Shown here: one piece after another, positions 1 to 64,000 of the stretch
Layout: the number at the start of each line of letters is the position of its first letter
How positions within the stretch are numbered: position 1 is the first letter of the stretch
Source of the DNA: a virus
Taxonomy: Duplodnaviria > Caudoviricetes
Strand: one strand, 5' to 3'
Virus record (IMG/VR): IMGVR_UViG_3300028326_000328
Span: 1 to 64,000 of that record
DNA: 64,000 nucleotides
The notes under the pieces: generated by a model
Databases searched by the model: none
What the model was told of the DNA's origin: nothing
The model's input: only the letters and a program-made list of their open reading frames with translations
Program-made: the position numbers and the translations under genes

Positions 1-69
1 ATGTGTCGCGGCCGCAAACCGGGCCGCCGCCGCGGGCGGGTCAAGCCGCCGGGCCGAAAGGGGTACCCC

Positions 70-441
70 ATGACCACCTGCGCTGAAAGGGCCGCCTTCC
101 ACGCCGCCACCCGGGACGCGCTCCGGGCCGCCGCCCAAGCTGAGGCCGCCGCCGACCGGGCCGACCGGGCCGCCCGCGAAGCCGCCGAAGCCGAAGCCGC
201 CTTGGTCGCCGCCACCAACGCCGCCCGGCTGTACCGGGCCGCCGCCGAGCAGGCTGCGCTCCACGCCGCGGTCGCGGCCGACACCGCCGAGCTCCTGGCC
301 GACGAGATCCCGGCCGACATGGGGTCGGACGAAGAGGACGCCGACCTTTTGGAAGCCGCCATGCAGGCACACGGCCGGGCCTACGTCGCCGCCGACAAGG
401 CCCGCAAAGCCGCGGCCGCCGCCTGCCAGGTCAAGCACTGA
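70..441 (+). CDS. Ala-rich helical hypothetical protein with acidic core; first gene of accessory operon B
   Basis: ORF 1..441, likely start ATG 70 after GAAAGGGG; positional counterpart of 53915..54262. Confidence 0.6.
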   Translation: MTTCAERAAFHAATRDALRAAAQAEAAADRADRAAREAAEAEAALVAATNAARLYRAAAEQAALHAAVAADTAELLADEIPADMGSDEEDADLLEAAMQAHGRAYVAADKARKAAAAACQVKH

Positions 442-469
442 ACCCGAGCACACACAGGAGGAGACCGCC

Positions 470-1336
470 ATGAAGGACCAGACCTTTGGTATCGAGATCG
501 AGATGAACGGCATCACCCGGGCGAAGGCCGCGGAGGTCATCGCCGCACACTTTGACATCCAGCCCACCCACGTGGGCGGCTCCTACGACACCTGGGCGGT
601 GTACGACCCGGAAGGCCGGCCTTGGAAGCTGGTCTCGGACGCCAGCATCGCCGGCCCGTACGAGGAGCGCACCGAGCTGGTCAGCCCGATCTGCCGGTGG
701 GCGGACATCGCGACGGTCCAGGAACTGGTGCGCAAACTCCGCCGAGCCGGCGCCAAGGCACACGAAAGCTGCGGGATTCACGTGCACATCGGGCTGGGCA
801 GCCACACCCCGAAAACGCTCCGAAATCTGGTGAACATTGTCAACGCCAAGGAGGACCTGCTGACCCAGGCGCTGCAGATCTCACCGGAGCGCCGCACACG
901 CTGGTGCCAGCCGGTGGACGCGTACTTTCTCGCCCGGCTGAACCGGCTCAAGCCGAAAACCCTTCCGGAGTTCGCCCGGGTGTGGTACGACGACCGGAAC
1001 TGGGAACGCCATGCCCATGAGCATTACGACCCCAGCCGGTACCACCTTTTGAACCTCCACTCGGTGTTCCAGAAAGGTACCATCGAGTTCCGAGCCTTCA
1101 ACAGCACACTCCACGCGGGCGAAATCAAGTCCTTCATTCAACTGAGCATGGCGATTTCCCACCAAGCTTTGGAATCAAGTTCGGCCTCGCCACGCCGCCC
1201 GGAGACGGACAACCCCAAGTACACCTTCCGGTGCTGGCTGCTCCGGCTGGGGTTCATCGGCGACGAGTTCGCGACCGCCCGCGAGCACCTGCTCAAGCAC
1301 CTGCCCGGCAACGCCGCTTGGCGCCAGGCGAGCTGA
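470..1336 (+). CDS. Putative amidoligase (COOH-NH2 ligase type 2, Amidoligase_2-like)
   Basis: FGIEIE N-terminus, ELVSP, CGIHVHIG, TIEFRAFNST motifs; AGGAGG RBS. Confidence 0.88.
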   Translation: MKDQTFGIEIEMNGITRAKAAEVIAAHFDIQPTHVGGSYDTWAVYDPEGRPWKLVSDASIAGPYEERTELVSPICRWADIATVQELVRKLRRAGAKAHESCGIHVHIGLGSHTPKTLRNLVNIVNAKEDLLTQALQISPERRTRWCQPVDAYFLARLNRLKPKTLPEFARVWYDDRNWERHAHEHYDPSRYHLLNLHSVFQKGTIEFRAFNSTLHAGEIKSFIQLSMAISHQALESSSASPRRPETDNPKYTFRCWLLRLGFIGDEFATAREHLLKHLPGNAAWRQAS

Positions 1337-1356
1337 CAGCCGGTTTCAAATCAAGC

Positions 1357-1420
1357 GCATCCGCCTGACGAGGCCCGGTGGCTCCGGGCCGAAACGCGAA
1401 ACGCGTCGCGGGATAGCCGC
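1357..1420 (+). ncRNA. Type I hammerhead ribozyme HHR-B1
   Basis: CTGACGA 1365-71, stem II GGCCCGG/CCGGGCC, GAAA 1391-94, stem III CGCG/CGCG, GTC with cleavage after 1407, stem I CCGC/GCGG; loop TGGCT can pair with AGCCG 1415-19. Confidence 0.9.
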
Positions 1421-1452
1421 ACAGCTATGAAATCATATTGAGGAGGAACACC

Positions 1453-1848
1453 ATGAATTTCTTTGAACAGCAGCTCCGAGCGCTCACCGGCAGGAACACG
1501 GCTTTCAAATCAACCAGCCCAGTCTACGTCGGCCGCGCAGCTTTCCTGACGCTGGACGAGCACATCCGGGCACGCATCGAGTTCGTCACCACCGGCACAG
1601 CAGACAAGTACGAGGCCCTGCAGGTCACCATCCTCAACCGCACCGAGGGCAAGGTCGACACACTCCTGCTTCGAAATCAAGACCACTTCGCCTCCATTCG
1701 CACGCCCGGCGGCGACTTGAAGACCCCACACATCTGGATGTATCAGGGTAAGCCGGACTGGTACGGGCGGCCGACCGATTCGGACTTGAAAGCCCTATCC
1801 AAGGCCGCGCACGACTACATCGCGCTTTTCGCGCCGACCGGCTTTTGA
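1453..1848 (+). CDS. Hypothetical protein (131 aa)
   Basis: ORF with GAGGAGG RBS. Confidence 0.75.
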   Translation: MNFFEQQLRALTGRNTAFKSTSPVYVGRAAFLTLDEHIRARIEFVTTGTADKYEALQVTILNRTEGKVDTLLLRNQDHFASIRTPGGDLKTPHIWMYQGKPDWYGRPTDSDLKALSKAAHDYIALFAPTGF

Positions 1849-1853
1849 ATCAA

Positions 1854-1920
1854 GCCCGCCTGACGATGGGCCGCTGGCTTCGGCCCGAAACCGGCACATC
1901 GCCGGTCGCAGGAAGCCACC
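1854..1920 (+). ncRNA. Type I hammerhead ribozyme HHR-B2 (extra U after core)
   Basis: CTGACGA 1860-66, GGGCCG/CGGCCC, GAAA 1887-90, CCGGC/GCCGG, GTC 1905-07, loop CTGGCTT complementary to AAGCCA 1913-18; one mismatch in stem I. Confidence 0.75.
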
Positions 1921-1968
1921 GGCGGTGCCGGTTCCCAAGGCTCCCAAATCAAAAGGAGGACCACACAG

Positions 1969-2193
1969 ATGTACGAGCGCGAAAATGAACAGGACTTCGA
2001 AGAGGTGTTGCAGGACGGCCTCCGGGAACTGATCGCCCAAGACGACGACTACCGCACAGCGGAGGACCTGTGCTGGGAGAACCTTCGGGTTCAGACCTAT
2101 TCCGAAGACGGCGTGATGACGAACGACAAAGGTCTGGTCATCAGCCTGCCCAACGGCCGCGAATACCAACTGACCATAATCCGGAGCCGCTGA
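1969..2193 (+). CDS. Small acidic hypothetical protein (paralog of 55711..55935)
   Basis: AGGAGG RBS; shared C-terminus GVMTxxKGLxIxLPxGxEYQLTIxRSR. Confidence 0.8.
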   Translation: MYERENEQDFEEVLQDGLRELIAQDDDYRTAEDLCWENLRVQTYSEDGVMTNDKGLVISLPNGREYQLTIIRSR

Positions 2194-2225
2194 CACCCCG
2201 CTTTGAAATCAAGAGGAGGTACACC

Positions 2226-2408
2226 ATGAAGCGCATCTTTGACAAGACCACCTGCTGGAACATCTTTGACCACGCCAAGGACCCCGAGTGTTACTGGGCG
2301 CTACAGCACGCCGGGTTGCACGACGCCGCTCGCACAGCCGCCATCTACCTGACGCTCCGGCACCCGCTCCGGATGATCCCGGTGATCATCGCCTGCGCTC
2401 GCTCCTGA
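2226..2408 (+). CDS. Small hypothetical protein (60 aa)
   Basis: GAGGAGGT RBS before ATG 2226. Confidence 0.65.
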   Translation: MKRIFDKTTCWNIFDHAKDPECYWALQHAGLHDAARTAAIYLTLRHPLRMIPVIIACARS

Positions 2409-2447
2409 ATCAACCCTGACTCCCAAAGTAAAACACGGAGGTTTCAC

Positions 2448-2903
2448 ATGAACTACATCGCTTACGGCTCCAACATGGTCCAGGAACAGATAGCGTACCG
2501 CTGCCCGGACGCCCGGCTCATCGGCATGGGGTATCTGCCCGGCGCACAGTTGGAGTTCTTCCTTCACGCCACCGTAGAGCGCTCTCAAATCAAGGCCGGC
2601 CGGAATCCGGTCCCCACCCGTGTGCCGGTCGCCGTCTGGGAGATCAGCGAGGCCGACGAACAGCGGCTCGACCGCTACGAGGGCTACCCCAGCTACTACA
2701 TCAAGGCGGAGCGCACCGTGTGTATGACGGATGGCTCTGAAATCAAGGGCATGATCTACCTGATGAACCACAAGCGCGTCGCGCCGCCGACCCGGGATTA
2801 CTACGAGGGCATCCGGCGGGCGTACCTGGCGCTCGGGTTCCGCTCTGAAATCGAGAAGGTCTTGAAGCCCGCGCTGCTGCGCAGCCTGGGGCGCAAGACC
2901 TGA
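2448..2903 (+). CDS. Gamma-glutamylcyclotransferase (GGCT/AIG2-like) family protein
   Basis: YIAYGSNM N-terminus, LDRYEGYP motif. Confidence 0.88.
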   Translation: MNYIAYGSNMVQEQIAYRCPDARLIGMGYLPGAQLEFFLHATVERSQIKAGRNPVPTRVPVAVWEISEADEQRLDRYEGYPSYYIKAERTVCMTDGSEIKGMIYLMNHKRVAPPTRDYYEGIRRAYLALGFRSEIEKVLKPALLRSLGRKT

Positions 2904-2929
2904 TGCTTCCGATCGCGTTGGCCACAGCA

Positions 2930-2961
2930 AAAGCCGCTCTCAAATCTGAGGGCGGCTTGTA
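2930..2961. terminator. Probable bidirectional intrinsic terminator between convergent genes
   Basis: AAAAGCCGCTCTC-aaatct-GAGGGCGGCTTGT hairpin. Confidence 0.75.
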
Positions 2962-2995
2962 TCGTGAAGGACTATGATATCTCGGTGGGCGATCG

Positions 2996-3514
2996 TCAGT
3001 GTTGGATCAGGCCGTGGGCGATCTCGATCTCGTCGCCCGTCTTTCGGAACCGCAGCAGCAGCTGGCCCTCGCACACGTTGTAGACCGCCTGGAAGGGCTG
3101 CAGCCACAGGTGCGTCAGCCCCGGGCAGTGCCGGTACGCCTCTGCACGGTATGCTTCGAAATCTTCTTTGCCTTGTGCCCCGAGCCACTGTTCATACAGA
3201 TCCATCAGGTAGGGAACCTGCTCCTTCTGGAGCCGCGCCCACACGAGTTCAGCCGGCAGCGCTTTGAAATTGGAGATGGGCCGGCAGTCTTGGAAGAGGG
3301 CCCACTGGTTAAGTGGCAGCGGATTTTGCATCAGATCCAGCATCGCCTCTGCGGTACCGCAATCGTCGCAGACGTAGACATCCGCGTGACGGCTGAGCGC
3401 ATTACGCGTCACATGGGTGTTCATCACGCCGCTCCCGCACCGTGGACAGGGTAGGCACTCCCCAGCCAGCTGCCGGGCTTTAAAATCAAGCAGCTGTTCC
3501 TTCACATCCTTCAT
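2996..3514 (-). CDS. Zinc-finger (CxxC...CxxC) hypothetical protein; paralog of 57767..58285
   Basis: CPRCG...NALSRHADVYVCDDCG. Confidence 0.75.
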   Translation of the reverse strand: MKDVKEQLLDFKARQLAGECLPCPRCGSGVMNTHVTRNALSRHADVYVCDDCGTAEAMLDLMQNPLPLNQWALFQDCRPISNFKALPAELVWARLQKEQVPYLMDLYEQWLGAQGKEDFEAYRAEAYRHCPGLTHLWLQPFQAVYNVCEGQLLLRFRKTGDEIEIAHGLIQH

Positions 3515-4377
3515 TCAGCGATCTCCTCCCCGACAGTGGTGTGGGCTTCTCTGCGCAGGGCGGCGTACTTTTCCTTGTGCTTTGTCGCGGCAGCGTCGTT
3601 TGGAAACGCCGTATGGCCCTTCAATCCGCCCAGCAGGATGCGGCGCTCTTCTTTGAAATCAGCGCCGCCCATGCCCAGCCGCAGGAGCCATGACCGCGCG
3701 AAGTACTTCTCGTTCTCAGGTTCTTGGACCTGTGCGGTGATGCGGGTCGCTGACTGCGCAGCTTTGATAATCTTGTCCGTCAATAGGCCGTAGGTCGTCC
3801 AGCGTATCGGCTGTTCCGCGTGGAATGGGTAGCGTAGCGTGACGTTGTCGTCGGAATAGCCGAAGCCGTCCAACTCGCCGCGGGCTTTGAAATCAGTTAG
3901 CCGCTGCTGGAACACGACCATGTCTTCCGGCATGTGTTCCTTCAGGCTGTCAATCAGGTTCTCCGATATGAAAAGGTTCCCGGTTTCCGTCATGCGGTTG
4001 ATTAGGTATTGCTTGCTGTACAGCATGTGGATCAGGTTTAAAAGGCTCCCCACCATCATGCCAGGGGCGGGCTCGCTGATTTCCATGTTGTCAATGTCGT
4101 CGGCGCGTTCGGTGGCGGCTTCTGAATCAGCTTCCGGCGCAGGCCGCTCAATCTCCGGTTCCTCCGCCGCCCAGCCGTGATTTTGAAAGAATGGCAGTAG
4201 CGTGGTCCAGGCTTTTAAATCGTCGGTGACGATCGCCGCGTCCTTTTCCACCTTGACCGGGCCGATGCTGTAGGTGCAGCGCGGTACGCCGTCGTAGTGC
4301 GGTTCCAGGTGTAGCCATTCGCCGATGGCCTGGGCGAGCAGTTTACGCTGAGTGATAAGGCCGGTTTCAACTCTCAT
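3511..4377 (-). CDS. Conserved phage protein (often annotated 'virulence-related protein'); paralog of 58282..59088
   Basis: ENEKYFARSWLLRLG...GG...LL..LKGHTAF C-terminus. Confidence 0.75.
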   Translation of the reverse strand: MRVETGLITQRKLLAQAIGEWLHLEPHYDGVPRCTYSIGPVKVEKDAAIVTDDLKAWTTLLPFFQNHGWAAEEPEIERPAPEADSEAATERADDIDNMEISEPAPGMMVGSLLNLIHMLYSKQYLINRMTETGNLFISENLIDSLKEHMPEDMVVFQQRLTDFKARGELDGFGYSDDNVTLRYPFHAEQPIRWTTYGLLTDKIIKAAQSATRITAQVQEPENEKYFARSWLLRLGMGGADFKEERRILLGGLKGHTAFPNDAAATKHKEKYAALRREAHTTVGEEIAE

Positions 4378-4405
4378 GGGATTGCCTCCTTCGCTTTGGT
4401 AGTGA

Positions 4406-4435
4406 CATATACGCTCAATAAGCGATGGAAGTCAA
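4406..4435 (-). promoter_or_regulatory. Putative sigma70-type promoter
   Basis: TTGACT-N18-TATATG upstream of 4377 gene. Confidence 0.6.
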
Positions 4436-4547
4436 GCAAATTATGAGAAACCATAAGAAAGGAGCGGGATTTCTCCCGCCCCGATGGTTCTGACAAGTAT
4501 ACTATACTCCGCGATTCAAGGTGGCGAAAGTGTCTTTTAGTGGCATT

Positions 4548-4979
4548 TTACGCTTTCTCGAAATTCTTTTTCTTCATCAGCTCTTCTGCCGCCGCCAGCG
4601 CCTCGTTGTTCAGGCGGAGCAAGTATCGCTGGTTGTACTCAAGCTCCTCGCTGATGTAGTCCCAAGAGTGGCAGCATAGGTAGCGTTGTTCCAGAATCAA
4701 CTGGTACAGTGGCTTTTCGATTTCGCTGATGATGCGCATCTGCTCCAACTTCAGGTTGACAAGCCGGTCAATGTCCGCGTCAACTTCCTTCTGTAGATCG
4801 ACCATTCTGCAGATGGCCTCTTCCATCTGGTGAACGTCGCGGGATTCACAGGGCGGCATATCGCTCACCGTCGCGGTTGCCTTGGACACAAGTTCCCGGA
4901 TAGCGGCCAGATGATCCAGCTTGCTGTTGATGCGCTTGTTCAACGTCAGCGTCTGGCTGAAATATTCTTTCGTGGTCAT
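4548..4979 (-). CDS. DUF1492/ArpU-like late transcriptional regulator
   Basis: Position after SNF2; C-terminal HTH-like ILEQRYL...SWDYIS..L.Y. Confidence 0.7.
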   Translation of the reverse strand: MTTKEYFSQTLTLNKRINSKLDHLAAIRELVSKATATVSDMPPCESRDVHQMEEAICRMVDLQKEVDADIDRLVNLKLEQMRIISEIEKPLYQLILEQRYLCCHSWDYISEELEYNQRYLLRLNNEALAAAEELMKKKNFEKA

Positions 4980-5200
4980 TCCCTTGCCCCCGCTTCCAAT
5001 CTCTGTAGGAGTTCCTGTCCGTCCAGGTCGCTCAGCACCCGAAACCAATCATTTTGGAAGAAAGCCTCGACATCCTGTTTGTCATGAAGAGCTGTTGCAC
5101 CATACGGTTTCCGGATGAGTTGCTGAACCGCGCGCCGATAGTCATGCACGGCCTGCATGATGATCGCATCCGCGAGATTCCGATATCCGTTCTCACTCAT
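4976..5200 (-). CDS. Small phage hypothetical protein
   Basis: Overlapping start/stop coupling with both neighbours. Confidence 0.7.
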   Translation of the reverse strand: MSENGYRNLADAIIMQAVHDYRRAVQQLIRKPYGATALHDKQDVEAFFQNDWFRVLSDLDGQELLQRLEAGARE

Positions 5201-6552
5201 TTGTTCCCCTCCAGATTCACCTTCACTGCATCAATCAGCGCGGCCTGGGTCTTGTCCTTTTGTTTCAGGGCGGCGACGATCTGCTCGTCGATGGTGCCCT
5301 TCGTGATGATGTGGTGGATGACCACAGTCTCTGCCCGCTGCCCCTGGCGCCAGAGCCGGGCGTTGGTTTGTTGGTACAACTCCAGGCTCCAGGTCAGCCC
5401 GAACCACACCAGAGTGGAGCCGCCTGCCTGCAAATTCAAACCGTGTCCGGCAGATGCGGGGTGGATCAGGCCGACCGGTATTGTGTCGGCATTCCAGTCC
5501 GCGATGTCCTTGCTCGTCCGGATCTCCCGTACATGGAACCGCTCCTGGATCCGGGCGAGATCGTGCTTGAACCAATAGGCCACCAGCACCGGCTTGCCAT
5601 TCGCCGCTTCGATCAGATCCTCAAGCGCGTCCAGTTTTCGGTCGTGGATGTGGATGATGCGCTTTTCGTCGCCGTACACCGCACCGTTCGCCATCTGGCA
5701 GAGCTTGCCGGAGAGGGCGGCCGCGTTCACGGCGTCGATCTCCTCGCCTTTCAGGGACAGCACCAGCTCAGTGCGAAGTGTGTCGTAGGCGCTACGCTCC
5801 GGGCCGGAGAGCGTCACTGGCACCTCGTTCATCACGCACTCCGGCATCTTCAGGTAATCGGTGCTTTTCATGCTGATCGTGATGTCGGCGATCCGGCGGT
5901 AGATTTCGTCCTCCGCGCCGGGCTTAGGCTTGTAGCTGAACACTATCTGCTGGTTCCGTCTGTCGGGAGTGAAGAACTCTTCCCGGTAGTGGGTAACGAA
6001 CCGGCCAAGGCGCTTGCCCATGTCCAGCAGCCGGAACTCCGCCCACAGGTCCATCAGGCCGTTGCTGGAGGGGGTGCCCGTCAGGCCCACGATCCGCCTG
6101 ATATAGGGGCGCGCTTTCATCAGGCTCCGGAACCGCTTGGCCTGGTAGGACTTGAAGGACGAGAGTTCGTCGATCACGACCATGTCGTAGTCAAAGGGTA
6201 GGCCGCTGTCTTCGACCAACCACTGGACGTTCTCCCGGTTGATGATGTACACGCTGGCCAGCTGCTGGAGCGCCGTTTTGCGCTCGGGTTCCGTGCCCAC
6301 AGCGACCGAGTAGGTCAGGCCCCGTAGATGGTCCCACTTTACGATCTCTGCGGGCCATGTGTCGCGAGCCACTCGTAGTGGGGCGACGATCAGTACCTTG
6401 CGCACCTCGAAGAAATCCAAGCATAGGTCGAAGATAGCGGTCAGAGTAATGATGCTCTTGCCCAGACCCATTTCCAGCAAGATTGCGGCGACCGGGTGTG
6501 TTAGGATGAAGTCGGTCGCGTAGGTCTGATACTCATGGGGAACATATTTCAT
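5197..6552 (-). CDS. SNF2-family helicase
   Basis: LEMGLGKS Walker A, VIDELS, GLTGTP, HGLNLQ motifs. Confidence 0.92.
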   Translation of the reverse strand: MKYVPHEYQTYATDFILTHPVAAILLEMGLGKSIITLTAIFDLCLDFFEVRKVLIVAPLRVARDTWPAEIVKWDHLRGLTYSVAVGTEPERKTALQQLASVYIINRENVQWLVEDSGLPFDYDMVVIDELSSFKSYQAKRFRSLMKARPYIRRIVGLTGTPSSNGLMDLWAEFRLLDMGKRLGRFVTHYREEFFTPDRRNQQIVFSYKPKPGAEDEIYRRIADITISMKSTDYLKMPECVMNEVPVTLSGPERSAYDTLRTELVLSLKGEEIDAVNAAALSGKLCQMANGAVYGDEKRIIHIHDRKLDALEDLIEAANGKPVLVAYWFKHDLARIQERFHVREIRTSKDIADWNADTIPVGLIHPASAGHGLNLQAGGSTLVWFGLTWSLELYQQTNARLWRQGQRAETVVIHHIITKGTIDEQIVAALKQKDKTQAALIDAVKVNLEGNK

Positions 6553-6814
6553 CCAGGACGCCTCCTATCTGCTCCGGTCGGTCGATCACGTACACCCGAA
6601 ACCCTAGCGCCTCCAGCTGCCCTTTCCGCTTTACCTGCAACGGGCGCAGGGCCTTCCCGGGCGCTTTCACTTCCACGAACGCCAGGCGCCCACCTGGAAG
6701 AAGGACGAGGCGATCGGGCACACCTGCCCATCCGGTGGAGATGAACTTTGGCGCAAGACCGCCAATCTGATGGACAACTTGGACCATTTTTTGCTCAATG
6801 TGTTTCTCCAGCAT
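6533..6814 (-). CDS. VRR-NUC domain nuclease
   Basis: GVPDRLVLLPGG..AFVEVKAPG. Confidence 0.9.
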   Translation of the reverse strand: MLEKHIEQKMVQVVHQIGGLAPKFISTGWAGVPDRLVLLPGGRLAFVEVKAPGKALRPLQVKRKGQLEALGFRVYVIDRPEQIGGVLDEICSP

Positions 6815-6958
6815 GTGCTTCCTCCATTGGAACAAGTGGAACAGTGGAACAACTCCGCCCTTATATTCCTTACGCGCGGGTGTGCTTGTGTTTCTTGTTT
6901 CCCCTATCCCATTTTGAATATAAGGAGTTGAGTTGTTCCACTTGTTCCTCTCCTTGTA

Positions 6959-9319
6959 TTACAAGGGTTTTGGGTTGGAACAAGTCCGCCTGTACATGCG
7001 CTGCTTCCCGTAGAAGGGCAAACGCGTGAACAGTTTGGTGCGCTCCCAGCCGTTGACCTGCGTCATCAGAGCCGCTATCGCGTAGCTGTCGGCGGGCTTG
7101 AGCTCCGAAAGCTGCCGCCCAAAGCACTCGCACCAGATTTCGGCATTGCTGACGGCGTCGCGGCGGATGCTGCCTTTAGCTGATACCGGACTGTCACGCT
7201 CCGCGATGAAACTTCGGCGGTTATAGACGTCCATGGCGTCCCAGCCCTCCGGCAGCAGAGTTTCAAGGTACTCCTCCACCATACCCTGGCGCTCGTCGGC
7301 CTCCATCGCCTCGCGCTGCGCTTCCTCAGCAGCGGGAATCATATCGCCTTCGAGGTACAGCTTCTCGCCCGCTTCATAGATCGCCTTGGCCTCCGCCCAA
7401 ATCTGGTCACGCTCTTCCGGCGTGAAGCTCCACTTCTTGACCTGCTCTTCCTGATGAACCTTCACGATCCAGAACCGGCGGTTGCCTGTGACATCGCGCA
7501 GATACCCGCGCTCGCCGTTGACAGAGCCAATGATGATACATTGGCGGGGATGGCTCTCCACGGTCTTCCCGTAGCTGGGCCGGTACTTGTCGTCCGCTGT
7601 AGATATGAACGCTTTCACTTTCTCAATGTCGGCCTTCTTCATCCCGGCCAACTCACCGATTTCGACGATCCAGAAGCCCTGAAGCTTTTCCGCGCCGGAC
7701 TTGTCGTCCATGTCAGTGAGCGAGAGCGTTTCCGAGTAATACTCGTCGCCCACGAGATCCTTAAACAGCGTGCTCTTGCCGATCCCCTGCGCGCCGTCGA
7801 ACACGAGCACGCTGTCGAACTTGGTGCCTGGACGGTAGATGCGCGCGACCGCCGCCGCAAATGTCTTGCGAGTGACGGCGCGGACATAGGGTGTGTCGTC
7901 GGCTTGCAGGCAGCGTACGAGCAATGTCTCTATCCTGGGCTTATAATCCCATGACGGCAGACTGTTCAGGTAATCGCGAATTGGGTGGAAGCGTCGGTCG
8001 TCGGCCACCTTAGTGAAGCAAACGTCGTGGTTGCGAGTAGAGAATGGCAGGTACCGCATGTCGATGAGCGCCTTCATCTGTGCGGTGTCGGCGTCGCGCC
8101 AGTATCGGTTTTCAACCGGGCGCTCCCACGGCACTTCGCCCGTGACCTGTACCCGGTTGGCGAGCTCGTTGTAGCCGAAGTTTGCGAAGTCGGGATCGTG
8201 TGTCAGGATCAGCATCAGATTCCGAACGCTGTTTTCCAGCACCTTGCTTTTCGGCTGATACCTGAGAAGCGTGCGCCAATTCGCGTCATTCCCGAAATCC
8301 TCCTCCGCTTCCTTTCGCTTTTCCTCAAGGGCAAGCAGCTTCACCTTGTCCAGGCTCATTGCGAGTTCGCACATCTGCCTATAGGACTTTTTCTCATCCT
8401 CATCCGGAAATCTGTGGACGCGGACAATATCAAAGGCGTTGCAGAGCTTCAGGTATGCCGGGTCTTTTGCGTGATGGCTGTAGACAAATCTGCCGTTCTC
8501 CTTGACCTCGACGCCCGCCATGCTGCTTGACTCGATCAGGTGATACCGCTCGTCGCTGTCAGTGGGTTCGTAGACATCTGACAGAAGCTCGTCTATGGCG
8601 AGGTTGATGGGGTAAAAAACACGGTTGAAAAGCCCGATCACGCCCTCCTTGGCCAGCGGGTCTTGAACCTTCTGAAACGTAACGCTGTTTGCCCTGCTCT
8701 CCCGCGACGACGTAGGAAGCCTTGTTGGGTCTCTCCAGCCCGGATGCGCGTTCAAAATATCGTCGGGATTGAGCCAGTCCTTTTCGACCTCTATAAAGAC
8801 AAACTCACCATTGGCGGGCGTACTCGGCCAGTACATGAGCTGATTGGGCAGATAGGAGCACTCGTCGAAATTGTCGATGCCAAGTGTCTCGGCGACATAT
8901 CTCGATACCGCCACAAACTCCTCTGGCGTCACGTCTCTCGTGAGCGGGAAAACGACGCGTACTCTGGGATTGTCCGGCGCGTGGCTGTGCGTTGAGTACA
9001 GGACAGATGTGTATGGCGTGGCGCTCTCGTAGTTTTGTAGGAACGCCGCATCGATTCTGTCCCCGTCCAGCGCGATCATGGAGCGCGACGCCACCGTGTC
9101 GATCTTCCGTCTGCCGCCTTCCAGCATCCCTGCCACAAAGCCGCCGTGATCCTTTGCCGCATCTTTCTGTGCTTTGGAAAACTTCGCGTAATCCTCTGCG
9201 GACTCAGGTGTTCGGATGGGAACCTTTAAGCGTTCCTTCAGCGCGTCAAAGCTTGTGGTTTTATTCACCCACGTTTTCGCAAGCCGGTTGCTACCGTAGG
9301 CAATCGCAAGATTACGCAT
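6959..9319 (-). CDS. VapE (virulence-associated E) primase/helicase
   Basis: DGAQGIGKST Walker A; GNRRFW motif; N-terminal primase-like region. Confidence 0.88.
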   Translation of the reverse strand: MRNLAIAYGSNRLAKTWVNKTTSFDALKERLKVPIRTPESAEDYAKFSKAQKDAAKDHGGFVAGMLEGGRRKIDTVASRSMIALDGDRIDAAFLQNYESATPYTSVLYSTHSHAPDNPRVRVVFPLTRDVTPEEFVAVSRYVAETLGIDNFDECSYLPNQLMYWPSTPANGEFVFIEVEKDWLNPDDILNAHPGWRDPTRLPTSSRESRANSVTFQKVQDPLAKEGVIGLFNRVFYPINLAIDELLSDVYEPTDSDERYHLIESSSMAGVEVKENGRFVYSHHAKDPAYLKLCNAFDIVRVHRFPDEDEKKSYRQMCELAMSLDKVKLLALEEKRKEAEEDFGNDANWRTLLRYQPKSKVLENSVRNLMLILTHDPDFANFGYNELANRVQVTGEVPWERPVENRYWRDADTAQMKALIDMRYLPFSTRNHDVCFTKVADDRRFHPIRDYLNSLPSWDYKPRIETLLVRCLQADDTPYVRAVTRKTFAAAVARIYRPGTKFDSVLVFDGAQGIGKSTLFKDLVGDEYYSETLSLTDMDDKSGAEKLQGFWIVEIGELAGMKKADIEKVKAFISTADDKYRPSYGKTVESHPRQCIIIGSVNGERGYLRDVTGNRRFWIVKVHQEEQVKKWSFTPEERDQIWAEAKAIYEAGEKLYLEGDMIPAAEEAQREAMEADERQGMVEEYLETLLPEGWDAMDVYNRRSFIAERDSPVSAKGSIRRDAVSNAEIWCECFGRQLSELKPADSYAIAALMTQVNGWERTKLFTRLPFYGKQRMYRRTCSNPKPL

Positions 9320-9929
9320 AGACCCGCCCTCCTCGGAAGCGTGGAGTCTCGCCGTGCTCAAATCGTGCGCAACGAGCAAGTCGGTAAGCATGTTCGGTTT
9401 TGTGAGCATTCATCTCACAGAGGTAGCTGGAATCGTCGCCGAAAAGCTCAAATCCACCTTCATGGTTGATGCCGGGATGTGCCGCGAAGTAATCGCCGTC
9501 GATGGTTTTAAAGTTGAACTCGTTCGGCCAACCGTGGTGGTCGTCATAAGCCCTGTCCTCGATAAAGGCTGTGATGTCATCCATGCAATCGCCGCTCGGG
9601 ATCTGTCCGACTACCAGTATGGCGGGCGAGAATTTCCCATTTTGATCAACGTTTCTTGCGCCGATCTCCACGAAGCGATTGATCTTTTCCGCGTCGGCAT
9701 CGCTCATCGCGCCCTTTACCTCGACAAAAAGGTCGCCACGGTCTCTGCCAGCCACTCCGTGAAGCAGGAAATCAGGCAGATACATCAGCCCGCCCCCGAG
9801 GTCGTACCCTTCAGGTTCGTATTCGTATTTCACACCGCACACGTCGAAGAATACCGCCCATCGAGCTTCAAGCCTTGACCGGAACAGATAACCGTGATAC
9901 TGTGTTTGTATTGCCGTTAGGTTCTTCAA
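9312..9929 (-). CDS. PD-(D/E)XK-type nuclease-like protein
   Basis: FRSRLEARWA...YEPE...YLPDF...VEVKG. Confidence 0.7.
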   Translation of the reverse strand: MKNLTAIQTQYHGYLFRSRLEARWAVFFDVCGVKYEYEPEGYDLGGGLMYLPDFLLHGVAGRDRGDLFVEVKGAMSDADAEKINRFVEIGARNVDQNGKFSPAILVVGQIPSGDCMDDITAFIEDRAYDDHHGWPNEFNFKTIDGDYFAAHPGINHEGGFELFGDDSSYLCEMNAHKTEHAYRLARCARFEHGETPRFRGGRVYA

Positions 9930-10348
9930 TTCGTGACCTCCTCACATGCCTTGGTATAGTAGCGGATCCGCTGGCCCTTGCGCATAGCGCGCGCGATCTC
10001 AACGCCCATGCCCCTCGTAATCGCATCTCCGAACACCCAGAGTTCTGCGCATTTTGACAGAAGTACGATGTCCATGAACAGCGCCAGATCGCGCTCAGCC
10101 TCGTCATCGTCTTGCATGAACTGGGGGAACAGCAGATGCGGCGCGATGGGGATGTAGCCGCTATCAACCGCGAAGCGGCAGTAGCGCCGGGCGTTCAGGA
10201 TGTTGACGTCGGTGTCGCCGGAGTAGGGAGAGCACACGTAGACGATCGGTCGGAACCGGGCTTTTCGTAGTTCGGCTTCGATGTTGGAGAAGGCTGCAAA
10301 GACGGTCGGATCGGGGTATCCTTCGTGGTTATACTTGCTGATTGTCAT
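9926..10348 (-). CDS. DUF4406-like (nucleoside deoxyribosyltransferase-like) protein
   Basis: VYVCSPYSGD...APHLLFPQF...GM..EI. Confidence 0.75.
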   Translation of the reverse strand: MTISKYNHEGYPDPTVFAAFSNIEAELRKARFRPIVYVCSPYSGDTDVNILNARRYCRFAVDSGYIPIAPHLLFPQFMQDDDEAERDLALFMDIVLLSKCAELWVFGDAITRGMGVEIARAMRKGQRIRYYTKACEEVTN

Positions 10349-10556
10349 GCCGCGTCGCACCCTTCCAGTGTTTGTAGCTGCATCTCGAACAGCAGATGCC
10401 GGTGCCGTACAGATCGAAGTGTTCATCGGATGCGAGTTCCGCGAGATCGACCTGCAGTTCGCTACCGCAGTCCGGGCAACGGGTGAACACGTTTTCGTCT
10501 GTGATCTCCGTTGTCACCTGAGTTTCCTCGCTGAGTTGTGCCTTGACGTAAAACAT
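10329..10556 (-). CDS. Small zinc-ribbon hypothetical protein
   Basis: CPDCG...CCSRC; AGGAGG RBS. Confidence 0.65.
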   Translation of the reverse strand: MFYVKAQLSEETQVTTEITDENVFTRCPDCGSELQVDLAELASDEHFDLYGTGICCSRCSYKHWKGATRHDNQQV

Positions 10557-10636
10557 AAAAGCCTCCTGCCGCAAGTAGTAGGGCAACGCCCTCTACCTAC
10601 CTGCTGACAAGAGGAGTTGATTTGTGGACAGCCGCG

Positions 10637-12580
10637 CTACTCTTTTTTGTAAAATAGGGTTTCAAATCCGTCCGCGCGAAGAATCAGGTCTTTCGCCCAA
10701 GGCGGCGTGCGTACCATCTGTTCACACACGGTTTGCAGGGACATCCGCTGGTCGGCTTCGATAATGATTTCGTCATGCACGTGCGCCACGATGTTGCAGC
10801 AGCGCAGCGTCTTCATGGCGTAACACAGGATGTCCCGGCTGATGGCCTGCACTATGTTCTCCACAAATTTTGGACCGTAGCTTTCGAGGCGCTCCCACTT
10901 CTTCGTGCCACCGATGCCTTCATACGTGACCGATTCGCCCCCAAATCTGTTCTCGCCGATCCGGGGCTTCACGTAAGCAAGCTGTCTGCCCGATGGCAAC
11001 TGGATAAACAGGAATCCGCTTTCATACACGAAACGGATACCGTGTGTTTCTGTGGTGACTCTTTCGGATACTGTCTCCTTGACAGCTGCGTCAATGTCCC
11101 ACCAGAGCTTCACAATGTTAGGATTGGCAGCCCGCCATGCGTCCACCAGTAGCTTGAGCTCCTCTTCTTGAAGCCCCATTTCCAGCGCACCCATCGCCTT
11201 CAGCGCCCCCACGGAGCCACCATAGCCGAGTGCCAATTCTGCGATCTTCCCCTTCTGGCGGAGATGACCGTTGATCCCGTGCTTCTCCACGGGAACTCTG
11301 AACATCTGAGATGCGCTGGCACAATAGATGTCGCCGCCATTTTCAAAAACGTCAAGCCGCCATTGTTCCCCGGCCAGCCAGGCAATCACGCGGGCTTCGA
11401 TGGCGGCGAAGTCGGAAACGATGAACTTTCCACCCTCATAGGGTACGAACGCCGTGCGAATGAGCTCGGAAAGCACATCGGGAACGGAATCATAGAGCAT
11501 GTGTAGCGTTTTGTAATCCCCGCCTCGCACAAGCGCTCGGGCTTGCTCCAGATCGACCATGTGGTTCTGGGGCAAATTCTGCAATTGAATTAGCCTGCCG
11601 GAAAATCGGCCTGTTCGATTCGCGCCATAGAACATGAACATGCCATGCGCCCGGCCGTCACTGCAGACGCAGTTGCGCATTGCCTGATACTTTTTGACCG
11701 ATGCCTTCGCCAGCTGCTGCCGCAGGAGCAGCACATCCGCAAGGCCGTCGGGCGCATCCTTGCGCGCCGCCGCAAGCTCCTTTTTGCCGAGGGATTCCAT
11801 TTCCAGACCGTTCTCAGCCAGCCACGCTTTCATCTGCGCAACGGAATTAGGGTTGTCAAGCGCGGTCACTTCCTGCATCTTAGCGCTGAGTTCTTCGCGG
11901 GAGCGCTCGTCCATGCGAATGGCGTTTTCGACAAGCGTCATATCCAGCCTGATGCCCCGGTCGTTGATTTCCTGATCCAGATGATATTCGTCCCAGACGA
12001 AATCGGGCACGGGGAAACGGGAGAGCACCTTTTGTATAGACATTTCGGTCTCCACGTCGCGAAGATTGTACGACTTGAACAGCGCCCACTTATCCGGTGC
12101 GTCGGCAGCACGGTTGCGCGTACGACCACCGTTCGCCTTCGCCGGCGCGCAGGGCTGGCAGAAATACTTGATGAGGTCCTTGCCGGTTTCCAGCTTCTGT
12201 TTTTCCAGCTTCAGCACCGCGCCCACGCCTGTCAGCGAAAGCGGCAAGCCCAGATAAGCTGACCACACCATGGAGCAGCGCCACTGCTGAGGTTCGAGGT
12301 ATTCACCCGAAGACAGACCGAGATAGCGTGACAGGCAAACGCGTTCAAAACTTGCATTGAAGGCCCACTTGGTTACGGAGGGGTCGGTCAGCGCATGACG
12401 TATCTCAACAGGCAGCTGCTCTCCATTAGCCAGATCAACCACCTTCACAGGGCCGCCGTCTATGCTGTAGCCGAAGAGCAGCACCTCAAAATCATCCGCC
12501 TCACAATAACGGTAAACGCCCGTCTTGCTGAGGTCTGCACTGCTAAAGGACTCTAGATCGACACTTAAGTTTTTCATCAT
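10637..12580 (-). CDS. Phage family A DNA polymerase
   Basis: N-terminal exonuclease DLES; SDFAAIEARV, KIAELALGYG, HVHDE motifs. Confidence 0.93.
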   Translation of the reverse strand: MMKNLSVDLESFSSADLSKTGVYRYCEADDFEVLLFGYSIDGGPVKVVDLANGEQLPVEIRHALTDPSVTKWAFNASFERVCLSRYLGLSSGEYLEPQQWRCSMVWSAYLGLPLSLTGVGAVLKLEKQKLETGKDLIKYFCQPCAPAKANGGRTRNRAADAPDKWALFKSYNLRDVETEMSIQKVLSRFPVPDFVWDEYHLDQEINDRGIRLDMTLVENAIRMDERSREELSAKMQEVTALDNPNSVAQMKAWLAENGLEMESLGKKELAAARKDAPDGLADVLLLRQQLAKASVKKYQAMRNCVCSDGRAHGMFMFYGANRTGRFSGRLIQLQNLPQNHMVDLEQARALVRGGDYKTLHMLYDSVPDVLSELIRTAFVPYEGGKFIVSDFAAIEARVIAWLAGEQWRLDVFENGGDIYCASASQMFRVPVEKHGINGHLRQKGKIAELALGYGGSVGALKAMGALEMGLQEEELKLLVDAWRAANPNIVKLWWDIDAAVKETVSERVTTETHGIRFVYESGFLFIQLPSGRQLAYVKPRIGENRFGGESVTYEGIGGTKKWERLESYGPKFVENIVQAISRDILCYAMKTLRCCNIVAHVHDEIIIEADQRMSLQTVCEQMVRTPPWAKDLILRADGFETLFYKKE

Positions 12581-12634
12581 CGCACCTCAATGGCAATTGG
12601 GCGGCAGATTGCTCCGCCGCCCTTTCCTTTCAGT

Positions 12635-13180
12635 TTATGCCAGGAAATCGTCGTCATCCAGCGTGTCGAACTCGGAAGAAGCGTTGGTACGCCCGCCGAG
12701 CGGCTCGCCGTCGCGCACCTTTTGGATGTTGCCCAAGCCGCAGGCCACGCCGCGATTCCCATTGGTGTTGAACGCATAGAAGCTGAGAGAGACGTGAGCG
12801 TACACACCAGAGTAGACTTCGCTGCGGTCGAGGATGGGGCGCACATGCTTGTCCACGATCTGCGGTGCGGTCTTGCTGTTGGCGTTGATGAAGAAACACC
12901 CCTTGTAGTCATCATCGTCGCGTTCGGTATCGCCATCACGAAGCGGCAGTTTGAGAGCGCCCTTCGGGGGGATCTTCCCGCCAAACTTGCCGACGCCTTC
13001 CTTGATGGCGCAGTCGATGGCGTCGTTGATCGCATTGACTGTCTCCGTATCGGTCTTGGGGATAATGATGGAACAACTGTACTTGGGGTCCCCGCCGTTG
13101 ATGGATTTGGGCTCCCACACGCTGGCGTAAGAAAGGCGGACGAGACCGGTGATCACCTTGGTATTGTTCTGCTTAGCCAT
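12635..13180 (-). CDS. DUF2815 family ssDNA-binding protein
   Basis: VRLSY..VWEPKS, EVYSG, acidic C-terminal tail. Confidence 0.88.
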   Translation of the reverse strand: MAKQNNTKVITGLVRLSYASVWEPKSINGGDPKYSCSIIIPKTDTETVNAINDAIDCAIKEGVGKFGGKIPPKGALKLPLRDGDTERDDDDYKGCFFINANSKTAPQIVDKHVRPILDRSEVYSGVYAHVSLSFYAFNTNGNRGVACGLGNIQKVRDGEPLGGRTNASSEFDTLDDDDFLA

Positions 13181-13182
13181 GA

Positions 13183-14322
13183 TTAAATATCCTCCTGTAT
13201 TTCATTGAAATCTGTGTTGGCGCTGGCGATGGGCGGGCGCTTGTCCGACATGGGCACCAACGTGGGTTTGCCTGCGGGTTTATGGACCAGCCCGCCCAGA
13301 ATGGTTTGGAAGTTCTGCTTGCCCATGAGCTTTTCCATTTCAGTCAGCGGGAGCAGCGTCTTCCGGAAGATGTCGTGATATCCTACGTCATTGGATGCGG
13401 TGATCACGGCCTGCTCATCGGTATACTTGCGATTGGAGCGGCCTTCGACCACTTTCCAATTTTTCCACTGCTTGCCGTGGTTGAGGGCGGCGTCCTGTGC
13501 GTATTCCATGATCTCGTTGGCCCAACTGGTGAGATCAGAGAGCTTGTCCAGAATCTCTTCGATCTCCGAATCCAAGAGCAGCGGCGGGAGGGCGAACTCA
13601 TACTGCGCCAGCCGAAGCTTCTCTTCGGCCCGTGCGCGGCACTTGACTGCTGCCCGGCAGAAGGTACACCACGGGCCGGGATGATAGTCACCTTTGCCCT
13701 CGTAAGCCAAGGCCGCTTTGGGCTTAAGCTCGTCCTCCGCCCACACCTTGAGCTCAGTCACAGGAATCGTCCATGTGCTGATGTTCTCACGCCGGGGTTG
13801 GTAGATGGTCATGGCCACTTCATCGATGTCGTACAGGCTGTCGTAGACATGGAGAGCGCCCAGCGCGTAGAGCATCATCTGCGGGTTGTGATCCGCTTCG
13901 ACCAGCACGCCCTGCCCGTACTTGAAATCGATGATGTGCAGCGTCTTGTCGGAGATGATGACGCAGTCGCCGGTTCCGAAACCATCGGGAACGTAACAGG
14001 AGAAGTCCAGCCGCTGTTCGATGTTGATGATTGGGTCAGCGCAAACTTGCCGGGCTTCGGCGATGGTTTCCAGTACGAACTGCACATACCCATCGGCATA
14101 GCTGTCCATCTCATCACAGTCGTACTGGGAGATGGGCTTTCGGGACTGCTGCTTGAGCGCCCTCCGGAGCTTGTGCTCACACAGCGCGTGGGCGGCGGTG
14201 CCCTCGGCAGCAGCTTCCGTTTCCCGGTCAGCGAACTCCTGCTCCAGCCGGGCCGACGGGTTACAGTTCATCCAGCGGTGTGAAGACGATGCTGACAAGA
14301 TCGCATGTTTTGAAGGGGGCAT
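13183..14322 (-). CDS. DUF2800 family (Cas4-like PD-(D/E)XK) exonuclease
   Basis: HAILSASSSHRW, FGTGD...IIDFKYG, CTFC. Confidence 0.88.
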   Translation of the reverse strand: MPPSKHAILSASSSHRWMNCNPSARLEQEFADRETEAAAEGTAAHALCEHKLRRALKQQSRKPISQYDCDEMDSYADGYVQFVLETIAEARQVCADPIINIEQRLDFSCYVPDGFGTGDCVIISDKTLHIIDFKYGQGVLVEADHNPQMMLYALGALHVYDSLYDIDEVAMTIYQPRRENISTWTIPVTELKVWAEDELKPKAALAYEGKGDYHPGPWCTFCRAAVKCRARAEEKLRLAQYEFALPPLLLDSEIEEILDKLSDLTSWANEIMEYAQDAALNHGKQWKNWKVVEGRSNRKYTDEQAVITASNDVGYHDIFRKTLLPLTEMEKLMGKQNFQTILGGLVHKPAGKPTLVPMSDKRPPIASANTDFNEIQEDI

Positions 14323-14639
14323 CAGAGCACCTCCGCTTCACGCAACAGGTCGGCATACCTTGCCGGATCGACCTGACTCAGCCTATCCGCGCCGTACTTG
14401 CGGATCAGAGCCTGTACCTGGGCGGTGTGACCTTCCACAGACTTTTGAGCCAACACCGGGCGCACGTCTTCAAGAGTCAGCATCTTGGCGGCGGGTACAT
14501 TTTTTGTGGCAGCACTATCTGTCTGCTGCTCATCTGAACCGCTGAACAGATCCCGTAGCGTTTCAGATACGCGGGAAAGGGCTTCGCCGCACCTGCGCAG
14601 TTCGGCAACCGCAGCATCCAGTTCTGCCATCTTGCTCAT
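14322..14639 (-). CDS. Conserved phage replication-module protein
   Basis: Coupled to DUF2800; C-terminus LI.KYGA..LS.VDP..Y..LL. Confidence 0.7.
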   Translation of the reverse strand: MSKMAELDAAVAELRRCGEALSRVSETLRDLFSGSDEQQTDSAATKNVPAAKMLTLEDVRPVLAQKSVEGHTAQVQALIRKYGADRLSQVDPARYADLLREAEVL

Positions 14640-14775
14640 TGTCATGTCCTCCTTCGCCTCGTTTTTCCAGCCTTGCCAGATTGAGCGCCAGTCGCTTCGA
14701 GACAATGCTGATCGCCATCAGGAGACCGGCGACTTCTTCGCAACTGGCTGTTTCGTGTTCACGGTATTCCGCCAT
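14563..14775 (-). CDS. Small hypothetical protein
   Basis: GGAGGTGA RBS before ATG 14775. Confidence 0.5.
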   Translation of the reverse strand: MAEYREHETASCEEVAGLLMAISIVSKRLALNLARLEKRGEGGHDNEQDGRTGCCGCRTAQVRRSPFPRI

Positions 14776-14860
14776 CCATCTCACCTCCATCCGGGGGCTT
14801 GCTGCCCTCACACTTTCTTGCTGACAGATGGAGGGGAGATGTGGACAGGCGGAGAAAATG

Positions 14861-15553
14861 TTATTTGGGATCAAGCCGCTGGGCTTCTGCTTTCAAGCGT
14901 TCGATGATGCGATTGGCTTTTTTGCCCGCGTACCGGAAATCGGAGATGCCGCACTCATCGGCCAATTTCCGAAGCGTCATGCCGTCCTGAAAGCGGCGCA
15001 GGATAAAGGCGCGGTCATCCTCGGACAACGAGGTCAATGCAGCGGCGATGAGGTCGCGAGTGGCGGTTTCTTCCATATCACGTTCAATGTTCGTATCGGC
15101 GGGAAGCAGATCGCCAAACTCAGTGCCATCCTCGCCAACGGATTGGTTGAGCGAGACGGTGCGATGAATGTGATCACGAGAGCAGGTTTCGCAGCCTAGG
15201 CAACCGTAGTCGTCTCGGGTCCGCCAGCCATCACATTTTGCAGTGTTCTTGTATACGCATTGGCGGCCGCGGAGGCGGCGCTGGTCTTCAGCATCTTTCT
15301 CTCGCTTGAGTCGGATGGCGAACTCCGCCATATGTCCAGAAAGCGGGAAGAAATATGCGTACCCGCCATCAGCGTCGATGTAGGTCTGTTTGACAGGCTC
15401 ATCCACACTGTGCATCAAGGAGAAATACTCCGCGCGGGTAATCAGGGTGTAGCTGTCATCGTCGCCGATACGAATGTAGTGCATCGGCTGATGGTCGTAG
15501 GCTTGCTTCGGAAGGTGCGGATAGGACTTGCGATGATTGTTGAATTGGCTCAT
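14861..15553 (-). CDS. Sigma-70 region 4-like transcription factor
   Basis: C-terminal HTH LSEDDRAFILRRF.DGMTLRKLA. Confidence 0.72.
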   Translation of the reverse strand: MSQFNNHRKSYPHLPKQAYDHQPMHYIRIGDDDSYTLITRAEYFSLMHSVDEPVKQTYIDADGGYAYFFPLSGHMAEFAIRLKREKDAEDQRRLRGRQCVYKNTAKCDGWRTRDDYGCLGCETCSRDHIHRTVSLNQSVGEDGTEFGDLLPADTNIERDMEETATRDLIAAALTSLSEDDRAFILRRFQDGMTLRKLADECGISDFRYAGKKANRIIERLKAEAQRLDPK

Positions 15554-15924
15554 GTTTGGCTCCTTTTCGTTTTCAGATCGTGTTGTTCTGAAAGCGCGAA
15601 GGAGGCAAAAATGAAGCTCCCTCAACGCTTTGCTGCATTTGAGGGAGCCATCCAAGGCATTTTGAGCGCACCTTAACAAGGTCAGCCGCAAAATGAAGGA
15701 GGATCCCTCATCGGCTGCACCTGCGCCTTCCCAAGCGTGGTGCGGGTCTTCCAGCATGATCGGGAACTTCAGACCGGGAGCGGCCCGGCAGGATCAAGCT
15801 GTACGTGGTAATGTCCGCTTTCTTTGTATCCCGCCGCCTGATGGTCATCTCTGCGTTGAGATATCGTAGAAAGCGTCATCTCTGCTATCCACGAAGAGTT
15901 TATCTTGATATATGAGGGCTGTGT

Positions 15925-16065
15925 TGGACACGCCTCGTCCACATAGCACGAGACCAAAAGCGCAAAAAAGCCCGGTAAAAACTCCACGAGTGAAGTCTCT
16001 ACCGGGCTTTCAGAATGGAAATGCGAATTTATGGCAAAAAAAGGTGGACGTGCCTCGTCCACCTT
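15925..16065. promoter_or_regulatory. Pair of palindromic operator-like sites (TGGAC-N7-GTCCA)
   Basis: 15925-15941 TGGACACGCCTCGTCCA and 16041-16065 AAGGTGGAC-GTGCCTC-GTCCACCTT, between the ImmA/HTH gene and the lytic operon. Confidence 0.55.
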
Positions 16066-16075
16066 CTCGAAAATT

Positions 16076-17986
16076 TTACTCGATTATTTTACCGCGTTGG
16101 GCATCGCTGGTGATCAGCGAAGCGCCATGCTCCGCCAGAAAGTCGTTGACTTTCAGAAAACGTTCCGGGTACTTATGCATCAATGCAAATCTATACCAGA
16201 TATGGGAATCCTTCTGTAAAACAAGCGGGCAGGGCGAGCTTCTCATAATATGTTCACTAACACCAAAAGGAAGATGCAGGCCAAGACATATCATGACAAG
16301 TGACTCTGTGGTTGGCTCACGTACTCCGTTTACAATGCGGCTAATTGTTTGATCGTCTAGCCCGATTCTTCTCTCAAGCTCTGCATTGCTTACGTTACGA
16401 TATTTCATCATTTTCTGTAGGGCTAATGCGCAGTTGCCCGGCAAGCCTTCCTCCAGTATTTTTGCTTCTTCATGAACAGCAGTGGTAAGAATTTCTTTCT
16501 GCTTTTCAGAGCTTACATACTGATTCCCATTGCTGTACTTGATTTCAAATGTAACGGGAGAGTCTTTGTCTTTATTAAGGAAACACTCAGTATGATATCG
16601 CTCTTTTTGCCCTGACTTGACTTCCATGTCAAACACGAGGCAACATAATTCCATGTGCCTACGGGCGTATTTCGTAAGGCACAAAGCGCCCTCGCCGTCT
16701 ATGGTGACATACTTGGGGCTATTGATAACAAAATGCGAGTCAACATACACATAGTTTCCATCCTTCACCGTATCGCAGAAATCTGAGCATGTGAAGTATA
16801 GAATAGCCGCATCCTCTGCCGAGACAGAAAACGTCTGGTTACGCTTAATGGAGTCTTTCTTAAAGGCATGCGTCCGGATATAACGTCCATCTATATAGTT
16901 AAACGCACCAACAGCCTCGTGAAACCCAGCGTCGACCATACGAATCTTTGCGGCGGTTCTGGAAACGCCATAGAACACGGCCAATGCGTTGATGAGCGGC
17001 TCAATGAAATCCAAAATATCGTCAGAGCCAGATTTTGCACGGTATTCGCGCAAGAGTTCGTATACCTTCATCTTGAAAGGCGCAAGCGGCATCTGTATGC
17101 GAGGCGCAAGCGCATTTGCATGCCACTCCATCCAATCAATAGAACTTTTGTTGATACCACTAACACCGCCCACAACTTTACAGCATATTTGTGTTGCACT
17201 CTCGTTATACAGCCGTTCTAATTCAAATGCTTTTCGATGCTGATCCCAGTGGACGCATTCATGAACGATGGTATTATTGACCTGGCCTAGATTTCGAAGA
17301 AAGTAGGCTTTCGGGTCAACTATGATGGTTTTCGCTTGTGCATCGACTGTTTCCATCTTTTCTGCTCTATCATCATATAGTTCTGTAGTACAATCCCGAA
17401 AGCAAAGCTGCCCGAACACGGAAAAATCTTCGGTGATGCTTCGTATATCGATGGTAAGCCCCATAGCTTTTGCTAATTCGGCAGGGTCAACCGGCATCGG
17501 CTGCTTTAGCGCCTGCGAGTAGTGCCGCTCCAAAAAACCGTTCGCAACCGTCTCCAAATCATCCGAATGGATAAACGGCACAAGCGAATCGTCCAGCGGC
17601 TTTGGCATTCTATTTTTGCCACTATACGGCTTTACAGAGGCTATGTAAAGGTCGTTCAGATTCTTATCCAGATCGCCGGAGCATCGAAGCATAAACCACT
17701 CGATGCAGCTCTCGTCTGTGTCATAGTGATAATCGGCTTCACGCACATATAGCTCGGCTTCGATAGCAACGTCAAAAGCTATCTTGCCGTCTGGCAGATC
17801 GCTAATGTTGGTATACAGGATGGTTGTATCGACAACCTCAATGTTTCCGATGTTCCGAACCTTATGGAGACGTAGATCAAGGGTGCTGGCATTTTTTTCG
17901 TCTTCGATATAATCCATAATCGCTTGTGAGAATTCGTCCTCGAAGCGATCACTGACGTATTCCTTGAATGATCGACTCTTGCCCAC
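16076..17986 (-). CDS. ImmA/IrrE-family metallopeptidase fused to C-terminal XRE HTH
   Basis: HECVH (HExxH); C-terminal VSNAELERRIGLDDQTISRIVNG. Confidence 0.85.
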   Translation of the reverse strand: MGKSRSFKEYVSDRFEDEFSQAIMDYIEDEKNASTLDLRLHKVRNIGNIEVVDTTILYTNISDLPDGKIAFDVAIEAELYVREADYHYDTDESCIEWFMLRCSGDLDKNLNDLYIASVKPYSGKNRMPKPLDDSLVPFIHSDDLETVANGFLERHYSQALKQPMPVDPAELAKAMGLTIDIRSITEDFSVFGQLCFRDCTTELYDDRAEKMETVDAQAKTIIVDPKAYFLRNLGQVNNTIVHECVHWDQHRKAFELERLYNESATQICCKVVGGVSGINKSSIDWMEWHANALAPRIQMPLAPFKMKVYELLREYRAKSGSDDILDFIEPLINALAVFYGVSRTAAKIRMVDAGFHEAVGAFNYIDGRYIRTHAFKKDSIKRNQTFSVSAEDAAILYFTCSDFCDTVKDGNYVYVDSHFVINSPKYVTIDGEGALCLTKYARRHMELCCLVFDMEVKSGQKERYHTECFLNKDKDSPVTFEIKYSNGNQYVSSEKQKEILTTAVHEEAKILEEGLPGNCALALQKMMKYRNVSNAELERRIGLDDQTISRIVNGVREPTTESLVMICLGLHLPFGVSEHIMRSSPCPLVLQKDSHIWYRFALMHKYPERFLKVNDFLAEHGASLITSDAQRGKIIE

Positions 17987-18045
17987 TCTTCTGCCCCCCT
18001 AAATGCAAGACCACTTGTTACAGATACCATCACGAAAGCGCATAC

Positions 18046-18144
18046 AGTATACCATAGGCCTGAAGAGATTTCAACCAATAACTCGAACTAATCTTGTATA
18101 TGCAGCAATTTTCTCTTGAACTCTGCCGAACAGAATGCTATAAT
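18046..18144. promoter_or_regulatory. Divergent sigma70 promoters
   Basis: Plus: TTGAAC(18116)-N17-TATAAT(18139); minus: TTGAAA(18074)-N17-TATACT(18051). Confidence 0.75.
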
Positions 18145-18206
18145 GAAAATATGTGGTAGTACGAAACCGCAGGACAGCCTTAAGTGATGTTAGGAGTGTC
18201 GTGGAT

Positions 18207-18419
18207 ATGGGAGTAAGCTACAAAAAGCTTTGGAAGATTTTAATTGATAAAGATATGAAAAAAAAGGACTTGCAAGAGACATCGGGCGTCAGCTGGGCAT
18301 CTATCACCAAAATGTCAAAGGGCGAAACTGTGAGCATGGATGTGCTGATAAAAATCTGCAAATCCTTGCAATGCAACATCGGGGATATCCTGGATTTGGT
18401 TGATGACAAAACAGAATAA
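18207..18419 (+). CDS. Cro/C1-type HTH regulator (possible R-M controller)
   Basis: VSYKKLWKILIDKDM...ITKMSKGE.VS. Confidence 0.88.
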   Translation: MGVSYKKLWKILIDKDMKKKDLQETSGVSWASITKMSKGETVSMDVLIKICKSLQCNIGDILDLVDDKTE

Positions 18420-18457
18420 GTTGCGTAAAGTACGACAGATGACGGAGGATTCAACAT

Positions 18458-20545
18458 ATGGCTGCAATCAATGATCTGATCAACCAAATTGATAACCCTG
18501 AACTGCGAGAGCGCATTCAGCGGGAAGTAGACCGTATGAACAAGCAGAAAAAATTCGGCCTGGTTTTTGAAGAGCATCTCCCCGAATGCGCCCCGTTGTA
18601 TGATGTTCCCGTGAACAAGGGAAGCTTGGTTGCGCTTAAAACCGGCAAGATGAGCGACAATTATGTTGTGCTAAGGCTAGCCGATGGTCAGGCGATCTGT
18701 TTACCGAAAGCGGGCGGGGAGTCTGCATCGTTTCCTGTGGCGGATCTGGTATCCGTGGCTGAATTCGGTGAGCCGATCTATCCGCACCTCAAGCCCATCG
18801 ACACCGTGTGCAACGCGCCCGACAGCGACCTGTGGCATGTGCTGATCGAAGCGGACAACTACCATGCCCTACAGTTCCTAGAATACCTCTATGCCGGAAA
18901 GGTGGACTGCATCTATATCGATCCGCCGTACAATACCGGTGCAAGAGACTGGAAGTACAACAATGACTATGTAGATGGCAACGACACCTATCGCCACAGC
19001 AAATGGCTGTCAATGATGCAAAAACGGCTTAAGATCGCCAAGAAGCTACTGAACCCGAAGGATTCTGTGCTGATCGTGACCATTGATGAAAAAGAGTATC
19101 TGCATCTTGGATGCTTGCTGGAGGAATTATTCCCAGATGCAAAAATGCAAATGATATCAAGCATTATTAACCCAAAGGGAACAGCTCGGACTAATGAATT
19201 TAGCCGAGTAAACGAATTTATATATTTCGTAATGATCGGCGATTATACTTTGTCCCGAACAGGAAGTGATATGCTAACCCAAGATGTGTCTCAAGACACA
19301 AATGTAAGATGGCGTGGCTTTCCTCGAACGGGGCGAAAAGGGTTGCGGCCAGTTAATCCTGGTTCATGGTATCCTGTTTATTTTAACTGCAGCGATGACT
19401 CTTTTCATTCTGTTGGAAATGCGGTTTACGAAGGAGCAAATATTCCGGTTGCTCCAGAAGGCACTTATGAAATTTGGCCTCCTGTACGAGATGGTGAAGA
19501 GTATAGTTGGGGAATGGTTCCGTCAACCTTTCGCAAGCTTTATGAAATCGGAGCTATTAAATTTGGAAAACCCACGAAAGGTAAGGGGGCTTCTATATCC
19601 TACCTTACGAACAATCAACTGAAACAGATTGAAGACGGAACTATTAAAGTAATTGGGCGAGATGCCAATGGTTCTCTGGAAGTTGTTTATGTAGACGATT
19701 CAAAAACAACAGCGCCTAAAACCCAGTGGAACATGACGGCTCATGAAGCTGGCGCATATGGAACCAACATAATTGGCTCATTGATACCGGGTAGACGGTT
19801 TGCCTTTCCGAAGTCTTTGTATGCAGTGGAAGATGCAATTCGTTTTTTTGTAAAAGAAAAACCGTGTGCATTAATCATCGACTTTTTTGCCGGTTCTGGC
19901 ACAACCCTTCATGCCGTCAACCTTCTCAATGCCGAGGACGGCGGGCATCGTCGATGCATCATGGTGACAAACAACGAGGTGTCCGACAATGAAGCCAAGT
20001 CGCTGACGGCACAGGGCTATCACCCCGGCGATCCCGAATGGGAAAGACTCGGCATTGCTCGTTACGTCACATGGCCTCGCACAGTCTGTTCCATCGTAGG
20101 CCATGATGTGAACGGTCAGCCGCTCAAGGGCGAATACATCGGCAGCAAGATTCCCATGGCGGACGGCTTCAAGGCGAACGCTGCCTTCTTCAAGCTGAGC
20201 TTCTTGAACAAGACCAGTGTTGCACTGGGTCGTCAGTTCAAGGAGATGCTGCCGACGCTGTGGATGAAAGCCGGTTCGCACGGGGCATGCCCCACGCTGG
20301 AAGATAGAGAAACGCCCACCATGCTGGTGTTGCCTGAAAACCGCTTTGCCGTACTGACGGTGGAATCCGCCTTCAGCGATTTTGCGGAACAGGTCAATGC
20401 TCTCCCCGAAATCCAAACGGTGTACATTGTCACCGATTATGAAGCCGGATACTGCGCCATGGCGAAAAACCTGAATGCGCCGCACACCTTCCAGCTTTAT
20501 CGCGATTACTTTGATAATTTTAGAATCAATACAGGGAGGTACTGA
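18458..20545 (+). CDS. mod: Type III-like R-M DNA adenine methyltransferase (Mod)
   Basis: YIDPPY motif IV, DFFAGSGTT motif I, central variable region. Confidence 0.88.
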   Translation: MAAINDLINQIDNPELRERIQREVDRMNKQKKFGLVFEEHLPECAPLYDVPVNKGSLVALKTGKMSDNYVVLRLADGQAICLPKAGGESASFPVADLVSVAEFGEPIYPHLKPIDTVCNAPDSDLWHVLIEADNYHALQFLEYLYAGKVDCIYIDPPYNTGARDWKYNNDYVDGNDTYRHSKWLSMMQKRLKIAKKLLNPKDSVLIVTIDEKEYLHLGCLLEELFPDAKMQMISSIINPKGTARTNEFSRVNEFIYFVMIGDYTLSRTGSDMLTQDVSQDTNVRWRGFPRTGRKGLRPVNPGSWYPVYFNCSDDSFHSVGNAVYEGANIPVAPEGTYEIWPPVRDGEEYSWGMVPSTFRKLYEIGAIKFGKPTKGKGASISYLTNNQLKQIEDGTIKVIGRDANGSLEVVYVDDSKTTAPKTQWNMTAHEAGAYGTNIIGSLIPGRRFAFPKSLYAVEDAIRFFVKEKPCALIIDFFAGSGTTLHAVNLLNAEDGGHRRCIMVTNNEVSDNEAKSLTAQGYHPGDPEWERLGIARYVTWPRTVCSIVGHDVNGQPLKGEYIGSKIPMADGFKANAAFFKLSFLNKTSVALGRQFKEMLPTLWMKAGSHGACPTLEDRETPTMLVLPENRFAVLTVESAFSDFAEQVNALPEIQTVYIVTDYEAGYCAMAKNLNAPHTFQLYRDYFDNFRINTGRY

Positions 20546-20547
20546 CA

Positions 20548-23352
20548 ATGAGGGTTGAATTATTTCCATTTCAGAAAAAGGCAGTTACCGACCTGCGCAT
20601 AAAACTTGCAGAAGCACTGGGCAGCTATCATCGCACTCACATTCCGCAGGTGGTTTCTCTGCAGGCGCCGACCGGCTCCGGCAAAACCATTATCATGGCT
20701 GCGCTCGTAGAGGACATATACTTCGGAACCGAGCAGTTTACCGAGCAGCCAGAGGCAATTTTCGTCTGGTTGTCAGATTCTCCTGAGCTTAATGCACAGT
20801 CAAAGCAGAAATTCGACCTGAAGGCGGATAAGATTCGCTTTGGGCAGTGTGTCACCATTGAGGACGAGTCCTTCGACATGGAGATGCTGGATGACGGGCA
20901 TATTTACTTCCTCAACACGCAGAAGCTCGGCAAGGCTGGGAATCTGGGAAAGCACTCCGACACCCGGCAGTACACTATCTGGGAAACGCTAGCTAACACC
21001 GTACGGGAAAAGAGCGACCGGCTCTATTTCCTCATCGATGAAGCGCATCGTGGCGCACAAGGACGCGAGGCCGGGAAGGCCACCTCCATCATGCAGCGCT
21101 TTCTAAAGGGAAGCCCGGAAGTGAAGCTGCCACCCATGCCCGTGGTTATTGGCATCAGTGCTACGGCGGAGCGCTTCAACAAGCTGGTCGGCGACACCAC
21201 CTCCACCCTACAGAAGTGCATCGTCTCGGCAAATGATGTGCGCACTTCCGGCTTGCTGAAGGATCGCATCGTCATCACCTACCCGGACGATCCGCAGCGG
21301 AACAACGAAATGGCGCTCTTGCAGGCGGCCACGGACGAATGGCGCAAGAAGTGCGAGCATTGGTATCAGTATTCCTATGAACAACACTATGCGCAGGTGA
21401 ACCCTATCTTCCTGATTCAGGTGCTTGCAGGCAGCGGCAAAGCCGTGTCCGACACGAAACTCGATGATGTCATTGCAAAGGTCGAGGAGCGCCTCGGCAC
21501 ACGCTTCCGCGAACATGAAGTGGTGCACACCTTTGGCTCTACGCCTGCGCTGACCATCAACGGTTTGCAGGTGGAGCGCATCGAGCCTTCTGAGATTTCC
21601 GAGGACAAGCGCATCCGTGTGGTGCTGTTCAAGGAGAACCTCTCCACGGGCTGGGATTGCCCTCGTGCCGAAACGATGATGTCCTTCCGTCATGCAGAGG
21701 ATGCCACCTATATTGCGCAGCTTCTTGGGCGCATGGTGCGCACTCCGCTGCAATGCCATATCCTCGTTGATGATTCGCTGAACGATGTGCGGTTGTACCT
21801 ACCGTATTTCAACCAGAATACGGTAAAGTCCGTCATTGATGAGCTGCAAAGCACTGAAGGTGGCGATATTCCGACTGTAATCGATGGGGAATCGCTGGAA
21901 CAGCAGGTGTATGTGTCGTGGACAGTGCATACGCAGCACCACAGGGAAGCGCAACAGGTTCCTGGTCAGATTAGTTTCTCCAACTTGACAACTTGTGCTG
22001 TGACGCCTTTTCAGCCCGCCACACAGCTAGGACAAAACAGGCTGTCAGGAGATGCGCCGGTTCACCATACAGAGGAACCGTATGTGCCTAATCCTGTGCA
22101 TCCGCAGACCGAGCCGACTCTGACAGTTCCCGTCAAGCCCACCTCCGCGCGCACAGAAACATCTCCTGCCGGTGTTCAGACGCGCATGGCGGGTGCAGGC
22201 ATCGACCGGGAAGCGATTACGAAGTTCATCAACGATCAATCCCTGCTGACATATATGGTGCGCTCAGTAAAGATCAATAACTATATGAAGTCCCTACTGA
22301 ACCTTGCCAGTCTGCTGACGCGCGAAGCCATCTTCCCGGCTGCGACTGATGAGGTTAAGGCCGATGTTGTGGATATGATCCGCCATTACGCAGAGGAGCT
22401 GCGTTATACGGGAAAGTATAAAGAATTAGCCAGTCAGGTGCTGTCCTTCAAGCTATCTGTTCGCGTTTTTGACGTGTTCGGCGAATCTCTGGACAACGGT
22501 ATGGCGCAGGGCTTCTTGGCTGCCTCCGAGAGCGATCTGGATCGTCAGCTTCGCGCTGCAGATGCCCGGATGAGCGGTTATGGCTTCCCGAATTGCTATG
22601 GGCAGCAATATTTCAACGAGGACGATCCCTCCGCCTATAAAATCGACTGCATCCTTTTCGCTGCAGACGATGACTGCATCGCCACAATGAACCGCTACGC
22701 GGAGAAGAAATTCCATGGTCTCAATGATAAGTATCGCAAGTATATCGTTGGTAAATCCGAAAAGTGCCGGAAGCAGTACAGCGACATCATCGCGGACGGT
22801 GATGTGATCAGTAAGCATAGCTTCACCCTGCCGGAGACAATCAGCGTGAAGAATGAAAAAGACGGTAAAGAATACGATAATCATCTGTTCGCAGATGAAA
22901 ATGGAGTTGCCATTATCAAACTGAACGGTTGGGAAGATGACCTGATCTCCGAAGAGGAAAAGCGGCCTGACTTCGTGTGCTGGCTGCGGAATCCGCCTCG
23001 CGTATCGTGGTCGCTGTGCATTCCGTATGAGATCAACGGCGAAGTGAAGGCCACATATCCCGATTTCCTGATTATTCGAGGCGATCCACAACTGAACTAC
23101 GTCGTGGACATCCTCGAACCACACAACCCGGAATTCAAGGATAATCTCGGCAAGGCGAAGGGCTTTGCTAAGTATGCCGAAAACGAGCCTTGCATTGGAC
23201 GCGTGCAGTTGATTCGCACAGGAAAGGATGCCGCAGGAAAAACGCGTTTCAAGCGTCTTGATCTGTCGCATGGGGCTGTTCGTGACAAGGTGCTGAAAGC
23301 GCAGAATAACGACGAGCTAGACCATATTTTAGAAACAGATGGTATTTTCTGA
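20548..23352 (+). CDS. res: Type III-like restriction subunit (Res), DEAH helicase plus nuclease
   Basis: APTGSGKT, IDEAH, GWDCPRA, C-terminal YPDF...ILEPH. Confidence 0.85.
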   Translation: MRVELFPFQKKAVTDLRIKLAEALGSYHRTHIPQVVSLQAPTGSGKTIIMAALVEDIYFGTEQFTEQPEAIFVWLSDSPELNAQSKQKFDLKADKIRFGQCVTIEDESFDMEMLDDGHIYFLNTQKLGKAGNLGKHSDTRQYTIWETLANTVREKSDRLYFLIDEAHRGAQGREAGKATSIMQRFLKGSPEVKLPPMPVVIGISATAERFNKLVGDTTSTLQKCIVSANDVRTSGLLKDRIVITYPDDPQRNNEMALLQAATDEWRKKCEHWYQYSYEQHYAQVNPIFLIQVLAGSGKAVSDTKLDDVIAKVEERLGTRFREHEVVHTFGSTPALTINGLQVERIEPSEISEDKRIRVVLFKENLSTGWDCPRAETMMSFRHAEDATYIAQLLGRMVRTPLQCHILVDDSLNDVRLYLPYFNQNTVKSVIDELQSTEGGDIPTVIDGESLEQQVYVSWTVHTQHHREAQQVPGQISFSNLTTCAVTPFQPATQLGQNRLSGDAPVHHTEEPYVPNPVHPQTEPTLTVPVKPTSARTETSPAGVQTRMAGAGIDREAITKFINDQSLLTYMVRSVKINNYMKSLLNLASLLTREAIFPAATDEVKADVVDMIRHYAEELRYTGKYKELASQVLSFKLSVRVFDVFGESLDNGMAQGFLAASESDLDRQLRAADARMSGYGFPNCYGQQYFNEDDPSAYKIDCILFAADDDCIATMNRYAEKKFHGLNDKYRKYIVGKSEKCRKQYSDIIADGDVISKHSFTLPETISVKNEKDGKEYDNHLFADENGVAIIKLNGWEDDLISEEEKRPDFVCWLRNPPRVSWSLCIPYEINGEVKATYPDFLIIRGDPQLNYVVDILEPHNPEFKDNLGKAKGFAKYAENEPCIGRVQLIRTGKDAAGKTRFKRLDLSHGAVRDKVLKAQNNDELDHILETDGIF

Positions 23353-23371
23353 TTGAATACCGGAATGTCAA

Positions 23372-23530
23372 ATGGAGAGTGAGTGCGCCTTGCAGCAGGT
23401 GATCTTTTCCATTATGTTGGACAACATGGAGCTGTTCAAGCAGTTTCAGGACAATCCTTCCTTTTAGAAGTGGCTGTCCGATATGGTGTTCAACATGACG
23501 TATCAAGAAAATGCGCGCAAGGGGAACTGA
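23372..23530 (+). pseudogene. C-terminal remnant of a type I restriction subunit (HsdR-like) with in-frame TAG
   Basis: Manual translation MESECALQQVIFSIMLDNMELFKQFQDNPSF*KWLSDMVFNMTY resembles HsdR C-termini. Confidence 0.65.
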
Positions 23531-23559
23531 CCAGAAACGTCGATGGAATTTGAAAGGGA

Positions 23560-24705
23560 GTGACACGTGTGGTTAACAACTTTTTTCAGGAGCAGCGCGA
23601 ACAATCAATGATAAAGGCTAGAATTGTTGCGAAGTACTTTGATGCCTGGGCAAAAGTAATACTTGCCACACAGAAGAAGTATCCTCAGCACGTCCAAAGA
23701 ATGGCGTATATTGATTTGTTTGCAGGGCCAGGCAGGTATGATGATCAGAGCAAATCCACCCCCTTGTTGGTTTTAGAAACCATCCTCAGCAGCCCTGAAC
23801 TTTCAGGAAGAATGGTTACGTGGTTTAATGATAAGGATCTAGCAAATATTGAGAGCCTCAAAACTTCAATAAGTCAACTCCCCGGCATAGAAAGGCTCAA
23901 GTACCCTCCAGCGTTCTATAATGAAGAGGTTGGAGACGAAATTGCTGAAATGTTTAGTCGAATAAAGCTCGTCCCAGCATTTTTCTTTGTCGATCCGTGG
24001 GGGTATAAAGGGCTTTCGCTCAACTTAGTGTCCTCGATTATCAAAGATTGGGGATGTGATTGTGTATTTTTCTTTAACTATAATCGCGTGAACATGGGCG
24101 TCAATAATGATGCTATAAGGACTCATATGGTATCTTTGTTTGGTGAAGAGCGTCTAGGCACACTTCAACAAGAGTGCTTCGGCAAAACACCAGACGAACG
24201 GGAAATGATTGTTGTGCAGGCGTTATGCGACTCGTTGCGTCAGAATGGGAGCCGATTTGTTTTGCCATTTAGATTTCGTAATGATAGTGGAACTCGAACA
24301 AGCCATCATTTAATATTCTTGAGCAAGGACTTCCTAGGATACGATATTATGAAAGGAATTATGCATAAGGAATGTTCTGAAAATAACGAGTGCGTTTCAA
24401 CATTTGAATACAACCCACGAGATGCTCATTTCAGGCAAGGTTCCATCTTTGATTTATTATCTACGCCGTTAGAAAAATTGATCGGCATGCTTTTGTCGGA
24501 GTACGCGGGTAAAACGATCGACTTTATGCGCCTGTACGAAGAGCATAGTGTTGATAGGCCATACATTAAGAAGAATTATAAAGATGTTCTTAGGAAACTA
24601 TATGATGAAGGGAAAGTTGCGGCGAAAGATCCCACAACAGATAAGCAGCCGAAGAAAGGTACTTTTTCTGATAAAATGCGAATTACGTTTGGAGATATAA
24701 AATGA
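23560..24705 (+). CDS. tcmP: Three-Cys-motif partner protein TcmP (methyltransferase-like fold)
   Basis: S.IK..IV.KYF.AW, YIDLFAGPG, FFVDPWG; coupled to DUF5131 gene. Confidence 0.82.
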   Translation: MTRVVNNFFQEQREQSMIKARIVAKYFDAWAKVILATQKKYPQHVQRMAYIDLFAGPGRYDDQSKSTPLLVLETILSSPELSGRMVTWFNDKDLANIESLKTSISQLPGIERLKYPPAFYNEEVGDEIAEMFSRIKLVPAFFFVDPWGYKGLSLNLVSSIIKDWGCDCVFFFNYNRVNMGVNNDAIRTHMVSLFGEERLGTLQQECFGKTPDEREMIVVQALCDSLRQNGSRFVLPFRFRNDSGTRTSHHLIFLSKDFLGYDIMKGIMHKECSENNECVSTFEYNPRDAHFRQGSIFDLLSTPLEKLIGMLLSEYAGKTIDFMRLYEEHSVDRPYIKKNYKDVLRKLYDEGKVAAKDPTTDKQPKKGTFSDKMRITFGDIK

Positions 24706-25439
24706 GCGTAACGAAGATTGAATGGACAGAAAGAACATGGAACCCCGTCACTGGTTGCACAAAGATATCGGCGGGATGCGCGCATTGTTACGCTGAGATA
24801 ATGGCCAATCGGCTTAAGGCAATGGGGGTCGAGAAATATTCAAATGGCTTTTTGCCGACGGTCCACGAAGATGCTCTTGATGAGCCGATTAGTTGGAAAG
24901 CTCCACACACGATTTTTGTTTGTTCAATGGCAGACTTGTTCCATGAATCCGTCCCTTTTTCGTTTATCGATAGAGTAATGGATACAATTCAGAAAGCCAC
25001 ACACCATCGTTATCAGATACTTACAAAACGCGCCGGAAGAATGGCTGAGTATTTTGGAAATAATACTGTGCCATCCAATGTCTGGTTAGGCGTTACAGTA
25101 GAGGATGTAGAGGCTAAGTCAAGAATTGAAATCCTTAGAAATGTAAAAGCGTCTGTTCGTTTTTTATCTTGCGAACCTCTTTTAGAGGACTTAGGCAGAC
25201 TTGATTTATCGGATATCAACTGGATCATTGTTGGAGGTGAAAGTGGCGTTCAAGCACGTCCTATGAGCCCGGAATGGGTTATGTCACTACAAGCCCAGGC
25301 CAATGATACAAACATACCATTCTTTTTTAAACAATGGGGGACGTGGGGATCTGATGGGATTAAGCGAAGCAAAAAAGCTAACGGTAAGCTCCTTGATGGT
25401 AAAATTGTGCAAGCTATGCCGCCATTTAATGTTGTGTAA
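24702..25439 (+). CDS. DUF5131 (phage Gp37/Gp68, three-Cys radical-SAM-like) protein
   Basis: IEWT..TWNPVTGCTKISAGCAHCYA, FVCSMADLFH, GGESG, FFFKQWG. Confidence 0.9.
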   Translation: MSVTKIEWTERTWNPVTGCTKISAGCAHCYAEIMANRLKAMGVEKYSNGFLPTVHEDALDEPISWKAPHTIFVCSMADLFHESVPFSFIDRVMDTIQKATHHRYQILTKRAGRMAEYFGNNTVPSNVWLGVTVEDVEAKSRIEILRNVKASVRFLSCEPLLEDLGRLDLSDINWIIVGGESGVQARPMSPEWVMSLQAQANDTNIPFFFKQWGTWGSDGIKRSKKANGKLLDGKIVQAMPPFNVV

Positions 25440-25458
25440 TTTGTTCCGGATAAGACGT

Positions 25459-25692
25459 CTATTCATCGGTATACACCTTCACGAAATCCCATTCTGGCTT
25501 TGAGGCAATGTACTCCGTGTAATACTCCACTTGCTTTTCGTAGCTGGACAACTGCTCTTCGCTGTCCGTGGAAACGCGGGCATAAGCGGCGACGCGGCGC
25601 TTTCTAGTGCTGCCAATCGGCATCGCGGTAAAACGGTTCAAGGTCGCAGGAACCATCGTAACCCTTGGTTTAAAAGCTCTGGCTTCACTCAT
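25459..25692 (-). pseudogene. 5' fragment of a large serine recombinase, truncated after YTDE
   Basis: RVAAYARVSTDSEEQ catalytic motif, then immediate stop at the boundary with low-GC DNA. Confidence 0.85.
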
Positions 25693-26985
25693 CGGCGTAC
25701 CTCATTCTGGCCTGCGTGGAGGCTCGTGTTTTCATTTCGGACGTCCAGCTTTCGCTGCGGGACCTGTCCGTCCAAATCCGCTCGACCGTGCTACCATCTT
25801 TGAAAACATAAATCAGATGGTTAAAGGCCGGAACCCGGAGCTCCTGAACGCGCTCCTTAAAAACAGCCTCATCGAACTCGGTCAGGCGAGAACGGAGGCT
25901 GTCGTGCTTATCAGGATTTCTTCGGGGATTTGCTTGGTGTGGCAGTGCTTCTTTCCAAACACCAGATACGTCCCGCAATTCCAAGCTGTTTCCGTGCGGC
26001 TCACCTTGCGGCGGTATCGCTTCCCGCATTTATCGCAGCGGATCATCCCGGTAAACGCGGTGTACTGCGGTGCCTTTCGCTCAATGCCGTTGTGGATGCG
26101 GTTGCGCTCCATCTGCTCCTGTACCCGGAGGAACATCTCCGGCGGGATGATGGCCGGATGCGTACCTTCGGAAAAGTATTTGGGTAACTCCCCGTGGTTG
26201 ATTTTCTCAAGCTTCGTCAGATGATCCACAACGTACTTTTTCTGGAGCAAGGCATTCCCGGCGTACTTCTCATTCTTCAACATATCCAGCACCCGCTTCG
26301 GCGACCAAACGCCGCCCCGATAGGACGGAATGTTTCGCTCACGCATGATTTCTGATATTTCTGTCACGCCAACGCCACCCAAGTAAGACTCAAACACCCA
26401 GCGGACAACAAGCGCCTCTTCAGGCTCAATCCATACTCGCCCCTTGCGAATGCGGTATCCATAAAGGAATCGCCAGTTTGCCGGTTCGCCAGCTTCAAAC
26501 TGCTTTCGGATGCGCCACTTGCAGTTTTCAGAAACATTCCGGCTTTCCTCCTGCGCGTATGAAGCGAGGATGGAAAGCATCAACTCTCCACCCTCGCTCA
26601 TGGAATGAATATTCTGTTCCTCAAAGTAGACATCAATGCCCAGCGCCTTGAGTTCCCGCACCGTTTCGAGCAATGTGACCGTGTTCCGGGCGAAGCGGGA
26701 GATGCTCTTGGTAATCACCATGTCGATCTTCCCGGCCCGGCAATCGGCAACCATCCGCTGAAAATCAGCCCTGTTTTCCTTCGTGCCGGTAATCGCTTCA
26801 TCTACATACACCCCGGCATATTCCCATTTGGGATTCTGCTGAATGTATCCGCTGTAATGGCTCACCTGTGTGGACAGCGAATGCAGCATGGCCTCCTTAC
26901 CGGACGAAACGCGGGCATAGGCACAAACCCGCATGCGCACCCAAGCGGGCGGTTTGCTTTGCATAACCCTTTGGATTTTTCTCAT
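25685..26985 (-). pseudogene. Large serine recombinase with a frameshift near 25885
   Basis: CAYARVS, TKSISRFARN, recombinase and zinc-ribbon domains; C-terminus continues in the 25685..26029 frame. Confidence 0.85.
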
Positions 26986-27013
26986 CACGCAGTTCACCTC
27001 CTCGTAGTGTCGC

Positions 27014-27042
27014 ATATTACCTCTGGTGCCCATGAATAGCAA
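27014..27042 (-). promoter_or_regulatory. Putative promoter for recombinase
   Basis: TTGCTA-N17-TAATAT. Confidence 0.55.
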
Positions 27043-27132
27043 GATAAATCAACGCGAGAAATGGGTAGAAAAAAGACCACAGGGAGGCTCTCCCCTGCGG
27101 TACAAGGGGAAGCTCCGCTGTGGTCTTTGGCC

Positions 27133-27288
27133 CTATGCGACGCAGAAAATCGGGCGGTACTTCTCCCGCAGATAGCCGTCGATCTTCTCGAAATCATCTG
27201 CGGACAGTATCCCTTCGTTGAGCATCTGCTGAGAAATGGCCATCATGGCCTGATAGCGCATTTCCCGTTCAAACTGATCGGAGGTCAA
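27133..27288 (-). CDS. SHOCT-like small protein
   Basis: Manual translation MTSDQFEREMRYQAMMAISQQMLNEGILSADDFEKIDGYLREKYRPIFCVA; typical position before recombinases. Confidence 0.7.
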   Translation of the reverse strand: MTSDQFEREMRYQAMMAISQQMLNEGILSADDFEKIDGYLREKYRPIFCVA

Positions 27289-27303
27289 GCACAATCCCTC
27301 CCA

Positions 27304-28401
27304 TCAAAGAACCTTGGAATACTGCCCGGAAACCCAGCCCACCTGCGCGCCGACCACGATGGCATTCCAGCCGTTCGGGGCGGTGGCGATGTACTCGAAG
27401 GTCGTTCCCGGAGCGACGGAGGTGACGCGGGTGTAATTCGCGCCATTGCCTACCCGGACATTGACCTTGCCGCCGTCCGAGACAATGACGATCCGGCGCG
27501 CATTCGTTTCCGGCACTGGATCAGGGGTCGGCTTTTCCGATTCGACCGGCTCGTCCTTCTTTCCTTCGTCATCGTCGGCCACAGCGGCCATCAGGGCGGC
27601 GTGGGTTTTGTCACCGTATTTGCCGTCAACCTCCAAGCCCTCGCTCGTCTGAAACACCTTGACCGCCGCTTCGGTTTCCTCGCCGTATTCGCCGTCCGCG
27701 CCGTGTTTCGGCAGGGCATATCCAAGCTGGAGAAGAAGCTCCTGCAGCGCCTTGACATCCGCGCCAACCATACCGCGTTTGAGCAGTCGGCTCCCCAGCG
27801 TCACCTCCGTGGTGGTGGGCGGAGTAACCTCCGTGCCGCCTTCATATTTGATAAAGGGCAGCTTGTACCAGTGCGTCCATCCGCGACCCGCGACCTTGGT
27901 CTTAATGCAGCCATAGGCGAAGCCCTTCCACTCAATGGCGTAGCCGTTGCCGATGTAATAGCCCACATGCCCATCCTTGTGGAGCGCGAGGCCGACGATC
28001 TCCAGCAGGGTGCCGATCACACCCCAATCCATGCCCTTGGATTTGGCATAGGAAAACATGGAGTTGGCTCCCTTATCGGGGCAACCGTTCGCGCCGGATT
28101 TGTTGGTAAAGGTCTTATCGGTACCGACGCTTTCCAAAACATCGACGCCGCCGCCCGTCCACGCATAGCCCTTCGCGCCGCCGATGCAGTCGGCGCAGAC
28201 CTTTTTTGCGGCAATGTCCTGCCTGTACCGGCTGGTGCGAGACGAGCCGTAGTGGGGCGGGTATTGCCCGGCCTTACGGGAACGAAGGCTCTCCGTGCAT
28301 TTATACACGCAGGTTCCGTACCAATACGGCTGGCCCAGCATCTTCTCGCAATAGGCGGCAAAGTGCTCGTTGGTGAAGGGGATACTCTTGCGGTTAGACA
28401 T
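27304..28401 (-). CDS. Endolysin (NlpC/P60-CHAP-like domain, PG-binding domain, SH3)
   Basis: CADCIG...HVGYYIG; VKALQELLLQLGY..DG.YG; C-terminal SH3b-like. Confidence 0.85.
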   Translation of the reverse strand: MSNRKSIPFTNEHFAAYCEKMLGQPYWYGTCVYKCTESLRSRKAGQYPPHYGSSRTSRYRQDIAAKKVCADCIGGAKGYAWTGGGVDVLESVGTDKTFTNKSGANGCPDKGANSMFSYAKSKGMDWGVIGTLLEIVGLALHKDGHVGYYIGNGYAIEWKGFAYGCIKTKVAGRGWTHWYKLPFIKYEGGTEVTPPTTTEVTLGSRLLKRGMVGADVKALQELLLQLGYALPKHGADGEYGEETEAAVKVFQTSEGLEVDGKYGDKTHAALMAAVADDDEGKKDEPVESEKPTPDPVPETNARRIVIVSDGGKVNVRVGNGANYTRVTSVAPGTTFEYIATAPNGWNAIVVGAQVGWVSGQYSKVL

Positions 28402-28433
28402 TTTCATTTCCTCCAATCAAATAGGGCGACAGC

Positions 28434-28883
28434 TTATTCGCCATCGCCCGCGTCGGTCGTGTCACCCTTATCATCGCGGTTGTGAAGCTGTGCCAGAATG
28501 TCCTTGAGCTTATCCGGCACAGGCAATCCGAGGTGAGCGGCGTTTTCCAGCATGGACACGCCCTCGTTCGAGAGGTAGAAGCAAATCACAGCGGATCGCA
28601 ACGCGCCACCCGTACCGATGACGTGCATATCCACGACATGCCCCACGCCCACCAGTGCAATGATGAGCATCTTGCGGAACAGCCCCTTGAACCCCACCGC
28701 ACTGGATAACTTCTTATCAACAATGCCGCACATCACACCGGTGATGTAGTCGAGCACCATGAACACCAGCAGCGTGATGAGCAGACCGTCCGCACCGCCC
28801 AAGAAATACCCGAGCCACCCGCCGATGGCGGCGAATGCCATCTGCACCTTGGCCCATACCAGATCAATCGAAAAGTCCCTCAT
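28434..28883 (-). CDS. Phage holin (family 4-like)
   Basis: GWLGYFLGG.DG, DYITG, NEGVSMLEN. Confidence 0.9.
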   Translation of the reverse strand: MRDFSIDLVWAKVQMAFAAIGGWLGYFLGGADGLLITLLVFMVLDYITGVMCGIVDKKLSSAVGFKGLFRKMLIIALVGVGHVVDMHVIGTGGALRSAVICFYLSNEGVSMLENAAHLGLPVPDKLKDILAQLHNRDDKGDTTDAGDGE

Positions 28884-28911
28884 AAGCCCTCCTGTAAATT
28901 TAGATATCGAA

Positions 28912-28945
28912 AAACCACCTTCGCGCGGAAGGTGGCTGTTCCCGA
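28912..28945 (-). terminator. Intrinsic terminator after tail genes
   Basis: CCACCTTC-cgcgc-GAAGGTGG-TTTTTC on minus strand. Confidence 0.65.
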
Positions 28946-28951
28946 TAATGG

Positions 28952-29611
28952 TCAGACCTGAATCCAATTGCCGCCTGATCGATACCAGGGGATGCACTGC
29001 ACCCAAGTGCCACCCAAGCGATACCACACCGCGCATTCCTTCCAAGTGCCGCCATCCCGATACCAGACCGTGGCATCCAAGTAGGTCACGGTAATGGTGC
29101 AGGAGGTCACGCGGGCATAGTTGGTGGAGTAGCCGCTGCTGGTGGATGTCTCTCCGTTGTACAAAACCAGCGCCGAATTGCCCTCTGCGAGATAAGCCTT
29201 CACGAAGGCGAACAGTGCCGCATTCGTGGAGGCGTTTAGGGTGTGCGTGACGGTATTGCCATAGAAGGTGCCTGTCAACGTACCTAGCGCGACACCGACC
29301 TGCGCAGAACCGTTGATCCCCGTTTGCAGCGTCTGGTAATTTGCGCGGCGAAAGGAAAGCACCTTATTGCTGCCTGATGATCCGGCAGCGGAACAGGTGA
29401 TCTTGAGCGTGATCTGAGAAATGAGCTTGTTTTTTAGTGCAGCACCTGCCCCGGTGAACACCATGACGCCGACGCGCGAACCGGACGAGGATGTATTCTG
29501 ATAAGCGCCTTGGCTTGCACCGTTCGAGGTACCGGTGTTCCATGTGCTGCTCCCGTACTGCGCGTAGCCGATGGTCGAGGCGCTTTCAGATGTTGCGGTA
29601 AACGTGCCCAA
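28952..29611 (-). CDS. Tail-associated protein
   Basis: Ser/Thr/Gly-rich; shares a domain with the N-terminus of 29624..31651. Confidence 0.7.
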   Translation of the reverse strand: MGTFTATSESASTIGYAQYGSSTWNTGTSNGASQGAYQNTSSSGSRVGVMVFTGAGAALKNKLISQITLKITCSAAGSSGSNKVLSFRRANYQTLQTGINGSAQVGVALGTLTGTFYGNTVTHTLNASTNAALFAFVKAYLAEGNSALVLYNGETSTSSGYSTNYARVTSCTITVTYLDATVWYRDGGTWKECAVWYRLGGTWVQCIPWYRSGGNWIQV

Positions 29612-29623
29612 CGGCGCACCTCC

Positions 29624-31651
29624 TCAACCAACCGGCACAAGGCATATCTGGCCATCCGTGCCGCTGGAGGGTAACGTCGCCGAATAGAAAATCCCGAGGT
29701 TCGTCAGCGCCGCCTTCGCGTTGTTTGCACCCGTCCCGCCACTTCCCACAGGGATGGGCGTCGCCATTCCCGAATGGAATAAGCGGAAGGCATAGTACGT
29801 TCCATTGACTGCTGTTCGCAAGAGAGCCGCATTGTCCATGCTGGCTTCATAGGCCGCCGTTCTGACCTCCAACATCCTGCGATTGTTCCCCGTAGAATCC
29901 TCCCACGCTGCGAAGGAGGCTGCCCCTACATAGCTGCCCTCAAACACGGTGCGGTTGGTCGTGTTATTGTACGTGGGCATCAAATAGACAGACGGGTACA
30001 GATAGCCTTGGATGGACAGGTTGCCGGTCATGGTATCTCCGGCCTTCTTCACAGCACCGATGTTGGTGCAGGCCGAGGCGGCATTGTCCGCACCGGTGCC
30101 ACCCTGCGGAATATCGAGCGGCTGGGCCAGTACCAACGGCCAGCCAAGCTCCACCGCGCCCGCAGTCTCGGCAACCTTGCCAAAGGCGATGCCTGAGCCG
30201 TTGCGGTAGAAATCCATCATGACCTGTTTGGTGCCGATGCTTACGGACTGCTCCGGATTATGGAAGAAATCCTGTACGCGAACCATCAGGTCGAAGCTCG
30301 CCAGCACATCGAAGGTCTGCGGCAGAAGGAGATTTGTTGAGGCGACTCCATAATTGCTGGGCGTGATCGTAGTGGCCTGAGTCCATGCGCTGGCAGAGGA
30401 CAGCTTATAGTACACCGTACAGGTCATGGTGTTTTTCCCGCCAACCGAGGACGCCCCCGCCGTCGCCGAAATGCGCACGCGGTTGCCATCCATTTGTGGA
30501 GCCGAACCGGTCGCGTTGCACCGCTCAGCTTTGAAGAGCGAAATCGTCGGCTGTGCGTAGGCCAACACGGAGATCGTCCGGGTGGTAGTCGCCGTGCGCC
30601 CTCGGGAATCTGTCACCGTGATACTCAATGTGCTGTCCCCGGCAACAGAGAGGACGTTTGTCGTGAAGGAAGAAGCGGTATACGCCGTTCCGTTCAGTGT
30701 CGTTCGGTAAGTGGTAATCGTACTGCCCTGCGCACCGGAAGCGGCAATCGATACTGCCAGCTTACTTTTGTTCTGGACATAAGCTGCAAACTGTGCCGCG
30801 ATCCCCAAAACCGCCTCCGAGAAGGACACGCTGGAGATCGTCGGTACTACCGAGGCAGGCACATTCAAGATAATCGAGCAGGTCTTTGTGCCGGTGAGCA
30901 CACCCGCATAGTAGGTATCGCAGGTGATCGTGCAAATGCCGGAGGTCGCAGAAGGAATTCGCTGCGCCAAGGTCAGCGGAAGTGCCCATAGCACCGAATC
31001 GCCGACGCCGGAGGCAATCTGCCCGGATGTCCCGCCAAAGGAATAAGAGAGCGTATGCGTGGCGGACGTGCTCAAGCGGTCAGTGTAGATTGTGACGGAA
31101 GTGCCCATATCAACGGACGATGCGGATGCGCGGGGCTGGCTGACACCTTCCTCGTAAGTGACATACAGGGTCGCTGCAGACCACTGGAGGTAGTTGTACG
31201 AATACCCCTGCCCGCTGGCGGAGGGCGAGGGATTGTACAGACAAAACGTGTTGTTGCCCGCTTGCAGGTAGGCCGCGACGTTGTTAAAGAGTGCGCCGGA
31301 GAAGTCATATGAAGTGGTGTTTCCATAGAAGCTGCCTGTGAACGTCCCAAGCGCGTCTCCGTAGTAGCCGCCGCCCGTCACGCCGGATTCGGACGCTGCC
31401 TGATACCTGGACTTGCGCAGGTACACGGTCTTTGTCGTTCCGGCACCAAAACCCGCCTCGGCGGAGGTCACTCGCAGCGTAATGCCGATGATGACCTTGT
31501 TCAGCAGGGATAGCCCGCTGAAATGCACGATGCCGACGAAATTGTAGTCGTTCGAGTAAAACTCCTGACTGGCGGCGGAGCTTTTGTAGTTGCTGGCCGA
31601 GTTGGTTTTCCTCGTCCGCATGGATGCGGTGAAGCTTACGGTCGTTGCCAT
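29624..31651 (-). CDS. DUF859-like minor tail / receptor-binding protein
   Basis: SATHTLSYSFG, ITVTDSRGRT, GIAFGK motifs. Confidence 0.78.
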   Translation of the reverse strand: MATTVSFTASMRTRKTNSASNYKSSAASQEFYSNDYNFVGIVHFSGLSLLNKVIIGITLRVTSAEAGFGAGTTKTVYLRKSRYQAASESGVTGGGYYGDALGTFTGSFYGNTTSYDFSGALFNNVAAYLQAGNNTFCLYNPSPSASGQGYSYNYLQWSAATLYVTYEEGVSQPRASASSVDMGTSVTIYTDRLSTSATHTLSYSFGGTSGQIASGVGDSVLWALPLTLAQRIPSATSGICTITCDTYYAGVLTGTKTCSIILNVPASVVPTISSVSFSEAVLGIAAQFAAYVQNKSKLAVSIAASGAQGSTITTYRTTLNGTAYTASSFTTNVLSVAGDSTLSITVTDSRGRTATTTRTISVLAYAQPTISLFKAERCNATGSAPQMDGNRVRISATAGASSVGGKNTMTCTVYYKLSSASAWTQATTITPSNYGVASTNLLLPQTFDVLASFDLMVRVQDFFHNPEQSVSIGTKQVMMDFYRNGSGIAFGKVAETAGAVELGWPLVLAQPLDIPQGGTGADNAASACTNIGAVKKAGDTMTGNLSIQGYLYPSVYLMPTYNNTTNRTVFEGSYVGAASFAAWEDSTGNNRRMLEVRTAAYEASMDNAALLRTAVNGTYYAFRLFHSGMATPIPVGSGGTGANNAKAALTNLGIFYSATLPSSGTDGQICLVPVG

Positions 31652-31661
31652 AATGACCTCC

Positions 31662-34600
31662 TTACCCCGTGTAGATCACGGACAGATTTCCGTTGGTTTG
31701 CGGCTCATACGCAAATTTGCCGATCTGCAGGCGGGTAAGAATCTCCGCTTGCGTGACATAGAGCTTGTTATTTGACAGATAGGCGACCTGCGTATTGTTC
31801 ATATAAAAAGCCACCCGGTCGTTGACAACACGGATGGTGATGGGGTTGCCTGACTTCCCGATGATCAAACCGTCATCCCCAAAGGTCATATAGGTTTTGA
31901 TCAAGTTGATCTGTTCTTCGGTGGCCTCCTGCCCCTCGGACAGATCTTTCTCAATTTCCTCCACCTTGCTGACCGCCCATGTGAAATTGGATTCGGTTTG
32001 TTCAGCCAATGTGGAGACGGTTCCCTGAAGCTGCCCAAGTGCGTCGGCAGAGGCATAGTCACGCTTGACTTCCTGCCGTATGGCGTCGGCGGTCAGCGTG
32101 ATCTGTGCCACAGCTTCGCCAACGGCGTCTACGGCTTCGTCCTTCGCAGCGGATACCTCGCCCTCCACATACAACCGCAGCGCTTCATTGCCGGAAATGT
32201 CCACTGCTTGGAGTTTGGCGATGAAGGCTGTGTACGCGAATAAGTCGTCCACGTCGAGGTTGGCGGCCTTGATCGCCCGTACCAGCGCCTCGTCGGCAAA
32301 GATGCTCTGGACGTTGAGCTCGCGGGCGGTGATCGTATTTTGCAGGAGCTTGCCGCCCGGCAGGCTTTCGTCGGCCACATCATCGCCCGTGACAGACTTC
32401 TTTTCGGTGATGATCGAGCCGTCCTCGGCCACAGATACCGCATAAAAGGAACCGTCCGCACCTCGAACGATCAATTCGCCCACGGTCAGGGAAGCCATGT
32501 TTGCCTCGGTCACGGCAAGATCGGCGACATAGAGCTTGCCGTTGATACCGCGCTCGATGATGGCCGTTCCTGCGGTCATATCCTTGATTCGCGCCCAATC
32601 TATGTCGGCGCTTCCGATGCTGGCGTTCACCATCTGCGCAATGGCGGTATTCAGCGTCGTAATGCCCGCCCAATCAATCTGTGCTTCATGCAGATGCGCC
32701 GTGGTGATCTGCGCCACGGCAATGCGCGCGATGGCGGCGTTCAGGTCGCCGATGCTGGCCCAATCGATGTGGGCGTTTTCGATGCTCGCTGCGGTGATCT
32801 GTGCCAGCGCAATCTGGGCGATCCGGGTATTCAGGCTGATGATGTTCGCCCAATCGATGTTCGCCTGATTGATCGTCGCGGTATTGATCTGCGCCACGGC
32901 GATGCTTGCCATCTGTGCTGCCAAACCGCCGATGTCGGCCCAAGAAATGTTGGCGTTCTCGACGTTGGCAGTGGTAATTTGCGCGGTGGCGATGGTGGCC
33001 AGCGCCGCATAGAGCGCATCCGTCGTGACGCTGCCTGCCGCCAACTCCTGTATCTGAGCGGAAATCGCCGTAATCGCGTCCGCGTTTAAGGAGCCGATGG
33101 TCGCTTCCTCGATCTTGGCCCGCGTGATCGCCGCATCTGCAATGAGCGCGTTGACAATAGCTGCAACCTCGATATGCGCCGTCTGAATGGCCGCCAGCCC
33201 GATTTGAAGGCTGCCGACCGCGCCATCCCTGAGTTGGCCCGCACCCACGGAGTTGATGCCCAGCTTCGCGCCGGAGATCAGGCCATTGGCAAGCTGCCGG
33301 GACGAGATCATATTGCCTTCGAGCGTGTCCGTCACGGTGCCGAGGGTCAGGGCGGTGTACTTGTGGGTCAGGCAATCGTAGGTGTACTGCGTCAGCCGCA
33401 TGGATACCGCGACGCCAATGCGCCGGGCGATGACTCGGACGGCATCACCGAGGAAGATATTCTGGAGCGCCCTATACTGCTGGTATTCCTCGGTTTCAGC
33501 GCAGTTGATGAAGTCGACTTTGAGCGTCACAGTGGGCAGGTCGCAACCCTTGCCGTATTCGGCCTGCGCTGCTTTGCGCATCTCCGTGTAGCATTGTGTC
33601 TTGGTCTTTTTGCTGTCGCCCTTCGTGACCTCTTTCGCGTCGGACACCGGCAGGTGAATCCATTTCGGGTGAACGTAGCTGCCGATGTGCGCGCTGTCGA
33701 TGTACAACTCCGGCAGATACAGGACGTTGCCGTCCACATCTTCACCGGTTGGCATGATCCGGGTGACTACATCGGTCAGGTCTACATCGTAGGAAATGCC
33801 GAGCAGGTTTTTCCTTTCCCGAATCTGCACATCCGTATCAGAGCCGATGCGATTGACGAGGAAAGCGTCGAACCAATCCCTCCCCAATTCACCGCCGTAC
33901 TTTTCAACCACGCCGCCCTCACCCAGCAAGGCATCCACGGGATTGACGTTCTCGATTTCCACCTCTTCGGCGGTGGAATCGAGGTCGGAGTAGAAGGTGA
34001 AATCATGCTCGGTCAGGCATTTTGAGGATATGTTTTGAACCACATTCGCCCCGGTCACATTGGCGGCGGGTTTGTAGCTCTTGAGCATGTTATCCATCAA
34101 GTCGTAAAACAGATGGCGCGCATAGATGGTGATCTTCGTGAGCTCCGGCACGGCGCGGTAGATGCGGAACGGTTGGTCACGCAGTTGGCGCGGCTCGACC
34201 ACGGTCTTGCCTGCGGCAGCGGGCGTCGGTTCGGTACGCACATAGGTCAGGTACTGTGAGGCCATGTATCCGCGCTTGCCGTCCGGGCAGGACACCTCAT
34301 ACCATGAGGAAGTTGTTTTGTTGAGGACGATGACCTCGGTGCCTTTCTTGTACTTGGCGAGAATCTTGTACTTGGTTCCGGTGCCGGAGCGCAGGCGTAG
34401 CGGATCGCGGCTGGTGGATATTCGGTAGATCATGCCGCCGCCCGTTTGCGGCGCGAGCTTCACCTGCGGTGTCATTGCTGCGGGCACCGGCGCGCGGAGG
34501 ATGTTGCCCTCGATCAGCCGCCGCCATTTTCCCTGCGCATCCAGCGGATGCTCAAGCGTCAGTTCCCACTCGCCGTTCAGCGTTTCAGTCACGGTGCAAG

Positions 34601-34706
34601 ATGAAGGGCTGACCGGGCCGAGGCCATTTGCCGAGAAATCCTCACAATCGGGTGTGTATACGCAGATCAAGGGCTTCACCTCCTTTTGGGCATAAAAAAG
34701 GCCCAT
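31662..34706 (-). CDS. Tail spike / Tal-like protein with SH3b domain and IDWA repeats
   Basis: LNGEWELTLEHP N-terminus, VVTRIMPTG, SH3b segment, 30-aa repeats. Confidence 0.8.
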   Translation of the reverse strand: MGLFYAQKEVKPLICVYTPDCEDFSANGLGPVSPSSCTVTETLNGEWELTLEHPLDAQGKWRRLIEGNILRAPVPAAMTPQVKLAPQTGGGMIYRISTSRDPLRLRSGTGTKYKILAKYKKGTEVIVLNKTTSSWYEVSCPDGKRGYMASQYLTYVRTEPTPAAAGKTVVEPRQLRDQPFRIYRAVPELTKITIYARHLFYDLMDNMLKSYKPAANVTGANVVQNISSKCLTEHDFTFYSDLDSTAEEVEIENVNPVDALLGEGGVVEKYGGELGRDWFDAFLVNRIGSDTDVQIRERKNLLGISYDVDLTDVVTRIMPTGEDVDGNVLYLPELYIDSAHIGSYVHPKWIHLPVSDAKEVTKGDSKKTKTQCYTEMRKAAQAEYGKGCDLPTVTLKVDFINCAETEEYQQYRALQNIFLGDAVRVIARRIGVAVSMRLTQYTYDCLTHKYTALTLGTVTDTLEGNMISSRQLANGLISGAKLGINSVGAGQLRDGAVGSLQIGLAAIQTAHIEVAAIVNALIADAAITRAKIEEATIGSLNADAITAISAQIQELAAGSVTTDALYAALATIATAQITTANVENANISWADIGGLAAQMASIAVAQINTATINQANIDWANIISLNTRIAQIALAQITAASIENAHIDWASIGDLNAAIARIAVAQITTAHLHEAQIDWAGITTLNTAIAQMVNASIGSADIDWARIKDMTAGTAIIERGINGKLYVADLAVTEANMASLTVGELIVRGADGSFYAVSVAEDGSIITEKKSVTGDDVADESLPGGKLLQNTITARELNVQSIFADEALVRAIKAANLDVDDLFAYTAFIAKLQAVDISGNEALRLYVEGEVSAAKDEAVDAVGEAVAQITLTADAIRQEVKRDYASADALGQLQGTVSTLAEQTESNFTWAVSKVEEIEKDLSEGQEATEEQINLIKTYMTFGDDGLIIGKSGNPITIRVVNDRVAFYMNNTQVAYLSNNKLYVTQAEILTRLQIGKFAYEPQTNGNLSVIYTG

Positions 34707-34718
34707 CGGCGATGGGCA

Positions 34719-35420
34719 TCAGAGCAAGTACCTCCAATTTGGCCGCACCTCAACCTTGGTTACGCTGCCGCTCCAACTCACTGCGTTCATGCCCGGCGCG
34801 AGCGTTGGAAAATCCCCACTCATGTTGTTGTTCATAGAGGTGGCACCGTTGTATGCTTCCATGAGAGGCGTGTCCAGCGTGATGCTCCCGGAAACACCAT
34901 CAAGCTCCACAATGGTCAGCCCTACCATGAGGGTGATCTCCCCAGAGCCGTACACCGTGATCACCGGCTCGGATGGCACATTGCCCGGATTGGTGATTGT
35001 GCCGCCCGAGGTCGTCAGTGTAATGAGCGGCACAGTGTTTGCATTCCAGAACGGCTTGCAGCGGAAGTTGACCGCGAAAGTGCGGGGTGGGTTTCCACGC
35101 AGGATTTTCTCGAAGCTGATCCGGTTGACGATCCGGGCATCGTAAAAGCCACCCTGCCGATTGGCGAAGGTGACTTTGCCGCTTCCTTTGAGCCAAGCGC
35201 AGAGCATGGGGATTTTGGATGGGTCTGAGATGATACATTGCGCTGTGAGCAGCAGATCGTCGTAAATGCATTCGCCCTGCAATGTGGTCAGAGAGCCGCT
35301 TCGACTCGGTACATCGGTAAAGGTGACGCGCTCGGAGGGGATGGTGAAAGGGGGCTGCTCCAGCACACGCACTCCATAGGCCGTGCAGCGCGTCCCATTC
35401 CATTCAAACCAATCGTTCAT
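34719..35420 (-). CDS. Distal tail protein (Dit)
   Basis: WFEWNG...RSGSLT, FRCKPF, NPGNVPSEPVI; follows tape measure. Confidence 0.82.
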   Translation of the reverse strand: MNDWFEWNGTRCTAYGVRVLEQPPFTIPSERVTFTDVPSRSGSLTTLQGECIYDDLLLTAQCIISDPSKIPMLCAWLKGSGKVTFANRQGGFYDARIVNRISFEKILRGNPPRTFAVNFRCKPFWNANTVPLITLTTSGGTITNPGNVPSEPVITVYGSGEITLMVGLTIVELDGVSGSITLDTPLMEAYNGATSMNNNMSGDFPTLAPGMNAVSWSGSVTKVEVRPNWRYLL

Positions 35421-35489
35421 GGTTTTGACCTCCTCGGTGTATAGGAAAAGCGCCATCCTTTCGGACAGCGCCCTGTTCATGATAAATGG

Positions 35490-35716
35490 CTAAATCGCCT
35501 TGATCTTGTCGATCCCATGGATCGCCGCCAGCGTGGAACCGTTGTCCCATTGGATGTGGTGCCCCCGGCATCGTCAACCATCTGGACGGTTCCCATAAGG
35601 CCCGGTGGCATCTCGCGGTACGGATCGCACATCTCGATCAGTTCCACGCGGGTGCCCTCCGGGTATTGCTCCCGGAGCCGTTTCAGGACTTCGGGGCGCA
35701 GCTGCATCGCAAACAT
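35490..35716 (-). pseudogene. DUF4314-family moron with a 1-nt frameshift near 35559
   Basis: LREQYPEGTRVEL...GTVQMVDDAG then HIQWDNGSTLAAIHGID in another frame; own promoter TTGACT at 35772-35777. Confidence 0.75.
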
Positions 35717-35782
35717 GGCAAAGCCTCCTTTCTGTTTCAGGTAGACCATCTATCCCTCCACAGGCCGGAAAAGTCAAGATAA

Positions 35783-38700
35783 CTATGCCATCCGCAGCCC
35801 TCGTCCGCGCTGTTGGCGGCGGGTCAGGCTGGCGATCTCCACGGCCAGCGCGAAAGCATCCTGCTTATCGTTGATGTAGAAATTGCTGCCCGCGAAGGAG
35901 ACGGTGTTCTGGTTGGTGTAGGTACGGCGGTTGTCGCTCGTGGAATAAGCAATGGCCCCTTCTTTTGCCGCACCCGTCAGGAAGCGCGTCGCGTTTCGGA
36001 GGACTCTTGCTTGCGCTTTGCTCTCCAGCAGCGCGCCCAAGCCGAGGCCCTTCATGGCCATGCGTCCAATCTCATCGCGGAACACGCCGGAAGGAGAGTT
36101 GATTTTAAGTTCGCTCTTGGCAGCGAGCACGGCAGCGCGGGCAGCAGCGCGCATCGCGGTGACTACGCCGGAGCGCCCGGCATTGATGCCTGCCTGAAGC
36201 CCCGCCATGGCGTTGAGGCCAATGGAACGGAGCGTGGCAATGGTCAGGCTACTTGCTACGGCGCTTTTCACATTGGCGGCAACCGTGGTGCCGGTGCCCG
36301 CCATGCTGTAGGAGGACATGGCGTTGGCCAGCCCCTCCGCCGCACTGGTGCCAAGTGTGGAGAGCGTATTGCCTGTAATGGCCGATGTCAGAGCGGCCTC
36401 AAGGCTGGCGGCTACGGCCAAAGCATCCGCAGACAGGTCGTATTCCGTCATGCCCGCGCCGACGCCAGCGGCCACGTATTCGCCGACAGGCTTTACGCGC
36501 GTCGAGGGCGACTCAATGCCCAGCGCCTGATTGAGCGCGGCTTCCAATTGCGAGGCTACCGTCTCGGCGTCCGCATCCCATCCGGCTTCGGTCATGCCCT
36601 GCGCGACGCCTGCCCGGATGTTTTCACCGGTGCCGGTAAGCTCAAGGTTGTTCAGGAACGCAACGATGTTCTGGAGGTTTTGAATGTCCTCTTCGCTGAC
36701 TTCCTCGCCGTTCTGGATTGCCGCCACCAGTTCCGCGACGTAGGTGGAGAAGTTGGCCATGTTGTCGCCGGAGAACTGTTGATTCATACGCTTGTCGATG
36801 CCGGAGATCGTGGCATCGTCCAGCAAGCCCCACAGGGAAACCCAGCTGCCCTTGTTACGCTCGAACGATTCCAATTCACCATTGAAGCCGTTCATCCAGG
36901 TCAGCAGATCGGAACCCAAGAGTCCATTGAGCCAGCCCCAATCGCTGTGTGACTGTTTTCCAAAGAACTCCGATGTCACATACTTGGTGGTAACCCCAGC
37001 AGCTGCCTTCTCCACCGATTCAGCGGTACCCTCGATCTGCGGGGTAATAAGCACATGCAGGGTGCCGTCCGCGTCATAGGCGATCAGGGTACTGGCATCG
37101 ATCTTGCTGGCCGGGACGAGGTTGACCGGAATCTCCTTGCCGCCCTCCCAGAAGGTGGCGTTCGGATCATCCAGCACCTTGGAGGGATCGTCGTATTTTT
37201 CGCCCACACGCACAATACCGGTCAGCGTCACGGGATTGTTGGCCACGAACTCATTGTAGGCGGTTAAGTCATAGCCCACGATGCCGATCCGGCTCTCGAT
37301 GTAGCTGGGCTTCGTCACGCCTTCCTTATCTTTATAAGCGGTGATGATCGCCTCAAGCTCGGCTTTGAGCGCAGTCTTGTCCACGTCCGTAGCGTCCGCA
37401 TAGGCTGTGACGATTGCGTCGATCTGTGGTTCGGAGAGCTTGGAAACATCGATGTTCTCCGCGCTCAGATACTTCGTGACCATGGCGGCCACGTTGGTGG
37501 GAGTCAAGCTCGCGGTGGACGCGCCGCCCGTGACCTCTTCATAGGCCAAGACAAAGGCGGTGATACCTTCCGGCTTGAGGCCGTCCGTGTTGGTTTCCGA
37601 TTCCTCCAGATACTTTGAGATGTAGGCCGTGATCTCGGCGGGAGTGAGCGTGCTGGTGTCCGCGCCGGTGGCCAGTTCCTGATAGGCGTTCACCATGGCG
37701 GTCACATGTTCAGGGGTCAAGCCAGACACATCCGCGCCGGTCACTACCTCGGCATAGGTGCTCACATAGGCCAAAAGGCCGGTGGGCGTGAGCGACGCCG
37801 TGGAAGCCCCCTCGGGGATTTCCGTATACTCGTTGATGAACGCGGTGACCTTCGGCTCCAGACGCAGTACGTTCTCGGCCTCCGTGTATCCGTCGATGAC
37901 CGCCTGCGTGGTAATGACACCCGGATTGGAGGCAAACTCATCCCACCGCGCCTGCGCGCCGGTCATGTCGAGGTCTGTGGTGATCTTGAGCATTTCTTCG
38001 GGCACGGCCTCGGAGAAGATGCCGCTGAGGCCGGTCAGCGTGCCCTTGTGATCCTCGACAAACTGCGCCAAGGCGGCAACCTGTTCCATTTGCTTGGAGA
38101 CATCGATCTCCGGGAACAGCGCCTGCACCTCGGCTTCGGTCATGCCGCTGTCCATCAGCGACTGGATTTGCGTCAGGACACCGAGATACTCGACCAGCGC
38201 CGCTTCGTCCATGTCCGCCGTCAGGGCGTTCATTTCCTCCAGTGCCTTGGCCATGCCCTGCGTATCGTTGTTGGCGGCGGCGATGCTGTAATCCCGGAGC
38301 TTACCGGTCAAGGTGTCTAGGTCTGTGCCCGCCTGCTGGATGTCCGCCTGATTCCAGACAGGCATGACGATTCCTTGGAGCGTCTTGGCGTATTCCTCGG
38401 CGGCAGCTTTCCGGTTCTGGTTGTACTTGTCGTTGAGGTCGGAGAGCGCCTGCTGCTTTTCAGCACCGTCCTCCATCAGCGCAATGAGGGCGTACTCCTT
38501 GTCGTACTGCGCGTCCAGTTCGGTGTTGACGGCGGCCATGCCTTCGGCTGCGGCAACCATGGCGCTTTCGTACACCGAGGCATCGGCGTCAACTTGGCCA
38601 CGGGCATGTGCGCGGGCGACCTCGGCCTCCAGCTTCTGGCGAATGGTTTCAAAGCCGTCCGCTTCGAGGGGCGAGAGTTTGTACTTGACCTCGATGGCCT

Positions 38701-41173
38701 CGCGGGCGTCGATCAACTCCTGCAGGCGCACCTTGTCCTTCTCGGTGAAATTCTTGTTCTTCCGCTTCTTCAGGAGCCGTGCGATTTCCGTGTCCATCTG
38801 GTCGAGCTTGGCGATGTCCTTCTCAAGCTGAGAAGAAACCGAGGTGTACCCGGCCTCCTTCGCGGTTTGGTTCAACGCCTGAAGCTGCTCACGGGTGGAG
38901 CCGGTCAGGGCTTTGAAGCTCTCGATCCATTCGGAGGCGATCTCATCGGTTTCTCCTTTGCCATCCGACCATACGGTCAGCAGCCCGGAGAGCCAGCCCT
39001 CGGCGTCCCGTGCAGTGCGCACGAAGTCCTCTTCGGACATACCAAAGAAGGACAGCCCCTTGCCGGAACCGTAGAAGGTATCGGCAGCGCTATTCTTCCA
39101 TTTGTCCGCTGTCTTGCTTATGCCCTCGAGGGCTTCGCGGACAGCCTTGGCACCGGAGGCGTAATCGTACAGCTTGACCGCGCCGTAGATCAGCGCTGCA
39201 GCCAACGCGGCCACAGCCAGCTTAGAGGAAAAAAGCGTCTTGACAAAGCCGGTGAACCCACCGCCCGCCAGCTTAACGCTCGCGGAAAACTTGCCGATGC
39301 CAATGCTCGCCTTGCCCAGCACAGAAGTGACCTTGGATACCGCGCTGAACGTTTTGCCCAGAACGAGGATGGCCGGGCCAGCGGCGGCGGCAAAGGCCGC
39401 GAACTTGATGATGGCCATGCGCTGGCTCTCGTCCATGCCGAGGAAGGATTGCAGAAGCTCGTTTCCCTTGTCAATTAGCTTCTGGATGGTCGGGTTCAGA
39501 TCGTCGCCGATCTGCTGCGCAAACAGCATCGCTGTGTTTTTGAGGTTGGTGAGGCGGCTCTTAGTGGTAGCATACCGCTTGTTGGCCTCCGTGGCGAGTG
39601 CTGTGTTTTCTGCCCACGCCTTATTGGCGGTGTTCTGTGTTTTGGTGAAAAGCTCGGTGGCGTTGGTGGCGCGCAGCAGCGTATCCCGCAAACGCACCTC
39701 CTTGATGCCGATCTCCTCAAGCGTGGCAATGGCCGATTCGCCTTCATCGTCCATACGGCTGAGGCCCACAATGAACGCTTGGAAGGCAGCGGCGGGATCG
39801 TTGTCCCACAGCTTTTTGAACTCCTTCGCGGTCATGCCGGACACCTTGCCGAAATCATCGAGCGCCTTGCCGCCTGTTGCGGCGGCGACTTCCATTTTGA
39901 TCAGCGCCTTGGAAAAAGCGGAGCCACCCATCTCAGCTTCGATGCCTACCGACGAGAGGGCAGCGGCGAAGCCCAAAATCTGCGATTCGGACAGCCCGAC
40001 CTGATGACCGGCAGCCGCCAGACGCATGGACAATTCCATGATTGCGGATTCCGTGGTCGCGTAATTGTTGCCGAGGTCGACCAGCGCGGAACCCAGATTG
40101 CTGAACTGCGATTGATCCATACCGGTGATGTTTGCAAACTTCGCCAACGTGGAGGCCGCCTGATCCGCGACAATGTCCGTGCTGTTGCCGAGGTCAATCA
40201 TGGTGCGCGTGAACCCGACGAGATGCTTGTTGGCGATGCCCAGCTGGCCCGCAATTGCCATGACCTCTGCAATGTCCGCACCGGAGGTCGCAACCTCCGT
40301 AGACATCTTCTTGACCGAATCGGACAGCGAATCGAACTCTTCCTCGGTGGCCTCGACGGTTTTCCTGACGCTGGTAAAGGCGCTCTCGTAATCGATGCTG
40401 GCCTTGACGGCGGTCGCGCCCAGTGCCACGATGGGCGTGGTGATGGCGGCGGTCATGGCCTTGCCCGTCTTGGTCATGGCCTTGCCGATGGTTTCGGCCT
40501 TTTTGGAGAAAGCCGTCAGCGACTCGCCCGCCTTCGTCCATTTGGACTCCATGCGGTAGAGCGCCTCGGTCAGCTTCTTGATCTCGGCTTCGGTTTCCCG
40601 GACGGCGGCCTTGGCGTTGTTCAGATCGGTGGTCGCCTTGGAAACAGCATCGGCGTTGTTTTGAAGCGTTTTGCTGTTGGATTTGATCTGGCCTTCCAGC
40701 AGCTTCACCTTGTCGCGGGCGTCCTGAAACTCCTGTTTGTAGCGCTCCAGATTGGCCTTGGCGGCGATGGTCGCTGAATCGTTCTCGCCCAGCGACGAGG
40801 CCAGCCTTCGGTATTCCTTGGCGGCATTGCCCACCTCGGTTTTGAGGCGGGTATACTCTGCGCGGGCTTCGGTCAGGGAAGCCTTCATCTTCTCCTGACG
40901 GGCATAGGAATCCGTCAGCTTCTGATTGGCCGCAACGAGCGCGCGGGAGTATTGCTCCACGGCACGGTTCTGCTGGGTGAGCTTATTGCCCAGCATGGAC
41001 AGCTTGGCCTCGGTGCCCTTGACCGACTTTTCAAACTTGTCGATGCCCGAACCCGCCAGCCGGAAGGTGCTCTCGGCCTCCTTGATCTGCTGATTGATGG
41101 TGCGCATGTTGCGCGAAAAATTATCGCTGTCCAGCGACAGCGCGACCACCAACTCGCGCAAGACCTCGCTCAC
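35783..41173 (-). CDS. Tape measure protein (TP901-like)
   Basis: 1796 aa, IDYESAFTSVRKT core, Ala-rich helical. Confidence 0.92.
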   Translation of the reverse strand: MSEVLRELVVALSLDSDNFSRNMRTINQQIKEAESTFRLAGSGIDKFEKSVKGTEAKLSMLGNKLTQQNRAVEQYSRALVAANQKLTDSYARQEKMKASLTEARAEYTRLKTEVGNAAKEYRRLASSLGENDSATIAAKANLERYKQEFQDARDKVKLLEGQIKSNSKTLQNNADAVSKATTDLNNAKAAVRETEAEIKKLTEALYRMESKWTKAGESLTAFSKKAETIGKAMTKTGKAMTAAITTPIVALGATAVKASIDYESAFTSVRKTVEATEEEFDSLSDSVKKMSTEVATSGADIAEVMAIAGQLGIANKHLVGFTRTMIDLGNSTDIVADQAASTLAKFANITGMDQSQFSNLGSALVDLGNNYATTESAIMELSMRLAAAGHQVGLSESQILGFAAALSSVGIEAEMGGSAFSKALIKMEVAAATGGKALDDFGKVSGMTAKEFKKLWDNDPAAAFQAFIVGLSRMDDEGESAIATLEEIGIKEVRLRDTLLRATNATELFTKTQNTANKAWAENTALATEANKRYATTKSRLTNLKNTAMLFAQQIGDDLNPTIQKLIDKGNELLQSFLGMDESQRMAIIKFAAFAAAAGPAILVLGKTFSAVSKVTSVLGKASIGIGKFSASVKLAGGGFTGFVKTLFSSKLAVAALAAALIYGAVKLYDYASGAKAVREALEGISKTADKWKNSAADTFYGSGKGLSFFGMSEEDFVRTARDAEGWLSGLLTVWSDGKGETDEIASEWIESFKALTGSTREQLQALNQTAKEAGYTSVSSQLEKDIAKLDQMDTEIARLLKKRKNKNFTEKDKVRLQELIDAREAIEVKYKLSPLEADGFETIRQKLEAEVARAHARGQVDADASVYESAMVAAAEGMAAVNTELDAQYDKEYALIALMEDGAEKQQALSDLNDKYNQNRKAAAEEYAKTLQGIVMPVWNQADIQQAGTDLDTLTGKLRDYSIAAANNDTQGMAKALEEMNALTADMDEAALVEYLGVLTQIQSLMDSGMTEAEVQALFPEIDVSKQMEQVAALAQFVEDHKGTLTGLSGIFSEAVPEEMLKITTDLDMTGAQARWDEFASNPGVITTQAVIDGYTEAENVLRLEPKVTAFINEYTEIPEGASTASLTPTGLLAYVSTYAEVVTGADVSGLTPEHVTAMVNAYQELATGADTSTLTPAEITAYISKYLEESETNTDGLKPEGITAFVLAYEEVTGGASTASLTPTNVAAMVTKYLSAENIDVSKLSEPQIDAIVTAYADATDVDKTALKAELEAIITAYKDKEGVTKPSYIESRIGIVGYDLTAYNEFVANNPVTLTGIVRVGEKYDDPSKVLDDPNATFWEGGKEIPVNLVPASKIDASTLIAYDADGTLHVLITPQIEGTAESVEKAAAGVTTKYVTSEFFGKQSHSDWGWLNGLLGSDLLTWMNGFNGELESFERNKGSWVSLWGLLDDATISGIDKRMNQQFSGDNMANFSTYVAELVAAIQNGEEVSEEDIQNLQNIVAFLNNLELTGTGENIRAGVAQGMTEAGWDADAETVASQLEAALNQALGIESPSTRVKPVGEYVAAGVGAGMTEYDLSADALAVAASLEAALTSAITGNTLSTLGTSAAEGLANAMSSYSMAGTGTTVAANVKSAVASSLTIATLRSIGLNAMAGLQAGINAGRSGVVTAMRAAARAAVLAAKSELKINSPSGVFRDEIGRMAMKGLGLGALLESKAQARVLRNATRFLTGAAKEGAIAYSTSDNRRTYTNQNTVSFAGSNFYINDKQDAFALAVEIASLTRRQQRGRGLRMA

Positions 41174-41246
41174 TCAAATCACCTCCTGGCAGTGGACCTT
41201 CCACCGGCCAAAATGAAAAAGCCGGGAACGACTTGCGCTCTCAGCC

Positions 41247-41516
41247 TCAAGGTTTCAAACTCGTCCACACCTGATCGATATAGGCAGGTCTGGGTGTGTT
41301 TTTGATCTTCGCCTGCTGCGCGTCCCAAGCCCGGAGGCGCAGGAAGCCCAGCATATCCATCTCGTCAATCTCCCGCATGCGCCAGCCGCTTTTCAGCAGC
41401 GCATTGAAAGTTTCATATATGTATTCCGGCAGCGTCAGAAGCCCGGAATCTCCTCGTCCTCCGTCTGGGCTTTGAGAAGCTCCTCCGCTTCCATCGTCAC
41501 CGGCTTCGTAGGGAAA
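41247..41516 (-). CDS. Tail assembly chaperone -1 frameshift extension (gpGT-like)
   Basis: Open -1 frame from T-TTC-CCT heptamer (41510-41516) to TGA 41247: ...LTLPEYIYETFNALLKSGWRMREIDEMD... Confidence 0.7.
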   Translation of the reverse strand, partial: FPYEAGDDGSGGASQSPDGGRGDSGLLTLPEYIYETFNALLKSGWRMREIDEMDMLGFLRLRAWDAQQAKIKNTPRPAYIDQVWTSLKP

Positions 41517-41839
41517 GCGTCCAACACCTCTGTCGTTTGTGTCTGCACGGCCATGAGCGCCAGAGCGATGTCATGCATCAGCCGGTCGGCGGGATAGAAA
41601 TCGTACACCTCGTCAGGGCTGAATTGGCCGCCAAAGAGGATGCAGAACCACTTGACCATGGTGTCGAGGGCATCCGCGACGGTGACCTGCTCACCCGACA
41701 CGTCCTTGCCCTCGGTAGCGTCGCGGGAGATGCGCACGAGGTTGCCGTACATCCTCGAGGCCGGTTCCATCTCGCGCAAAGCGCGACCAGATACAAAATC
41801 CACGGAATATTTCTTTTCTCCGAGCGTACAGGTGATCAT
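41435..41839 (-). CDS. Tail assembly chaperone (gpG-like)
   Basis: Between major tail and tape measure genes. Confidence 0.78.
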   Translation of the reverse strand: MITCTLGEKKYSVDFVSGRALREMEPASRMYGNLVRISRDATEGKDVSGEQVTVADALDTMVKWFCILFGGQFSPDEVYDFYPADRLMHDIALALMAVQTQTTEVLDAFPTKPVTMEAEELLKAQTEDEEIPGF

Positions 41840-41906
41840 TTGGGCATCGTCCTTTCATCTAAGTAGGAAGCCGCCGCGTGGAACATCTCCGCGCGGCGGC
41901 CATGGG

Positions 41907-42518
41907 TTACGGGCCGGGTGTGAACACCGGCTCGTAGACGCTTTGGAGGAAGGTCGCGCCCTTGGCGGCGGTGAATCCATTCTCACCCTCGTCGGCGACC
42001 GCCTGATATTGACCGTCGTGGGTGCGCTTGATAGCCACCCATTCCACCTCACCGGTCTGGCGAGTGATGGTACCGCCCTCTTTGGTCTGGTAGGTCTCCG
42101 CGACCGGTTTGGCCCTGACCTTGTAGAGCCACACATAACGGAACTTGCCGTTCGACTTCTCACTCATGAAGCCCACAGCGTAGTACGGCGGTTTATCGTT
42201 GGCCTTGCGGATCAGCACGCCGTTGTCATCGATGATGTTGCCGAAAATCTGCTCTTGGATGGTGAGCGGAATGTCGGCCATCTTGGTTTTGAAACTGAGC
42301 TCGGGATCGGGGTACAGCACGTCGAACTCGACATCGTCTGCGTATTGCACGTCCGGGTCGGAATTTTCCGGGGTCACGGAGGCTTCAATCGCACCCGCCA
42401 CCAGTTGGAGCGGGCCGTAAGCCAGCGCGGCTTCCGTATCCTCGGTCAGCGGAGCCAACACCATGTTTTTGAGGCCGACCGTGGATGCCACAGCCGGGGA
42501 CGCAACGGGATTAGGCAT
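41907..42518 (-). CDS. Major tail protein (phi13-like)
   Basis: VGLKNMVLA, YADD, YVWLYKV motifs. Confidence 0.88.
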   Translation of the reverse strand: MPNPVASPAVASTVGLKNMVLAPLTEDTEAALAYGPLQLVAGAIEASVTPENSDPDVQYADDVEFDVLYPDPELSFKTKMADIPLTIQEQIFGNIIDDNGVLIRKANDKPPYYAVGFMSEKSNGKFRYVWLYKVRAKPVAETYQTKEGGTITRQTGEVEWVAIKRTHDGQYQAVADEGENGFTAAKGATFLQSVYEPVFTPGP

Positions 42519-42531
42519 AAAAAAAGACCTC

Positions 42532-42942
42532 CTATTTGTTGTTCAGTTCATTGTGCAGAACGCGCTTTATTTCTTCAAAGGCTTCGCTCGCCTTTACGTC
42601 AAAAGCCGGACGCACGAAAGGGTGCGCGGGCGCGGGGGCTGGCCCGCCGTGCCCAAACTCCACGGGGTTTGCGTAGTACGCGCTCTTGTCCTTGTAGTGG
42701 ACGCCGACGGTGATCCGCTTGCCGCCGCCCGATTTCTTCTTGACCGAACCGGTTCGGATGGAGCCGTGCAGATCACCGGTGATGATCGCCGGGTCGGTGG
42801 AAGCGTTGTGGAGCATCTGGTTTTCGATAGGCACAGCGCCCGCTTCAAGTGCCCGATTGACGCCCGGCCCCTGATCCAGCGCAGCGGCCATGTTGATCAA
42901 ATCATCCTTCAGATCGTCAAACCCGCGAAGCTCAATCGCCAT
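42532..42942 (-). CDS. HK97 gp10-like neck protein
   Basis: TGDLHGSI, YANPVEFGH, HPFVRPAFD. Confidence 0.85.
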   Translation of the reverse strand: MAIELRGFDDLKDDLINMAAALDQGPGVNRALEAGAVPIENQMLHNASTDPAIITGDLHGSIRTGSVKKKSGGGKRITVGVHYKDKSAYYANPVEFGHGGPAPAPAHPFVRPAFDVKASEAFEEIKRVLHNELNNK

Positions 42943-43297
42943 GCCGGGCCTCCTCCCGCAGGCACCACGTCCATTGCACGGTGTATTGCCGGGTTGCGGT
43001 ATCGTAGGCCGGTTGATTGTAGCCCTTGTCCGATTCCTCGATCATGGCAAACCCGGCAGCGTACATCGCGCTTCGGATTCGGCCCGCTGTGTCTGTGGGA
43101 TCAAAGTCACTCCACAGATTCAGGTACACGAAGGTCTTGTAGGCCGTGGCCTGATCGTCCTGATGCGCATCCTCTGTCGTGGTGGTCGAATAGACCGCAT
43201 ACTGCGCGGGCGGGTTCTGATTGCCGGGGGTAGGACGCCAGATACCGGCGAACACGGGGATGTTCAAGCCGGAGAGGGCCTGCTGCACCTGTTTCAT
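42932..43297 (-). CDS. Tail completion/terminator protein
   Basis: Position and coupling; start MKQVQQAL. Confidence 0.65.
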   Translation of the reverse strand: MKQVQQALSGLNIPVFAGIWRPTPGNQNPPAQYAVYSTTTTEDAHQDDQATAYKTFVYLNLWSDFDPTDTAGRIRSAMYAAGFAMIEESDKGYNQPAYDTATRQYTVQWTWCLREEARHGD

Positions 43298-43653
43298 CAG
43301 CTGACCCCCTTCACGATGGATGCCTTGAGGCCGAGGTAGCGGCGCTTGAATTCGTACTCGCCCAGCGTGGAGATGAGCCACTTCTCGCCTCGGAACCGCA
43401 CCCACATGCCCGGCTTGACGTCATCCCGATAACGGATGGTGAAGTTGATGACAGCCTCGGCATTCACCGTATCCGCTGCGCGAAAGTGCTGGTTGCCCGC
43501 GTCCGTGGCCGCCGCCCAGACCTTGCAGAGCACGACCTCCTTGGGTTCCGGGTAGCCGTTTTCATTGATGCCGTTCTCGGTGTACCCGATTTCCACCAGA
43601 TTGCGAAGGTCGCCCGGATGTGGGGCTGCTTCGAAGTTTTTATAGCCGCGCAA
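43297..43653 (-). CDS. Head closure (head-tail adaptor) protein
   Basis: G.LRNLVEI, FTIRYR motifs. Confidence 0.8.
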   Translation of the reverse strand: MRGYKNFEAAPHPGDLRNLVEIGYTENGINENGYPEPKEVVLCKVWAAATDAGNQHFRAADTVNAEAVINFTIRYRDDVKPGMWVRFRGEKWLISTLGEYEFKRRYLGLKASIVKGVS

Positions 43654-43666
43654 GCATCCCCACCTC

Positions 43667-43951
43667 CTAAAACATCTGGCTCACATCGCGGTATGGGTAG
43701 AGCAGGTTCTCGAACGCAAGCCGCATGGCGAGGTATACCTGCTTGTCCGGGTTATCCCGGTTTTCGTAGTAATGGCTCGCCATGAGCAGCACGGCCAGCT
43801 GCACAGGTTCCGGCGCGACATCGTCAAACGTGACCCGGCAGAAATCTTCGGCGGCGGCCTGCGCCTGACGAAGAAGGCTTTCCAGATAGGCATCTTCATC
43901 GTTGTACTGGATGCGAAGATGGGCCTTGAAGTCCTCGACGGTTACGACCAT
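43667..43951 (-). CDS. Head-tail connector (gp6-like)
   Basis: FKAHLRI..DED..L, AVLLMASHYYENR. Confidence 0.88.
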   Translation of the reverse strand: MVVTVEDFKAHLRIQYNDEDAYLESLLRQAQAAAEDFCRVTFDDVAPEPVQLAVLLMASHYYENRDNPDKQVYLAMRLAFENLLYPYRDVSQMF

Positions 43952-43963
43952 TGGCTCACCGCC

Positions 43964-44230
43964 TTATTCGGCAGACTGGTTCCGCGCCTCGGATGCCATG
44001 ACACCGGCGGCCTTCATGACCGTCAGCAGTTGGTTGAAGCTCTCGCGCAGCGCGGCGACCGTGGTGGCCTCGCTGGCGGGGATACAGGGCAGAACCGGTT
44101 CACCGGCAGCGGGTAGATCGAATAACCCTTCCGCGCCTTCAACCGTCGCACCGGGGAGAAAGGTCAGCTTGCCGCCGATGACCCATTCGTTCCCGCCGTG
44201 CGCGTGGAAGTTTCGGGTTGAGCTTTCCAT
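43964..44230 (-). CDS. Head fibre / decoration-like protein
   Basis: GGNEWVIGGKL...FNQLL..MKAAG; follows capsid. Confidence 0.7.
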   Translation of the reverse strand: MESSTRNFHAHGGNEWVIGGKLTFLPGATVEGAEGLFDLPAAGEPVLPCIPASEATTVAALRESFNQLLTVMKAAGVMASEARNQSAE

Positions 44231-44286
44231 TGTGAACGACCTCCTTCAAAGGGAAGGGGCTGCCCTGCGCGGACAGCCCCCGTAGA

Positions 44287-45486
44287 TTAAGCAGACTTCA
44301 TGGCCATCACCTTAACCGCTTCCGGCAGGATGAGCTTGCCATCCACACGCTGTGAGGCAAGGAATCCGACCTGCCCGGTCGGGGCATAAAGCTCGTTGAG
44401 CCTTTGGAACTTGCGGCCTTCGCGGTCGGCGACCCAATAGTACGACAAGTCGCCGAACAGGATGGATTTCGCGGACGCTGCGATCTCCGGCATGAAGGAC
44501 GAGGTATAGACCGGACGATTCAGGAGCGTATCAGGCGTACCGGCAGTCACGGAGGGCTGCCAGATGTAATCGCCGTTCCCATTTTTCAGCTTGCGGAGCG
44601 CCTTCACGGTGCTGTCATTCATGATGAACACCGACTGGCGGCGATACGGGGCACGCAGGGCATAGAACAAATCCATCACCTCGTCCATGGTGATGGCAGA
44701 GGCGCTGGCAGCGGTCACGCCGGTTTCCGCGCCGCCCGAGGTGGCCAGAATGCCCAGCGGTTTCCCGGTGCCGTTGCCGCTGAAGAACGCCTGCTCCTCG
44801 GCTGCGCCGATGCGGCGCGCGAATTCCGTGGCGATGTAGCTGGCAATATCGAACACGCTGTCGTGCAACAGCTCATCCGAAACCTTGATCATGGTCGCCA
44901 ACTTGTAGGCACCAATGGAGGTCTGGCCGAAAACGTCGTCGCTCTCCGGGTAGGCGGCCTCCTCATCGATCCAAGAAGCGTTGCCCTTGGAAGCGACGAC
45001 GGGAATCTTGCGGTCGCCGGAACTGGTCGTAATGACCTTCGCAAGCTGCCGGAAGATGTTCTGCTCTTCCAGCGCCTGCACCAAGGTGCGCTCGTATTCG
45101 TCAGGCACGAGGAATCCACCCTCGCTGTCGGTGCCGACCTGCAAGGCGTTGTACACCTCATGGGGCACGGATTTGCTGCGCATCAAGCGCCAGAACGAGG
45201 TCTTGTATTCGTCGCTGGCCCGGCCAGTCTTGGTGGAACCGTCGGTCTGCGGCTTGCCGGTCAGGGGCTTGGAAGTGGGCTGGTTCATCTCGCGGTCAAT
45301 GGCCGCCTGACGCTCCAAGCGCTCGATTTCCTTGCCGAGGCTGACAACGTCGGCCTCCATTTTCTCGTAGGTGGCGTTATCCTCGACGGAGACCATACCG
45401 TCCTCACCGCGTTTGGTGTCCAGAAAAGCCTTCGCGGCATCCCATGCCTTGGCTCGCTTTTCGCGCAGGGCAAGAATCTGGTTCAT
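44287..45486 (-). CDS. HK97-family major capsid protein
   Basis: DSEGGFLVPDE, EEQAFFSGNG, FGDLSYY. Confidence 0.93.
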   Translation of the reverse strand: MNQILALREKRAKAWDAAKAFLDTKRGEDGMVSVEDNATYEKMEADVVSLGKEIERLERQAAIDREMNQPTSKPLTGKPQTDGSTKTGRASDEYKTSFWRLMRSKSVPHEVYNALQVGTDSEGGFLVPDEYERTLVQALEEQNIFRQLAKVITTSSGDRKIPVVASKGNASWIDEEAAYPESDDVFGQTSIGAYKLATMIKVSDELLHDSVFDIASYIATEFARRIGAAEEQAFFSGNGTGKPLGILATSGGAETGVTAASASAITMDEVMDLFYALRAPYRRQSVFIMNDSTVKALRKLKNGNGDYIWQPSVTAGTPDTLLNRPVYTSSFMPEIAASAKSILFGDLSYYWVADREGRKFQRLNELYAPTGQVGFLASQRVDGKLILPEAVKVMAMKSA

Positions 45487-45500
45487 GTGTTTTCCTCCTA

Positions 45501-46247
45501 TCATTTCAAAAGCGACAGCCTTTTTTCAAGGTCTGCCGCTTTCACTCGGTTGTCCGGTGTGCTTGGTTTGGGGATTCGGGCGATCAGCTTGTCCAGCAGG
45601 CTGTTGGTGACGGCCCTGCGGGAGAAGGAGAAGCTGTTCTCCGGGGCGTTGCCCGGCGAGGAGCCGGACTGGAACATGATCTCATCGCAGAAGCCAAGCT
45701 CCTTCGCCTTGTTGGCGTTCATCCACGTTTCGCCATCCATCAGGTGGCTGAGGCGCGTGCGGGAGAGGCCGGTCTTGATTTCGTAGGCATTGATGATGCT
45801 CTCCTTCACCTCATCCAGCAGCTGGATGGCCTTGCGCATTTCCTCGCTGTCGCCCATGGCGATGGTCAGCGGATTGTGGATCATCATCAGCGAGGTCGGC
45901 GACATCAGCACCCGCGTTCCCGCCATGGCAATGACCGAAGCTGCGCTGGCGGCGATGCCGTCGATTTTGACCGTGACGTCCGAAGGGTACTCCATGAGCA
46001 TGTTGTAGATCTGCGAGGCGGCAATGCAATCGCCACCGGGCGAGTTGATCCAGACGGTGATGGGGCCGGTACCCGCCAGCAATTCGCTCTTGAAGAGCGC
46101 AGGCGTTACATCGTCCTCAAACCAGCTGTCCTCGGCGATTGCGCCGTCAAGGTACAGCGTCCGGCTGTCCGGGGCAGTTTCATCCCGTGCCTGGAATGCG
46201 GCCTCCGCTTGGCAGGCGGCCTCCACCCAATTCCAGAACCTTTTCAC
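45501..46247 (-). CDS. ClpP-type head maturation protease
   Basis: WINSPGGD, AASAASVI, MIHNP. Confidence 0.92.
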   Translation of the reverse strand: MKRFWNWVEAACQAEAAFQARDETAPDSRTLYLDGAIAEDSWFEDDVTPALFKSELLAGTGPITVWINSPGGDCIAASQIYNMLMEYPSDVTVKIDGIAASAASVIAMAGTRVLMSPTSLMMIHNPLTIAMGDSEEMRKAIQLLDEVKESIINAYEIKTGLSRTRLSHLMDGETWMNANKAKELGFCDEIMFQSGSSPGNAPENSFSFSRRAVTNSLLDKLIARIPKPSTPDNRVKAADLEKRLSLLK

Positions 46248-47509
46248 TTGGTTTCCTCCTTTGGTTTGCGGCCAGACGAAGGGGCCGGGTTTGCGTTCCC
46301 GCCCTTTTCAGCCGCCGTGATGGGGATCATGTTGCCGTTGACCAGATAGGCATTGCCGCCATCCGCATCCGGGAGCGGATTGAGGTTTTCGAGGTCGCGG
46401 ATGTCGTTGGCGCTCATCCAGCCGTTTTGGCGGGCAATGGCGTAGCCTTCCATGCGCTCCTTGTACGCGCCCCGCATCAGGCCGTCCATGTTGATGCGCA
46501 CAAAAAAACGCCCTTTCTCCTTTTCGGAGAAGAGCGCGCGGTTCATGGACTGCTCGATGCGAACGAGCCATGGCCGGATGGTGTGGACGCCAAAGGAGAT
46601 GGACTGGTGCTCGATGTTTGAGAAGGTGGCGTGTTCCAGATCGCCCACCAGATGCGGGGGCACCCGGAAGATGCGGCAGATCTCCGAAACTTGGAATTTC
46701 CGCGTTTCGAGGAACTGTGCTTCGTTGTTCGGCATGGAGATGCGTTCAAAACGAAGCCCTTCTTCCAAGATTGCCACGCGGTTGGCGTTGGCGGAGCCGC
46801 CATAGGCGGCGTTCCAGCTTTCGCGCAGCGCCTTGGGGTTCTTGACCGTATTGGGGTGGGTCAAGACACCAGCTGGGGTTGCGCCGTTGGCGAAAAACTT
46901 GGAACCGTACTCCTCGGCGGCAATCCCCAAGCCAATCGCGCTTTTCTCCAGTGCGATGGGGCTGTAGCCCACCACGCCGTCAAAACCCAAACCGGGGATG
47001 TGCAGCACCTCTTCCGGCGCAAGCCGGACGGTACGGCCCTCCGTGGTGGTGTAGGTGTAGGTCAGGGCACCCGCGCTGTTGCGGTCAACCTCCATGCGAT
47101 CCGGCAGGAGCGGATAGAGGCCCACGATCTGGCTGCGACCGCTGCGGACGATCTGGCTATAAGAGTTGCCCCACAACAGCAGATGCGAGAGCATGACCTC
47201 GCGCAGAATGAAGGAAGTCATTTCATCGTTCGGCTCGTCATGGAGCAACCGAAACAGGGGATGCTCCAGCGCCTTGACGCTGCCGGTGTCCGTGTTCTCA
47301 TAAACGTGGAGCGGCAAGCTGGCGACCGTTTCAGCGATTACCCGCACACAGGCGTACACCGCCGACACCTGAATGGCCGATTGAGCCGTGACGGATTTGC
47401 CCGCGCCGCTGGAGCCAAAGTAGAAGGCGAGCGCGGCGGACACGGCGTTTTGCAGCGTGGGCCGCCCTTCCGGCTTATCGCGTGACCGGAATAGGCCGAG
47501 TAAATTCAT
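46244..47509 (-). CDS. HK97-family portal protein
   Basis: VYACVRVIAE, LLWGNSY, FRVPPH. Confidence 0.93.
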   Translation of the reverse strand: MNLLGLFRSRDKPEGRPTLQNAVSAALAFYFGSSGAGKSVTAQSAIQVSAVYACVRVIAETVASLPLHVYENTDTGSVKALEHPLFRLLHDEPNDEMTSFILREVMLSHLLLWGNSYSQIVRSGRSQIVGLYPLLPDRMEVDRNSAGALTYTYTTTEGRTVRLAPEEVLHIPGLGFDGVVGYSPIALEKSAIGLGIAAEEYGSKFFANGATPAGVLTHPNTVKNPKALRESWNAAYGGSANANRVAILEEGLRFERISMPNNEAQFLETRKFQVSEICRIFRVPPHLVGDLEHATFSNIEHQSISFGVHTIRPWLVRIEQSMNRALFSEKEKGRFFVRINMDGLMRGAYKERMEGYAIARQNGWMSANDIRDLENLNPLPDADGGNAYLVNGNMIPITAAEKGGNANPAPSSGRKPKEETK

Positions 47510-47529
47510 TCAGTTGCACCTCCATTGGA

Positions 47530-47856
47530 TTACAAACCCGATCCGGTCTTTTTGTCGTGACAGGGCTTGCACAAGGCTTGCCAGTTGGTTTCATCCCAGA
47601 ACAGCGTTTCGTCCCCGCGATGCGGAACGATATGGTCAACGACCGTGGCGGGCGCGAGCAGTCCCTCCCTTCGGCACTCCACGCAAAGGGGATGTCGGCG
47701 GAGGTAGCGCGCACGTGCGCTGCGCCATTTGCCGCCATAGCCACGCTCGGTGGCGCTTTCACGGGCGTACTTCGCCCGGTGCTGTTCGCAATAGGTGCCG
47801 TCCGATAAATTGGGGCATCCCGGATGGCGGCAAGGGCGTTTTGGCTTCTTCGGCAT
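47530..47856 (-). CDS. HNH endonuclease (terminase-associated type)
   Basis: PLCVEC...VDHIVPHRG...NWQALCKPCH. Confidence 0.9.
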   Translation of the reverse strand: MPKKPKRPCRHPGCPNLSDGTYCEQHRAKYARESATERGYGGKWRSARARYLRRHPLCVECRREGLLAPATVVDHIVPHRGDETLFWDETNWQALCKPCHDKKTGSGL

Positions 47857-47866
47857 AGCAGTTCCT

Positions 47867-49420
47867 TCATATAAGAAGCAGACCTCGTTCGTCATAAACG
47901 GAGCCGCCATTTTGATTCTTCATCGCCCGATCCAGCGCCATGACCAACGCCACAGCGCCGTCCACTTTCTCGGTCGATTTCTCTTTGTCGATTTTGAGGT
48001 TTCCTGCCGGATCGGTGCGGACGAAGGCGTTGTCCATGTTCCAACGGAGAACCGGGTGCCCGCCATGGTTGAGCTTCCTCTCAAGGACGATACGCATAAG
48101 CTCCTTCGTCGGCGGGCTCATGTCTTTATATCCCTGGCCGAAGGGTACCATCGTAAAACCGTCGTCCTCCAGCGCCTGCACCATCATCGTGGCGTTCCAG
48201 CGGTCGTAGGCGATTTCTCGGATGTTGTACCGCTCGCCCAGCTGGACGATGAACCGCTCAATGTGGCCATAATGCACCACATTCCCTTCGGTGGTCTGGA
48301 TGAAATCCTGACGCTCCCAGACATCGTACATCACATGATCGCGCCGGACGCGAAGGCCCAGCGTTTCGTCCGGCAGCCAGAAGAAGGGCAGCACGATGTA
48401 CGGTTCGTCCTCGTTCTCGGGCGGGAACACCAACACCAGCGTGGTCAGGTCGGAAGTAGAAGAGAGGTCAAGCCCCGCGTAGCAGGCCCGGCCCTCCAAA
48501 GCTGAAGCGTCAACCACACCACCGCATTCGTCCCATCGATCCATGGGCATCCAGCGGATGGACTGCTTCACCCATTGATTCAGGCGAAGCTGCCGGAACA
48601 TATTCTCATCGGCAGGCGTTTCTATGGCCTTGCGATAAGCATCCCGCACCTTGTCGATGGAGATGGTGTGGCCCAAGGAGGGATTGCACTTGTACCAGTT
48701 CTTTTCATTCTGCCAGTCCTCGTTCTCTCCGAGGCCAAAGATGGTCGGGTAGAAGCGGGGATCGGCTTTCCGACCTTCGAGGATATCCAGCGCCTTTTGG
48801 TGAACCTCCCAGCAAATGCTGTTCCGGTCGGTTCCCGCTGTGGTGAGCAGGAACCAGAGCGGCTGTTTTCGGGCGTCGCCGCTGCCTTGGGTCATCACGT
48901 CGTAAAGCGCGCGCGTTGGTTGGGTGTGAAGCTCATCGAAAATGCAGGCGCTGACGTTCAGGCCGTGTTTGGTGGCCACCTCACTCGACAACACCTGATA
49001 GATGCTCCCCGTGGGCTGGTAGATCATCCGCTTGGTGGAGGGGATGATCTTGATCCGCTTCATGAGCGCGGGGGACTGCTTAACCATATCAACGGCGACA
49101 TCGAAAACGATGCCTGCTTGTTGCCTGTCAGCAGCACAGCTATACACCTCGGCCTTCCACTCACTGTCGTTCACCAGCATATTGAGCGCAATGGCCGCGC
49201 CAAGTTCGGACTTACCTTGTTTCTTGGGGATTTCAATGTAAGCCGTGGTGTACTGGCGCATCGTCGGGTCATCCTCCCGAACCGTGCCGAACACATCCGA
49301 GATGATCTTCTCCTGCCAAGGGAGAAGCTGAAAGTTCTTCCCATGGAATTCGCCCTTTGTATGCTTCAAACACTGGACAAAATCGATCACGCGGCGGGCC
49401 TTTGCAGGATCAAACGCCAT
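47867..49420 (-). CDS. terL: Terminase large subunit
   Basis: IPKKQGKS Walker A, FDELH, GLDLSSTSD, KIDKEKSTEKVDG. Confidence 0.94.
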   Translation of the reverse strand: MAFDPAKARRVIDFVQCLKHTKGEFHGKNFQLLPWQEKIISDVFGTVREDDPTMRQYTTAYIEIPKKQGKSELGAAIALNMLVNDSEWKAEVYSCAADRQQAGIVFDVAVDMVKQSPALMKRIKIIPSTKRMIYQPTGSIYQVLSSEVATKHGLNVSACIFDELHTQPTRALYDVMTQGSGDARKQPLWFLLTTAGTDRNSICWEVHQKALDILEGRKADPRFYPTIFGLGENEDWQNEKNWYKCNPSLGHTISIDKVRDAYRKAIETPADENMFRQLRLNQWVKQSIRWMPMDRWDECGGVVDASALEGRACYAGLDLSSTSDLTTLVLVFPPENEDEPYIVLPFFWLPDETLGLRVRRDHVMYDVWERQDFIQTTEGNVVHYGHIERFIVQLGERYNIREIAYDRWNATMMVQALEDDGFTMVPFGQGYKDMSPPTKELMRIVLERKLNHGGHPVLRWNMDNAFVRTDPAGNLKIDKEKSTEKVDGAVALVMALDRAMKNQNGGSVYDERGLLLI

Positions 49421-49904
49421 TGTTCCAGCCCCCTTTCAGGAGCCTTTCCATTGGATCGTCCGCAAAGGTATTGTCTGAACCGCCGCCCGCCGCGATGATC
49501 CGGGCGCGGGTAGCCGGGGTCAGGCCAAACTCGGTGCAGAAGCTCTGCATGATCTTCAGGTTCTGTTGGGCGATGGACACCTGCGGCACCTGCTGGACGT
49601 AGCCGGACGGCGTTTTGAAGATAGAGCCATGCTGGGTGATGAATTCCTCAGCTTCCCGCCAACGGGCATATGCCTGACAATAGCCTGCGAAGGCAGTCAG
49701 GTCAGCCATGGTCAGCACACCCATGGCTTCCAGCGAGGTGGCCAGCCGTTTCCATTCCTTTTTCGCCTCGGGCAGCAGCCATGCGGGGCATTTCAAGTCG
49801 CCCTTGGGCGGGACAGGTTCGTGTTCGTTGATCGGGCGCTTGCCCGGATTGCCTTCCAATATCCGCATAGCCGTAGGCTTGGGCTTTCTGCCTCTGGTCG
49901 CCAA
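49410..49904 (-). CDS. terS: Terminase small subunit (P27 family)
   Basis: GRKPKPTA...GNPGKR, FGLTPATR. Confidence 0.92.
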   Translation of the reverse strand: MATRGRKPKPTAMRILEGNPGKRPINEHEPVPPKGDLKCPAWLLPEAKKEWKRLATSLEAMGVLTMADLTAFAGYCQAYARWREAEEFITQHGSIFKTPSGYVQQVPQVSIAQQNLKIMQSFCTEFGLTPATRARIIAAGGGSDNTFADDPMERLLKGGWNNGV

Positions 49905-49969
49905 CCGGCACACCTCCTTTCTCGTGAAAATAAGAAAAGCGCCACTGGCGCTTGAGTCTGTTTACGGTT

Positions 49970-52096
49970 TCAGGCCATGGCAGCCATCATCATCGATACT
50001 TCCCTATCGGGCAGTGCTTTCTGATAAACTGTCAGGTGGCTTACGGTCACGGCGCTGAACCGGAATTTTGTCAGATGGTCGGTATCCTGACAGCCAATGA
50101 GCAAATTCCCCAGATACGGCTTCTCAAGTGAGGTGTTCTTCCGTTCCGCGACAAAAATACCATCTTTGAGGATGCGATAGCTGTGGCGGTTTTTGATAAT
50201 CGCCAGCACGGAGTACATCTCAGAGTTTCCCGGTACGACGCCGCCAAAGTTGCGCCCAACGATGACATTGACCTCGTCCCCGACGCAGTTGTAGTCGCGC
50301 CGGATCAGCAACCCCTCGTAATTCGGGAAAATCTCTGAAAAGCACGAACAGATGACCTTTTCCTCGGAAGCGATTGCGTTTGCATAGCGGAGGATCAGTG
50401 TCCAGTCACGGTCAATGTTGTCGAAGATGCGGATGCCGGTATCCACATAAGCGCCTATGCCATCGCCGATGAACGGTTCCGGCAGGTTGTACAGAACACG
50501 GCCATGATTGCCGTTCGCCGTGGTGCGCAGGTTGCGGATCATGTAATCCACGTATTGTGCTCGCCGTGGGATGTACTCTCGCAGCTGATCCAGATCGCGC
50601 ACCATCATCTCGATGTCGGGCCACGCTTTTACGTCCTCGCCATACAATCGTTGGGGGATGCGCTCCGTATACTCCTCGAAAGCCGCCAGAATGGTGGCCG
50701 TGTTGAGTGCGCTTGTGCGCAGTTCCTCGTAGCGGGCGGCCAATTCATCGGGGAAGCATCTGACCAGCTTTTCCCACAAGCGACTATTTGGGCAGTCGTA
50801 TTCATCAGGGCATTTTCGGTCGTAGCTGATTGCGCTCTTCCCATCCCAGATGACACCCCATAAGCTGTCGAGATCATAGAGGCTGGGAAACCATACCTGA
50901 CGGTCAAAGGTGACCATTAGCATATTCTTGGCGAGGTTGTCGGTGGCAGCCGAAAGATAGGCAAAACAATAGTAGTTCAGGCAGGCGTTCAGGTCAAGGA
51001 ATTGTCCGAGCCGCTCCCGAAAATCGGTATCGTTTGCATCGCGTACAAATTCCACCATGCGATTGAACGCGACCAGCGCCGAACCATCGTCCCGGCCATA
51101 CTCCACCGACCATTCCTCGGACGTAGCGCTTTGCTGAAATGCGCATGAGTCGGTTTGAGTTTCCGCACACATAATCAGGGCCGTTTCTTTTTCTTCATCG
51201 CCTAAGCCGAACAACCAGCCAGCCTTGGGAATCGTCCAGCTGTACAGGCCCACGCAAACGCCATTTATGTGAAGCAGCACAGGGAACCCATCGATCAGTC
51301 CTCGATTGGGCGTACCTTGAAAAAGACCGTACTGCTTCTGCATCCCGGCTGCCAGCCGAGCGGAAACCATGTTGCAGGCATGTGTCCGGTCTACCCAATC
51401 CGCCTTGAGAACATAGCGATTCTGCGCCCCCCAGCCAGAGCGCAGGATTACGTTCTTCTTTTCAACAAGTCCATCATCCTCGTGCAGGTAAACGGTGAAG
51501 TTCTTCTTGGGATAGTTGAGTGAGGACGTTCCTTGCGGCTTCATCCGAAGGGCGCAATCAAAGTTCAGCGCGGCGCTTCGATAGGAGAGCCGCGCAATAC
51601 GCTCATCGGCTTTTCCATTCCAGTCCGTCAGGTAATCGCCTTCAATAAAGACCTTGGGTATATCCGAATCCAGCCGCGCGACCAAGCGGGTAAGCTGGTC
51701 TGTCCATGCCTGTCCGACACTTGCGGGAGCGGGGCCTTTGGCAAGCGCAGTATTTACGGTTGCCGCAGCAGATGAAGTTTTCATCAGCCGCCCATCCCGC
51801 TCGGCGCACACCTCAAAGCTCACATTTCCGGGCGCAGCAAGCACCTCGGACGGAATTAGGGCACTCAACTTGCCATCTTCGGGAGCTATACCAGCAAGGA
51901 GCGGCCAAGTCGCCTGATCTGGCAAACGCACCAGTACACTGTACACGGCCCCTTCAAAGGCTTGTGTCCATCCGCCCACATCGACCACCAATTGAGTAGC
52001 TTCTACCTCGCCACAGCGGCCAAGAACCTTCGTCGATCCTTTGATGGAAAGCGTGCCCCCGGAGGAAACCGTGAGTTCAAACCTTCTCAACGACAT
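49970..52096 (-). CDS. CotH kinase-family protein with extra N- and C-terminal domains
   Basis: QGTSSLNYPKKNF, LKADWVD, DNLAKN, YDLD motifs. Confidence 0.75.
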   Translation of the reverse strand: MSLRRFELTVSSGGTLSIKGSTKVLGRCGEVEATQLVVDVGGWTQAFEGAVYSVLVRLPDQATWPLLAGIAPEDGKLSALIPSEVLAAPGNVSFEVCAERDGRLMKTSSAAATVNTALAKGPAPASVGQAWTDQLTRLVARLDSDIPKVFIEGDYLTDWNGKADERIARLSYRSAALNFDCALRMKPQGTSSLNYPKKNFTVYLHEDDGLVEKKNVILRSGWGAQNRYVLKADWVDRTHACNMVSARLAAGMQKQYGLFQGTPNRGLIDGFPVLLHINGVCVGLYSWTIPKAGWLFGLGDEEKETALIMCAETQTDSCAFQQSATSEEWSVEYGRDDGSALVAFNRMVEFVRDANDTDFRERLGQFLDLNACLNYYCFAYLSAATDNLAKNMLMVTFDRQVWFPSLYDLDSLWGVIWDGKSAISYDRKCPDEYDCPNSRLWEKLVRCFPDELAARYEELRTSALNTATILAAFEEYTERIPQRLYGEDVKAWPDIEMMVRDLDQLREYIPRRAQYVDYMIRNLRTTANGNHGRVLYNLPEPFIGDGIGAYVDTGIRIFDNIDRDWTLILRYANAIASEEKVICSCFSEIFPNYEGLLIRRDYNCVGDEVNVIVGRNFGGVVPGNSEMYSVLAIIKNRHSYRILKDGIFVAERKNTSLEKPYLGNLLIGCQDTDHLTKFRFSAVTVSHLTVYQKALPDREVSMMMAAMA

Positions 52097-53342
52097 CACC
52101 TCCACGGAAAACTTGGTCGTAGGCGAGCACATCGCGGCCACGTAGAACCTCCACGCCGACAGCCCCACCGACCTGATTGACATACCGCTGCACAATGACG
52201 CTGGCGTACTTGGGATCAAGCTCCATCGTCCGGCAGATGCGGTCGGTCTGCTCACAGGCGATGAGCGTACTGCCAGAGCCGCCAAAAAGATCAAGCACCA
52301 CGCCGTTGGGCGCGGAGCTATTCTTGATGGGATAGGCCAGCAGCGGAATCGGCTTCATCGTGGGATGCTCGGCGCTGCGCTTGGGTTTGTCGAAGTTCCA
52401 GATGGTGGATTGCTTGCGGTCGGCGAACCACCGGTGCTTCCCGTTGGGTAGCCAGCCAAACAGGATCGGCTCATGCTGCCACTGGTAGGGCGAGCGCCCC
52501 AGCACCAAAGAGTTCTTGGCCCAGATGCATACGCCGCTGATGTGGAAGCCCGCCTCTTTGAAGGCGCGCCGGAAGTTCAAGCCCTCCGTGTCGGCATGGA
52601 AGATGTAGGCCGAACCGCCCTCGGCCATATGCGCGGCCATGTTGCGGAACGCAGCCAGCAGGAAATCAAAGAACTTCCCGTCCGACATGCTGTCGTTCTG
52701 GATGGACTTGCCGTCCGCGCTTTCGTAGGCGACATTATAGGGAGGGTCGGTCACCACAAGGTTGGCTTTCAGGCCATCCATGAGCAAGACCACATCGGCC
52801 TCGCTGGTAGCGTCGCCGCAGACCATCCGGTGCCGTCCCAGCGTCCAAATGTCGCCGGACTCCACGAAGGGCTTGATCCCCTCCGGGTCGATGTCGCACT
52901 CGTCGTCCTTGACGTCCTTGTCGTGAACCTTGGAGAACAGGTCATCAATCTCAGCGGCATCAAAGCCGGTCGCGCCGAGGTCGTAGCCATTCTGCTGGAG
53001 GTCTGAGAGCAGGTCGGCCAACGCCACAGGCTCCCATTCACCGACCGCTTTGTTGAGGGCGATGTTGAGGGCCTTTTCGTCCTGCGGGTTTTCGATATGC
53101 ACCACAACGCAATCGATCTCCGTAGCGCCCTCGGCGGTAAGCACCTTGTACCGCTGATGGCCGCCCACGATGTTGCCGGTCACCTCATTCCAGATCACGG
53201 GATCGACATAGCCGAATTCCTTGAGGCTGCGCCTGATCTTCTCGAAGGCCGGATCGCCGGGCTTGAGGTCTTTGCGCGGGTTATACTTCGCGGGCTTGAG
53301 CCGCTCCACGGCGATCCGCTGCAAGTTCATGGTCGTGTTCAC
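52077..53342 (-). CDS. ParB-like N-terminal domain DNA methyltransferase (N6/N4)
   Basis: LKPAKYNPR, VGGHQR, TDPPY, HPTMKP, DLFGGSGST. Confidence 0.9.
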   Translation of the reverse strand: MNTTMNLQRIAVERLKPAKYNPRKDLKPGDPAFEKIRRSLKEFGYVDPVIWNEVTGNIVGGHQRYKVLTAEGATEIDCVVVHIENPQDEKALNIALNKAVGEWEPVALADLLSDLQQNGYDLGATGFDAAEIDDLFSKVHDKDVKDDECDIDPEGIKPFVESGDIWTLGRHRMVCGDATSEADVVLLMDGLKANLVVTDPPYNVAYESADGKSIQNDSMSDGKFFDFLLAAFRNMAAHMAEGGSAYIFHADTEGLNFRRAFKEAGFHISGVCIWAKNSLVLGRSPYQWQHEPILFGWLPNGKHRWFADRKQSTIWNFDKPKRSAEHPTMKPIPLLAYPIKNSSAPNGVVLDLFGGSGSTLIACEQTDRICRTMELDPKYASVIVQRYVNQVGGAVGVEVLRGRDVLAYDQVFRGGDVVEKV

Positions 53343-53400
53343 CGGGTTTCCTCCTTCAACAGCAACAGCCGCCCAATCGGACGGCTGATTTTTCGTTTTG

Positions 53401-53500
53401 GGGGCTGATACCCCCACCCCCGAATTTCGCGGGATTTCACGCGAGAGGGGGGCGCGGTCTCCAGCCGGGGCGCTCCAGAGATCGAATCCCCCCTCCCCAA
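53401..53500 (-). other. Putative cos / packaging-initiation region
   Basis: G-run-rich segment (minus strand GGGGAGGGGGG...GAGACCGCGCCCCCCTCTCGCGTG...CGCGAAATTCGGGGGTGGGG) resembling sequences upstream of terS in HK97-type phages; from pattern memory only. Confidence 0.45.
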
Positions 53501-53505
53501 TACAG

Positions 53506-53690
53506 TTTCGCAGAGCAAAGCGCGAAAGCCGACCACGGCGGTGGACTTTCGCACGGCGAAGCGCGAAAGCCGACCGCGCCGCTGGGACTTCTGCGAAGCA
53601 AAGCGCAAAACCCACCACGGCGGTGGGACTTCTGCGAAGCAAAGCGCAAAAGCCGACCGCGCCGGTCGGGCTTTCGCAGAGCAAAGCGGA
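53506..53690. repeat. Tandem array of about 4.5 imperfect 41-42 bp self-complementary repeats
   Basis: Units TTTCGCAGAGCAAAGCGCGAAAGCCGACCACGGCGGTGGAC and variants. Confidence 0.85.
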
Positions 53691-53816
53691 GAAGCGTTTT
53701 CGGGAAAAAACGGGCGGCGGGCGGGCGAAAACGGGCCGCGCGAAAGGCGCTTCCTATATAGCGCGTGGGGCCGCCGCCGTATCAGAAAAGACGCAAAAAC
53801 GTCGCCGTTAGTTATC

Positions 53817-53846
53817 TTGCGTTTTTGCGCCGCCGGAGTGATGAAT
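53817..53846 (+). promoter_or_regulatory. Putative promoter of accessory operon A
   Basis: TTGCGT-N18-ATGAAT with GAGTGATGAATG, like the promoters at 59117 and 59636. Confidence 0.55.
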
Positions 53847-53914
53847 GGGTCGCGGCAAAAAACGCCGCCGCCGCGGGCGGGAAAAACCGCCGGGCGCGAA
53901 AGGGGAACCCCGCC

Positions 53915-54262
53915 GTGACCACCGCCGAAAAAACCGCCGCCGAAACCTTCTGCGCCGCCGCCGCCGCGCAAACCGCCGAAACCCGCGCCGCCGCCGACCG
54001 GGCCTTCCGGGCCAGCGCCCGCGCCGCCGAGGTGCCCTTCCGCGAAACCCGCGCCGCCGCCGCCCGCGCCAGCGAGGACGCCCGTCGCGCCGCCGAAAAA
54101 GCCGACGCCCTTTTGGACGGCTTTGACCCGGAGCCCTACAGCGACGGGCCGGGCGGGCTTTTCGACCAGACCTTTCAGGCCCTCATGGCGGCACACATGG
54201 CCCTAGACAGCGCCGCCCGCCGCGCCGCCTTCGCCGCCCGGTGTGCCCAAGAGAAGGCGTAG
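53915..54262 (+). CDS. Ala-rich helical hypothetical protein; first gene of accessory operon A
   Basis: GTG start after GAAAGGGG; positional counterpart of 70..441. Confidence 0.6.
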   Translation: MTTAEKTAAETFCAAAAAQTAETRAAADRAFRASARAAEVPFRETRAAAARASEDARRAAEKADALLDGFDPEPYSDGPGGLFDQTFQALMAAHMALDSAARRAAFAARCAQEKA

Positions 54263-54327
54263 GCCCGCCCGATGAGGGCCGGTGGCTCCGGCCCGAAACG
54301 CGCACACCGCGCGTCGCGGGAAGCCGC
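54263..54327 (+). ncRNA. Type I hammerhead ribozyme HHR-A1 (CCGATGA core variant)
   Basis: CCCGC-CCGATGA-GGGCCGG-tggct-CCGGCCC-GAAA-CGCGC-acacc-GCGCG-TC(54315)-GCGGG-AAGCCG. Confidence 0.8.
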
Positions 54328-54353
54328 AAAAACACGAAAGGAGAGGTCTCCTC

Positions 54354-55220
54354 ATGAAAGACCAGACATTCGGCATTGAGATTGAAATGAACCACATCTC
54401 TCGCGCCAAGGCGGCGGAGGTCATCGCCGCGCATTTCGGCACACGCGTGGAATTTGTCGGCGGCACCTACGACACCCGGTGTGTGCCCGACGGGCAAGGC
54501 CGCAAATGGAAGGTGGTGTCCGACGCCAGCATCGATGGGCCTGCCAACGAGCGCACGGAATTTGTCAGCCCCATCTGCCGGTGGGAGGACATCGAAACGG
54601 TACAGGAATTGGTGCGCAACCTCCGCAAGGCGGGCGCGCGACCCGACCCCAGCTGCGGCATCCACGTCCACATCGGGCGCGGGCGGCACACGCCCAAAAC
54701 CCTTCGGAATTTGGTCAACTTGGTCAACGCCAAGGAGGACTTGCTTACGCTGGCTCTCCAAATCTCGCCCGAGCGCCGCGAGCGGTGGTGCAAAAGAATC
54801 GACCCCGACTTCCTCGAACGCCTGAACCGCCGCAAACCGCAAACCGACGCCGCCTTCGCCCAGCTTTGGTACAACACCTCCGGCTGGCAATCACACGCCA
54901 ACCAGCACTACGACCAAAGTCGCTACCGGCTCCTAAATCTACACAGCGTTTTCCAAAAGGGCACGGTGGAATTCCGCGCCTTCAACGCGACGCTCCACGC
55001 GGGCGAGGTCAAGACCTACATCCAGCTTTGCATGGCGATTTCGCACATGGCTTTGGAATCAAGTTCGGCCTCCCCGCGCCGCCCGGAAACGGACAACCCG
55101 AAGTACACCTTCCGGTGCTGGCTCCTCCGGCTGGGGTTCATCGGCCCGGAGTTTGAAACCGCCCGCCAGCACCTGCTCAAATACCTGCCCGGCAACGCCG
55201 CTTGGAGACAGGCGGGCTGA
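54354..55220 (+). CDS. Putative amidoligase (paralog of 470..1336, same length)
   Basis: FGIEIE, CGIHVHIG, TVEFRAFN. Confidence 0.88.
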   Translation: MKDQTFGIEIEMNHISRAKAAEVIAAHFGTRVEFVGGTYDTRCVPDGQGRKWKVVSDASIDGPANERTEFVSPICRWEDIETVQELVRNLRKAGARPDPSCGIHVHIGRGRHTPKTLRNLVNLVNAKEDLLTLALQISPERRERWCKRIDPDFLERLNRRKPQTDAAFAQLWYNTSGWQSHANQHYDQSRYRLLNLHSVFQKGTVEFRAFNATLHAGEVKTYIQLCMAISHMALESSSASPRRPETDNPKYTFRCWLLRLGFIGPEFETARQHLLKYLPGNAAWRQAG

Positions 55221-55260
55221 CGCCCGACCGGCACAGCTTCCAAATCAAGTGTGCTGTGCC

Positions 55261-55321
55261 GCCCGCCCGACGAGGCTGATTGGCCATCAGCCGAAACGTG
55301 CCACACGTCGCGGGAAGCCAC
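55261..55321 (+). ncRNA. Type I hammerhead ribozyme HHR-A2 (CCGACGA core variant)
   Basis: CCCGC-CCGACGA-GGCTGAT-tggcc-ATCAGCC-GAAA-CGTG-cca-CACG-TC(55309)-GCGGG-AAGCCA. Confidence 0.8.
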
Positions 55322-55368
55322 CGGCAGTGCCGGTACCAAAGCCCCCAAATCAAGCGAGGAGGTACACC

Positions 55369-55602
55369 ATGAACGAACGTATCCACCAAGAAATCCGAGG
55401 ACTCCTGAATCACATGCGCCAAGAGCCATTCAATACGCGCGAACACGCCCTCAACATCGCCGCAATCGGTGGCATGCTCACAGCCATCAGGTTCATCACC
55501 GGCGAAAGCTGGGCGATGGTCAACGCAAATCGCGCGACCCGGATGCACATCCAGAACGAAAGGACGGGCGAGTGCATCGAGGGGGATGTCGAAATGTTCT
55601 GA
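55369..55602 (+). CDS. Small hypothetical protein (77 aa)
   Basis: GAGGAGGT RBS. Confidence 0.72.
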   Translation: MNERIHQEIRGLLNHMRQEPFNTREHALNIAAIGGMLTAIRFITGESWAMVNANRATRMHIQNERTGECIEGDVEMF

Positions 55603-55607
55603 AATAA

Positions 55608-55680
55608 GCCCGCCTGACGAGCAGCCCGGTGGCTCCGGGCCGAAACGCTCCGAAATCAACCGGAGCATCGCGGGAAGCCC
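55608..55680 (+). ncRNA. Type I hammerhead ribozyme HHR-A3 (ATC triplet, bulged stem II)
   Basis: CCCGC-CTGACGA-G(ca)GCCCGG-tggct-CCGGGCC-GAAA-CGCTCCG-aaatcaac-CGGAGC-ATC(55669)-GCGGG. Confidence 0.7.
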
Positions 55681-55710
55681 AGCTTCCAAATCAAACGCAG
55701 GAGGTACACC

Positions 55711-55935
55711 ATGAACGAGCATGTGCAAAATCAGGATTCCATCATCACCGAGGAAATCGTAGAGGAAGCCCTTGACGGAATCCTAAACGGGGAATGGGAC
55801 ACAGAAAACAGCGCCCTCGAAGGCGCTCGAACCCGGACATTCCAACAGGCGGGCGTCATGACCTACAACAAGGGGTTGATCATCACCTTGCCCGACGGCA
55901 CAGAGTACCAACTGACCATCGTCCGCAGCCGGTAA
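55711..55935 (+). CDS. Small acidic hypothetical protein (paralog of 1969..2193)
   Basis: AGGAGGT RBS; conserved C-terminus. Confidence 0.8.
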   Translation: MNEHVQNQDSIITEEIVEEALDGILNGEWDTENSALEGARTRTFQQAGVMTYNKGLIITLPDGTEYQLTIVRSR

Positions 55936-55937
55936 GA

Positions 55938-56002
55938 CGCCCACGGGGACACAGCTTAGCACAGGACGAAACGCTCCTAACCGGGAGTGTCGCGGGAGCC
56001 GC
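55938..56002 (+). ncRNA. Degenerate hammerhead remnant
   Basis: GAAA-CGCTCC-taacc-GGGAGTG-TC-GCGGG retained; CTGANGA core and stem II lost. Confidence 0.45.
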
Positions 56003-56033
56003 AAGCTTCCAAATCAAGAAGGAGGCACACGTC

Positions 56034-56336
56034 ATGACGATGGAGGAAAAATGGAACGCCGCTCATGCCCTTACTGACCTCGCCGCTCGCAAGCTCGCCT
56101 TCGCCATTGTACAAACCGAATGGGAAATCGAGGAGGCCACCAAGCGCCTCTAAGACGCGCGCAAACGCGTCGAGGATTCCGCCACCCGGTCCAGTTCTGC
56201 AATGTACGCAGACAGCATCGAAGGCTGGCTGCGCGATTGGCGAAACGAGTACACGCGCCTTGCGGAAAAGAACCGAACGTTGGAGCTCCTGAATCACCTT
56301 GCCCGCGACGCCAAGCCAGAGGCCGCCCGCTCCTAA
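56034..56336 (+). pseudogene. Hypothetical coiled-coil protein interrupted by in-frame TAA (56151-56153)
   Basis: AAGGAGG RBS; same frame continues DARKRVEDS...AARS* to 56336. Confidence 0.6.
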
Positions 56337-56342
56337 ATCAAA

Positions 56343-56392
56343 CTGCCTGAAGATGGCCTTTGGCACAGGCCGGAACGCTCTTCAATCAAGGA
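56343..56392 (+). ncRNA. Degenerate hammerhead remnant
   Basis: CTGAAGA-t-GGCCT-ttggcac-AGGCC-GGAA; no clear NUH or stem I. Confidence 0.35.
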
Positions 56393-56402
56393 GGGACACA
56401 TC

Positions 56403-56621
56403 ATGAAGATCACCACCGCAGCACAGTGCTTTGATATCCTCGACTGGTTCGACGATCCGCTTTACGACTACCTCGCACACAACCTTGTCGCCAAGCTCGA
56501 CGGCGAGGAACGCATCGCCCGAGCGCTCCCACATCTGATCGAACATACCACCGCGCCTGTTGCGGCTCACGCGGATAAGGCGAACGCTTACCCGGTGGAG
56601 TTTTGGAATCAACCCGCCTGA
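56403..56621 (+). CDS. Small hypothetical protein (72 aa); stop codon lies in ribozyme core
   Basis: AGGAGGG RBS; TGA of CTGACGA is the stop. Confidence 0.7.
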   Translation: MKITTAAQCFDILDWFDDPLYDYLAHNLVAKLDGEERIARALPHLIEHTTAPVAAHADKANAYPVEFWNQPA

Positions 56622-56678
56622 CGAGTGCTGCATGGCTCGCAGCCGAAACCGCCCGCTTGGGCGGTCGCGGGAAGCTAC
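56612..56678 (+). ncRNA. Type I hammerhead ribozyme HHR-A4
   Basis: CCCGC-CTGACGA-G(t)GCTGC-atggctc-GCAGCC-GAAA-CCGCCC-gctt-GGGCGG-TC(56666)-GCGGG-AAGCTA. Confidence 0.9.
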
Positions 56679-56710
56679 AGCTTCCAAATCAAACGCAGGA
56701 GGTTTACACC

Positions 56711-56857
56711 ATGAATAGGATTGTCATCAAGGTCTGGCGGGGATTGGTTTCCGAAGTCTACGCAAGCGACGCCAACACAGAAGTCATCGTTATAGATGAG
56801 GATTGCGACGAGGTTCTACTCGCAGACACAGACTTGCCCGCACATCAGGTTTACTGA
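56711..56857 (+). CDS. Small acidic hypothetical protein (48 aa)
   Basis: AGGAGGT RBS before ATG 56711. Confidence 0.65.
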   Translation: MNRIVIKVWRGLVSEVYASDANTEVIVIDEDCDEVLLADTDLPAHQVY

Positions 56858-56887
56858 GCTTACAAATCAACCAGAGGAGGTATTCGA

Positions 56888-57094
56888 TTGAAAAGCATTT
56901 GCATCCGCGTGGAAGATGAAATACATCGCCAGTTGAAATGTGTTCTGCTGTATCGAGGTTCAACTCTTCAGGACTTCGTGATCGGACTAATCGAACGCGA
57001 AATCGAACGCGAGGCGAGCGAAATCGCGTACAACGACACAACCGGCGAGGCAACAAGGCTCTTTCAGCGCGTCGGCATTCCTACCAAGCTGTGA
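56888..57094 (+). CDS. Ribbon-helix-helix-like DNA-binding protein
   Basis: KSICIRVEDEIHRQLK...TLQDFVIGLIE pattern; AGGAGGT RBS with TTG start. Confidence 0.6.
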   Translation: MKSICIRVEDEIHRQLKCVLLYRGSTLQDFVIGLIEREIEREASEIAYNDTTGEATRLFQRVGIPTKL

Positions 57095-57112
57095 AATTAA
57101 GGAGGAAACACA

Positions 57113-57553
57113 ATGAAGTACATCGCTTACGGTTCCAACATGGTCAAGGAGCAAATGGACTACCGCTGCCCGGACGCCAGACTCATCGGCACCGGATACA
57201 TCAAGCAGGCCCGCTTGGAATTCTATCTCCACGCCACCGTCAAACGCTCCCAAATCAAGGACTCGCGTGTGCCGGTGGCGGTGTGGGAGATCTCGGAGGT
57301 AGACGAACGGCGACTCGACCGGTACGAGGGGTTCCCGGATTACTACATCAAGGAGGAATGGCCGGTCACCCTGTCGGACGGCTCCGAAATCAAGGGGATG
57401 ATTTACCTGATGAAGCGCATCCGCAAAGCGCCGCCGAACATGGATTACTTCCAAGGCATCTTCAACGCCTACGAGGACTTGGGCCTTGAATCGGAAATCA
57501 ACAGCGTGTTGATGCCCGCGCTTAGCCGCAGCCTCCGGCGCAAGAAGCGCTGA
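57113..57553 (+). CDS. Gamma-glutamylcyclotransferase family protein (paralog of 2448..2903)
   Basis: YIAYGSNM, LDRYEGFP. Confidence 0.88.
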   Translation: MKYIAYGSNMVKEQMDYRCPDARLIGTGYIKQARLEFYLHATVKRSQIKDSRVPVAVWEISEVDERRLDRYEGFPDYYIKEEWPVTLSDGSEIKGMIYLMKRIRKAPPNMDYFQGIFNAYEDLGLESEINSVLMPALSRSLRRKKR

Positions 57554-57573
57554 CGCACAGCCCCAAACGAGAT

Positions 57574-57604
57574 AAGCCGCTCTCCATCGAGGGCGGCTTT
57601 TTTG
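57574..57604 (+). terminator. Intrinsic terminator of accessory operon A
   Basis: AAGCCGCTCTC-catc-GAGGGCGGCTTTTTT. Confidence 0.8.
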
Positions 57605-57766
57605 CTCTGGAATTGGGCCGACGTTGGCGCGTGTCGGGCCTTGGAATCGGCGGTCGGACAAACCCTCGACCAAGGCCCGCAAGGCCGCACGTGGGGCGAA
57701 CGTGGCGGCGACGCGGGCAAAGAAAAAGCAGCCGCACGGGCTGCTTTGGAATCGAGCGGCGGAGGG

Positions 57767-58285
57767 CTATGGAATCAAGTCCAAGGCTACCTCGGTACCG
57801 CTTTCCGTCGCGCGAAACCGGACGAGCACTTTTCCATCCGCCACATCGTAGACCGCTTGAAACGGGTGGCTCCATAGCGACGTCAGCCCTGCGCACTCCG
57901 TGTAGGCTTTCACCCGATACACATTGAAATCCACTTTGTCGCGCACGGCCTGCCATTCCTCAAAGATGCGGCGCAGACGGGGTACTTGTTCTTTTTGAAG
58001 GTGCTCCATAACGACCGCGCCCGGCAGCGCTTCGAAATCAGATTTCGAGCGCTCCGCTTTGAAACACGCCCAAAATTCAAGCGGCATCGGGCTTTGCATC
58101 ATCTCAAGCACCGCCTCCGTCGTGCCGCAATCATCGCAGACATACAAACCGACCTGACGGCTGAGCGCGTTCCGATGGATTTTCCGGTTCATGGAATCCT
58201 GCCCACAGCGCGGGCAAAGCATGTGCTCCCCGGCCATCTGCCGGACTCTCAAATCAAGTAAGACCTGTTCTTGTTTCTCAGTCAT
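57767..58285 (-). CDS. Zinc-finger hypothetical protein (paralog of 2996..3514)
   Basis: CPRCG...NALSRQ..LYVCDDCG. Confidence 0.75.
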   Translation of the reverse strand: MTEKQEQVLLDLRVRQMAGEHMLCPRCGQDSMNRKIHRNALSRQVGLYVCDDCGTTEAVLEMMQSPMPLEFWACFKAERSKSDFEALPGAVVMEHLQKEQVPRLRRIFEEWQAVRDKVDFNVYRVKAYTECAGLTSLWSHPFQAVYDVADGKVLVRFRATESGTEVALDLIP

Positions 58286-59088
58286 CTTGCTTCGCCCCCC
58301 CTTGTTTCGCGGGCAATCCTGCGGATTTCGGCGTACTTGTCCTTGTGCTTCATGGCTTCATCATCGTTGCGGAAAGCCGTGTGGCCTTTGAGGCCTGTGA
58401 GCAGAGCGTTCCGGGACGCTTTGAAATCAGCGCCGCCAAAGCCCAACCGTAAAAGCCAAGAGCGCAACACATACTTTTCGTTCTCCGGGCGGCGCACCTC
58501 CGCGTTGACCCGCTTCGCCTCTCGCGCCGCGCGCACCATGGCGCTGACCAAGTCGGCATACGCCTTGTTCTTTTCCGGGGCTTCGTCCAGCGGGAAGTTC
58601 AGCGTGACTGTGCCGTCTTGGAAATCGACGCCGGTCAGGTCGCCCAGCGCTTTGAAATCGCCCATCAGGGTTTCAAAATGAGCAAGGGTTTCCGGCAGGT
58701 ATTCGCCCAAGCGAGTCGTGACCGCCTCGGAAATCGAGAAACTCTCGCGCCGCGTGACCCGGTTCAACAGGTGCTGGTAGCCGTAGAGCGTGTAAATCAA
58801 ATTCCGAAGCTGATTCCCGTCCATGTCCTCCGTGGGCACCGAAATCGCCAGCGTCTCAATCTCTGTTTCGATCTCCGGTTCGATGAAGCCGTGTTCCATC
58901 AGGAAGGGCTTCAAGCCTTCCAGTGCCTCGGCATCCTCGCCGGTGATGGAACCGTCGCGCTCCACCGTCACCGGGCCGATGCTGTAGGAAAAGGATGGCG
59001 GCCCCTGATACCGCGATTCCGCTTGCAGGTGCTCTGCAATCTTCTTCACCAAGGTGCGCCGGTCTTCCGCGTGGGTTTGGATGGTCAT
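58282..59088 (-). CDS. Conserved phage protein ('virulence-related'; paralog of 3511..4377)
   Basis: ENEKYVLRSWLLRLGFGG...LKGHTAF. Confidence 0.75.
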   Translation of the reverse strand: MTIQTHAEDRRTLVKKIAEHLQAESRYQGPPSFSYSIGPVTVERDGSITGEDAEALEGLKPFLMEHGFIEPEIETEIETLAISVPTEDMDGNQLRNLIYTLYGYQHLLNRVTRRESFSISEAVTTRLGEYLPETLAHFETLMGDFKALGDLTGVDFQDGTVTLNFPLDEAPEKNKAYADLVSAMVRAAREAKRVNAEVRRPENEKYVLRSWLLRLGFGGADFKASRNALLTGLKGHTAFRNDDEAMKHKDKYAEIRRIARETRGGEAR

Positions 59089-59116
59089 GCTTCATACCCC
59101 CTTCAATCTGGTAGGA

Positions 59117-59147
59117 CATTAATCACTCTAAAGGGGATGGAAGTCAA
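59117..59147 (-). promoter_or_regulatory. Putative promoter
   Basis: TTGACT-N18-ATTAAT with GAGTGATTAATG. Confidence 0.6.
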
Positions 59148-59605
59148 GATAATTCTGAACGGTGGAAGCGGTTTTGAATATAGCAGCCGTGACCGCAGAA
59201 GCGGCGGTTCCGATTCCCGTAGGCGGAGAACATCTTTCCGCAGCACGCGCACGTCGTCGGGTACAGCGCGCTTTCACGTTTTTGAATCGCGTCGGAGTGC
59301 GCCAACCACCAAGCGCGGCGACAGGCATCGCTGCAGAATTTTCGCCTGCGTCCAGTGTGCGGCTGCGTCAGGGGCTTGCCGCAGTTGGAGCATTGGGCGT
59401 CCCGTTGTTCCCGCTTCTCGGCAGCCTGCGCATCGGCATAACCGCCCATGTTATGGATACGGCAGTAATTTCGAACAGTATCCCGGCTAAGGCCGAGCTT
59501 TGTCGCTATTGCCTTATAGCCGATCCCTTTGCTGCGGCCATCCTGAATCAACCTTTGTTGTAGAGCAGTCAGCGGGTTTCGGCTCGAAGCGGCTTGTTCT
59601 GTCAT
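59144..59605 (-). CDS. HTH plus zinc-finger protein
   Basis: GYKAIATKLGLSRDTVRNYCR; CSNCGK...FCSDAC; CACCGK...FCGHGC; promoter TTGACT at 59661-59666. Confidence 0.75.
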   Translation of the reverse strand: MTEQAASSRNPLTALQQRLIQDGRSKGIGYKAIATKLGLSRDTVRNYCRIHNMGGYADAQAAEKREQRDAQCSNCGKPLTQPHTGRRRKFCSDACRRAWWLAHSDAIQKRESALYPTTCACCGKMFSAYGNRNRRFCGHGCYIQNRFHRSELS

Positions 59606-59662
59606 GGGAATACCTCCATAGTAATTTTTACGTGATATCAATCACTCTGAAGGGCTTCAAAG

Positions 59663-60715
59663 TCAAGTGCTTTGTTCCCATGGCAACTCCGCCTTTCCGA
59701 AATGCCCGTAGGCCGATACACGATTGTAATCCACATCCAGCAGATGCAGCCGGTCGATGATCCCGCACGGTGTCAAATCGTACAGCGTGCGAATCTGCCG
59801 CTCAATCTCGGGAACCGGCATTCGGTTGGTGCCGAAGCAATAGACCGACACGGACACAGGCTCGGCGATCCCAATCGCGTAGGCAATTTGTACCTCGCAG
59901 CGCCGCGCCTGTCCCGCGCGCACAATATCGCAGGCGATCTTCCGTGCCATGTAAGCGCCCGAACGGTCAACCTTGGTGGGGTCTTTGCCGGAGAACGCTC
60001 CGCCGCCGTGGCGGCACATGCCGCCGTAGGAATCGGCGATGATCTTCCTGCCCGTCAGACCAGTGTCCGCAAAGGACGAACCGATCACAAATCGCCCGGT
60101 GGGATTCACCAGTGCTTTGAAATCGGTGTTCAATCCGTAGTGCTCAGCCGCTTTGGCCATCACCGCGTCCACCGCAGATCGAATCTCGCGGAGGTCGGCA
60201 TCGGCTTGGTGCTGTGTACTGATCAGGAAGGTGGCGATTCGCTTCTTACCGTAGTCGTAGGTCACTTGGCTCTTCGCGTCGTGTAGCAGGAGCGGGTGTT
60301 CAAGATGCCGCAGCAGCTTAAGTGCATGGGTGGCGACGGCAAACGGAATGGGCAGATGCTCCGGCGTTTCGTCCGTCGCGTACCCGAACATCATCCCCTG
60401 ATCGCCAGCGCCCTTCCGATCCACGCCCAACGCGATGTCCCGGCTCTGGCAGGTGAACAGCGGCGTGACATGGTATCGCTCCACATCTTGAAGGCCGATC
60501 CGATCAAGCACCCCACGCGCCACCGACAAGTAGTCAGGCATGTGCAGGGAAGTGGTTTCGCCTGCAAGGATGATCTCGTAATCCTTGATCATACACTCAA
60601 TCGCCAAGCGGCTGTCCCGGTCGTGGCGAAGGAAGTCGGTCAAGAGCGCGTCTGAAATCTGGTCGCAAATCTTATCAGGATGCCCGCAGGACACCTGCTC
60701 GCTCGTAAATAGCAT
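59663..60715 (-). CDS. metK: S-adenosylmethionine synthetase
   Basis: SEQVSCGHPDKICDQISD, GAGDQG, GGGAFSGKDPTKVDRS. Confidence 0.93.
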   Translation of the reverse strand: MLFTSEQVSCGHPDKICDQISDALLTDFLRHDRDSRLAIECMIKDYEIILAGETTSLHMPDYLSVARGVLDRIGLQDVERYHVTPLFTCQSRDIALGVDRKGAGDQGMMFGYATDETPEHLPIPFAVATHALKLLRHLEHPLLLHDAKSQVTYDYGKKRIATFLISTQHQADADLREIRSAVDAVMAKAAEHYGLNTDFKALVNPTGRFVIGSSFADTGLTGRKIIADSYGGMCRHGGGAFSGKDPTKVDRSGAYMARKIACDIVRAGQARRCEVQIAYAIGIAEPVSVSVYCFGTNRMPVPEIERQIRTLYDLTPCGIIDRLHLLDVDYNRVSAYGHFGKAELPWEQST

Positions 60716-60918
60716 GTTGATCCCTCCGTGCTATGGATAGAGCCGCCCGCCAGCGGAGTGAAAGGACAAGCCTCCGCTGGGCAAGCGGCCAGCCACAAAA
60801 GAAAAAGAGCAGGTTGTTTTCCTGCTCCATCCATTTCCGGCGATTCTAAGAATACCACATTTTCAGAACCAAGTCAGTGTACCGACAGTGTACCTTTGGT
60901 GAACCAAAGCGCAACCCT

Positions 60919-61410
60919 TTAGTCCAGGATATAGGCGACCACTTCCTTGTCACGAACCTCGTACAGAGAATCCAGTTCCTCGATGGCCCTTTTGCGGTAC
61001 TTCCCAATCATCCTGCGGCTCACATAGTATTTGGTCGAGAGAGCGTCCCAAGTCATCTGCCCGATCACCATATCGCGCATGACCTCTGGCAGCTTCTTGG
61101 ACAGGGAACCCAGCGCCGCCTCCAGAAACTGCAACTCCTCGTTCAGCACACGCAGTTTGTTTTCCAGATGCCCAAACCACTCCCGATTGATCCGCTCCAT
61201 CCTCTCCTGATAGTTCAGGGCGATCTGGGCGGTCTTGTCGGATGTGCCGCTGGTCTGGACGCGCTCCCCGTCCATGCGTGGCGTGTACATGCTCTCGATC
61301 ACTTCCTCCGCCGTGACGCCCCGGAAGTGTGCGATCTGATGCGCCAAGCAGTCGCGTTCCCGTTTGAGCTTCGGGTACTCCTTCAGCAGCTTTTCAATCC
61401 TCGCGCTCAT
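60919..61410 (-). CDS. Phage late transcriptional regulator-like protein
   Basis: Position after SNF2; C-terminal HTH-like segment. Confidence 0.65.
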   Translation of the reverse strand: MSARIEKLLKEYPKLKRERDCLAHQIAHFRGVTAEEVIESMYTPRMDGERVQTSGTSDKTAQIALNYQERMERINREWFGHLENKLRVLNEELQFLEAALGSLSKKLPEVMRDMVIGQMTWDALSTKYYVSRRMIGKYRKRAIEELDSLYEVRDKEVVAYILD

Positions 61411-62753
61411 GCCTCGCCTCCAATTCTGGCCTTCACCGCCTCGATCAAGGCGGCCTGTCCCATGTCTTTTCGCTCCAGCGCCCGCACCACATCCTCGTCG
61501 TGAGTGCCAAGGGCAACGATGTGCTGGAGAATCACCGCGTCCCGCTGGCCTTGCCGCCAGAGCCGGGCGTTCAGCTGCTGGTAGAGTTCCAAGCTCCACG
61601 TGAGGCCGAACCACACCACGGTTGAACCGCCGTCCTGCAGGTTCAAGCCGTGCCCGGCAGAGGCCGGGTGAATCAGCGCTACGGGAATCCGCCCGGCGTT
61701 CCAGTCCGCGATGTCCCGCGCCGTGTCAATGATCCGAACGTCAAACCGCCCCTGAATCCGGGCGAGGTCGTGCTTGTACCAGTAGGCGACCAGCAGGGGC
61801 TTGCCGTTGGCCGCCTCGATCAAATCTTCCAGCGCGTCCAACTTTCGGTCGTGGATGGGAAGCGTCCTGCCCTCCGCGTCGTACACCGCGCCGTTGGCCA
61901 TTTGGAGGAGCTTGCCGGACAGCGCTGCCGCGTTGACCGCGTCGATCTGGCCACTTGGTAAGCGGAGCACCATCTCTCGCCGAAGCGTATCGTACAGCTT
62001 GCGCTCGGCGCTGTTCAACCGTACCTCGACGCGATTGCTGATGAGTTCCGGCATTTTCAGGTGGTCGGTCGCCTTCATGGAGATGCACAGGTCGGAGATC
62101 AGTTCGTAAATGCGCTGTTCCGCGCCCTCCCGAAGCCTGTAGCTGTACACGATCTCCCGGTTTCGCTTATCGGGGAGAAAGAACCGATCCCGGTATCCGG
62201 TGATGAAGCGCCCCAGCCGCTTGCCCATGTCCAGCAGATAGACCTGCGGCCACAGGTCGATGAGCGTGTTGGGGGCCGGTGTGCCCGTCAGCCCGATGAC
62301 CCGTTTCACCATGGGCCGCACGCGCTTAAGCGCACGGAACCGCTGCGCTTTGGAGGACTTGAAGGAGGACAGTTCATCGATCACCAGCGTGTCGAAATCC
62401 CAGCGGTGGTTGTCGACCAGCCATGCCACGTTCTCCCGGTTGATGATGTACAAAAACGCCCTCCGGCGAAGGGCCTACCGCCTCTGTTTCTCCGTGCCCA
62501 TGACCAGCGAGTAGGATAGCCCCTTCAGGTGATCCCATTTGGCCAGTTCCTTGGGCCAAGTGTCCTCGGCCACGCGCTTGGGGGCGATCACCAGCGCCCG
62601 TCCGCAGTCGAAGCTGTCAAGCACCAAATCCCAAAGCGCCGTCAGGGTGATGACGCTTTTGCCCAAACCCATGTCGAGGATCAGGCCGCAGTACGGGTGT
62701 GTGAGCACAAAGTCCGTGGCGTAATCCTGATAATCATGCGGATTGTATTGCAT
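61407..62753 (-). pseudogene. SNF2 helicase with in-frame TAG (62475-62477)
   Basis: ORFs 62475..62753 and 61407..62453 are in the same frame: EKQRR*ALRRRAFLYIINREN; paralog of 5197..6552. Confidence 0.85.
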
Positions 62754-63015
62754 CCAAGACCACTCCTATCTGCTCCGGCCCATCTACGACGAACACCCGA
62801 AACCCTAGACCCTCCAGCTGTTCCTTGCGCAATGCCTGTAAGGGCCGGAGCGTTTTGCCGGGGGCTTTCAATTCCACAAAGGCGAGCCTTCCACTCGGTA
62901 ACAGGGCAATGCGGTCGGGCACCCCATCAAGACCGGGGGAGATGAATTTGGGAGCCAACCCGCCACGTTTTTTTACCTCGGTGACGAACCGCCGCTCGAT
63001 GCTGCTTTCTCTCAA
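62734..63015 (-). CDS. VRR-NUC domain nuclease
   Basis: GVPDRIALLPSG..AFVELKAPG. Confidence 0.88.
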   Translation of the reverse strand: MRESSIERRFVTEVKKRGGLAPKFISPGLDGVPDRIALLPSGRLAFVELKAPGKTLRPLQALRKEQLEGLGFRVFVVDGPEQIGVVLDAIQSA

Positions 63016-63239
63016 GGTTTTCTCCTTCCGGCTGTGTTTCCAGTTGTTGTTGCCAACTGCCTGTAAACCCCTTACGCGTGTATATGTGTGTTTCTCCACT
63101 ATATATAGTGTTTTCATAGCTCATAAGGGGGCTATCTGGGAAACGAGAGAAACGGATACCGAAGAACCCAAGCAACACTGCTTTTCCCTCGTTTCCCAGC
63201 CAAGTTTCCAGCTACCGTTATGGCAATGAAGGAAACGAA

Positions 63240-64000
63240 TCAAGCGTTTCCGGGTGCTTCCTTGGCAACGCGCACAAAGGTCTTTTGAACGCCGTATCCA
63301 GAGATGCGCATTTTCCCGGAGGCGTTGCCCTTGTAGCGCTCCCAGCCGCCGATGCGGTTCAGAATCCCTTCGATCTCGTAGGAGTCGGTGCGTTTGAGGT
63401 TCTGGCGCTCCTTGCCGAAGCACTCGCACCAGATTTCCATGATGCACACCCTCTCCCGGCGCACGCTGCCCTTGTTCGCCCCGCCGTCAAACTCGCTGTC
63501 GCCCAAGAAGCTCCGGCGCTGATACAGATCCATGGCGTCCCATCGGTCAGGCAGAAGCCTTTCAAGGTAATCGGCGATGATGCCCTCGCGGTCGTCCGCT
63601 TCCATGGCATCCTGCTGGGCGCAGTATGCCTGTGCGGCAACTTCACCCTTGAGGTATAGCTCCTCACCGGCCCTGTACTTCTCAATGGCCTCCGCCCAGA
63701 TCTGATCCACGGTCGCAGGGGTGATCTCGAATACCGTGTGAGCCGTCCCGCCCTTCACCAGCACCGGCCAGAAGCGGCGGTTGCCGGTGATGTCCCGAAG
63801 GAAGCCGGACTCCGAGTTTGTGGAGCCAACGATGACACAGGCCCTCGGATGGCTCTCCACCGCAATGCCGTAGGACTGCCGGAATTTATCGTCCGTGCGG
63901 GTGATGAACGACTTCACCGTTTCCACGTCCACCTTCTTGATGCCCGCGAGCTCACCCAACTCCAGAATCCAATAGCCCTGAAGCTTCTCGGCGGCGGTCT
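63240..64000 (-). CDS. VapE primase/helicase (3' part; starts beyond window)
   Basis: AAEKLQGYWILELGELAG, GNRRFW; paralog of 6959..9319. Confidence 0.85.
   Translation of the reverse strand, partial: TAAEKLQGYWILELGELAGIKKVDVETVKSFITRTDDKFRQSYGIAVESHPRACVIVGSTNSESGFLRDITGNRRFWPVLVKGGTAHTVFEITPATVDQIWAEAIEKYRAGEELYLKGEVAAQAYCAQQDAMEADDREGIIADYLERLLPDRWDAMDLYQRRSFLGDSEFDGGANKGSVRRERVCIMEIWCECFGKERQNLKRTDSYEIEGILNRIGGWERYKGNASGKMRISGYGVQKTFVRVAKEAPGNA

Follow-up and report, generated by a model that had tools for sequence, protein, structure and literature searches.

As shown here, the short motif GCTNNNRAATC is locked to one strand of a phage accessory module, is under selection at the nucleotide level, and co-occurs exclusively with an inverted operon and a zinc-ribbon gene (znr); its probable role is that of a direction-specific control signal, of a type that has not been described in these phages so far. 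In the window (the whole stretch of 64,000 nucleotides that was analysed), this core had 39 matches, of which 38 are on the plus strand and one is on the minus strand, against 6.0 expected matches and a maximum of 14 in 100 shuffles, and the 13-mer GCTYYNRAATCAA was matched 19 times, on the plus strand only, with 0.13 expected. The whole 72,330-bp virus record gave 40 plus-strand matches versus 1 on the minus strand, with about 6 expected. The enrichment and strand bias that had been suspected from a sequence-only reading are thus borne out by the counts. The core sites fall into two clusters. Cluster B (817 to 4221, plus strand) contains 18 core sites, at 817, 1166, 1424, 1501, 1668, 1841, 1940, 2200, 2401, 2581, 2734, 2842, 2936, 3153, 3477, 3884, 4118 and 4211, which agree exactly with the coordinates given in that reading for its roughly 20 plus-strand copies in 3.4 kb, and additional degenerate, near-cognate copies at 1346, 3262 and 3648. 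Cluster A (54929 to 58659, plus strand) is a paralogous array of 17 core sites, and one extra core site beyond it (60114) is located inside the SAM-synthetase gene. Between 5 and 53 kb, where the motif had been judged rare by eye, only two core sites were found (22983, plus; 44517, minus), which is the chance level, and the local enrichment is about 80-fold. The motif is not a known site, as had been supposed, and Rfam gave no match covering it in the window, either at the gathering score or at E ≤ 10. Because the flanks are unconserved among the sites, the motif is not part of a longer repeat. Its copies are spaced by 21–1000 bp (median 182), most of them within genes, and the spacing analysis revealed no 10.5-bp periodicity or other helical or regular arrangement. 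An iteron or partition-site array was rejected as a candidate on the grounds of this irregular spacing and of the intragenic location of most copies, rather than in a compact non-coding region.

Clusters A and B are paralogous copies of one module, in which a plus-strand accessory operon converges on two minus-strand genes, p288 and znr. The operon contains an amidoligase gene, variable small ORFs and a GGACT gene, with hammerhead ribozymes or other structured RNAs in the spacers, and it faces the opposite way from the remainder of the phage genome. In module B, the amidoligase gene (470..1336, plus; Pfam Amidoligase_2, 1e-64; PHROG 2443) is the first motif-bearing gene, with sites 817 and 1166. 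It is followed by a type I hammerhead-like ribozyme, B1 (1359..1414, plus), which was read from the sequence, was examined in a strict core/stem scan (core CUGACGAG at 1365-1372, GAAAC, and GUC at 1405-1407) and had no Rfam match in the window; motif copies flank it just upstream (1346) and downstream (1424). Three small ORFs are located within 1453..2408 (1453-1848, 1969-2193 and 2226-2408, plus), each with the first base of a motif copy 26–29 nt before its start codon, and the stop codons of two of them fall within motif copies 1841 and 2401. A second hammerhead, B2, is found at about 1854-1920 (plus). The last gene of the operon encodes a GGACT/AIG2-like gamma-glutamyl cyclotransferase (2448..2903, plus; Pfam GGACT, 1.5e-10; PHROG 2520) and contains three internal sites, 2581, 2734 and 2842. 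Between the convergent units there is a predicted hairpin (2925..2962), terminator-like on the minus-sense RNA, and motif copy 2936 forms part of its stem and loop. On the minus strand, znr (2996..3514), encoding a 172-aa zinc-ribbon protein, overlaps by 4 bases with p288 (3511..4377), which encodes an amidoligase-like protein of 288 aa (PHROG 2443, 2e-25; alignment). The dense right-hand limit of array B is an element upstream of p288-znr (TTGACTT ... TATATG; 4395..4450, minus), which resembles those at 59121 and 59640 and also promoters that recur in relatives and, judging from its sequence, may serve as a promoter. In module A, the operon (54354..57553, plus) comprises an amidoligase gene (54354-55220), six small ORFs and a GGACT gene (57113-57553), with four to six hammerhead-like units in its spacers. 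Back-to-back intrinsic terminators of the convergent units (57574..57747; plus 57574-57599, minus 57747-57725) separate it from the minus-strand genes (57767..59088), znr at 57767-58285 and p288 at 58282-59088, which carry antisense sites 58029, 58418 and 58649. A ParB-methylase and a SAM synthetase are encoded nearby, the operon resembles an anti-defence locus, and 41-bp tandem repeats are present at 53506-53688, beside the MTase/terminase block.

The motif is under nucleotide-level selection and has reshaped the proteins encoded on the opposite strand. Its sites occupy intergenic DNA, plus-strand genes in all three frames and minus-strand genes, and in the latter the recurring DFKA/DFEA peptides that had been reported were recovered, namely DFKA (3477, 3884) and DFEA (3153), along with DSEA (4118) and DLKA (4211). 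In module B, znr contains the antisense sites 3153 and 3477, the latter at the conserved N-terminal LLDxKARQ, and p288 of module B contains the antisense sites 3884, 4118 and 4211 and the degenerate copy 3648. When synonymous codons were shuffled, 7 sites were observed versus 0.44 in the plus-strand genes of cluster B and 5 versus 0.76 in its minus-strand genes, and the corresponding values in cluster A were 4 versus 0.51 and 3 versus 0.48; the observed count was attained in at most 1 of 2000 shuffles. In the codon-shuffled control, which the sequence-only reading had named among those that could refute it, the density was therefore not reached on either coding strand. Among orthologues of p288, the D-[FLS]-[KE]-A peptides that host the motif occur at non-homologous positions, and they are missing from the orthologues of phages that have no array. 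Selection at the nucleotide level thus follows from the codon shuffles together with these non-homologous positions, which are found only in array-bearing lineages.

The strand lock and the association with the module are maintained across relatives. The lock was 147:0 in 12 genome loci, 207:8 in 11 IMG/VR loci, and 24:0, 6:0, 7:0, 6:0, 5:0 and 3:0 in diverged contexts, and de novo gapped k-mers gave back GCT...AAATC at 16:0. Among more than 100 related loci, the array was present only where the operon was inverted and znr was present; all loci with an inverted amidoligase/GGACT operon had both array and znr, and neither was found in any of the approximately 65 loci with a co-directional operon or without the operon. 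In a reverse search with an 18-nt pattern, 14 of 14 arrays had a convergent znr, and znr homologues to E 5e-18 adjoin a convergent GGACT operon bearing the same motif, including those in another phage backbone and an 80-aa form that consists of the N-terminal part only. The inverted orientation of the operon and this obligatory zinc-ribbon gene had been overlooked in the sequence-only reading. Few evolutionary events could, however, suffice to explain why inversion, znr and motif occur together. The module travels between phage backbones with different replication genes; for example, the L108 backbone has Thy1, dUTPase and MT-A70 and is without p288, and the module and motif are present in it. 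Phages of different host orders retain the same motif, and relatives with the same terminase and MTase (80–87% identical) and no inverted operon have no motif sites. Five host genomes of 2.8–4.3 Mb carry 1–21 copies each, clustered in prophage modules with scattered singletons elsewhere. A Chi/KOPS-type host-wide polar signal is excluded, as the 3–4 Mb host genomes have clusters only in prophage modules.

Two explanations at the DNA level can be weighed. The motif might be a signal for a translocating or replicative machine, such as sites on one template strand at which a phage primase would preferentially start, a polar fork barrier, or a terminase signal near the genome end and packaging genes, which would agree with a polarity that is constant across genes of both orientations and with a sharp edge of the gradient beside the MTase/terminase block and its tandem repeats. 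Zinc ribbons are template-recognition elements of primases, and a primase zinc-binding domain had an Atlas neighbour score of 0.87, no more than a lead. However, a replisome or terminase signal should not move with accessory genes as this module does between backbones, a terminase-linked signal is at odds with the site-free relatives that share the terminase and MTase, the tight Shine-Dalgarno spacing described below is left unexplained, and the sites have no helical or regular spacing, so we regard this explanation as unlikely. The other is a host-defence decoy or evasion array, which could serve as a restriction/methylation target or a xenogeneic-silencer site or, in the manner of Chi, protect entering DNA. 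Orientation-uniform asymmetric sites are known to defeat enzymes of Type III and Type ISP, the motif has such a uniform asymmetric orientation, and the nearby ParB-methylase and SAM synthetase and the anti-defence appearance of the operon point the same way. But evasion accounts for the orientation bias and not for the local enrichment, the motif is kept across host orders and is missing from the host genomes outside such prophages, the array is absent from relatives that share the methylase, and, to our knowledge, an 11–13-nt site with a 3-nt degenerate centre matches no usual type of restriction-modification target; this explanation is very improbable. None of the roles suggested earlier (coating or loading array, silencing, methylation/restriction decoy) gained support.

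We propose, with a probability of roughly 0.45, that the array is a polar cis-element for plus-direction transcription or its transcripts, read in an orientation-specific way by a module-encoded factor, most probably znr. The motif density is 3.94/kb in the operon, 3.11/kb in p288 and znr and 0.32/kb farther upstream, versus about 0.04/kb on the opposite strand, and no sites were found in the 11.4 kb from the operon start to the MTase gene or in the 29 kb farther on. The array thus has a sharp edge at the 5' end of the operon and thins farther into the convergent genes, which is the profile that plus-direction transcription would give. In a self-contained, portable phage module, the motif would be the cis-acting half and would mark both the operon mRNAs and the antisense read-through into the convergent genes, and its recognition in one orientation by the putative reader znr may lead to arrest, termination, cleavage or translational silencing of plus-direction transcripts. 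By this presumably negative effect, the accessory operon would be timed and the convergent genes shielded from antisense interference. The znr product is a zinc ribbon without HTH. Against this mechanism, the znr model had no match to any solved fold. Near-full site density also continues beyond the strong intrinsic terminator at 57574-57599, and sites occur up to 6–9 kb farther, so that substantial read-through is required. The first 1–1.5 kb of the operon (an Ala-rich ORF and the 5' part of the amidoligase gene) is free of motif sites, which would not be expected if the signal acts on the operon transcript. A mirror reading, in which the motif acts on minus-direction transcripts crossing the operon antisense, accounts for the density profile almost equally well. 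A more specific version of our proposal, which we put forward only tentatively, is strand-selective tagging: the small phage zinc-ribbon protein would recognise an 11–13-nt one-strand tag in a convergent gene pair and arrest or destroy all transcripts of one direction (operon mRNAs and antisense read-through), sparing the opposite ones, within a portable module of ribozyme-punctuated, probably anti-defence genes. If our proposal holds, a backwards operon in a one-way genome would be handled by a dedicated directional signal with its own reader, which would be a new mechanism for convergent transcription, and one short tag and one protein of 80–170 aa would make a compact, orthogonal, orientation-dependent switch. 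Whatever the mechanism, accessory/anti-defence islands can be found cheaply by means of the motif, which is also a clear case of a non-coding signal reshaping opposite-strand proteins. The module occurs widely in prophages of Bacillota sampled from the gut, digesters and wastewater.

The location of the sites relative to start codons and RNA structures bears on the form in which the motif is read. About 70 of 390 sites (about 18%) are located 0–6 nt upstream of the Shine-Dalgarno sequence of a plus-strand gene, with motif base 1 at 25–31 nt before the start codon, and nearly all plus-strand genes after the amidoligase gene have a copy abutting the Shine-Dalgarno sequence. Some copies are embedded in hairpins or ribozyme stems of plus-sense RNA, and a ribozyme stem III (55647) and a terminator loop (2936) are formed by motif copies. 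The GCUYY half of some copies can pair with RRAGC(C) located upstream; this pairing includes a compensatory variant, AUAGC/GCUAU, at 1424, and G-U pairs that arise in the plus sense. The Shine-Dalgarno adjacency and the sites in hairpins and ribozyme stems make reading of RNA or of the non-template strand at least as likely as DNA reading; as a rough split, we divide the chances about evenly between reading as nascent RNA or non-template DNA and reading as duplex DNA, in which the motif would be a roadblock like a stoperator. The DNA-level, directional signal of the sequence-only reading therefore stands as to its directional, coding-strand-independent action at the nucleotide level (codon shuffles, strand lock in distant relatives and protein reshaping), whereas its action on DNA is no more likely than the alternative. 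The same start-proximal copies and upstream pairing would also be expected of a pure 5'-UTR element, an mRNA-stabilising hairpin with an A-rich ribosome standby site, with the intragenic and antisense copies incidental. However, about 80% of the sites are away from any start codon, the antisense copies in p288 and znr exceed the codon-shuffle expectation and have reshaped proteins, and upstream hairpins are weakly favoured overall (mean 4.7 of 7 pairs versus 4.3 at random positions), which makes such an element quite improbable. Against our main proposal, the motif flanks showed no selection for an unpaired motif in either RNA sense. In phage T4, the sequence-specific RNase RegB inactivates early mRNAs at their ribosome-binding sites, and the small zinc-ribbon protein Com of Mu binds mRNA immediately 5' of such a site; znr might act in a similar way at the Shine-Dalgarno-proximal copies, although it has no sequence or fold similarity to either protein beyond a generic zinc ribbon.

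If the motif is read as RNA, boxA-like antitermination has to be considered, in which the motif in plus-sense RNA recruits host NusB/S10, perhaps with znr (as lambda N does with boxB), and plus-direction RNA polymerase becomes resistant to termination and to Rho; reloading would be needed after each ribozyme cut breaks the RNA tether. The commonest motif variant, GCUUUGAAAUCAA, resembles the boxA consensus of B. subtilis (AUGAUCUUUGAAA) and E. coli (UGCUCUUUAACA) (PMC13753749), and the motif also resembles Christensenellales rrn leaders/spacers (e.g., GAUCCUUGAAAACUG, and one ACCUUGAAAAAUCAAU). Like boxA/nut (NusB-S10; lambda N), it would be a short, strand-specific single-stranded RNA element with a GCUCUUU-like 5' half acting on the transcribing polymerase, a motif copy follows almost every hammerhead, and sites go on past terminators. 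The host-order rrn leaders (G)AUCCUUGAAAACUG have 8 of 11–13 positions in common with the motif, several of them degenerate, and represent the host order only, with no 16S in the loci's own host genomes. The similarity to boxA, however, is one between short, low-complexity strings. Positions 4–7 of the motif are degenerate where boxA is U-rich, and its invariant GCU and AAUC differ from the host-order rrn boxA. In addition, boxA is usually present as one or two promoter-near copies in a leader, whereas the motif has about 20 dispersed copies and none in the first 1–1.5 kb, and a host factor leaves the strict dependence on the phage zinc-ribbon gene and on operon inversion unexplained. We therefore consider boxA-like antitermination rather unlikely.

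The closest analogues of the array are the stoperators and SAS of mycobacteriophages. Cluster A stoperators are bound by a phage protein as a monomer (L5 gp71; TipsytheTRex repressor), which halts elongation in one orientation only (PMC9283540). Like the motif, they are asymmetric sites of about 13 bp, dispersed in more than 20 copies in short intergenic spaces and genes, with an orientation tied to the direction of transcription. However, stoperators span the whole genome and flip with gene direction, whereas the motif is confined to one module, in hosts of the Bacillota, and keeps its orientation across the convergent junction (sense in the operon, antisense in p288, znr and metK), and the stoperator reader is a repressor with HTH and stoperator domains on duplex DNA, unlike the zinc ribbon that accompanies the motif. 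The SAS/ESAS of Cluster K are likewise asymmetric and 13 bp long; in a single orientation, they directly precede the start codons of many unrelated genes, and one SAS in two is preceded by an inverted repeat (PMC3203893). SAS include the ribosome-binding site and are almost all start-associated, in contrast to the motif, most copies of which are inside genes of both orientations. As for the genomic setting, clustered hammerheads flanking single genes of variable identity in prophage accessory operons were described by Perreault et al. 2011 (PMC3088659), and the same setting, several hammerheads around variable prophage genes, is found here; the ribozymes were described there, not a dispersed strand-locked motif. 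The module carries such variable hammerhead-flanked small genes, the regulation of which has been unexplained since 2011. Some arrays (L010, L005) are without any hammerheads, and one sub-threshold Hammerhead_1 match, in L004, corresponds to the neighbouring ribozyme rather than to the motif.

The array is real. Its cis-element is conserved and under strong selection, has not been described before and has a clear genetic partner; its mechanism we infer only in outline. In the window, the 13-mer GCTYYNRAATCAA has 19 matches, all 19 on the plus strand (expected 0.13), and the core GCTNNNRAATC has 39 matches, all but one of them plus-strand (expected 6.0; shuffle maximum 14). Over the full 72,330-bp virus record, of which the window is the first 64 kb, core sites number 40 on the plus strand and 1 on the minus strand. 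The sequence-only reading had claimed a dense, plus-strand-only array in cluster B and rarity between 5 and 53 kb, and had named counts on both strands as a check; these counts bear out both claims, with 18 plus-strand sites in cluster B (817-4221), the array at issue, 17 in cluster A (54929-58659, also plus), and just two stray copies in 5-53 kb. In the alignment of all instances, GCT and AATC are invariant, positions 4-5 are Y, position 7 is R, and AA is preferred directly after AATC. No conservation was found in the flanks, and the motif is therefore a short autonomous element and not a piece of a longer repeat. No helical or regular spacing was found between sites.

The motif is under selection as nucleotide sequence. 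When synonymous codons were permuted inside each gene, 0.44-0.76 sites were expected per gene set, while 7, 5, 4 and 3 were observed, values that at most 1 in 2000 shuffles reached for genes on either coding strand; codon shuffling, which the sequence-only reading had offered as its refutation test, thus does not reproduce the density. Within plus-strand genes, the motif is found in all three reading frames, and where paralogous amidoligases share the same peptides (LRNL, LLNL), one copy carries the motif and the other uses synonymous non-motif codons. In the alignment of orthologues of p288, the 288-aa amidoligase-like protein, the peptides encoded antisense to the motif (DLKA, DFKA, DFEA, DSEA and others) lie at non-homologous positions between array-bearing lineages, often in variable linkers, and are absent from all orthologues from phages without arrays. 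The signal has thus reshaped a protein coded on the opposite strand.

Clusters A and B belong to diverged copies of one module. Its plus-strand accessory operon comprises an Ala-rich ORF, an amidoligase, several small ORFs and a GGACT cyclotransferase, and the minus-strand genes converging on it are p288 and znr, a 172-aa zinc-ribbon gene, with a 4-base overlap; in module A, a SAM synthetase lies upstream of this pair. Since p288 is filed with amidoligases in PHROGs, the module contains two paralogues on opposite strands. Within their C-terminal ~60 residues, the amidoligase and p288 share a domain, E/D-N-x-KY-x2-R-x-WLLRLG-x-G-x2-F-x3-R-x2-LL-x2-L-x-G-x2-AF, encoded in module B at 1140-1336 and 3511-3750 (minus) and in module A at 55030-55220 and 58282-58520 (minus). 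As phage DNA, the record encodes TerS, TerL, portal, tape-measure and tail proteins, which rules out our first guess of a conjugative-element leading region, and it also has a DUF2800/PolA/VapE-primase/SNF2 replication block, serine recombinases and a ParB-methylase. Window positions 1-70 are homologous to 53845-53915, so that the record starts exactly at the counterpart of the putative transcription start of operon A and lacks the module B promoter together with all DNA to the left of it; the arrangement resembles either a tandem pair of related prophages or an assembly join. The accessory operon forms an inverted island, since all the rest of both phages is encoded on the minus strand.

Among relatives, the array follows this inversion and znr. 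Of 80 IMG/VR loci with p288 relatives, arrays are present in 11, those with amidoligase/GGACT inverted versus p288, MTase and terS, and in none of the ~65 loci where amidoligase/GGACT is co-directional or missing, a set that includes loci of equal p288 divergence and with MTase and TerS 80-87% identical; znr was detected in exactly the array-bearing loci. Twelve p288-encoding loci come from bacterial genomes (Clostridia, Christensenellales and unclassified Bacillota) and have between 4 and 28 sites apiece, without exception on the strand opposite p288 (147:0). In the five host genomes (2.8-4.3 Mb), motif clusters occur in such prophage regions only, with chance-level counts elsewhere, which excludes a Chi- or KOPS-like signal of the host. 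A profile search returned 1384 znr-family representatives, many of which are the ~80-aa N-terminal zinc-ribbon domain alone. All diverged homologues with enough flanking DNA are convergent to a GGACT/amidoligase operon and have the same motif on the operon-sense strand (24:0, 6:0, 7:0, 6:0, 5:0 and 3:0), including one on a different phage backbone (Thy1, dUTPase, MT-A70, no p288) and one short-form homologue. Two short contigs with znr homologues, L106 (2.4 kb) and L110 (0.9 kb), have no sites, and in L106 no convergent operon was found within reach. Conversely, a reverse search across IMG/VR with an 18-nt Shine-Dalgarno-proximal pattern found 14 arrays with a convergent znr in 14/14, one of which was seen only after locus extension. 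The same motif also emerges from unbiased gapped k-mer counting. The znr protein itself gave weak generic zinc-ribbon matches only in Pfam and hypothetical clusters only in Atlas. Its structure model is confident (pLDDT 84.6; C-terminal domain 94.9) and showed no convincing resemblance to solved structures; the best match in Foldseek and VIA searches with the whole protein and the C-terminal domain was a generic alpha/beta fold at Z 6.2, which is not convincing.

The sites are also arranged with a distinct geometry. Across 15 loci, the operon has 3.94 sites/kb, p288 and znr have 3.11/kb, and the genes further upstream have 0.32/kb, which is still about tenfold over chance; the opposite strand has ~0.04/kb, and no sites occur in the 11.4 kb from the amidoligase start to the MTase gene or in the 29 kb beyond. 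Density thus has a sharp edge near the operon 5' end and decays along the direction of operon transcription, running on across back-to-back terminators and over the convergent genes. Of 390 sites, about 70 directly adjoin the Shine-Dalgarno of a plus-strand gene, with motif base 1 at 25-31 nt before the start codon, and such a copy, intact or degenerate, is present at nearly every gene after the amidoligase. The copies at 1841 and 2401 overlap stop codons of plus-strand genes, the copy at 55647 forms hammerhead stem III, and that at 2936 forms a terminator loop; in a minority of Shine-Dalgarno-proximal copies, the GCUYY half pairs with an upstream RRAGC(C), and the copy at 1424 does so as a compensatory variant. 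Two features favour a reading as nascent RNA or non-template DNA, namely the spacing to Shine-Dalgarno sequences and the embedding in RNA structures. The motif could also be read as duplex DNA, for which the continuation of sites beyond a strong terminator speaks, as does the finding that RNA accessibility is not selected: natural flanks are no better than shuffled flanks in either sense. No local fold is common to all sites, the unpaired part being just the A/U-rich half, as composition predicts. A guide-RNA idea, in which the Y/R degeneracy reflects G-U wobble to a fixed partner, yielded no candidate partner sequence on either strand. The motif was also ruled out as a sigma-70-like promoter, as no conserved flanking hexamers were found, and as an IHF-like WATCAA-N4-TTR site, as the TTR is missing.

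The spacers of plus-strand genes hold type I hammerhead cores (CUGANGA, stem II, GAAA, stem III, GUC, stem I; for example, 1365-1407), and prophage accessory operons with hammerhead clusters are already known (PMC3088659). In Rfam, no family covers the motif, the window hammerheads fall below reporting thresholds, and one sub-threshold Hammerhead_1 match was obtained, in the relative L004; our hammerhead regex scan is too strict for surveying ribozyme distribution. Hammerhead-free arrays occur in the related loci L010 (7500-10100, minus), L005, L029, L030 and L103, where the pre-gene spacers carry another conserved structured unit in the place of hammerheads elsewhere: a hairpin, UCCGG UUGA GGGCU..AGCC UUCNC CCGGA, followed by GCCACAGGCU and the motif. 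This unit, with alternative pairings and without an Rfam match, may be another type of ribozyme or a regulatory RNA. A promoter family, TTGNNN ... TTTAGAGTGATWWAT, sits ahead of p288 and the HTH/zinc-finger regulator and probably also ahead of the accessory operon, with window copies at 59121-59132 (-), 59640-59651 (-), ~4400-4450 (-) and ~53815-53845 (+), and others in the relatives L041, L047 and L059. Where relatives have a co-directional operon, each of its accessory genes is preceded by a copy, at the place of ribozyme and motif in the window.

The element moves from one phage backbone to another and is thus self-contained with its module, which makes a signal for one particular replisome or terminase less likely. 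The extent of the motif matches the tract traversed by transcription from the operon promoter, and its presence only with an inverted operon points to a problem arising from convergent transcription. On these grounds, our preferred reading is a polar element, probably read by znr, that controls plus-direction transcription or the transcripts it yields. Reading would most probably act negatively, through arrest, termination, cleavage or a block of translation, and would thereby shut off the accessory operon and clear antisense read-through over p288, znr and the replication genes. In a mirror model, the signal could instead act on minus-direction transcripts that cross the operon antisense. There is a reasonable chance that the array represents a new route to strand-selective transcript control.

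We rate the array with the dispersed, orientation-locked regulatory sites in phage genomes, among which two are the nearest analogues. First, Cluster A mycobacteriophage stoperators are asymmetric 13-mers in >20 copies with an orientation-dependent elongation block (PMC9283540), a precedent for duplex DNA reading; unlike them, our array keeps its orientation without a flip by gene direction. Second, Cluster K Start-Associated Sequences are one-orientation asymmetric 13-mers before start codons, with function unknown there (PMC3203893), whereas most copies here are not start-associated. From both, the array differs in its associated protein and host phylum. The motif also resembles boxA of B. 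subtilis (AUGAUCUUUGAAA) and E. coli (UGCUCUUUAACA) (PMC13753749) and Christensenellales rrn leaders, which were taken from the same order because the five host assemblies yielded no rrn operons; however, its copy number, position and znr dependence do not fit a plain Nus-factor site.

Several further features were observed in the window. The divergent region that separates the ParB-methylase gene from the accessory operon contains, at 53506-53688, a 41-bp unit in 4.4 tandem copies with a small hairpin in each; the motif array ends short of these copies, which may serve as an origin, as a packaging site or as binding sites for a regulator. A terminator-like hairpin at 53366-53387 (-), directly upstream of the ParB-methylase ribosome-binding site at the head of the packaging genes, suggests that late genes may be reached via read-through or antitermination. 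At 56035-56336, a 39-codon ORF (56035-56154) stops at TAA and an in-phase-looking continuation ORF (56202-56336) ends within a motif copy, which may represent a split or decayed accessory gene. Finally, the two phage segments are separated by a lower-GC cargo block (18458-25439; 45-49% GC), whose genes include two large ORFs of 695 and 934 aa on the plus strand.

Follow-up and report, generated by a model that had tools for sequence, protein, structure and literature searches.

Two RNA elements lying between the genes of an amidoligase operon, HHR-B1 and HHR-B2, are predicted with good confidence to be pseudoknot-stabilised type I hammerhead self-cleaving ribozymes, and, judging from their sequences, they are likely to cut the polycistronic RNA co-transcriptionally into gene-sized mRNAs with standard leaders. 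The window (the whole stretch of DNA analysed here, 64,000 nucleotides) comprises bases 1-64000 of a 72,330-base IMG/VR provirus record. The host element is a temperate Christensenellales-type gut phage, to which the operon is accessory. On the + strand, the order is an Ala-rich ORF, the amidoligase gene, B1, a 131-aa ORF, B2, a 74-aa acidic ORF, a 60-aa ORF, and a gene for a gamma-glutamyl cyclotransferase-like protein (GGCT). No promoter-like sites were found in positions 1-3300, and the sole predicted terminator-like site is weak and lies inside the GGCT ORF; a hairpin with a weak U-tract was read by eye 3′ of the GGCT gene. The 131-aa ORF has no Pfam or PHROG match, and its Atlas matches are only hypothetical proteins. 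The features of the operon were read from the sequence, the ribozymes also by a covariance model (R2, described below).

470-1336, + strand: amidoligase gene, upstream of B1 (PF12224, E 1.1e-64; phrog_2443)
1342-1355, + strand: polar motif GGTTTCAAATCAAG, just 5′ of B1
1358-1421, + strand: HHR-B1, type I hammerhead (sequence; R2)
1424-1436, + strand: motif variant GCTATGAAATCAT, 3′ of B1, with a GCUAU complementary to AUAGC in the B1 tail
1453-1848, + strand: 131-aa ORF between B1 and B2
1841-1854, + strand: polar motif GCTTTTGAATCAAG, just 5′ of B2, containing the stop codon of the 131-aa ORF (1846-1848)
1853-1920, + strand: HHR-B2, type I hammerhead (sequence; R2)
1918-1932, + strand: hairpin ACCGGC-GGU-GCCGGU, directly 3′ of B2
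1940-1953, + strand: polar motif GCTCCCAAATCAAA, between B2 and the Shine-Dalgarno (SD) sequence GGAGG at 1955-1959
1969-2193, + strand: conserved 74-aa acidic ORF, downstream of B2 (paralogue at 55711-55935)
2448-2903, + strand: GGCT gene, last of the operon (PF06094, E 1.5e-10; phrog_2520)

An earlier note on this DNA had placed B1 after the amidoligase gene at 1357-1420, with a canonical core and GUC at 1405-1407, and B2 ahead of the 74-aa acidic gene at 1854-1920. The setting, core and GUC of B1 are exactly as described, B2 does precede the acidic gene, and the boundaries now stand at 1358-1421 and 1853-1920. The two ribozymes have the catalytic core CUGACGA...GAAA...GUC in common, and all hammerhead core positions (C3 U4 G5 A6 N7 G8 A9 / G12 A13 A14 / A15.1-U16.1, H17) are occupied as expected in both. 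B1 is laid out as UCCGC / CUGACGA / GGCCCGG-UGGCU-CCGGGCC / GAAA / CGCG-AAA-CGCG / U C / GCGGG, then AUAGCCG, and B2 as CCCGC / CUGACGA-U / GGGCCG-CUGGCUU-CGGCCC / GAAA / CCGGC-ACAUC-GCCGG / U C / GCAGG, then AAGCCA. The parts are placed as follows.

1360-1364 with 1408-1412, + strand: B1 stem I (UCCGC/GCGGG)
1365-1371, + strand: B1 core CUGACGA
1372-1378 with 1384-1390, + strand: B1 stem II; loop UGGCU at 1379-1383
1391-1394, + strand: B1 GAAA
1394-1398 with 1402-1406, + strand: B1 stem III
1405-1407, + strand: B1 GUC; predicted cut between C1407 and G1408
1379-1383 with 1415-1419, + strand: B1 pseudoknot of loop II UGGCU with tail AGCCG, 5 bp, one of them G.U
1855-1859 with 1908-1912, + strand: B2 stem I
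1860-1866, + strand: B2 core, plus extra U1867
1868-1873 with 1881-1886, + strand: B2 stem II; loop CUGGCUU at 1874-1880
1887-1890, + strand: B2 GAAA
1890-1895 with 1901-1906, + strand: B2 stem III
1905-1907, + strand: B2 GUC; predicted cut between C1907 and G1908
1875-1880 with 1913-1918, + strand: B2 pseudoknot of UGGCUU with AAGCCA, 6 bp

In B2, an extra U follows A9, as it does in 95 of 180 family copies, and stem I contains a mismatch, C1857.A1910, of a kind seen in just 2 of the 180. The hairpin behind B2 is the counterpart of ACCGGC-AGU-GCCGGU at 55320-55334, which follows copy A2 of the second element (below), a resemblance that the earlier note had recognised; other family members are also trailed by similar covarying hairpins, e.g., AGCGGC/GCCGC and AGCGAC/GUCGC. 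The hairpin at 1918-1932 can also capture the strands of B2 stem III, yielding a competing fold of -43.9 kcal/mol, and the hammerhead fold of B2 lies 5 kcal/mol above the minimum free energy (MFE) structure, the pseudoknot not being counted. B1 is without such defects, and its MFE structure retains stems II and III. In longer contexts, the nested MFE structure swaps stem I for a tail hairpin, and single-sequence folding z-scores are not significant (-1.0 and -1.25 for the two ribozymes). Self-cleavage is therefore rated differently for the two: it is predicted with high confidence for B1, whereas B2, slightly degraded by its C.A mismatch and strong competing fold, probably cleaves as well, a prediction held with less assurance.

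The premise of two diverged elements holds, because window positions 1-7700 are collinear with 53900-64000 at roughly 40-75% amino-acid identity and the two window amidoligases are 76.4% identical. Eight ribozyme copies had been claimed for the window; six are intact, B1 and B2 included, and the other two have decayed. The copies of the second element, element A, are listed here.

54262-54328, + strand: copy A1, core CCGAUGA (U4C)
55260-55322, + strand: copy A2, core CCGACGA (U4C), positional counterpart of B1
55607-55682, + strand: copy A3, AUC site, polar motif inside the stem III loop, positional counterpart of B2
55920-56003, + strand: decayed copy, 5′ catalytic strand lost; stem III, GUC and tail kept; 19.8 bits (R2)
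56345-56378, + strand: decayed copy, GGAA for GAAA, without stem III and cut site; 16.6 bits (R2)
56611-56679, + strand: copy A6, canonical

The U4C change (CCGAYGA) at 54269-54275 in A1 and at 55267-55273 in A2 affects a normally invariant core position. The UGA within the A6 core CUGACGA (56619-56621) is the stop codon of ORF 56403-56621, and the 131-aa ORF ends at 1846-1848, inside the polar motif and 5 nt before B2. Upstream ORFs thus stop inside the ribozyme unit, so that a terminating ribosome would cover the 5′ strand of the ribozyme. Three further observations concern operon A and its surroundings. Just upstream of it, at 53500-53700, lie about four tandem units of ~45 nt, each a GC hairpin flanked by GCAAAGCGC(G/A)AAAGCC-like arms, which could be an origin, a terminator array or a small RNA. 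Two ORFs of 39 aa and 44 aa at 56034-56336 share one frame, are split by a TAA at 56151-56153, and are probably a single small gene broken by an in-frame stop. Finally, a 268-aa protein encoded at 58282-59088 on the - strand has the C terminus ..KYVLRSWLLRLGFGG.DFK..R..L...L.G..AFR, which closely resembles the tails of the amidoligases at 470-1336 (+) and 54354-55220 (+), ..KYTFRCWLLRLGFIG.EF...R..L...LPGNAAWR; the three proteins look as if they had a common C-terminal module.

The bare pattern CTGANGA..GAAA..GTH matches the window five times against 3.9 matches expected and is not above chance; the full fold, unlike this core pattern, is beyond chance. Rfam gave no match at gathering thresholds across the whole window and, at E<=10 on positions 1200-2100, only spurious groES/Mcr7 matches. 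With RF00163 (Hammerhead_1), whose gathering cut-off is 34 bits, B1 scored 23 bits and A6 11.1 bits, and B2 was not among the matches at E<=10; no family member in the window or in 13 ribozyme-rich loci passed that threshold. We used two covariance models, R1 from the six intact window copies and R2 from genome-locus matches only, with no window sequences; R2 is only semi-independent, as R1 found its training sequences. The R2 scores were 64.9 bits (E 2.3e-14) for B1 and 72.5 bits (E 2.7e-16) for B2; of the element-A copies, all four intact ones were recovered too, and the two decayed ones with weak scores. R1 returned 105 matches in the window and viral loci and 137 in the genome loci (242 in total, 210 of them distinct), and all 242 lie on the amidoligase (operon) strand. 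A strict hand-written descriptor, consisting of the core and three perfect stems, recovered a subset of the R1 sites, again on the operon strand only, with no match on the minus strand of 139 sources. Other ribozyme classes (twister, pistol, hatchet, etc.) were not detected in these loci.

Covariation supports the three-helix fold around the core. In the genome-derived alignment, standard pairs fill 90.9% of cells, compared with 76.5% after shuffling, and two-sided changes occur in 354 cells, compared with 140; for neither measure did any of 500 shuffles reach the observed value. When the 3′ partners were shifted by 1 to 3 columns, pairing fell to 26-44%, and the viral alignment gave the same covariation picture. 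Most of the covariation is carried by stems II and III (4-7 pairs with two-sided changes; one stem II pair reads CG:53, GC:43, UA:16), while in stem I pairing reaches 99.5% and the two outer pairs show CG-to-UA changes. For the window alone (six intact copies), pairing holds in 92.8% of cells versus 78.6% when shuffled (0 of 500 shuffles reaching the observed value), with two-sided changes at 8 of 23 pairs. Comparison of B1 with its positional counterpart A2 shows double changes at four pairs of stem II and at one of stem III, none of which disrupts pairing. Alignments fitted to a model lean towards the structure of that model; the shifted-column controls and the descriptor scan nevertheless speak for a genuine covariation signal. 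The proposal that compensatory changes reflect selection on the RNA structure is thus supported by the window copies, and the larger alignments agree.

The loop II-tail pseudoknot is likely, though its covariation is thin. The earlier note had held that the stems differ among copies while the pseudoknot stays the same; the complementarity is indeed there in both B1 and B2, but it is mostly conserved rather than covarying. Its three central pairs (GGC/GCC) are nearly invariant and 94-100% paired. One pair covaries, from C:G to U:A, in 3 rows of each alignment, where GGU loops accompany AACC tails, and a subgroup uses another pairing, GCGG with CCGC. A global loop II/tail permutation test returned the same mean for own and shuffled partners (4.01 and 4.01), both partners being conserved.

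The family was surveyed with the window amidoligase protein (470-1333) as the query, which yielded 58 IMG/VR loci and 80 species-representative genome loci, the latter mostly from Christensenellales, Oscillospiraceae and unclassified Clostridia MAGs. Homologous loci had been named beforehand as the place where absence of the fold would count against it. Ribozymes are present, up to 8 per locus, in most of the 116 loci with an amidoligase at least 55.5% identical to that of the window, and many of the ribozyme-free exceptions are contigs ending right after the amidoligase gene. The 22 loci with an amidoligase at most 55.4% identical to it contain no ribozyme, and distant low-GC amidoligase operons (50-55% identity; Lachnospiraceae, Sedimentibacter, Faecalimonas and Ruminococcus phages) gave no hammerhead by R1, Rfam or the descriptor. 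The copies are intergenic, and an SD sequence and a start codon follow nearly every one of them. Among 180 parsed distinct copies, the core reads CUGACGA in 132, CUGAUGA in 38, CUGARGA in 3 and CCGAYGA (U4C) in 7, and 178 have GUC as the cut site, the other 2 AUC; the catalytic core is canonical in ~96%. Further family traits are stem I CCCGC/GCGGG, the tail AAGCC and, in most cases, an inserted U or G behind A9. In three copies (L089:2336-2428, L092:2326-2417 and L090:2329-2438), stem I, core and stem II are kept, and a ~45-nt two-hairpin insert ending ..AAAUAGAC before CGCGGG replaces stem III and GUC; these are either inactive or an unusual variant.

Two copies also occupy unannotated intergenic gaps in the complete genome of the Christensenellales phage NatCom_6392 (PV036419.1, 'Ca. 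Heliusvirales'). This deposited genome has no Rfam hammerhead match at E<=1, and neither the 'Ca. Heliusvirales' genome records nor the paper on the lineage mention ribozymes. In related deposited phages, terminase and portal genes adjoin the operon. Near the amidoligase operon of the Ruminococcus phage NatCom_28274 (PV036439.1), a SAM riboswitch (RF00162, 59.9 bits, above gathering) lies at L146:3691-3814 (-) and is not annotated in the record; an unannotated tRNA was also seen at L144:4150-4220 (-).

In the processing scheme that we favour, the polycistronic RNA would be made, and each ribozyme would fold and cut after C17 (C1407 in B1, C1907 in B2). The upstream message would keep the compact ribozyme and a 2′,3′-cyclic phosphate as its 3′ end, and the downstream message would begin with 5′-OH-GCGGGA.. 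or GCAGGA.., 45 or 61 nt ahead of the next start codon. Its leader would be stereotyped, with the tail or hairpin followed by the polar motif and then the SD sequence, and through cutting, neighbouring cassettes would become independent of one another in stability and translation, as with an insulator. We infer the cleavage itself, its co-transcriptional timing and its effect on expression. In Bacillus, RNase J1 degrades the 5′-OH RNA left by the glmS ribozyme; cleavage could therefore destabilise rather than stabilise the mRNA.

The polar motif raises the question of whether cutting is conditional. Every ribozyme is flanked by copies of this 14-nt motif, GCTYYNRAATCAAG, with 1621 occurrences on the + strand of the fetched loci and 72 on the - strand. 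An exception concerns the 3′ leader of ribozymes located upstream of the amidoligase gene (L059:3916, L007:3918, L005:3917, L113:3919, L063:3913 and window 54262), which lacks the motif, the tail almost directly joining the SD sequence; downstream of the amidoligase gene, the motif is present in all. A role as a boxA-like, host-wide antitermination signal was considered and rejected, since in three host genomes the motif occurs almost exclusively, and the exact motif only, inside these operons. The tail GGAAGC, the first six bases of the motif (GCUUCC) and the SD sequence GGAGG are mutually complementary, and their pairing might couple cleavage, mRNA protection and SD exposure: before the cut, stem I and the pseudoknot would face competition from pairing of the tail with the motif, after it a 5′-proximal hairpin would form, and the switch could respond to a factor binding the motif. 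Motif copies right after a ribozyme carry GCTTCC in 42% of cases, compared with 7.5% elsewhere, and for 78 of 101 3′ products the MFE structure has tail and motif paired in a 6-bp hairpin, which begins 3 nt from the 5′ end that the cut would create. Non-pairing tails are replaced by a dedicated complement, e.g., GGAGC-ACA-GCUCC, and the MFE structures of full-length A3 and A6 exchange stem I for the tail-motif hairpin. RNAalifold also predicts this hairpin, with compensatory change at 3 of 5 pairs, but the covariation term is small (-0.44), and the predicted 3′-product folds of B1 and B2 do not cleanly use tail-motif pairing. Moreover, the motif is a DNA-strand-polar word found also inside genes of both orientations, so its complementarity to the tail may be incidental. 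Conditional cutting of this kind is, on balance, unlikely. The tail-motif hairpin and the competing fold of B2 do suggest, in structure models, that cutting would be kinetic (co-transcriptional) and perhaps regulated.

Unconditional or not, processing by active ribozymes has to be weighed against the reading that the copies are selfish repeats or relics that have lost catalysis, kept only for homologous recombination between cassettes. Cassette gain and loss does map to these sites. Window positions 1-1413 align with L062, the closest relative, at 93.5% identity and positions 1838-2958 at 78.8%; both alignments overlap on the lone ribozyme of L062, identity shifts there, and the breakpoint is inside the ribozyme. 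L062 is without the unit made up of the B1 tail, the 131-aa ORF and the 5′ part of B2, and its ribozyme differs from B1 at N7, at the outermost stem I pair (U.G to C-G) and in the tail. Likewise, the cassette that comes first in L045 is not found in L046, whose junction falls in the motif following the ribozyme. L017 keeps the gene order of the window, and its B2 counterpart (L017:5392) has a degenerate stem III and cut site; together with the cassette losses, this indicates that copies turn over. Such breakpoints inside ribozyme or motif, the decayed copies (55920-56003, 56345-56378 and L017:5392) and the occurrence of U4C cores would all fit dead relics. However, joints need only sequence identity, yet here the stems vary with pairing kept and the catalytic positions are invariant, a combination that reads as the signature of selection on an active ribozyme. 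We thus regard dead relics as improbable. By these alignments, the ribozyme and motif sequences double as recombination joints for cassettes, and within the processing scheme the same conserved units would serve both cutting and cassette gain or loss. Ribozyme units so mark mosaic breakpoints and help explain how cassette arrays are reshuffled.

A last alternative is that flanking ribozymes release an RNA with 5′-OH and 2′,3′-cyclic phosphate ends that an RtcB-type ligase circularises or splices; B1 and B2 bracket a single ORF, and hammerheads leave RNA ends of the chemical type that RtcB accepts. This is very improbable, for Perreault et al. found no circular or spliced products in comparable prophage arrays (PMC3088659), and no sequence feature points to it. 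Returning to the processing of polycistronic RNA, a more far-reaching version takes 'motif - hammerhead - motif/hairpin - SD' as a portable, naturally occurring unit that would both insulate expression and join cassettes, its freed tail refolding with the downstream motif; we offer it tentatively, as one of the less likely readings. If true, the hairpin would protect the 5′-OH mRNA and release the SD sequence, shuffled accessory (possibly anti-defence) genes would be expressed independently, and cutting could be tuned by a factor reading the polar motif.

The concept has been known since 2011, and the family is a well-supported further instance of prophage-gene-flanking hammerheads. Perreault et al. 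described hundreds of bacterial hammerheads near prophage genes, clusters that flank single prophage genes in arrays that cleave in vitro, and pseudoknots in all three hammerhead types (PMC3088659). A 2019 review lists the role of phage-operon hammerheads as unresolved (PMC6765202). As in the 2011 clusters, same-strand hammerheads here separate individual genes of one prophage transcript, different genes are flanked in different cases, predicted pseudoknots take the place of loop-loop contacts, and processing into gene-length mRNAs is the proposed function; B1 and B2 bracket one ORF, element A holds four intact and two decayed copies, and the record is an IMG/VR provirus. In contrast to those clusters, the present copies belong to a specific and very uniform type I family tied to amidoligase-GGCT operons of high-GC Clostridia phages, each embedded between copies of the polar 14-nt motif. 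Neither the family tail sequence nor the word 'amidoligase' was found in the supplements of that study (PMC3088659), its published Clostridium scindens locus, sought by PCR primer, gave only chance matches in unrelated genomes, and we found no paper joining hammerheads to amidoligase. The analysis also brings out how large the family is, that it keeps to a single operon type, that it is connected with cassette exchange, and that Rfam thresholds do not detect it: annotation by those thresholds overlooks several hundred copies in gut phages that are abundant. The amidoligase-GGCT link provides a gene-defined setting for asking why ribozymes cut phage operons, and the recurrence of self-cleaving RNAs near the same phage-like genes is a trait of bacterial twister, pistol and hatchet ribozymes too (PMC6765202). 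The family agrees with RF00163 in topology (stem I open) and catalytic core, but B1 stays under the cut-off of that model. RiboJ, reportedly presented by Lou et al. in 2012, is said to be an engineered insulator in which a hammerhead and a hairpin precede the ribosome-binding site. By analogy, the natural units may act as RiboJ does, the hammerhead removing upstream context and leaving a short standard leader with a hairpin before the ribosome-binding site.

Follow-up and report, generated by a model that had tools for sequence, protein, structure and literature searches.

Two related accessory operons on a viral contig carry arrays of hammerhead motifs, and we consider the best explanation (at a probability of roughly 0.75) to be an active hammerhead subfamily on the sense strand that would split a polycistronic operon RNA into separate units. 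In the window, by which we mean the whole stretch of 64,000 nucleotides analysed (positions 1 to 64,000 of IMG/VR record IMGVR_UViG_3300028326_000328), a covariance model trained on the window's own copies (R1) detects six intact type I hammerheads, all on the plus strand. Four belong to operon B, with stem I starting at 54264, 55262, 55609 and 56613, and two (1360 and 1855) to operon A, its counterpart in a second, related phage genome that lies in tandem on this contig. The motifs appear to be genuine type I hammerhead self-cleaving ribozymes that form one subfamily of clustered prophage hammerheads, an identity for which core, covariation and comparative data argue; cleavage itself is predicted. 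The individual copies are as follows.

54264-54325, plus strand: hammerhead B1, type I (R1 88.9 bits, E 1.5e-20); core CCGAUGA with C at position 4; predicted cut after C54315; predicted pseudoknot of loop II GGCU with AGCC at 54322-54325.
55262-55320, plus strand: hammerhead B2, type I (R1 78.1 bits, sequence, cut site); core CCGACGA with C at position 4; predicted cut after C55309; predicted pseudoknot of loop II UGGC with GCCA; hairpin ACCGGC-AGT-GCCGGT 3' of the copy.
55609-55679, plus strand: hammerhead B3, type I (R1 73.6 bits); canonical core CUGACGA; CA bulge in stem II; AAATCAA motif in loop III; predicted cut after C55669 (AUC).
55941-56000, plus strand: decayed hammerhead (R1 14.1 bits, E 0.15) that keeps GAAAC, stem III, GUC, GCGGG (the 3' strand of stem I) and AGCC; CUGANGA box and stem II destroyed.
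56342-56400, plus strand: truncated, decayed hammerhead (R1 14.1 bits, E 0.15; sequence; comparison with relatives) that keeps CUGAAGA and stem II; GGAAC replaces GAAAC; cleavage site and 3' strand of stem I deleted.
56613-56677, plus strand: hammerhead B4, type I (R1 77.9 bits); canonical core; predicted cut after C56666.
1360-1418, plus strand: hammerhead A1, type I (descriptor match; R1 80.1 bits; RF00163 23.0 bits), directly 3' of the second amidoligase gene; canonical core; predicted cut after C1407.
1855-1918, plus strand: hammerhead A2, type I (R1 66.2 bits, E 8.5e-15); extra U between A9 and G10.1; C.A mismatch in stem I; predicted cut after C1907; predicted pseudoknot of six pairs, UGGCUU/AAGCCA.

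The initial annotation had listed four intact and two decayed copies in operon B. All four of the former lie where it placed them (R1 73.6-88.9 bits, E 1e-16 to 1e-20), and our independent reading puts the cuts after the same nucleotides, 54315, 55309, 55669 and 56666; the term intact is only partly true of B1 and B2, which have C at core position 4. The canonical core is complete in B3, B4, A1 and A2 (in A2 with one U inserted after A9), and the cleavage site is GUC in five copies and AUC in one. The change U4C is a rare variant (about 3%), is also present in the B1-orthologous copies of loci L002 and L161, and is reported to lower hammerhead activity considerably in vitro (PMC3088659); B1 and B2 probably cut more slowly. 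Minimum free energy folding returned the hammerhead junction for B1 and B3 and preferred alternative pairings in three copies. The two decayed copies, with partial motifs and weak R1 matches, are real relics and would no longer cut. Folding of the copy at 55941-56000 gave no hammerhead fold (z -0.19), and in the truncated copy at 56342, set against a stem III of GCUCY-AAAUCRR-GGAGC in its relatives, the former 3' strand of that stem (AAGGAGG) now provides the gene at 56403 with its ribosome-binding site.

R1 took over from a first, strict descriptor, which gave 3 matches in the contig versus 0 in each of 30 dinucleotide shuffles and missed B3, B4 and A2 because of their bulges; A2 was absent from the R1 training set. 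Run over both strands of the 72-kb contig, R1 reported, besides the four annotated copies and the two weak decayed matches, only 1354-1424 and 1849-1923, with no further hammerhead outside the two operons. This virus contig carries two related phage genomes joined in tandem (positions 1-14000 are syntenic with 53845-69422 at 64-74% nucleotide identity), and the array sits in a phage context with terminase, portal, major head protein, PolA and VapE. A bacterium of the Christensenellales or Oscillospiraceae is the probable host. All six intact copies sit between the genes of the two operons in the same orientation, flanking individual genes, and the operons are made up as follows.

53915-54262, plus strand: first gene of operon B, an Ala-rich protein of 115 aa with a GTG start (ORF; homology), homologous to 1-441 and to six related loci and without a family match in Pfam or PHROG.
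54354-55220, plus strand: amidoligase gene, 288 aa (PF12224 Amidoligase_2, E 3.8e-65).
55369-57094, plus strand: six small genes (ORFs, ribosome-binding sites) at 55369-55602, 55711-55935, 56034-56336, 56403-56621, 56711-56857 and 56888-57094.
57113-57553, plus strand: last gene, a gamma-glutamyl cyclotransferase (AIG2-like, GGCT; PF06094, E 5e-11; PF13772, E 3e-8).
57574-57599, plus strand: terminator-like hairpin of 11 pairs followed by a T run (consensus scan), 20 nt past the last gene and closing operon B.
470-2903, plus strand: operon A of the first phage genome (Pfam, ORFs, identity and synteny with operon B), with amidoligase at 470-1336, genes at 1453-1848, 1969-2193 and 2226-2408, and GGCT at 2448-2903.

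The domain matches (PF12224 and PF06094) bear out the earlier description of an operon spanning amidoligase to GGCT. The array was also said to fill consecutive gaps of this operon; the copies are indeed arrayed in intergenic spaces, but the gaps at 56858-56887 and 57095-57112 contain no ribozyme, so the operon units would not all be monocistronic. Short gaps, a single strand, one terminator-like site and no promoter-like site are indirect signs of a putative co-transcription. The promoter proposed at about 53817 found no backing in a consensus scan, which gave 0 sigma-70-like sites nearby. For the six small genes no Pfam match and only one PHROG, from which no function follows, were obtained; several encode acidic products (pI 4.1-4.8). 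One of them (56034-56336) is interrupted by an in-frame TAA at 56151-56153 and had no homologue in the fetched related loci. The stop codon (56619-56621) of the gene at 56403-56621 coincides with U4-G5-A6 of the B4 core, and such gene/ribozyme overlap recurs in five related loci.

When R1 was applied to 128 related loci from IMG/VR contigs and Clostridia prophages, 218 further copies were recovered, up to 8 per locus and without exception on the same strand as the amidoligase gene. For 73 of 79 copies, the 110 nt downstream hold a ribosome-binding site, a start codon and an ORF, compared with 11.7% of random positions. The distance from cut to start codon, anticipated at about 40-60 nt, is 38, 59, 41 and 44 nt for the four copies of operon B, 38-61 nt over the whole window and 50 nt (median) in the related copies. 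Behind genes of the GGCT family a hammerhead was never found among 66 related genes. The related prophages come from Christensenellales, Oscillospiraceae and other Clostridia, and the annotated phage nearest to them is listed under Ca. Heliusvirales. The nearest prophage, that of L161, lies in a Candidatus Limiplasma MAG and has 92% amidoligase identity. No R1 match and no Rfam ribozyme at gathering score came from amidoligase loci at greater distance (Lacrimispora, Hungatella and Clostridium; 53-56% identity).

Evidence for the fold comes from several sources. RNAalifold, given five copies, independently returned the three-helix hammerhead junction, with compensatory change in 8 of 18 pairs. 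The subfamily combines a 5-bp stem I (CCCGC/GCGGG) with variable stems II and III, and the claim that these stems vary and keep pairing around a conserved core is confirmed by covariation among the relatives, where 95-96% of cells are paired in alignments fitted to the model's structure, which favours that structure somewhat. In the 69 distinct viral-contig relatives, 95.4% of cells are paired versus 75.6% in shuffles, with 194 double-change cells, and on all five measures the observed value exceeded that of every shuffle. The corresponding figures for 129 distinct bacterial-contig relatives are 96.0% versus 76.0%, with 383 double-change cells. Pairing falls to 28-46% once the 3' partners are shifted by 1-3 columns. 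Over these 198 distinct relatives each core position is kept in at least 93% of sequences, N7 alone varying freely, and the figure is at least 97% for each of C3, G5, A6, G8, A9, G12, A13, A14, A15.1 and U16.1. The nucleotide at position 17 is C or A, with one U among the 129 and never G; among the 69, A15.1 is present in 69/69, U16.1 in 68/69, and H17 is C (67) or A (2).

The loop-II pseudoknot of the initial annotation likewise fared well. In the subfamily it comprises 3-6 bp between a GGC-type loop II and a GCC-type tail 1-2 nt after stem I; it is formable with 4-6 pairs in all six window copies, and relatives fall into three covarying classes (GGC/GCC, GGU/ACC and GCGG/CCGC). Complementarity of a loop with its own tail averages 3.51 bp versus 3.26 +/- 0.07 bp for swapped partners (2 in 1000 as high), and a column-wise test is weak, most columns being invariant. 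Extension of the pseudoknot by a flanking pair (columns 29/144) or by a fourth pair (34/140) was unsupported by column counts; only the GGC/GCC core and the class switches hold.

An Rfam search had been suggested as a check, and it returned no Rfam 15 hammerhead at gathering score in the window and none at E<=10 on 53000-59000 or on 55595-55690. The best match, A1 against RF00163 (Hammerhead_1), reached 23.0 bits (E 6e-4 for a search of 86 nt), short of the gathering score of 34; RF00163 found nothing for the other window copies or for 14 related loci. Since RF00163 aligns A1 end to end with the core correctly placed at this score, we read these nulls as low sensitivity and not as absence. The window copies share with RF00163 the topology (open stem I), the core and the cleavage site and differ from it in scoring below the gathering threshold, which is an operational cut-off and not a defining property of the fold. 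The low scores are likely due to longer, bulged stems II and III and a large loop III.

On the preferred reading, the accessory operon would be transcribed as one RNA from near the amidoligase gene to GGCT and the terminator, and each ribozyme would fold as it emerges and cut after C17 (GUC or AUC). The upstream cistron would keep nearly the whole compact ribozyme at its 3' end, with a 2',3'-cyclic phosphate, and the downstream cistron would receive a 5'-OH leader of about 40-60 nt with its ribosome-binding site. Adjacent and freely exchangeable gene cassettes would thereby give rise to separate RNAs whose stability and translation are mutually independent. Self-processing of the polycistronic RNA is a reasonable proposal by analogy, because the same role was proposed for analogous prophage arrays and has had partial in vitro tests there (PMC3088659). 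When polycistronic fragments of about 2 kb are transcribed in vitro, their tandem prophage hammerheads cut as expected, and the triple arrangement of A. tumefaciens cleaves in vivo as well once it is expressed in E. coli (PMC3088659). The further suggestion that processing tunes stability and stoichiometry without host RNases is pure conjecture.

The same cuts could instead serve mainly to lower or grade expression, the 5'-OH ends being attacked by host 5' exonucleases, a role we regard as rather unlikely. Expression would then fall step by step in downstream cassettes, or cease where cleavage is fast, and slow C4 variants would pass more full-length RNA. In Bacillus, the 5'-OH product of glmS is degraded by RNase J1. 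The hosts here are Clostridia, and once glmS has cleaved, cellular RNases degrade the mRNA (PMC6765202). Three related phages retain C4 at the orthologous site, which is what tuning of the cleavage rate would predict, and a hairpin directly after the cut in B2 and A2 could modulate 5' decay. However, the ribozymes precede conserved and presumably needed genes, and stabilisation fits the same data equally well.

We also entertain, with considerable doubt, that the operon is a ribozyme-insulated cassette array, in which small accessory genes, possibly anti-defence genes, travel with their own processing ribozyme and often also with a strand-polar 13-mer, GCTYYNRAATCAA. If so, any cassette could stand beside any other and still obtain its own RNA, an RNA-level counterpart of integron-style modularity, and GCTYYNRAATCAA would add to this system a second signal, so far undescribed.

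It is improbable that the units of ribozyme and leader act mainly in DNA, as junctions for cassette recombination with catalysis secondary or dispensable, even though several observations suit such a role. Homology between operons A and B stops at the 3' edge of the post-amidoligase hammerhead (469-1418 corresponds to 54353-55319), and units of ribozyme and leader are the sole other pieces that the operons have in common. Across loci the post-amidoligase hammerhead is followed by 27 different gene families, among 24 cases of a 72-aa family 16 are followed by a hammerhead, after which 13 different genes come next, and the truncated copy at 56342 looks like the product of a deletion that ran from one AAATCAA motif to another. 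Yet stems II and III change freely and still pair while every catalytic nucleotide is kept, which means selection on RNA and not on DNA identity, and variable stems shrink the homology available to recombination. A junction role is moreover compatible with cleavage and no substitute for it.

Ribozymes on both sides of genes also recall the idea, raised in PMC3088659, that ribozyme pairs excise the RNA between them and that the ends are joined by the reverse reaction or an RtcB-type ligase into circular or spliced RNAs; this is very improbable here, as Perreault et al. sought such products and found none (PMC3088659), and the sequences, without complementary ends beyond stem I, give ligation no support. 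That the motifs are merely G+C-rich hairpin pairs (attenuators or protein-binding sites) resembling hammerheads by chance, as their sub-threshold Rfam scores and the G+C-rich region might suggest, can practically be dismissed given no descriptor match in 30 shuffles, thirteen core positions conserved and the one free position free as the hammerhead definition has it, and the correct core alignment by RF00163 at 23 bits.

Returning to self-processing, several hammerheads flanking prophage genes, pseudoknot contacts and transcript cleavage in vitro were published by Perreault et al. in 2011 (PMC3088659). As in their prophage arrays (Clostridium scindens, Azorhizobium caulinodans and the ardA locus of Agrobacterium tumefaciens), single genes or short blocks are bordered by several same-strand hammerheads, the flanked prophage genes are variable and mostly unknown, stems I and II contact each other by a pseudoknot, rare core variants are tolerated and the proposed role is processing of a long phage transcript. 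The arrays tested there were tandem and at most triple, compared with 4 intact and 2 decayed copies in operon B and up to 8 in relatives; unlike those arrays, the present copies are tied to amidoligase-to-GGCT operons of prophages of Clostridia. The glmS ribozyme of Firmicutes likewise cleaves itself within an mRNA leader and thereby alters the fate of the downstream message (PMC6765202), but it needs a metabolite cofactor, has a different fold and occurs once per gene, with no hint of ligand control in the present copies.

Because the arrangement has been known in prophages since 2011, the array adds a clean new example to an established type of system, and our findings leave the 2011 picture unchanged. 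The Rfam gathering threshold misses a whole subfamily, so that these ribozymes are hidden from routine annotation of abundant gut phages; they go unmentioned in the paper describing Ca. Heliusvirales. With 218 copies in 128 loci, as many as 8 of them in one array, in prophages of Clostridia from gut and rumen, the group is a large and coherent data set on the role of bacterial and phage hammerheads (PMC6765202), and the same operon holds natural slow-looking (U4C) and dead copies together with a gene that has its stop codon within the catalytic core.

The 72,330-bp contig is a virus record that encodes terminase, portal and major head protein, together with a ParB-methyltransferase fusion, SNF2 helicase, VapE and PolA. 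Comparing the contig with itself, we found positions 1-14000 to be syntenic with 53845-69422 (64-74% nucleotide identity, same gene order), which indicates that one phage genome, some 53.8 kb long, is followed by the beginning of another, related genome. The contig thus holds about 1.3 genome lengths from two related, clearly different phage genomes lying head to tail, an arrangement that may reflect two prophages in tandem or an assembly chimera, and its two ribozyme clusters therefore belong to matching operons of two phages:

470-1336, plus strand, operon A, amidoligase gene, then hammerhead A1 (from 1360)
1453-1848, plus strand, operon A, gene, then hammerhead A2 (from 1855)
1969-2193 and 2226-2408, plus strand, operon A, genes
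2448-2903, plus strand, operon A, gamma-glutamyl cyclotransferase (GGCT) gene, last
53915-54262, plus strand, operon B, first gene, then hammerhead B1 (from 54264)
54354-55220, plus strand, operon B, amidoligase gene, then hammerhead B2 (from 55262)
55369-55602, plus strand, operon B, gene, then hammerhead B3 (from 55609)
55711-55935, plus strand, operon B, gene, then a hammerhead relic
56034-56336, plus strand, operon B, gene with a relic on both sides
56403-56621, plus strand, operon B, gene, then hammerhead B4 (from 56613)
56711-56857 and 56888-57094, plus strand, operon B, genes, no hammerhead after either
57113-57553, plus strand, operon B, GGCT gene, last
57574-57599, plus strand, terminator-like hairpin and T run, 3' of operon B

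No family was found for the small genes, several of which are acidic. The initial annotation had placed a promoter at about 53817, but no sigma-70-like site was detected anywhere in 53000-58500. The space that separates the ParB-methyltransferase gene from operon B, where the two genomes meet, holds two tandem units of ~83 bp (53514-53688) that are 81% identical; each contains a G+C-rich hairpin with GCAAAGCG-type words on either side. Just beyond each operon, the minus-strand genes 58282-59088 and 3511-4377 match PHROG 2443 'amidoligase enzyme' (E 2e-41 and 2e-25, respectively; part 160-430 of 801 profile positions), so an additional part of the amidoligase module may be encoded on the opposite strand. 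Separately, a 1014-aa minus-strand ORF (31662-34706) contains an internal direct repeat of ~90 bp (32632-32984, 68-70% identity).

Reading 53600-57200, we recognized a type I hammerhead layout in each of the four intergenic spaces named initially. In B1-B4, stem I pairs a 5' CCCGC with a 3' GCGGG; the box C(U/C)GANGA precedes a stem II hairpin of 6-7 bp with a GGC-containing loop, followed by GAAA and a stem III hairpin closed by A-U, with C at the cleavage position; and one or two A residues past stem I the 3' tail carries (A)GCC, complementary to the stem II loop. The cuts derived independently from this layout (after 54315, 55309, 55669 and 56666) coincide exactly with those predicted in the initial annotation and lie 38, 59, 41 and 44 nt upstream of the next start codon (B1, B2, B3 and B4, respectively), against a proposed distance of about 40-60 nt. 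The gaps without a ribozyme in operon B are its last two. A conserved 6-bp hairpin, ACCGGC-NGT-GCCGGT, directly follows the pseudoknot partner of B2 and A2 (55320-55337 and 1918-1935), where it would sit close to the 5' terminus of the RNA released downstream of the cut.

Several lines of evidence support the fold. First, a strict descriptor gave three matches in the 72,330-bp contig versus none in 30 dinucleotide-preserving shuffles, A1 at 1360, absent from the initial finding, being one of them. Second, RNAalifold, unaided, folded five copies into a three-helix junction in which 8 of 18 pairs show compensatory changes. Third, the covariance model built on this alignment (R1), which scored its training copies at 73.6-88.9 bits, retrieved A2 as an independent sixth copy (1849-1923, 66.2 bits, E 8.5e-15) and, on both strands of the whole contig, matched nothing beyond the six copies and two relics. 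A2 has one C.A mismatch in stem I and a U inserted after A9, the latter shared by 26 of 69 relatives. By contrast, the proposed check with Infernal and Rfam hammerhead models formally failed: at the gathering score there was no match in the window or in 14 related loci with ~45 copies, and at E<=10 none on 6 kb or on 96 nt surrounding B3. Rfam reported A1 only, in an 86-nt search (RF00163, 23.0 bits, below the gathering score of 34), and aligned its core correctly. We attribute this shortfall to the limited sensitivity of a 45-position model confronted with long, bulged stems and do not read it as counter-evidence to membership.

All four operon B copies had been described as intact, and all are present where they were placed, but B1 and B2 have the core CCGANGA, with C at position 4, a variant seen in only 2/69 and 4/129 distinct relatives. 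L002 and L161, the two nearest relatives, nonetheless share C4 in their orthologous copy upstream of the amidoligase gene. As U4C 'considerably decreases activity in vitro' yet supported viroid infectivity (PMC3088659), B1 and B2 are best called attenuated candidates rather than plainly intact copies.

With the amidoligase protein as query, we retrieved 48 loci from IMG/VR and 80 from bacterial assemblies. The closer bacterial loci (about 57-92% identity) come mostly from Christensenellales, Oscillospiraceae and unclassified Clostridia of gut, rumen and digesters, up to 92% in Candidatus Limiplasma (Christensenellales); the more distant ones come from Lacrimispora, Hungatella and Clostridium isolates, some cultured (L220-L239, 53-56% identity), which gave no match to this hammerhead subtype and no Rfam ribozyme at the gathering score. 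R1 identified 79 copies in the IMG/VR set and 139 in the bacterial set, up to eight per locus and all on the amidoligase strand. Two copies occur in the closest annotated phage, Christensenellales phage NatCom_6392 (Ca. Heliusvirales), and the paper describing that order does not mention ribozymes. An exact-pattern scan placed the subtype in more than 110 viral contigs among the matches listed.

The claim that stems II and III vary yet keep pairing was borne out in these relatives: 95.4% of cells are paired in the IMG/VR set (75.6% when shuffled; 194 double-change cells) and 96.0% in the bacterial set (76.0%; 383), figures helped somewhat by alignments fitted to R1. Slid-partner controls gave 28-46% across the two sets, which together with the independent RNAalifold result argues that the covariation signal is real. 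Core positions are near-invariant, N7 alone being free (69 and 129 distinct sequences). The pseudoknot falls into three classes (GGC/GCC, GGU/ACC and GCGG/CCGC); column counts alone are uninformative here because most columns are invariant, but loop-tail complementarity was 3.51 for own versus 3.26 ± 0.07 for swapped partners (2/1000 as high). A ribosome-binding site, start codon and ORF follow within 110 nt in 73/79 copies (median 50 nt), versus 11.7% of random positions.

Both decayed copies proposed initially were picked up by R1, weakly (14.1 bits, E 0.15 each), and neither folded better than shuffled sequence. Relic 55941-56000 retains the 3' half (GAAAC, stem III, GUC, GCGGG, AGCC) but no longer has its CUGANGA box or stem II; relic 56342-56400 retains CUGAAGA and stem II, has GGAAC for GAAAC and is missing both its cleavage site and the 3' side of stem I. 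What was the 3' side of its stem III, AAGGAGG, is now used as the ribosome-binding site of gene 56403. Many relatives have stem III as GCUCY-AAAUCRR-GGAGC, and by sequence this relic looks like a deletion between the AAATCAA of loop III and that of the downstream leader. The gene between the relics (56034-56336, a 100-codon frame) is the sole operon B gene with an in-frame stop (TAA, 56151-56153), which, with a dead hammerhead on each side, suggests that gene and ribozymes are decaying together; as a search of the fetched loci gave no homologue, it could also be two short genes.

To characterize the neighbourhoods, the ORFs of all loci were clustered and hammerhead neighbours tallied per family. 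A hammerhead follows the amidoligase gene in 65/105 cases (27 next-gene families) and the 72-aa family (gene 56403-56621) in 16/24 (13 kinds of next gene), and precedes the 74-aa family (55711-55935) in 12/22; the GGCT gene has one downstream in 0/66 and upstream in 1/66. Homology between operons A and B ends at the 3' boundary of the ribozyme that follows the amidoligase gene. Together, these results mark the ribozymes as seams of a shuffled cassette region, which fits the statement of Perreault et al. (PMC3088659) that flanked genes 'are not constant'. It is noteworthy that the stop codon of the 72-aa gene (56613-56621 region) forms core U4-G5-A6, in the window and five relatives (L030, L032, L034, L036 and L049).

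A strand-polar 13-mer, GC(T/C)YYNRAATCA(A), which forms loop III of B3, adjoins or follows many hammerheads and is worth keeping in view. It occurs on the plus strand in 1122-3489 and 55056-58800, in L002-L049 and L161-L240, and also inside coding sequence. Across 918 kb of related loci it has 495 sites on the operon strand, nearly all of them downstream of the amidoligase gene, and none opposite; in the window, 33 instances of AAATCAA compare with 8.4 expected. As the 13-mer directly follows only about one-third of hammerheads, it is a separate signal, one of either RNA or DNA.

The best-supported account is the published one, in which a single operon transcript would be cut by each ribozyme during synthesis. 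Perreault et al. (2011; PMC3088659) described several hammerheads around single prophage genes, pseudoknot contacts in each of the three hammerhead types, and core variants that occur rarely. In their work, polycistronic fragments of ~2 kb were cleaved in vitro, and the A. tumefaciens arrangement was also cleaved in vivo when expressed in E. coli. Given a type I fold, nearly the whole folded ribozyme, with a cyclic phosphate, would form the 3' end of the upstream cistron, and the downstream cistron would start with a 5'-OH and GCGGG-A-AGCC before its leader, possibly protecting 3' ends and insulating cassettes. In a rival reading, the 5'-OH ends might be exposed to host RNases, as for glmS, where RNase attack follows cleavage (PMC6765202). 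The units may also act as recombination linkers alongside cleavage, but a purely DNA-level role is contradicted by the RNA-level covariation. Circularization of the excised RNA between ribozymes is disfavoured, as Perreault et al. sought circular products and found none (PMC3088659).

The hammerhead finding is thus real and well built, in an arrangement known since 2011, and later reviews still regard the role of hammerheads in bacteria and phages as unresolved (PMC6765202). What is noteworthy is the size and coherence of a subfamily that is invisible at the Rfam threshold, together with its natural attenuated and dead copies.

Follow-up and report, generated by a model that had tools for sequence, protein, structure and literature searches.

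A one-strand array of the 11-nt motif GCTYYNRAATC marks one accessory-gene block in Ca. Heliusvirales phages

One block of the phage genome is marked by a strand-specific signal under selection, the motif GCTYYNRAATC. In the window, that is, the whole 64-kb stretch of viral DNA analysed here, the 13-mer GCTYYNRAATCAA has 19 exact matches, 19/19 on the plus strand, compared with 0.13 expected from shuffles, so that the polar plus-strand array noticed in the first-pass annotation is genuine and stronger than first stated. The conserved core is the 11-mer GCTYYNRAATC, with 33 plus-strand sites and one minus-strand site in the window, and AATCAA alone shows a plus:minus ratio of 31:1 across the two clusters (~9 kb in total; 2.2 expected). 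With up to one mismatch, the 13-mer is matched 21 times on the plus strand within 54929-59654 and only once between the two clusters, on the minus strand at 25665; the sites at 58649 and 60114 have two mismatches to the 13-mer, yet carry the exact 11-nt core. In the logo of 311 unique sites, the flanks showed no conservation, and the preferred 3' tail of the motif (AA) differs between phage lineages. The reality of the array, its polarity, block confinement, lineage specificity, purifying selection, even spacing and independence of gene orientation are established in this analysis.

The two clusters (Table 1) belong to two related phage units, in which they form homologous modules, and the array B module is 66-74% identical to 53845-64000. 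TerL lies at 47867-49420, with CotH-like and ParB-methylase genes between it and the operon that carries array A. The array starts ~575 nt into the amidoligase gene and not at the operon start, and no motif copies were found in the ~1.2 kb between the operon start and 54929. In the cassette region, some copies follow stop codons or immediately precede the first hammerhead stem, and others occupy the third stem with its loop or end 0-4 nt upstream of the SD. The two copies in the GGACT/AIG2 gene are encoded as RSQI (57246) and GSEI (57381), and the tetrapeptide [RG]S[QE]I occurs at three positions of the GGCT protein across relatives and is absent from the motif-less clade. In many relatives, the post-GGCT terminator hairpin is itself built on the motif (GCC GCTYYC AAATC GRRAGC GGC). 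As initially noted, copies continue beyond the operon terminator into minus-strand genes (57743, 57766, 58029, 58245, 58418 and 58649); those in the Zn-ribbon gene are antisense to its frame and are read as D[LF]KA peptides. The start codon of the amidoligase paralog approximately coincides with the end of the dense array in most relatives.

Table 1. Motif arrays and underlying genes and elements in the 64-kb window.
Feature	Position	Strand	Remarks
Array B	817..4221	+	17 core sites; homologous module of other phage unit
Amidoligase gene (PF12224)	54354..55220	+	Array onset in last ~290 nt; first 575 nt and upstream site-free
Array A, dense part	54929..58659	+	11-nt core sites and one-mismatch copies
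Array A core sites	54929, 55050, 55236, 55647, 55682, 56005, 56285, 56329	+	Exact GCTYYNRAATC
Array A core sites, continued	56680, 57246, 57381, 57743, 58029, 58418, 58649	+	Exact GCTYYNRAATC
Array A one-mismatch copies	55341, 56377, 56600, 56858, 57766, 58245	+	
Variable small-ORF cassettes	55221..57112	+	Hammerhead-like three-way junctions between cassettes, e.g. 55609-55673, 56613-56672
RHH-like ORF	56888..57094	+	Present in this phage unit only
Gamma-glutamyl cyclotransferase (GGACT/AIG2) gene	57113..57553	+	Motif copies 57246, 57381
Strong intrinsic terminator of plus operon	57574..57605	+	11-bp stem, T run
Conserved island between convergent terminators	57606..57724	.	Inverted CCACGTT / AACGTGG and TGTCGGGC / GCCCGCGACA boxes
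Terminator of minus-strand operon	57725..57747	-	Its plus-strand 3' arm overlapped by motif copy 57743
Conserved Zn-ribbon protein gene	57767..58285	-	172 aa, AF2 pLDDT 93, no fold match
Amidoligase paralog (phrog_2443)	58282..59088	-	268 aa
Array A sparse tail	59654..60124	+	One-mismatch 13-mer at 59654, exact 11-nt core at 60114

The one-strand array is common to ~70 related phage and prophage loci (Ca. Heliusvirales; hosts Christensenellales/Oscillospiraceae), in which 15-29 same-strand copies per array occupy one accessory-gene block of 4-9 kb, running from the amidoligase 3' end through the small-ORF/hammerhead operon and its terminator into the convergent minus-strand Zn-ribbon and amidoligase paralog genes. 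Four relatives with genomes of 53-55 kb (three CheckV 100% complete, the other one deposited as complete) have 15-25 one-strand copies in 3-7 kb of this same block and only 1-2 elsewhere; the motif is not evenly spread in these relatives, and the earlier idea of a confined array stands. When 21 loci were compared, 359 sites were on the plus strand and one on the minus strand, and the density of 3-5 per kb in the plus operon was kept in the first 1.5 kb beyond it, where the genes are on the minus strand. These arrays have one sharp boundary and a gradual decay of density on the other side. Plus-strand copies are found inside the minus-strand Zn-ribbon, amidoligase-paralog and MetK genes, and in L089, where the paralog is on the plus strand, it still contains four plus-strand copies encoded by different peptides, which indicates that polarity follows the block and not the gene. 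A scan of IMG/VR with a 14-mer returned mainly chance single matches and four further arrays of the same family. In a search of sequencing runs, no RNA run was listed, and the DNA runs share <=0.11 of words.

Selection on the motif acts at the nucleotide level. Across 136 genome pairs, the divergence is 3.1% at the invariant motif positions and 10.4% in the flanks (~3.4 times slower), and the degenerate motif positions drift at a flank-like rate. Motif-encoding tetrapeptides recur in proteins of both strands ([RG]S[QE]I in GGCT, and D[FL]KA in the Zn-ribbon protein and the paralog), and roughly half of the sites are inside coding sequence. Gaps shorter than 60 nt make up 5.4% of the observed spacings, compared with 21.5% for random placement, and the spacing CV is 0.70 versus 1.01; the sites thus avoid each other, which fits a footprint or one site per stretch. 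Neighboring sites are 216 nt apart at the median and show neither a 10-11 nt period nor helical phasing, and iterons or plasmid-type centromere repeats were rejected because the sites are neither closely spaced nor helically phased.

We tentatively propose that the array consists of oriented DNA sites for a putative phage-encoded factor, which would send a one-way signal to a machine moving along the DNA. We infer as most likely that this reader works on DNA and not RNA, that it is encoded by the phage, and that RNA polymerase is the machine concerned. A sequence-specific phage factor would read GCTYYNRAATC on double-stranded DNA, contacting both invariant blocks (GCT and AATC), and since all sites face the same direction, occupancy of the array would affect a DNA-tracking machine in a directional manner. 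RNA polymerase is the target that we consider most plausible; for it, the array could form a one-way barrier or checkpoint to rightward transcription through the accessory module (amidoligase 3' end, variable cassettes, GGCT, Zn-ribbon and amidoligase-paralog genes), while leftward transcription of the Zn-ribbon and paralog genes would be left untouched; such a directional block would resemble the orientation-dependent stoperators of mycobacteriophage L5. The DNA-site reading is favored by the near-absolute polarity regardless of gene orientation, by a density that is undiminished across the strong plus-strand terminator, which is awkward for a signal in plus-strand RNA, by nucleotide-level selection and site avoidance, and by the fact that selection for RNA accessibility or pairing was not detected. 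That the motif is not a host word and that its AA tail varies between lineages also speak for this reading. A precedent favors it as well: L5-type repressors are monomers with two DNA-binding domains that use asymmetric 13-mers at >20 sites and block elongation in one orientation (PMC9283540). However, the Zn-ribbon protein has no recognizable nucleic-acid-binding fold and its gene is lacking beside two arrays, about half of the sites are inside coding sequence, and, unlike in the stoperators, no promoter is overlapped, the first site comes ~1.2 kb into the operon, the orientation stays the same where the direction of transcription changes, and the array is limited to one block. In addition, the placement by the SD, hammerhead stems and terminator loop fits an RNA reading at least as well.

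An RNA-level signal is a possibility that we regard with some doubt. A phage (or host) RNA-binding factor would recognize GCUYYNRAAUC on the plus-strand transcript, oppose terminator and hammerhead folding and act beside the SD, resulting in antitermination re-loaded after each ribozyme cut or in control of processing, stability or translation, and the post-terminator copies would belong to read-through transcripts that run antisense to the genes of the Zn-ribbon protein and the paralog. The strict co-orientation with the plus operon and the Y, Y, R degeneracy, typical for RNA recognition, are consistent with this. The first-pass annotation had placed copies just before an RBS and in hairpin loops, and both placements were confirmed: six of the 21 copies here (55341, 55682, 56005, 56377, 56680 and 56858) end 0-4 nt from AGGAGG, 55236 is in a 15-nt loop on a 9-bp stem, and at 55647 a hammerhead-like three-way junction has the 5' half of the copy in its third stem and AAAUCAA in the loop of that stem, with a similar case in L038. 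A bound protein would prevent folding at the copies that immediately precede the first hammerhead stem (1342, 1841 and 56600), at those in the third stem and loop, and at those that lie, in many loci, within the 5' arm and the loop of the terminator after GGCT; the 5' half of the copy before the SD pairs with GGGAAGC, a segment that would become exposed on ribozyme cleavage. Family-wide, 47/394 unique sites (~12%) are 0-7 nt before an SD and start, well above chance, but 304/394 (77%) have no SD and start within 60 nt, and hairpin partners exceed the permuted control at only ~3% of sites on each side, so that a mainly RBS- or hairpin-linked role was not upheld. Comparison with shuffled flanks and with the opposite strand showed no selection for accessibility or pairing of the motif. 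The constant density past the strong terminator, and over the 1.5 kb in which two conserved genes lie on the opposite strand and pay for the motif in protein sequence, also speaks against a signal in RNA, as do arrays of 21-27 copies in loci without the CUGANGA...GAAA core, by which the motif as a hammerhead by-product was rejected as well; it is outside the hammerhead conserved core and fixed stems and uses the third stem and loop only occasionally. Neither cluster matches any Rfam family, even at E <= 5, and a trans RNA partner with wobble complementarity (GAUUUNGGAGC) was found neither on the window plus strand nor in host 16S or spacer. The boxA of E. coli is GCUCUUUAACAA. Although a boxA-like NusB/NusE signal had been considered, the boxA of the hosts' rRNA operons, read from leader and spacer of five rrn loci in two host genomes, is CCTTGAAAAC, differing at 3/7 invariant motif positions, and neither the motif nor a loosened pattern was found in these loci, flanks included. 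The likeness to boxA (rRNA operons and lambdoid nut sites; NusB/NusE loading) is superficial (hosts' CCUUGAAAAC versus motif GCUUUGAAAUC); both are polar to transcription, but boxA occurs once or twice per operon and the array motif ~20 times.

A polar DNA signal for a tracking machine other than RNA polymerase is in our judgment unlikely. It might be a one-way replication-fork barrier, a late-packaging or early-ejection signal, or a Chi-like regulator or recombination hotspot, at which a phage helicase-nuclease entering from the presumed nearby cos end would promote cassette exchange. Such a signal would agree with the absolute polarity, the even spacing and the sharp boundary on one side with gradual decay on the other, with the SNF2 helicase and VRR-NUC nuclease genes near the array, with the distance of 1.5-5 kb to terminase and ParB-methylase genes in all relatives, and with a block that spans the most variable cassettes and whose flanking conserved genes could be homology arms. 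However, the array starts inside the amidoligase gene and not at a DNA end, its length scales with operon length (7.6 kb in L084), and its orientation is constant across the inter-terminator island, where a bidirectional origin would switch it. Chi and KOPS/SRS (RecBCD/AddAB, FtsK/SpoIIIE) are, like the motif, strictly oriented words whose value is in density and direction, but they are host-wide, 5-8 nt long and non-degenerate, whereas the array motif is limited to a phage block and at chance in host chromosomes. A host Chi/KOPS-like word was thus rejected, with no enrichment in four host MAGs and non-prophage copies near chance; most copies in these MAGs are in prophage clusters (in G003, ~36 of 51 in total are in four prophage blocks). 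For packaging or ejection signals spread across kilobases, we know of no precedent. Finally, it is very improbable that the array is a functionless leftover of a mobile mini-element or of repeatedly duplicated cassette boundary units (ribozyme, leader and SD). The intergenic units are visibly related repeats and four leaders contain identical GCTTCCAAATCAA copies, but about half of the sites fall within conserved coding genes of either strand, where they are read in several phases, conservation is limited to 7 invariant bases amid drifting sequence, the logo flanks have no homology, and polarity is restored on the inverted gene of L089.

The RHH-like protein, once named as a candidate binder, had a tblastn match in no other motif-bearing locus, nor in the 817-4221 cluster, and its restriction to this unit means that it is not a conserved reader. 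The Zn-ribbon protein was rejected, since Foldseek gave nothing at E <= 0.001 and VIA-align gave Z <= 6.5 with generic alpha/beta folds; two arrays without its gene (L063 and L115) also rule against it. The AA tail showed weak and uninformative co-variation with five neighboring proteins (Spearman about 0 to 0.37). In five relatives checked, a gene for a DUF1492 / sigma-region-4-like regulator, which we take to resemble late-gene activators of Firmicutes phages, is 0.4-2 kb past the far array end, and it was set aside as a candidate reader. A sigma-70-type or activator-box promoter was also rejected, as a second conserved element is absent within 32 nt downstream and 20 nt upstream in the 311-site logo. 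From the earlier interpretation, the plus-strand polar array, its block confinement and its extension past the terminator are retained, and the RHH binder, boxA and a mainly RBS- or hairpin-linked role are dropped.

Compared with known systems, the array appears closest to the mycobacteriophage stoperators, of which it is not a member. Like the cluster A stoperators (L5 gp71 repressor sites; PMC9283540, PMC6550527), it has an asymmetric word (13 bp there, 11-13 here), many copies (>20 per genome there, 15-29 here), near-absolute orientation bias, enrichment in short intergenic spaces and a consensus that varies among lineages. In contrast, the stoperators are genome-wide and the array is confined to one 4-9 kb block (1-2 copies outside in the four ~53-55 kb genomes), stoperator orientation follows local transcription in both genome arms and array copies stay on the plus strand in minus-strand genes, and the stoperator word overlaps the early promoter (operator) and array copies overlap none. 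Half of the array copies are inside genes, the density is ~5-10 times higher, and a repressor homolog was not identified for the array. The start-associated sequence (SAS) of cluster K mycobacteriophages (PMC3203893) is likewise a 13-bp asymmetric repeat, which is oriented with transcription and precedes the start codons of some genes by a few bases, but only ~12% of array copies are pre-start, the SD is outside the motif, and many copies are antisense to genes. Clustered prophage hammerheads (Perreault et al. 2011, PMC3088659) share the setting, in that ribozyme-like junctions flank single small genes, but the array motif is outside the ribozyme core, in core-less loci and far beyond the ribozyme region, and the prophage and ribozyme-cluster passages of that paper describe no such motif.

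In conclusion, the array could be a previously undescribed phage cis-signal, a block-wide one-way array of ~20 putative protein-binding words that directs RNA polymerase, a fork or a recombination helicase, which we put forward as a speculative possibility. In the same reading, it would mark the anti-defence/accessory cassette module of the Heliusvirales, with selection strong enough to rewrite proteins of both strands. Ca. Heliusvirales are among the most widespread phage lineages of the human and animal gut, and to the best of our knowledge, nothing is known about their gene regulation. The array offers a defined 11-nt word, a defined block and ~70 natural replicates of 15-29 copies each, and it shows a non-coding signal shaping protein sequences on both strands. 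Variable small genes like those of the array module are often involved in counter-defence. Finding the reader of the array would show how these phages control or exchange their accessory module, and would reveal whether phages more generally rely on orientation-dependent multi-site control, which is known to date from mycobacteriophages.

The polar array described in the first-pass annotation was borne out by the counts, and its element could be defined more closely. Using GCTYYNRAATCAA as an exact query, 19 matches were found in the 64-kb window, all on the plus strand, against 0.13 expected. They form two clusters (1166-3489 and 55050-57393), which widen to 1166-4688 and 54929-59654 when up to one mismatch is allowed; the single one-mismatch match between the clusters is on the minus strand. 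A logo built from the 311 unique sites of the window and relatives showed an element with sharp edges and unconserved flanks, in which G1, C2, T3, A8, A9, T10 and C11 are near-invariant and positions 4, 5 and 7 are degenerate (Y, Y and R, respectively). Phages differ in how often the AA tail is present (0-73% of sites), and the tail is thus a lineage preference; therefore, the true core is the 11-mer GCTYYNRAATC. This core occurs 33 times on the plus strand of the window and once on the minus strand, and when 21 non-redundant loci were aligned at the stop codon of the gamma-glutamyl cyclotransferase (GGCT) gene, 359 sites were on the plus strand and one on the minus strand.

The window covers the leading 64 kb of a 72-kb IMG/VR provirus record. 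Positions 1-7700 and 53845-64000, ~53.8 kb apart, are syntenic, so the two clusters belong to one module in two related phage units. This early/replication module is present twice at only 66-74% identity, and the copies could be tandem related prophages or the product of an assembly that merged two strain variants via a common structural module. On the plus strand, the module runs from an Ala-rich ORF through amidoligase, variable small ORFs and GGCT to a strong terminator. Beyond the amidoligase paralog, an HTH protein, MetK, an SNF2 helicase, a VRR-NUC nuclease and a VapE-like protein also converge from the right, and to the left lie ParB-methyltransferase, CotH-like, TerL, portal, capsid and tape measure genes on the minus strand. 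The paralog corresponds to the C-terminal two-thirds of the amidoligase, and the module is thus bracketed by two facing amidoligase-like genes.

Features of the motif region and its surroundings in the window
Feature	Coordinates	Strand	Remark
CotH kinase-like gene (PF08757)	49970-52294	-	between terminase genes and ParB-methyltransferase gene
Amidoligase gene (PF12224)	54354-55220	+	
Variable small ORFs	amidoligase to GGACT/AIG2, plus-strand module	+	hammerhead-like junctions between them
Hammerhead-like three-way junctions	55609-55673, 56613-56672, 1361-1420, 1854-1917		CUGANGA ... GAAA ... UC
GGACT/AIG2 cyclotransferase gene (GGCT)	57113-57553	+	
Strong terminator	57574-57605	+	ends plus-strand module
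Conserved island between convergent terminators	57606-57724		same spot in ~20 relatives, alignment A2
Zn-ribbon protein, 172 aa	57767-58285	-	converges on plus-strand module from right
Amidoligase paralog, 268 aa, phrog_2443	58282-59088	-	BLASTP 7e-14 to amidoligase
HTH protein	59144-59641		
DUF1492/sigma-70-region-4-like regulator (phrog_36)	60919-61614, 4548-5048	-	

Several other features of the window were recorded. The island between the terminators contains inverted CCACGTT / AACGTGG and TGTCGGGC / GCCCGCGACA boxes and may serve as an origin, an operator region or some other cis element. The CotH kinase-like gene is found only in some relatives, and a ~83-nt tandem repeat (53514-53688; two copies, 81% identical) lies where the ParB-methylase gene and the operon diverge. 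The segment at 16000-26000, between the replication and tail modules, has a low GC content (45-49% versus 56-60% elsewhere in the window) and several large plus-strand ORFs (695, 934, 381 and 245 aa), and may represent an inserted island with defence or accessory functions.

The closest annotated relatives belong to Ca. Heliusvirales, gut phages of Christensenellales and Oscillospiraceae, and prophages were found in MAGs of both groups. When 94 loci with sufficient flank were retrieved via the amidoligase and split at 57% amidoligase identity to that of the window, at least six motif copies were present in 70 of the 75 loci at or above this value and in none of the 19 below it. The latter, a more distant clade from Lachnospiraceae and others, are also without the Zn-ribbon gene and paralog. 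Possession of the array is a trait of the family. It is not spread evenly in relatives, as four genomes of 53-55 kb each have 15-25 copies in one block and 1-2 elsewhere. In the 21 loci, the 7 kb preceding the amidoligase 3' end are free of sites; from that end, the density is 3-5 per kb to 1.5 kb past the GGCT stop, followed by a tail reaching ~6 kb; the earlier observation that copies continue past the operon terminator thus holds, with unchanged density. The dense part of the array stops near the paralog start, and the span of the array scales with operon length (1636-9282 in locus L084). In two IMG/VR loci (L030 and L031), a motif variant, GGTTTCAAATCAAG, starts ~2.2 kb upstream of the amidoligase; these loci have extra upstream genes, and the Zn-ribbon gene and paralog were undetected.

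The motif also bears marks of selection, being conserved beyond its surroundings. In 136 genome pairs at 75-97% identity, divergence was 3.1% at the seven invariant positions, 10.4% in the flanks and ~10% at the degenerate positions. Sites avoid each other (gaps below 60 nt, 5.4% versus 21.5% under random placement), with no helical periodicity in their spacing. In the GGCT frame, the motif is read as nGC TYY NRA ATC and gives [RG]S[QE]I in three different places of the protein, and GGCT of the motif-less clade lacks this peptide. In minus-strand genes it is read as GAT TYN RRA GCn and gives recurrent D[FL]KA, and in the plus-strand small ORFs it is found in all three phases. Coding sequences are thus adapted to the motif. 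In locus L089, the paralog is on the plus strand and nevertheless contains four plus-strand copies, encoded by other peptides; the array direction belongs to the block, not the gene.

Whether the motif is read as DNA or RNA can be weighed from its placement. It is co-oriented with the operon, some copies directly precede an SD or the first hammerhead stem, and it supplies the 5' arm and loop both of the third hammerhead stem and, in many relatives, of the terminator after GGCT, where a bound protein would block folding; these points favour an RNA reading. The placement before ribosome-binding sites and in hairpins, noted in the first-pass annotation, is real for some copies, but it is not the main role. 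In favour of a DNA reading, the density is constant across the strong terminator and the conserved, untranscribed-looking island and over 1.5 kb lying antisense to two conserved genes, the polarity in L089 is that of the block, and the sites are evenly spaced with no RNA-accessibility signature. The DNA readings, taken together, have a slightly better than even chance of being correct, and the RNA reading is less likely but carries real weight. The phage was found in none of the RNA sequencing runs. The suggested boxA-like signal was not supported, because boxA of the host rrn leader and spacer is CCTTGAAAAC, unlike the motif, and the host rrn flanks have no motif. A two-element promoter was ruled out by the logo, and a host-wide word by near-chance copy numbers outside prophage blocks in four host MAGs. 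The motif is not a ribozyme by-product, since hammerhead-like cores are absent from loci that have 21-27 copies and Rfam matched no family in the motif region. The minimum-energy fold of the hammerhead-like junctions matches expectation, and Rfam hammerhead models did not report them even at E <= 5; a further copy at 55270-55320 has CCGACGAG in place of CUGANGAG and may be inactive.

As for the reader, the RHH protein previously named as a candidate binder occurs in this unit alone. The Zn-ribbon protein (CPRCG...CDxCG) gave a confident AF2 model (pLDDT 93) with no PDB match by Foldseek or VIA-align, and the modeled structure is possibly a new fold; it could not be named as the reader, since no known fold was matched and two arrays lack the gene. 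In each relative examined (G005-G008 and PV036419.1), the DUF1492 regulator gene lies 0.4-2 kb past the array's far end, but nothing ties its product to the motif. These two proteins, the amidoligase paralog, the HTH protein and the ParB-methylase are the leading candidate binders.

Among known systems, the array is closest to the stoperator network of cluster A mycobacteriophages. In that network, a repressor that acts as a monomer and has two DNA-binding domains occupies asymmetric 13-mers at >20 sites and halts elongation in one orientation only (PMC9283540). The array resembles stoperators in its asymmetric word, copy number, polarity and lineage-specific drift. However, it lacks three features that define stoperators, which flip orientation with transcription, include an operator at the promoter and are distributed genome-wide. 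The array may therefore, by analogy, act like stoperators, yet it is not a member of the family. As the best single reading, we tentatively propose that a phage-encoded DNA-binding factor would occupy the motif sites and could thereby turn the block into a one-way barrier or checkpoint against rightward transcription.
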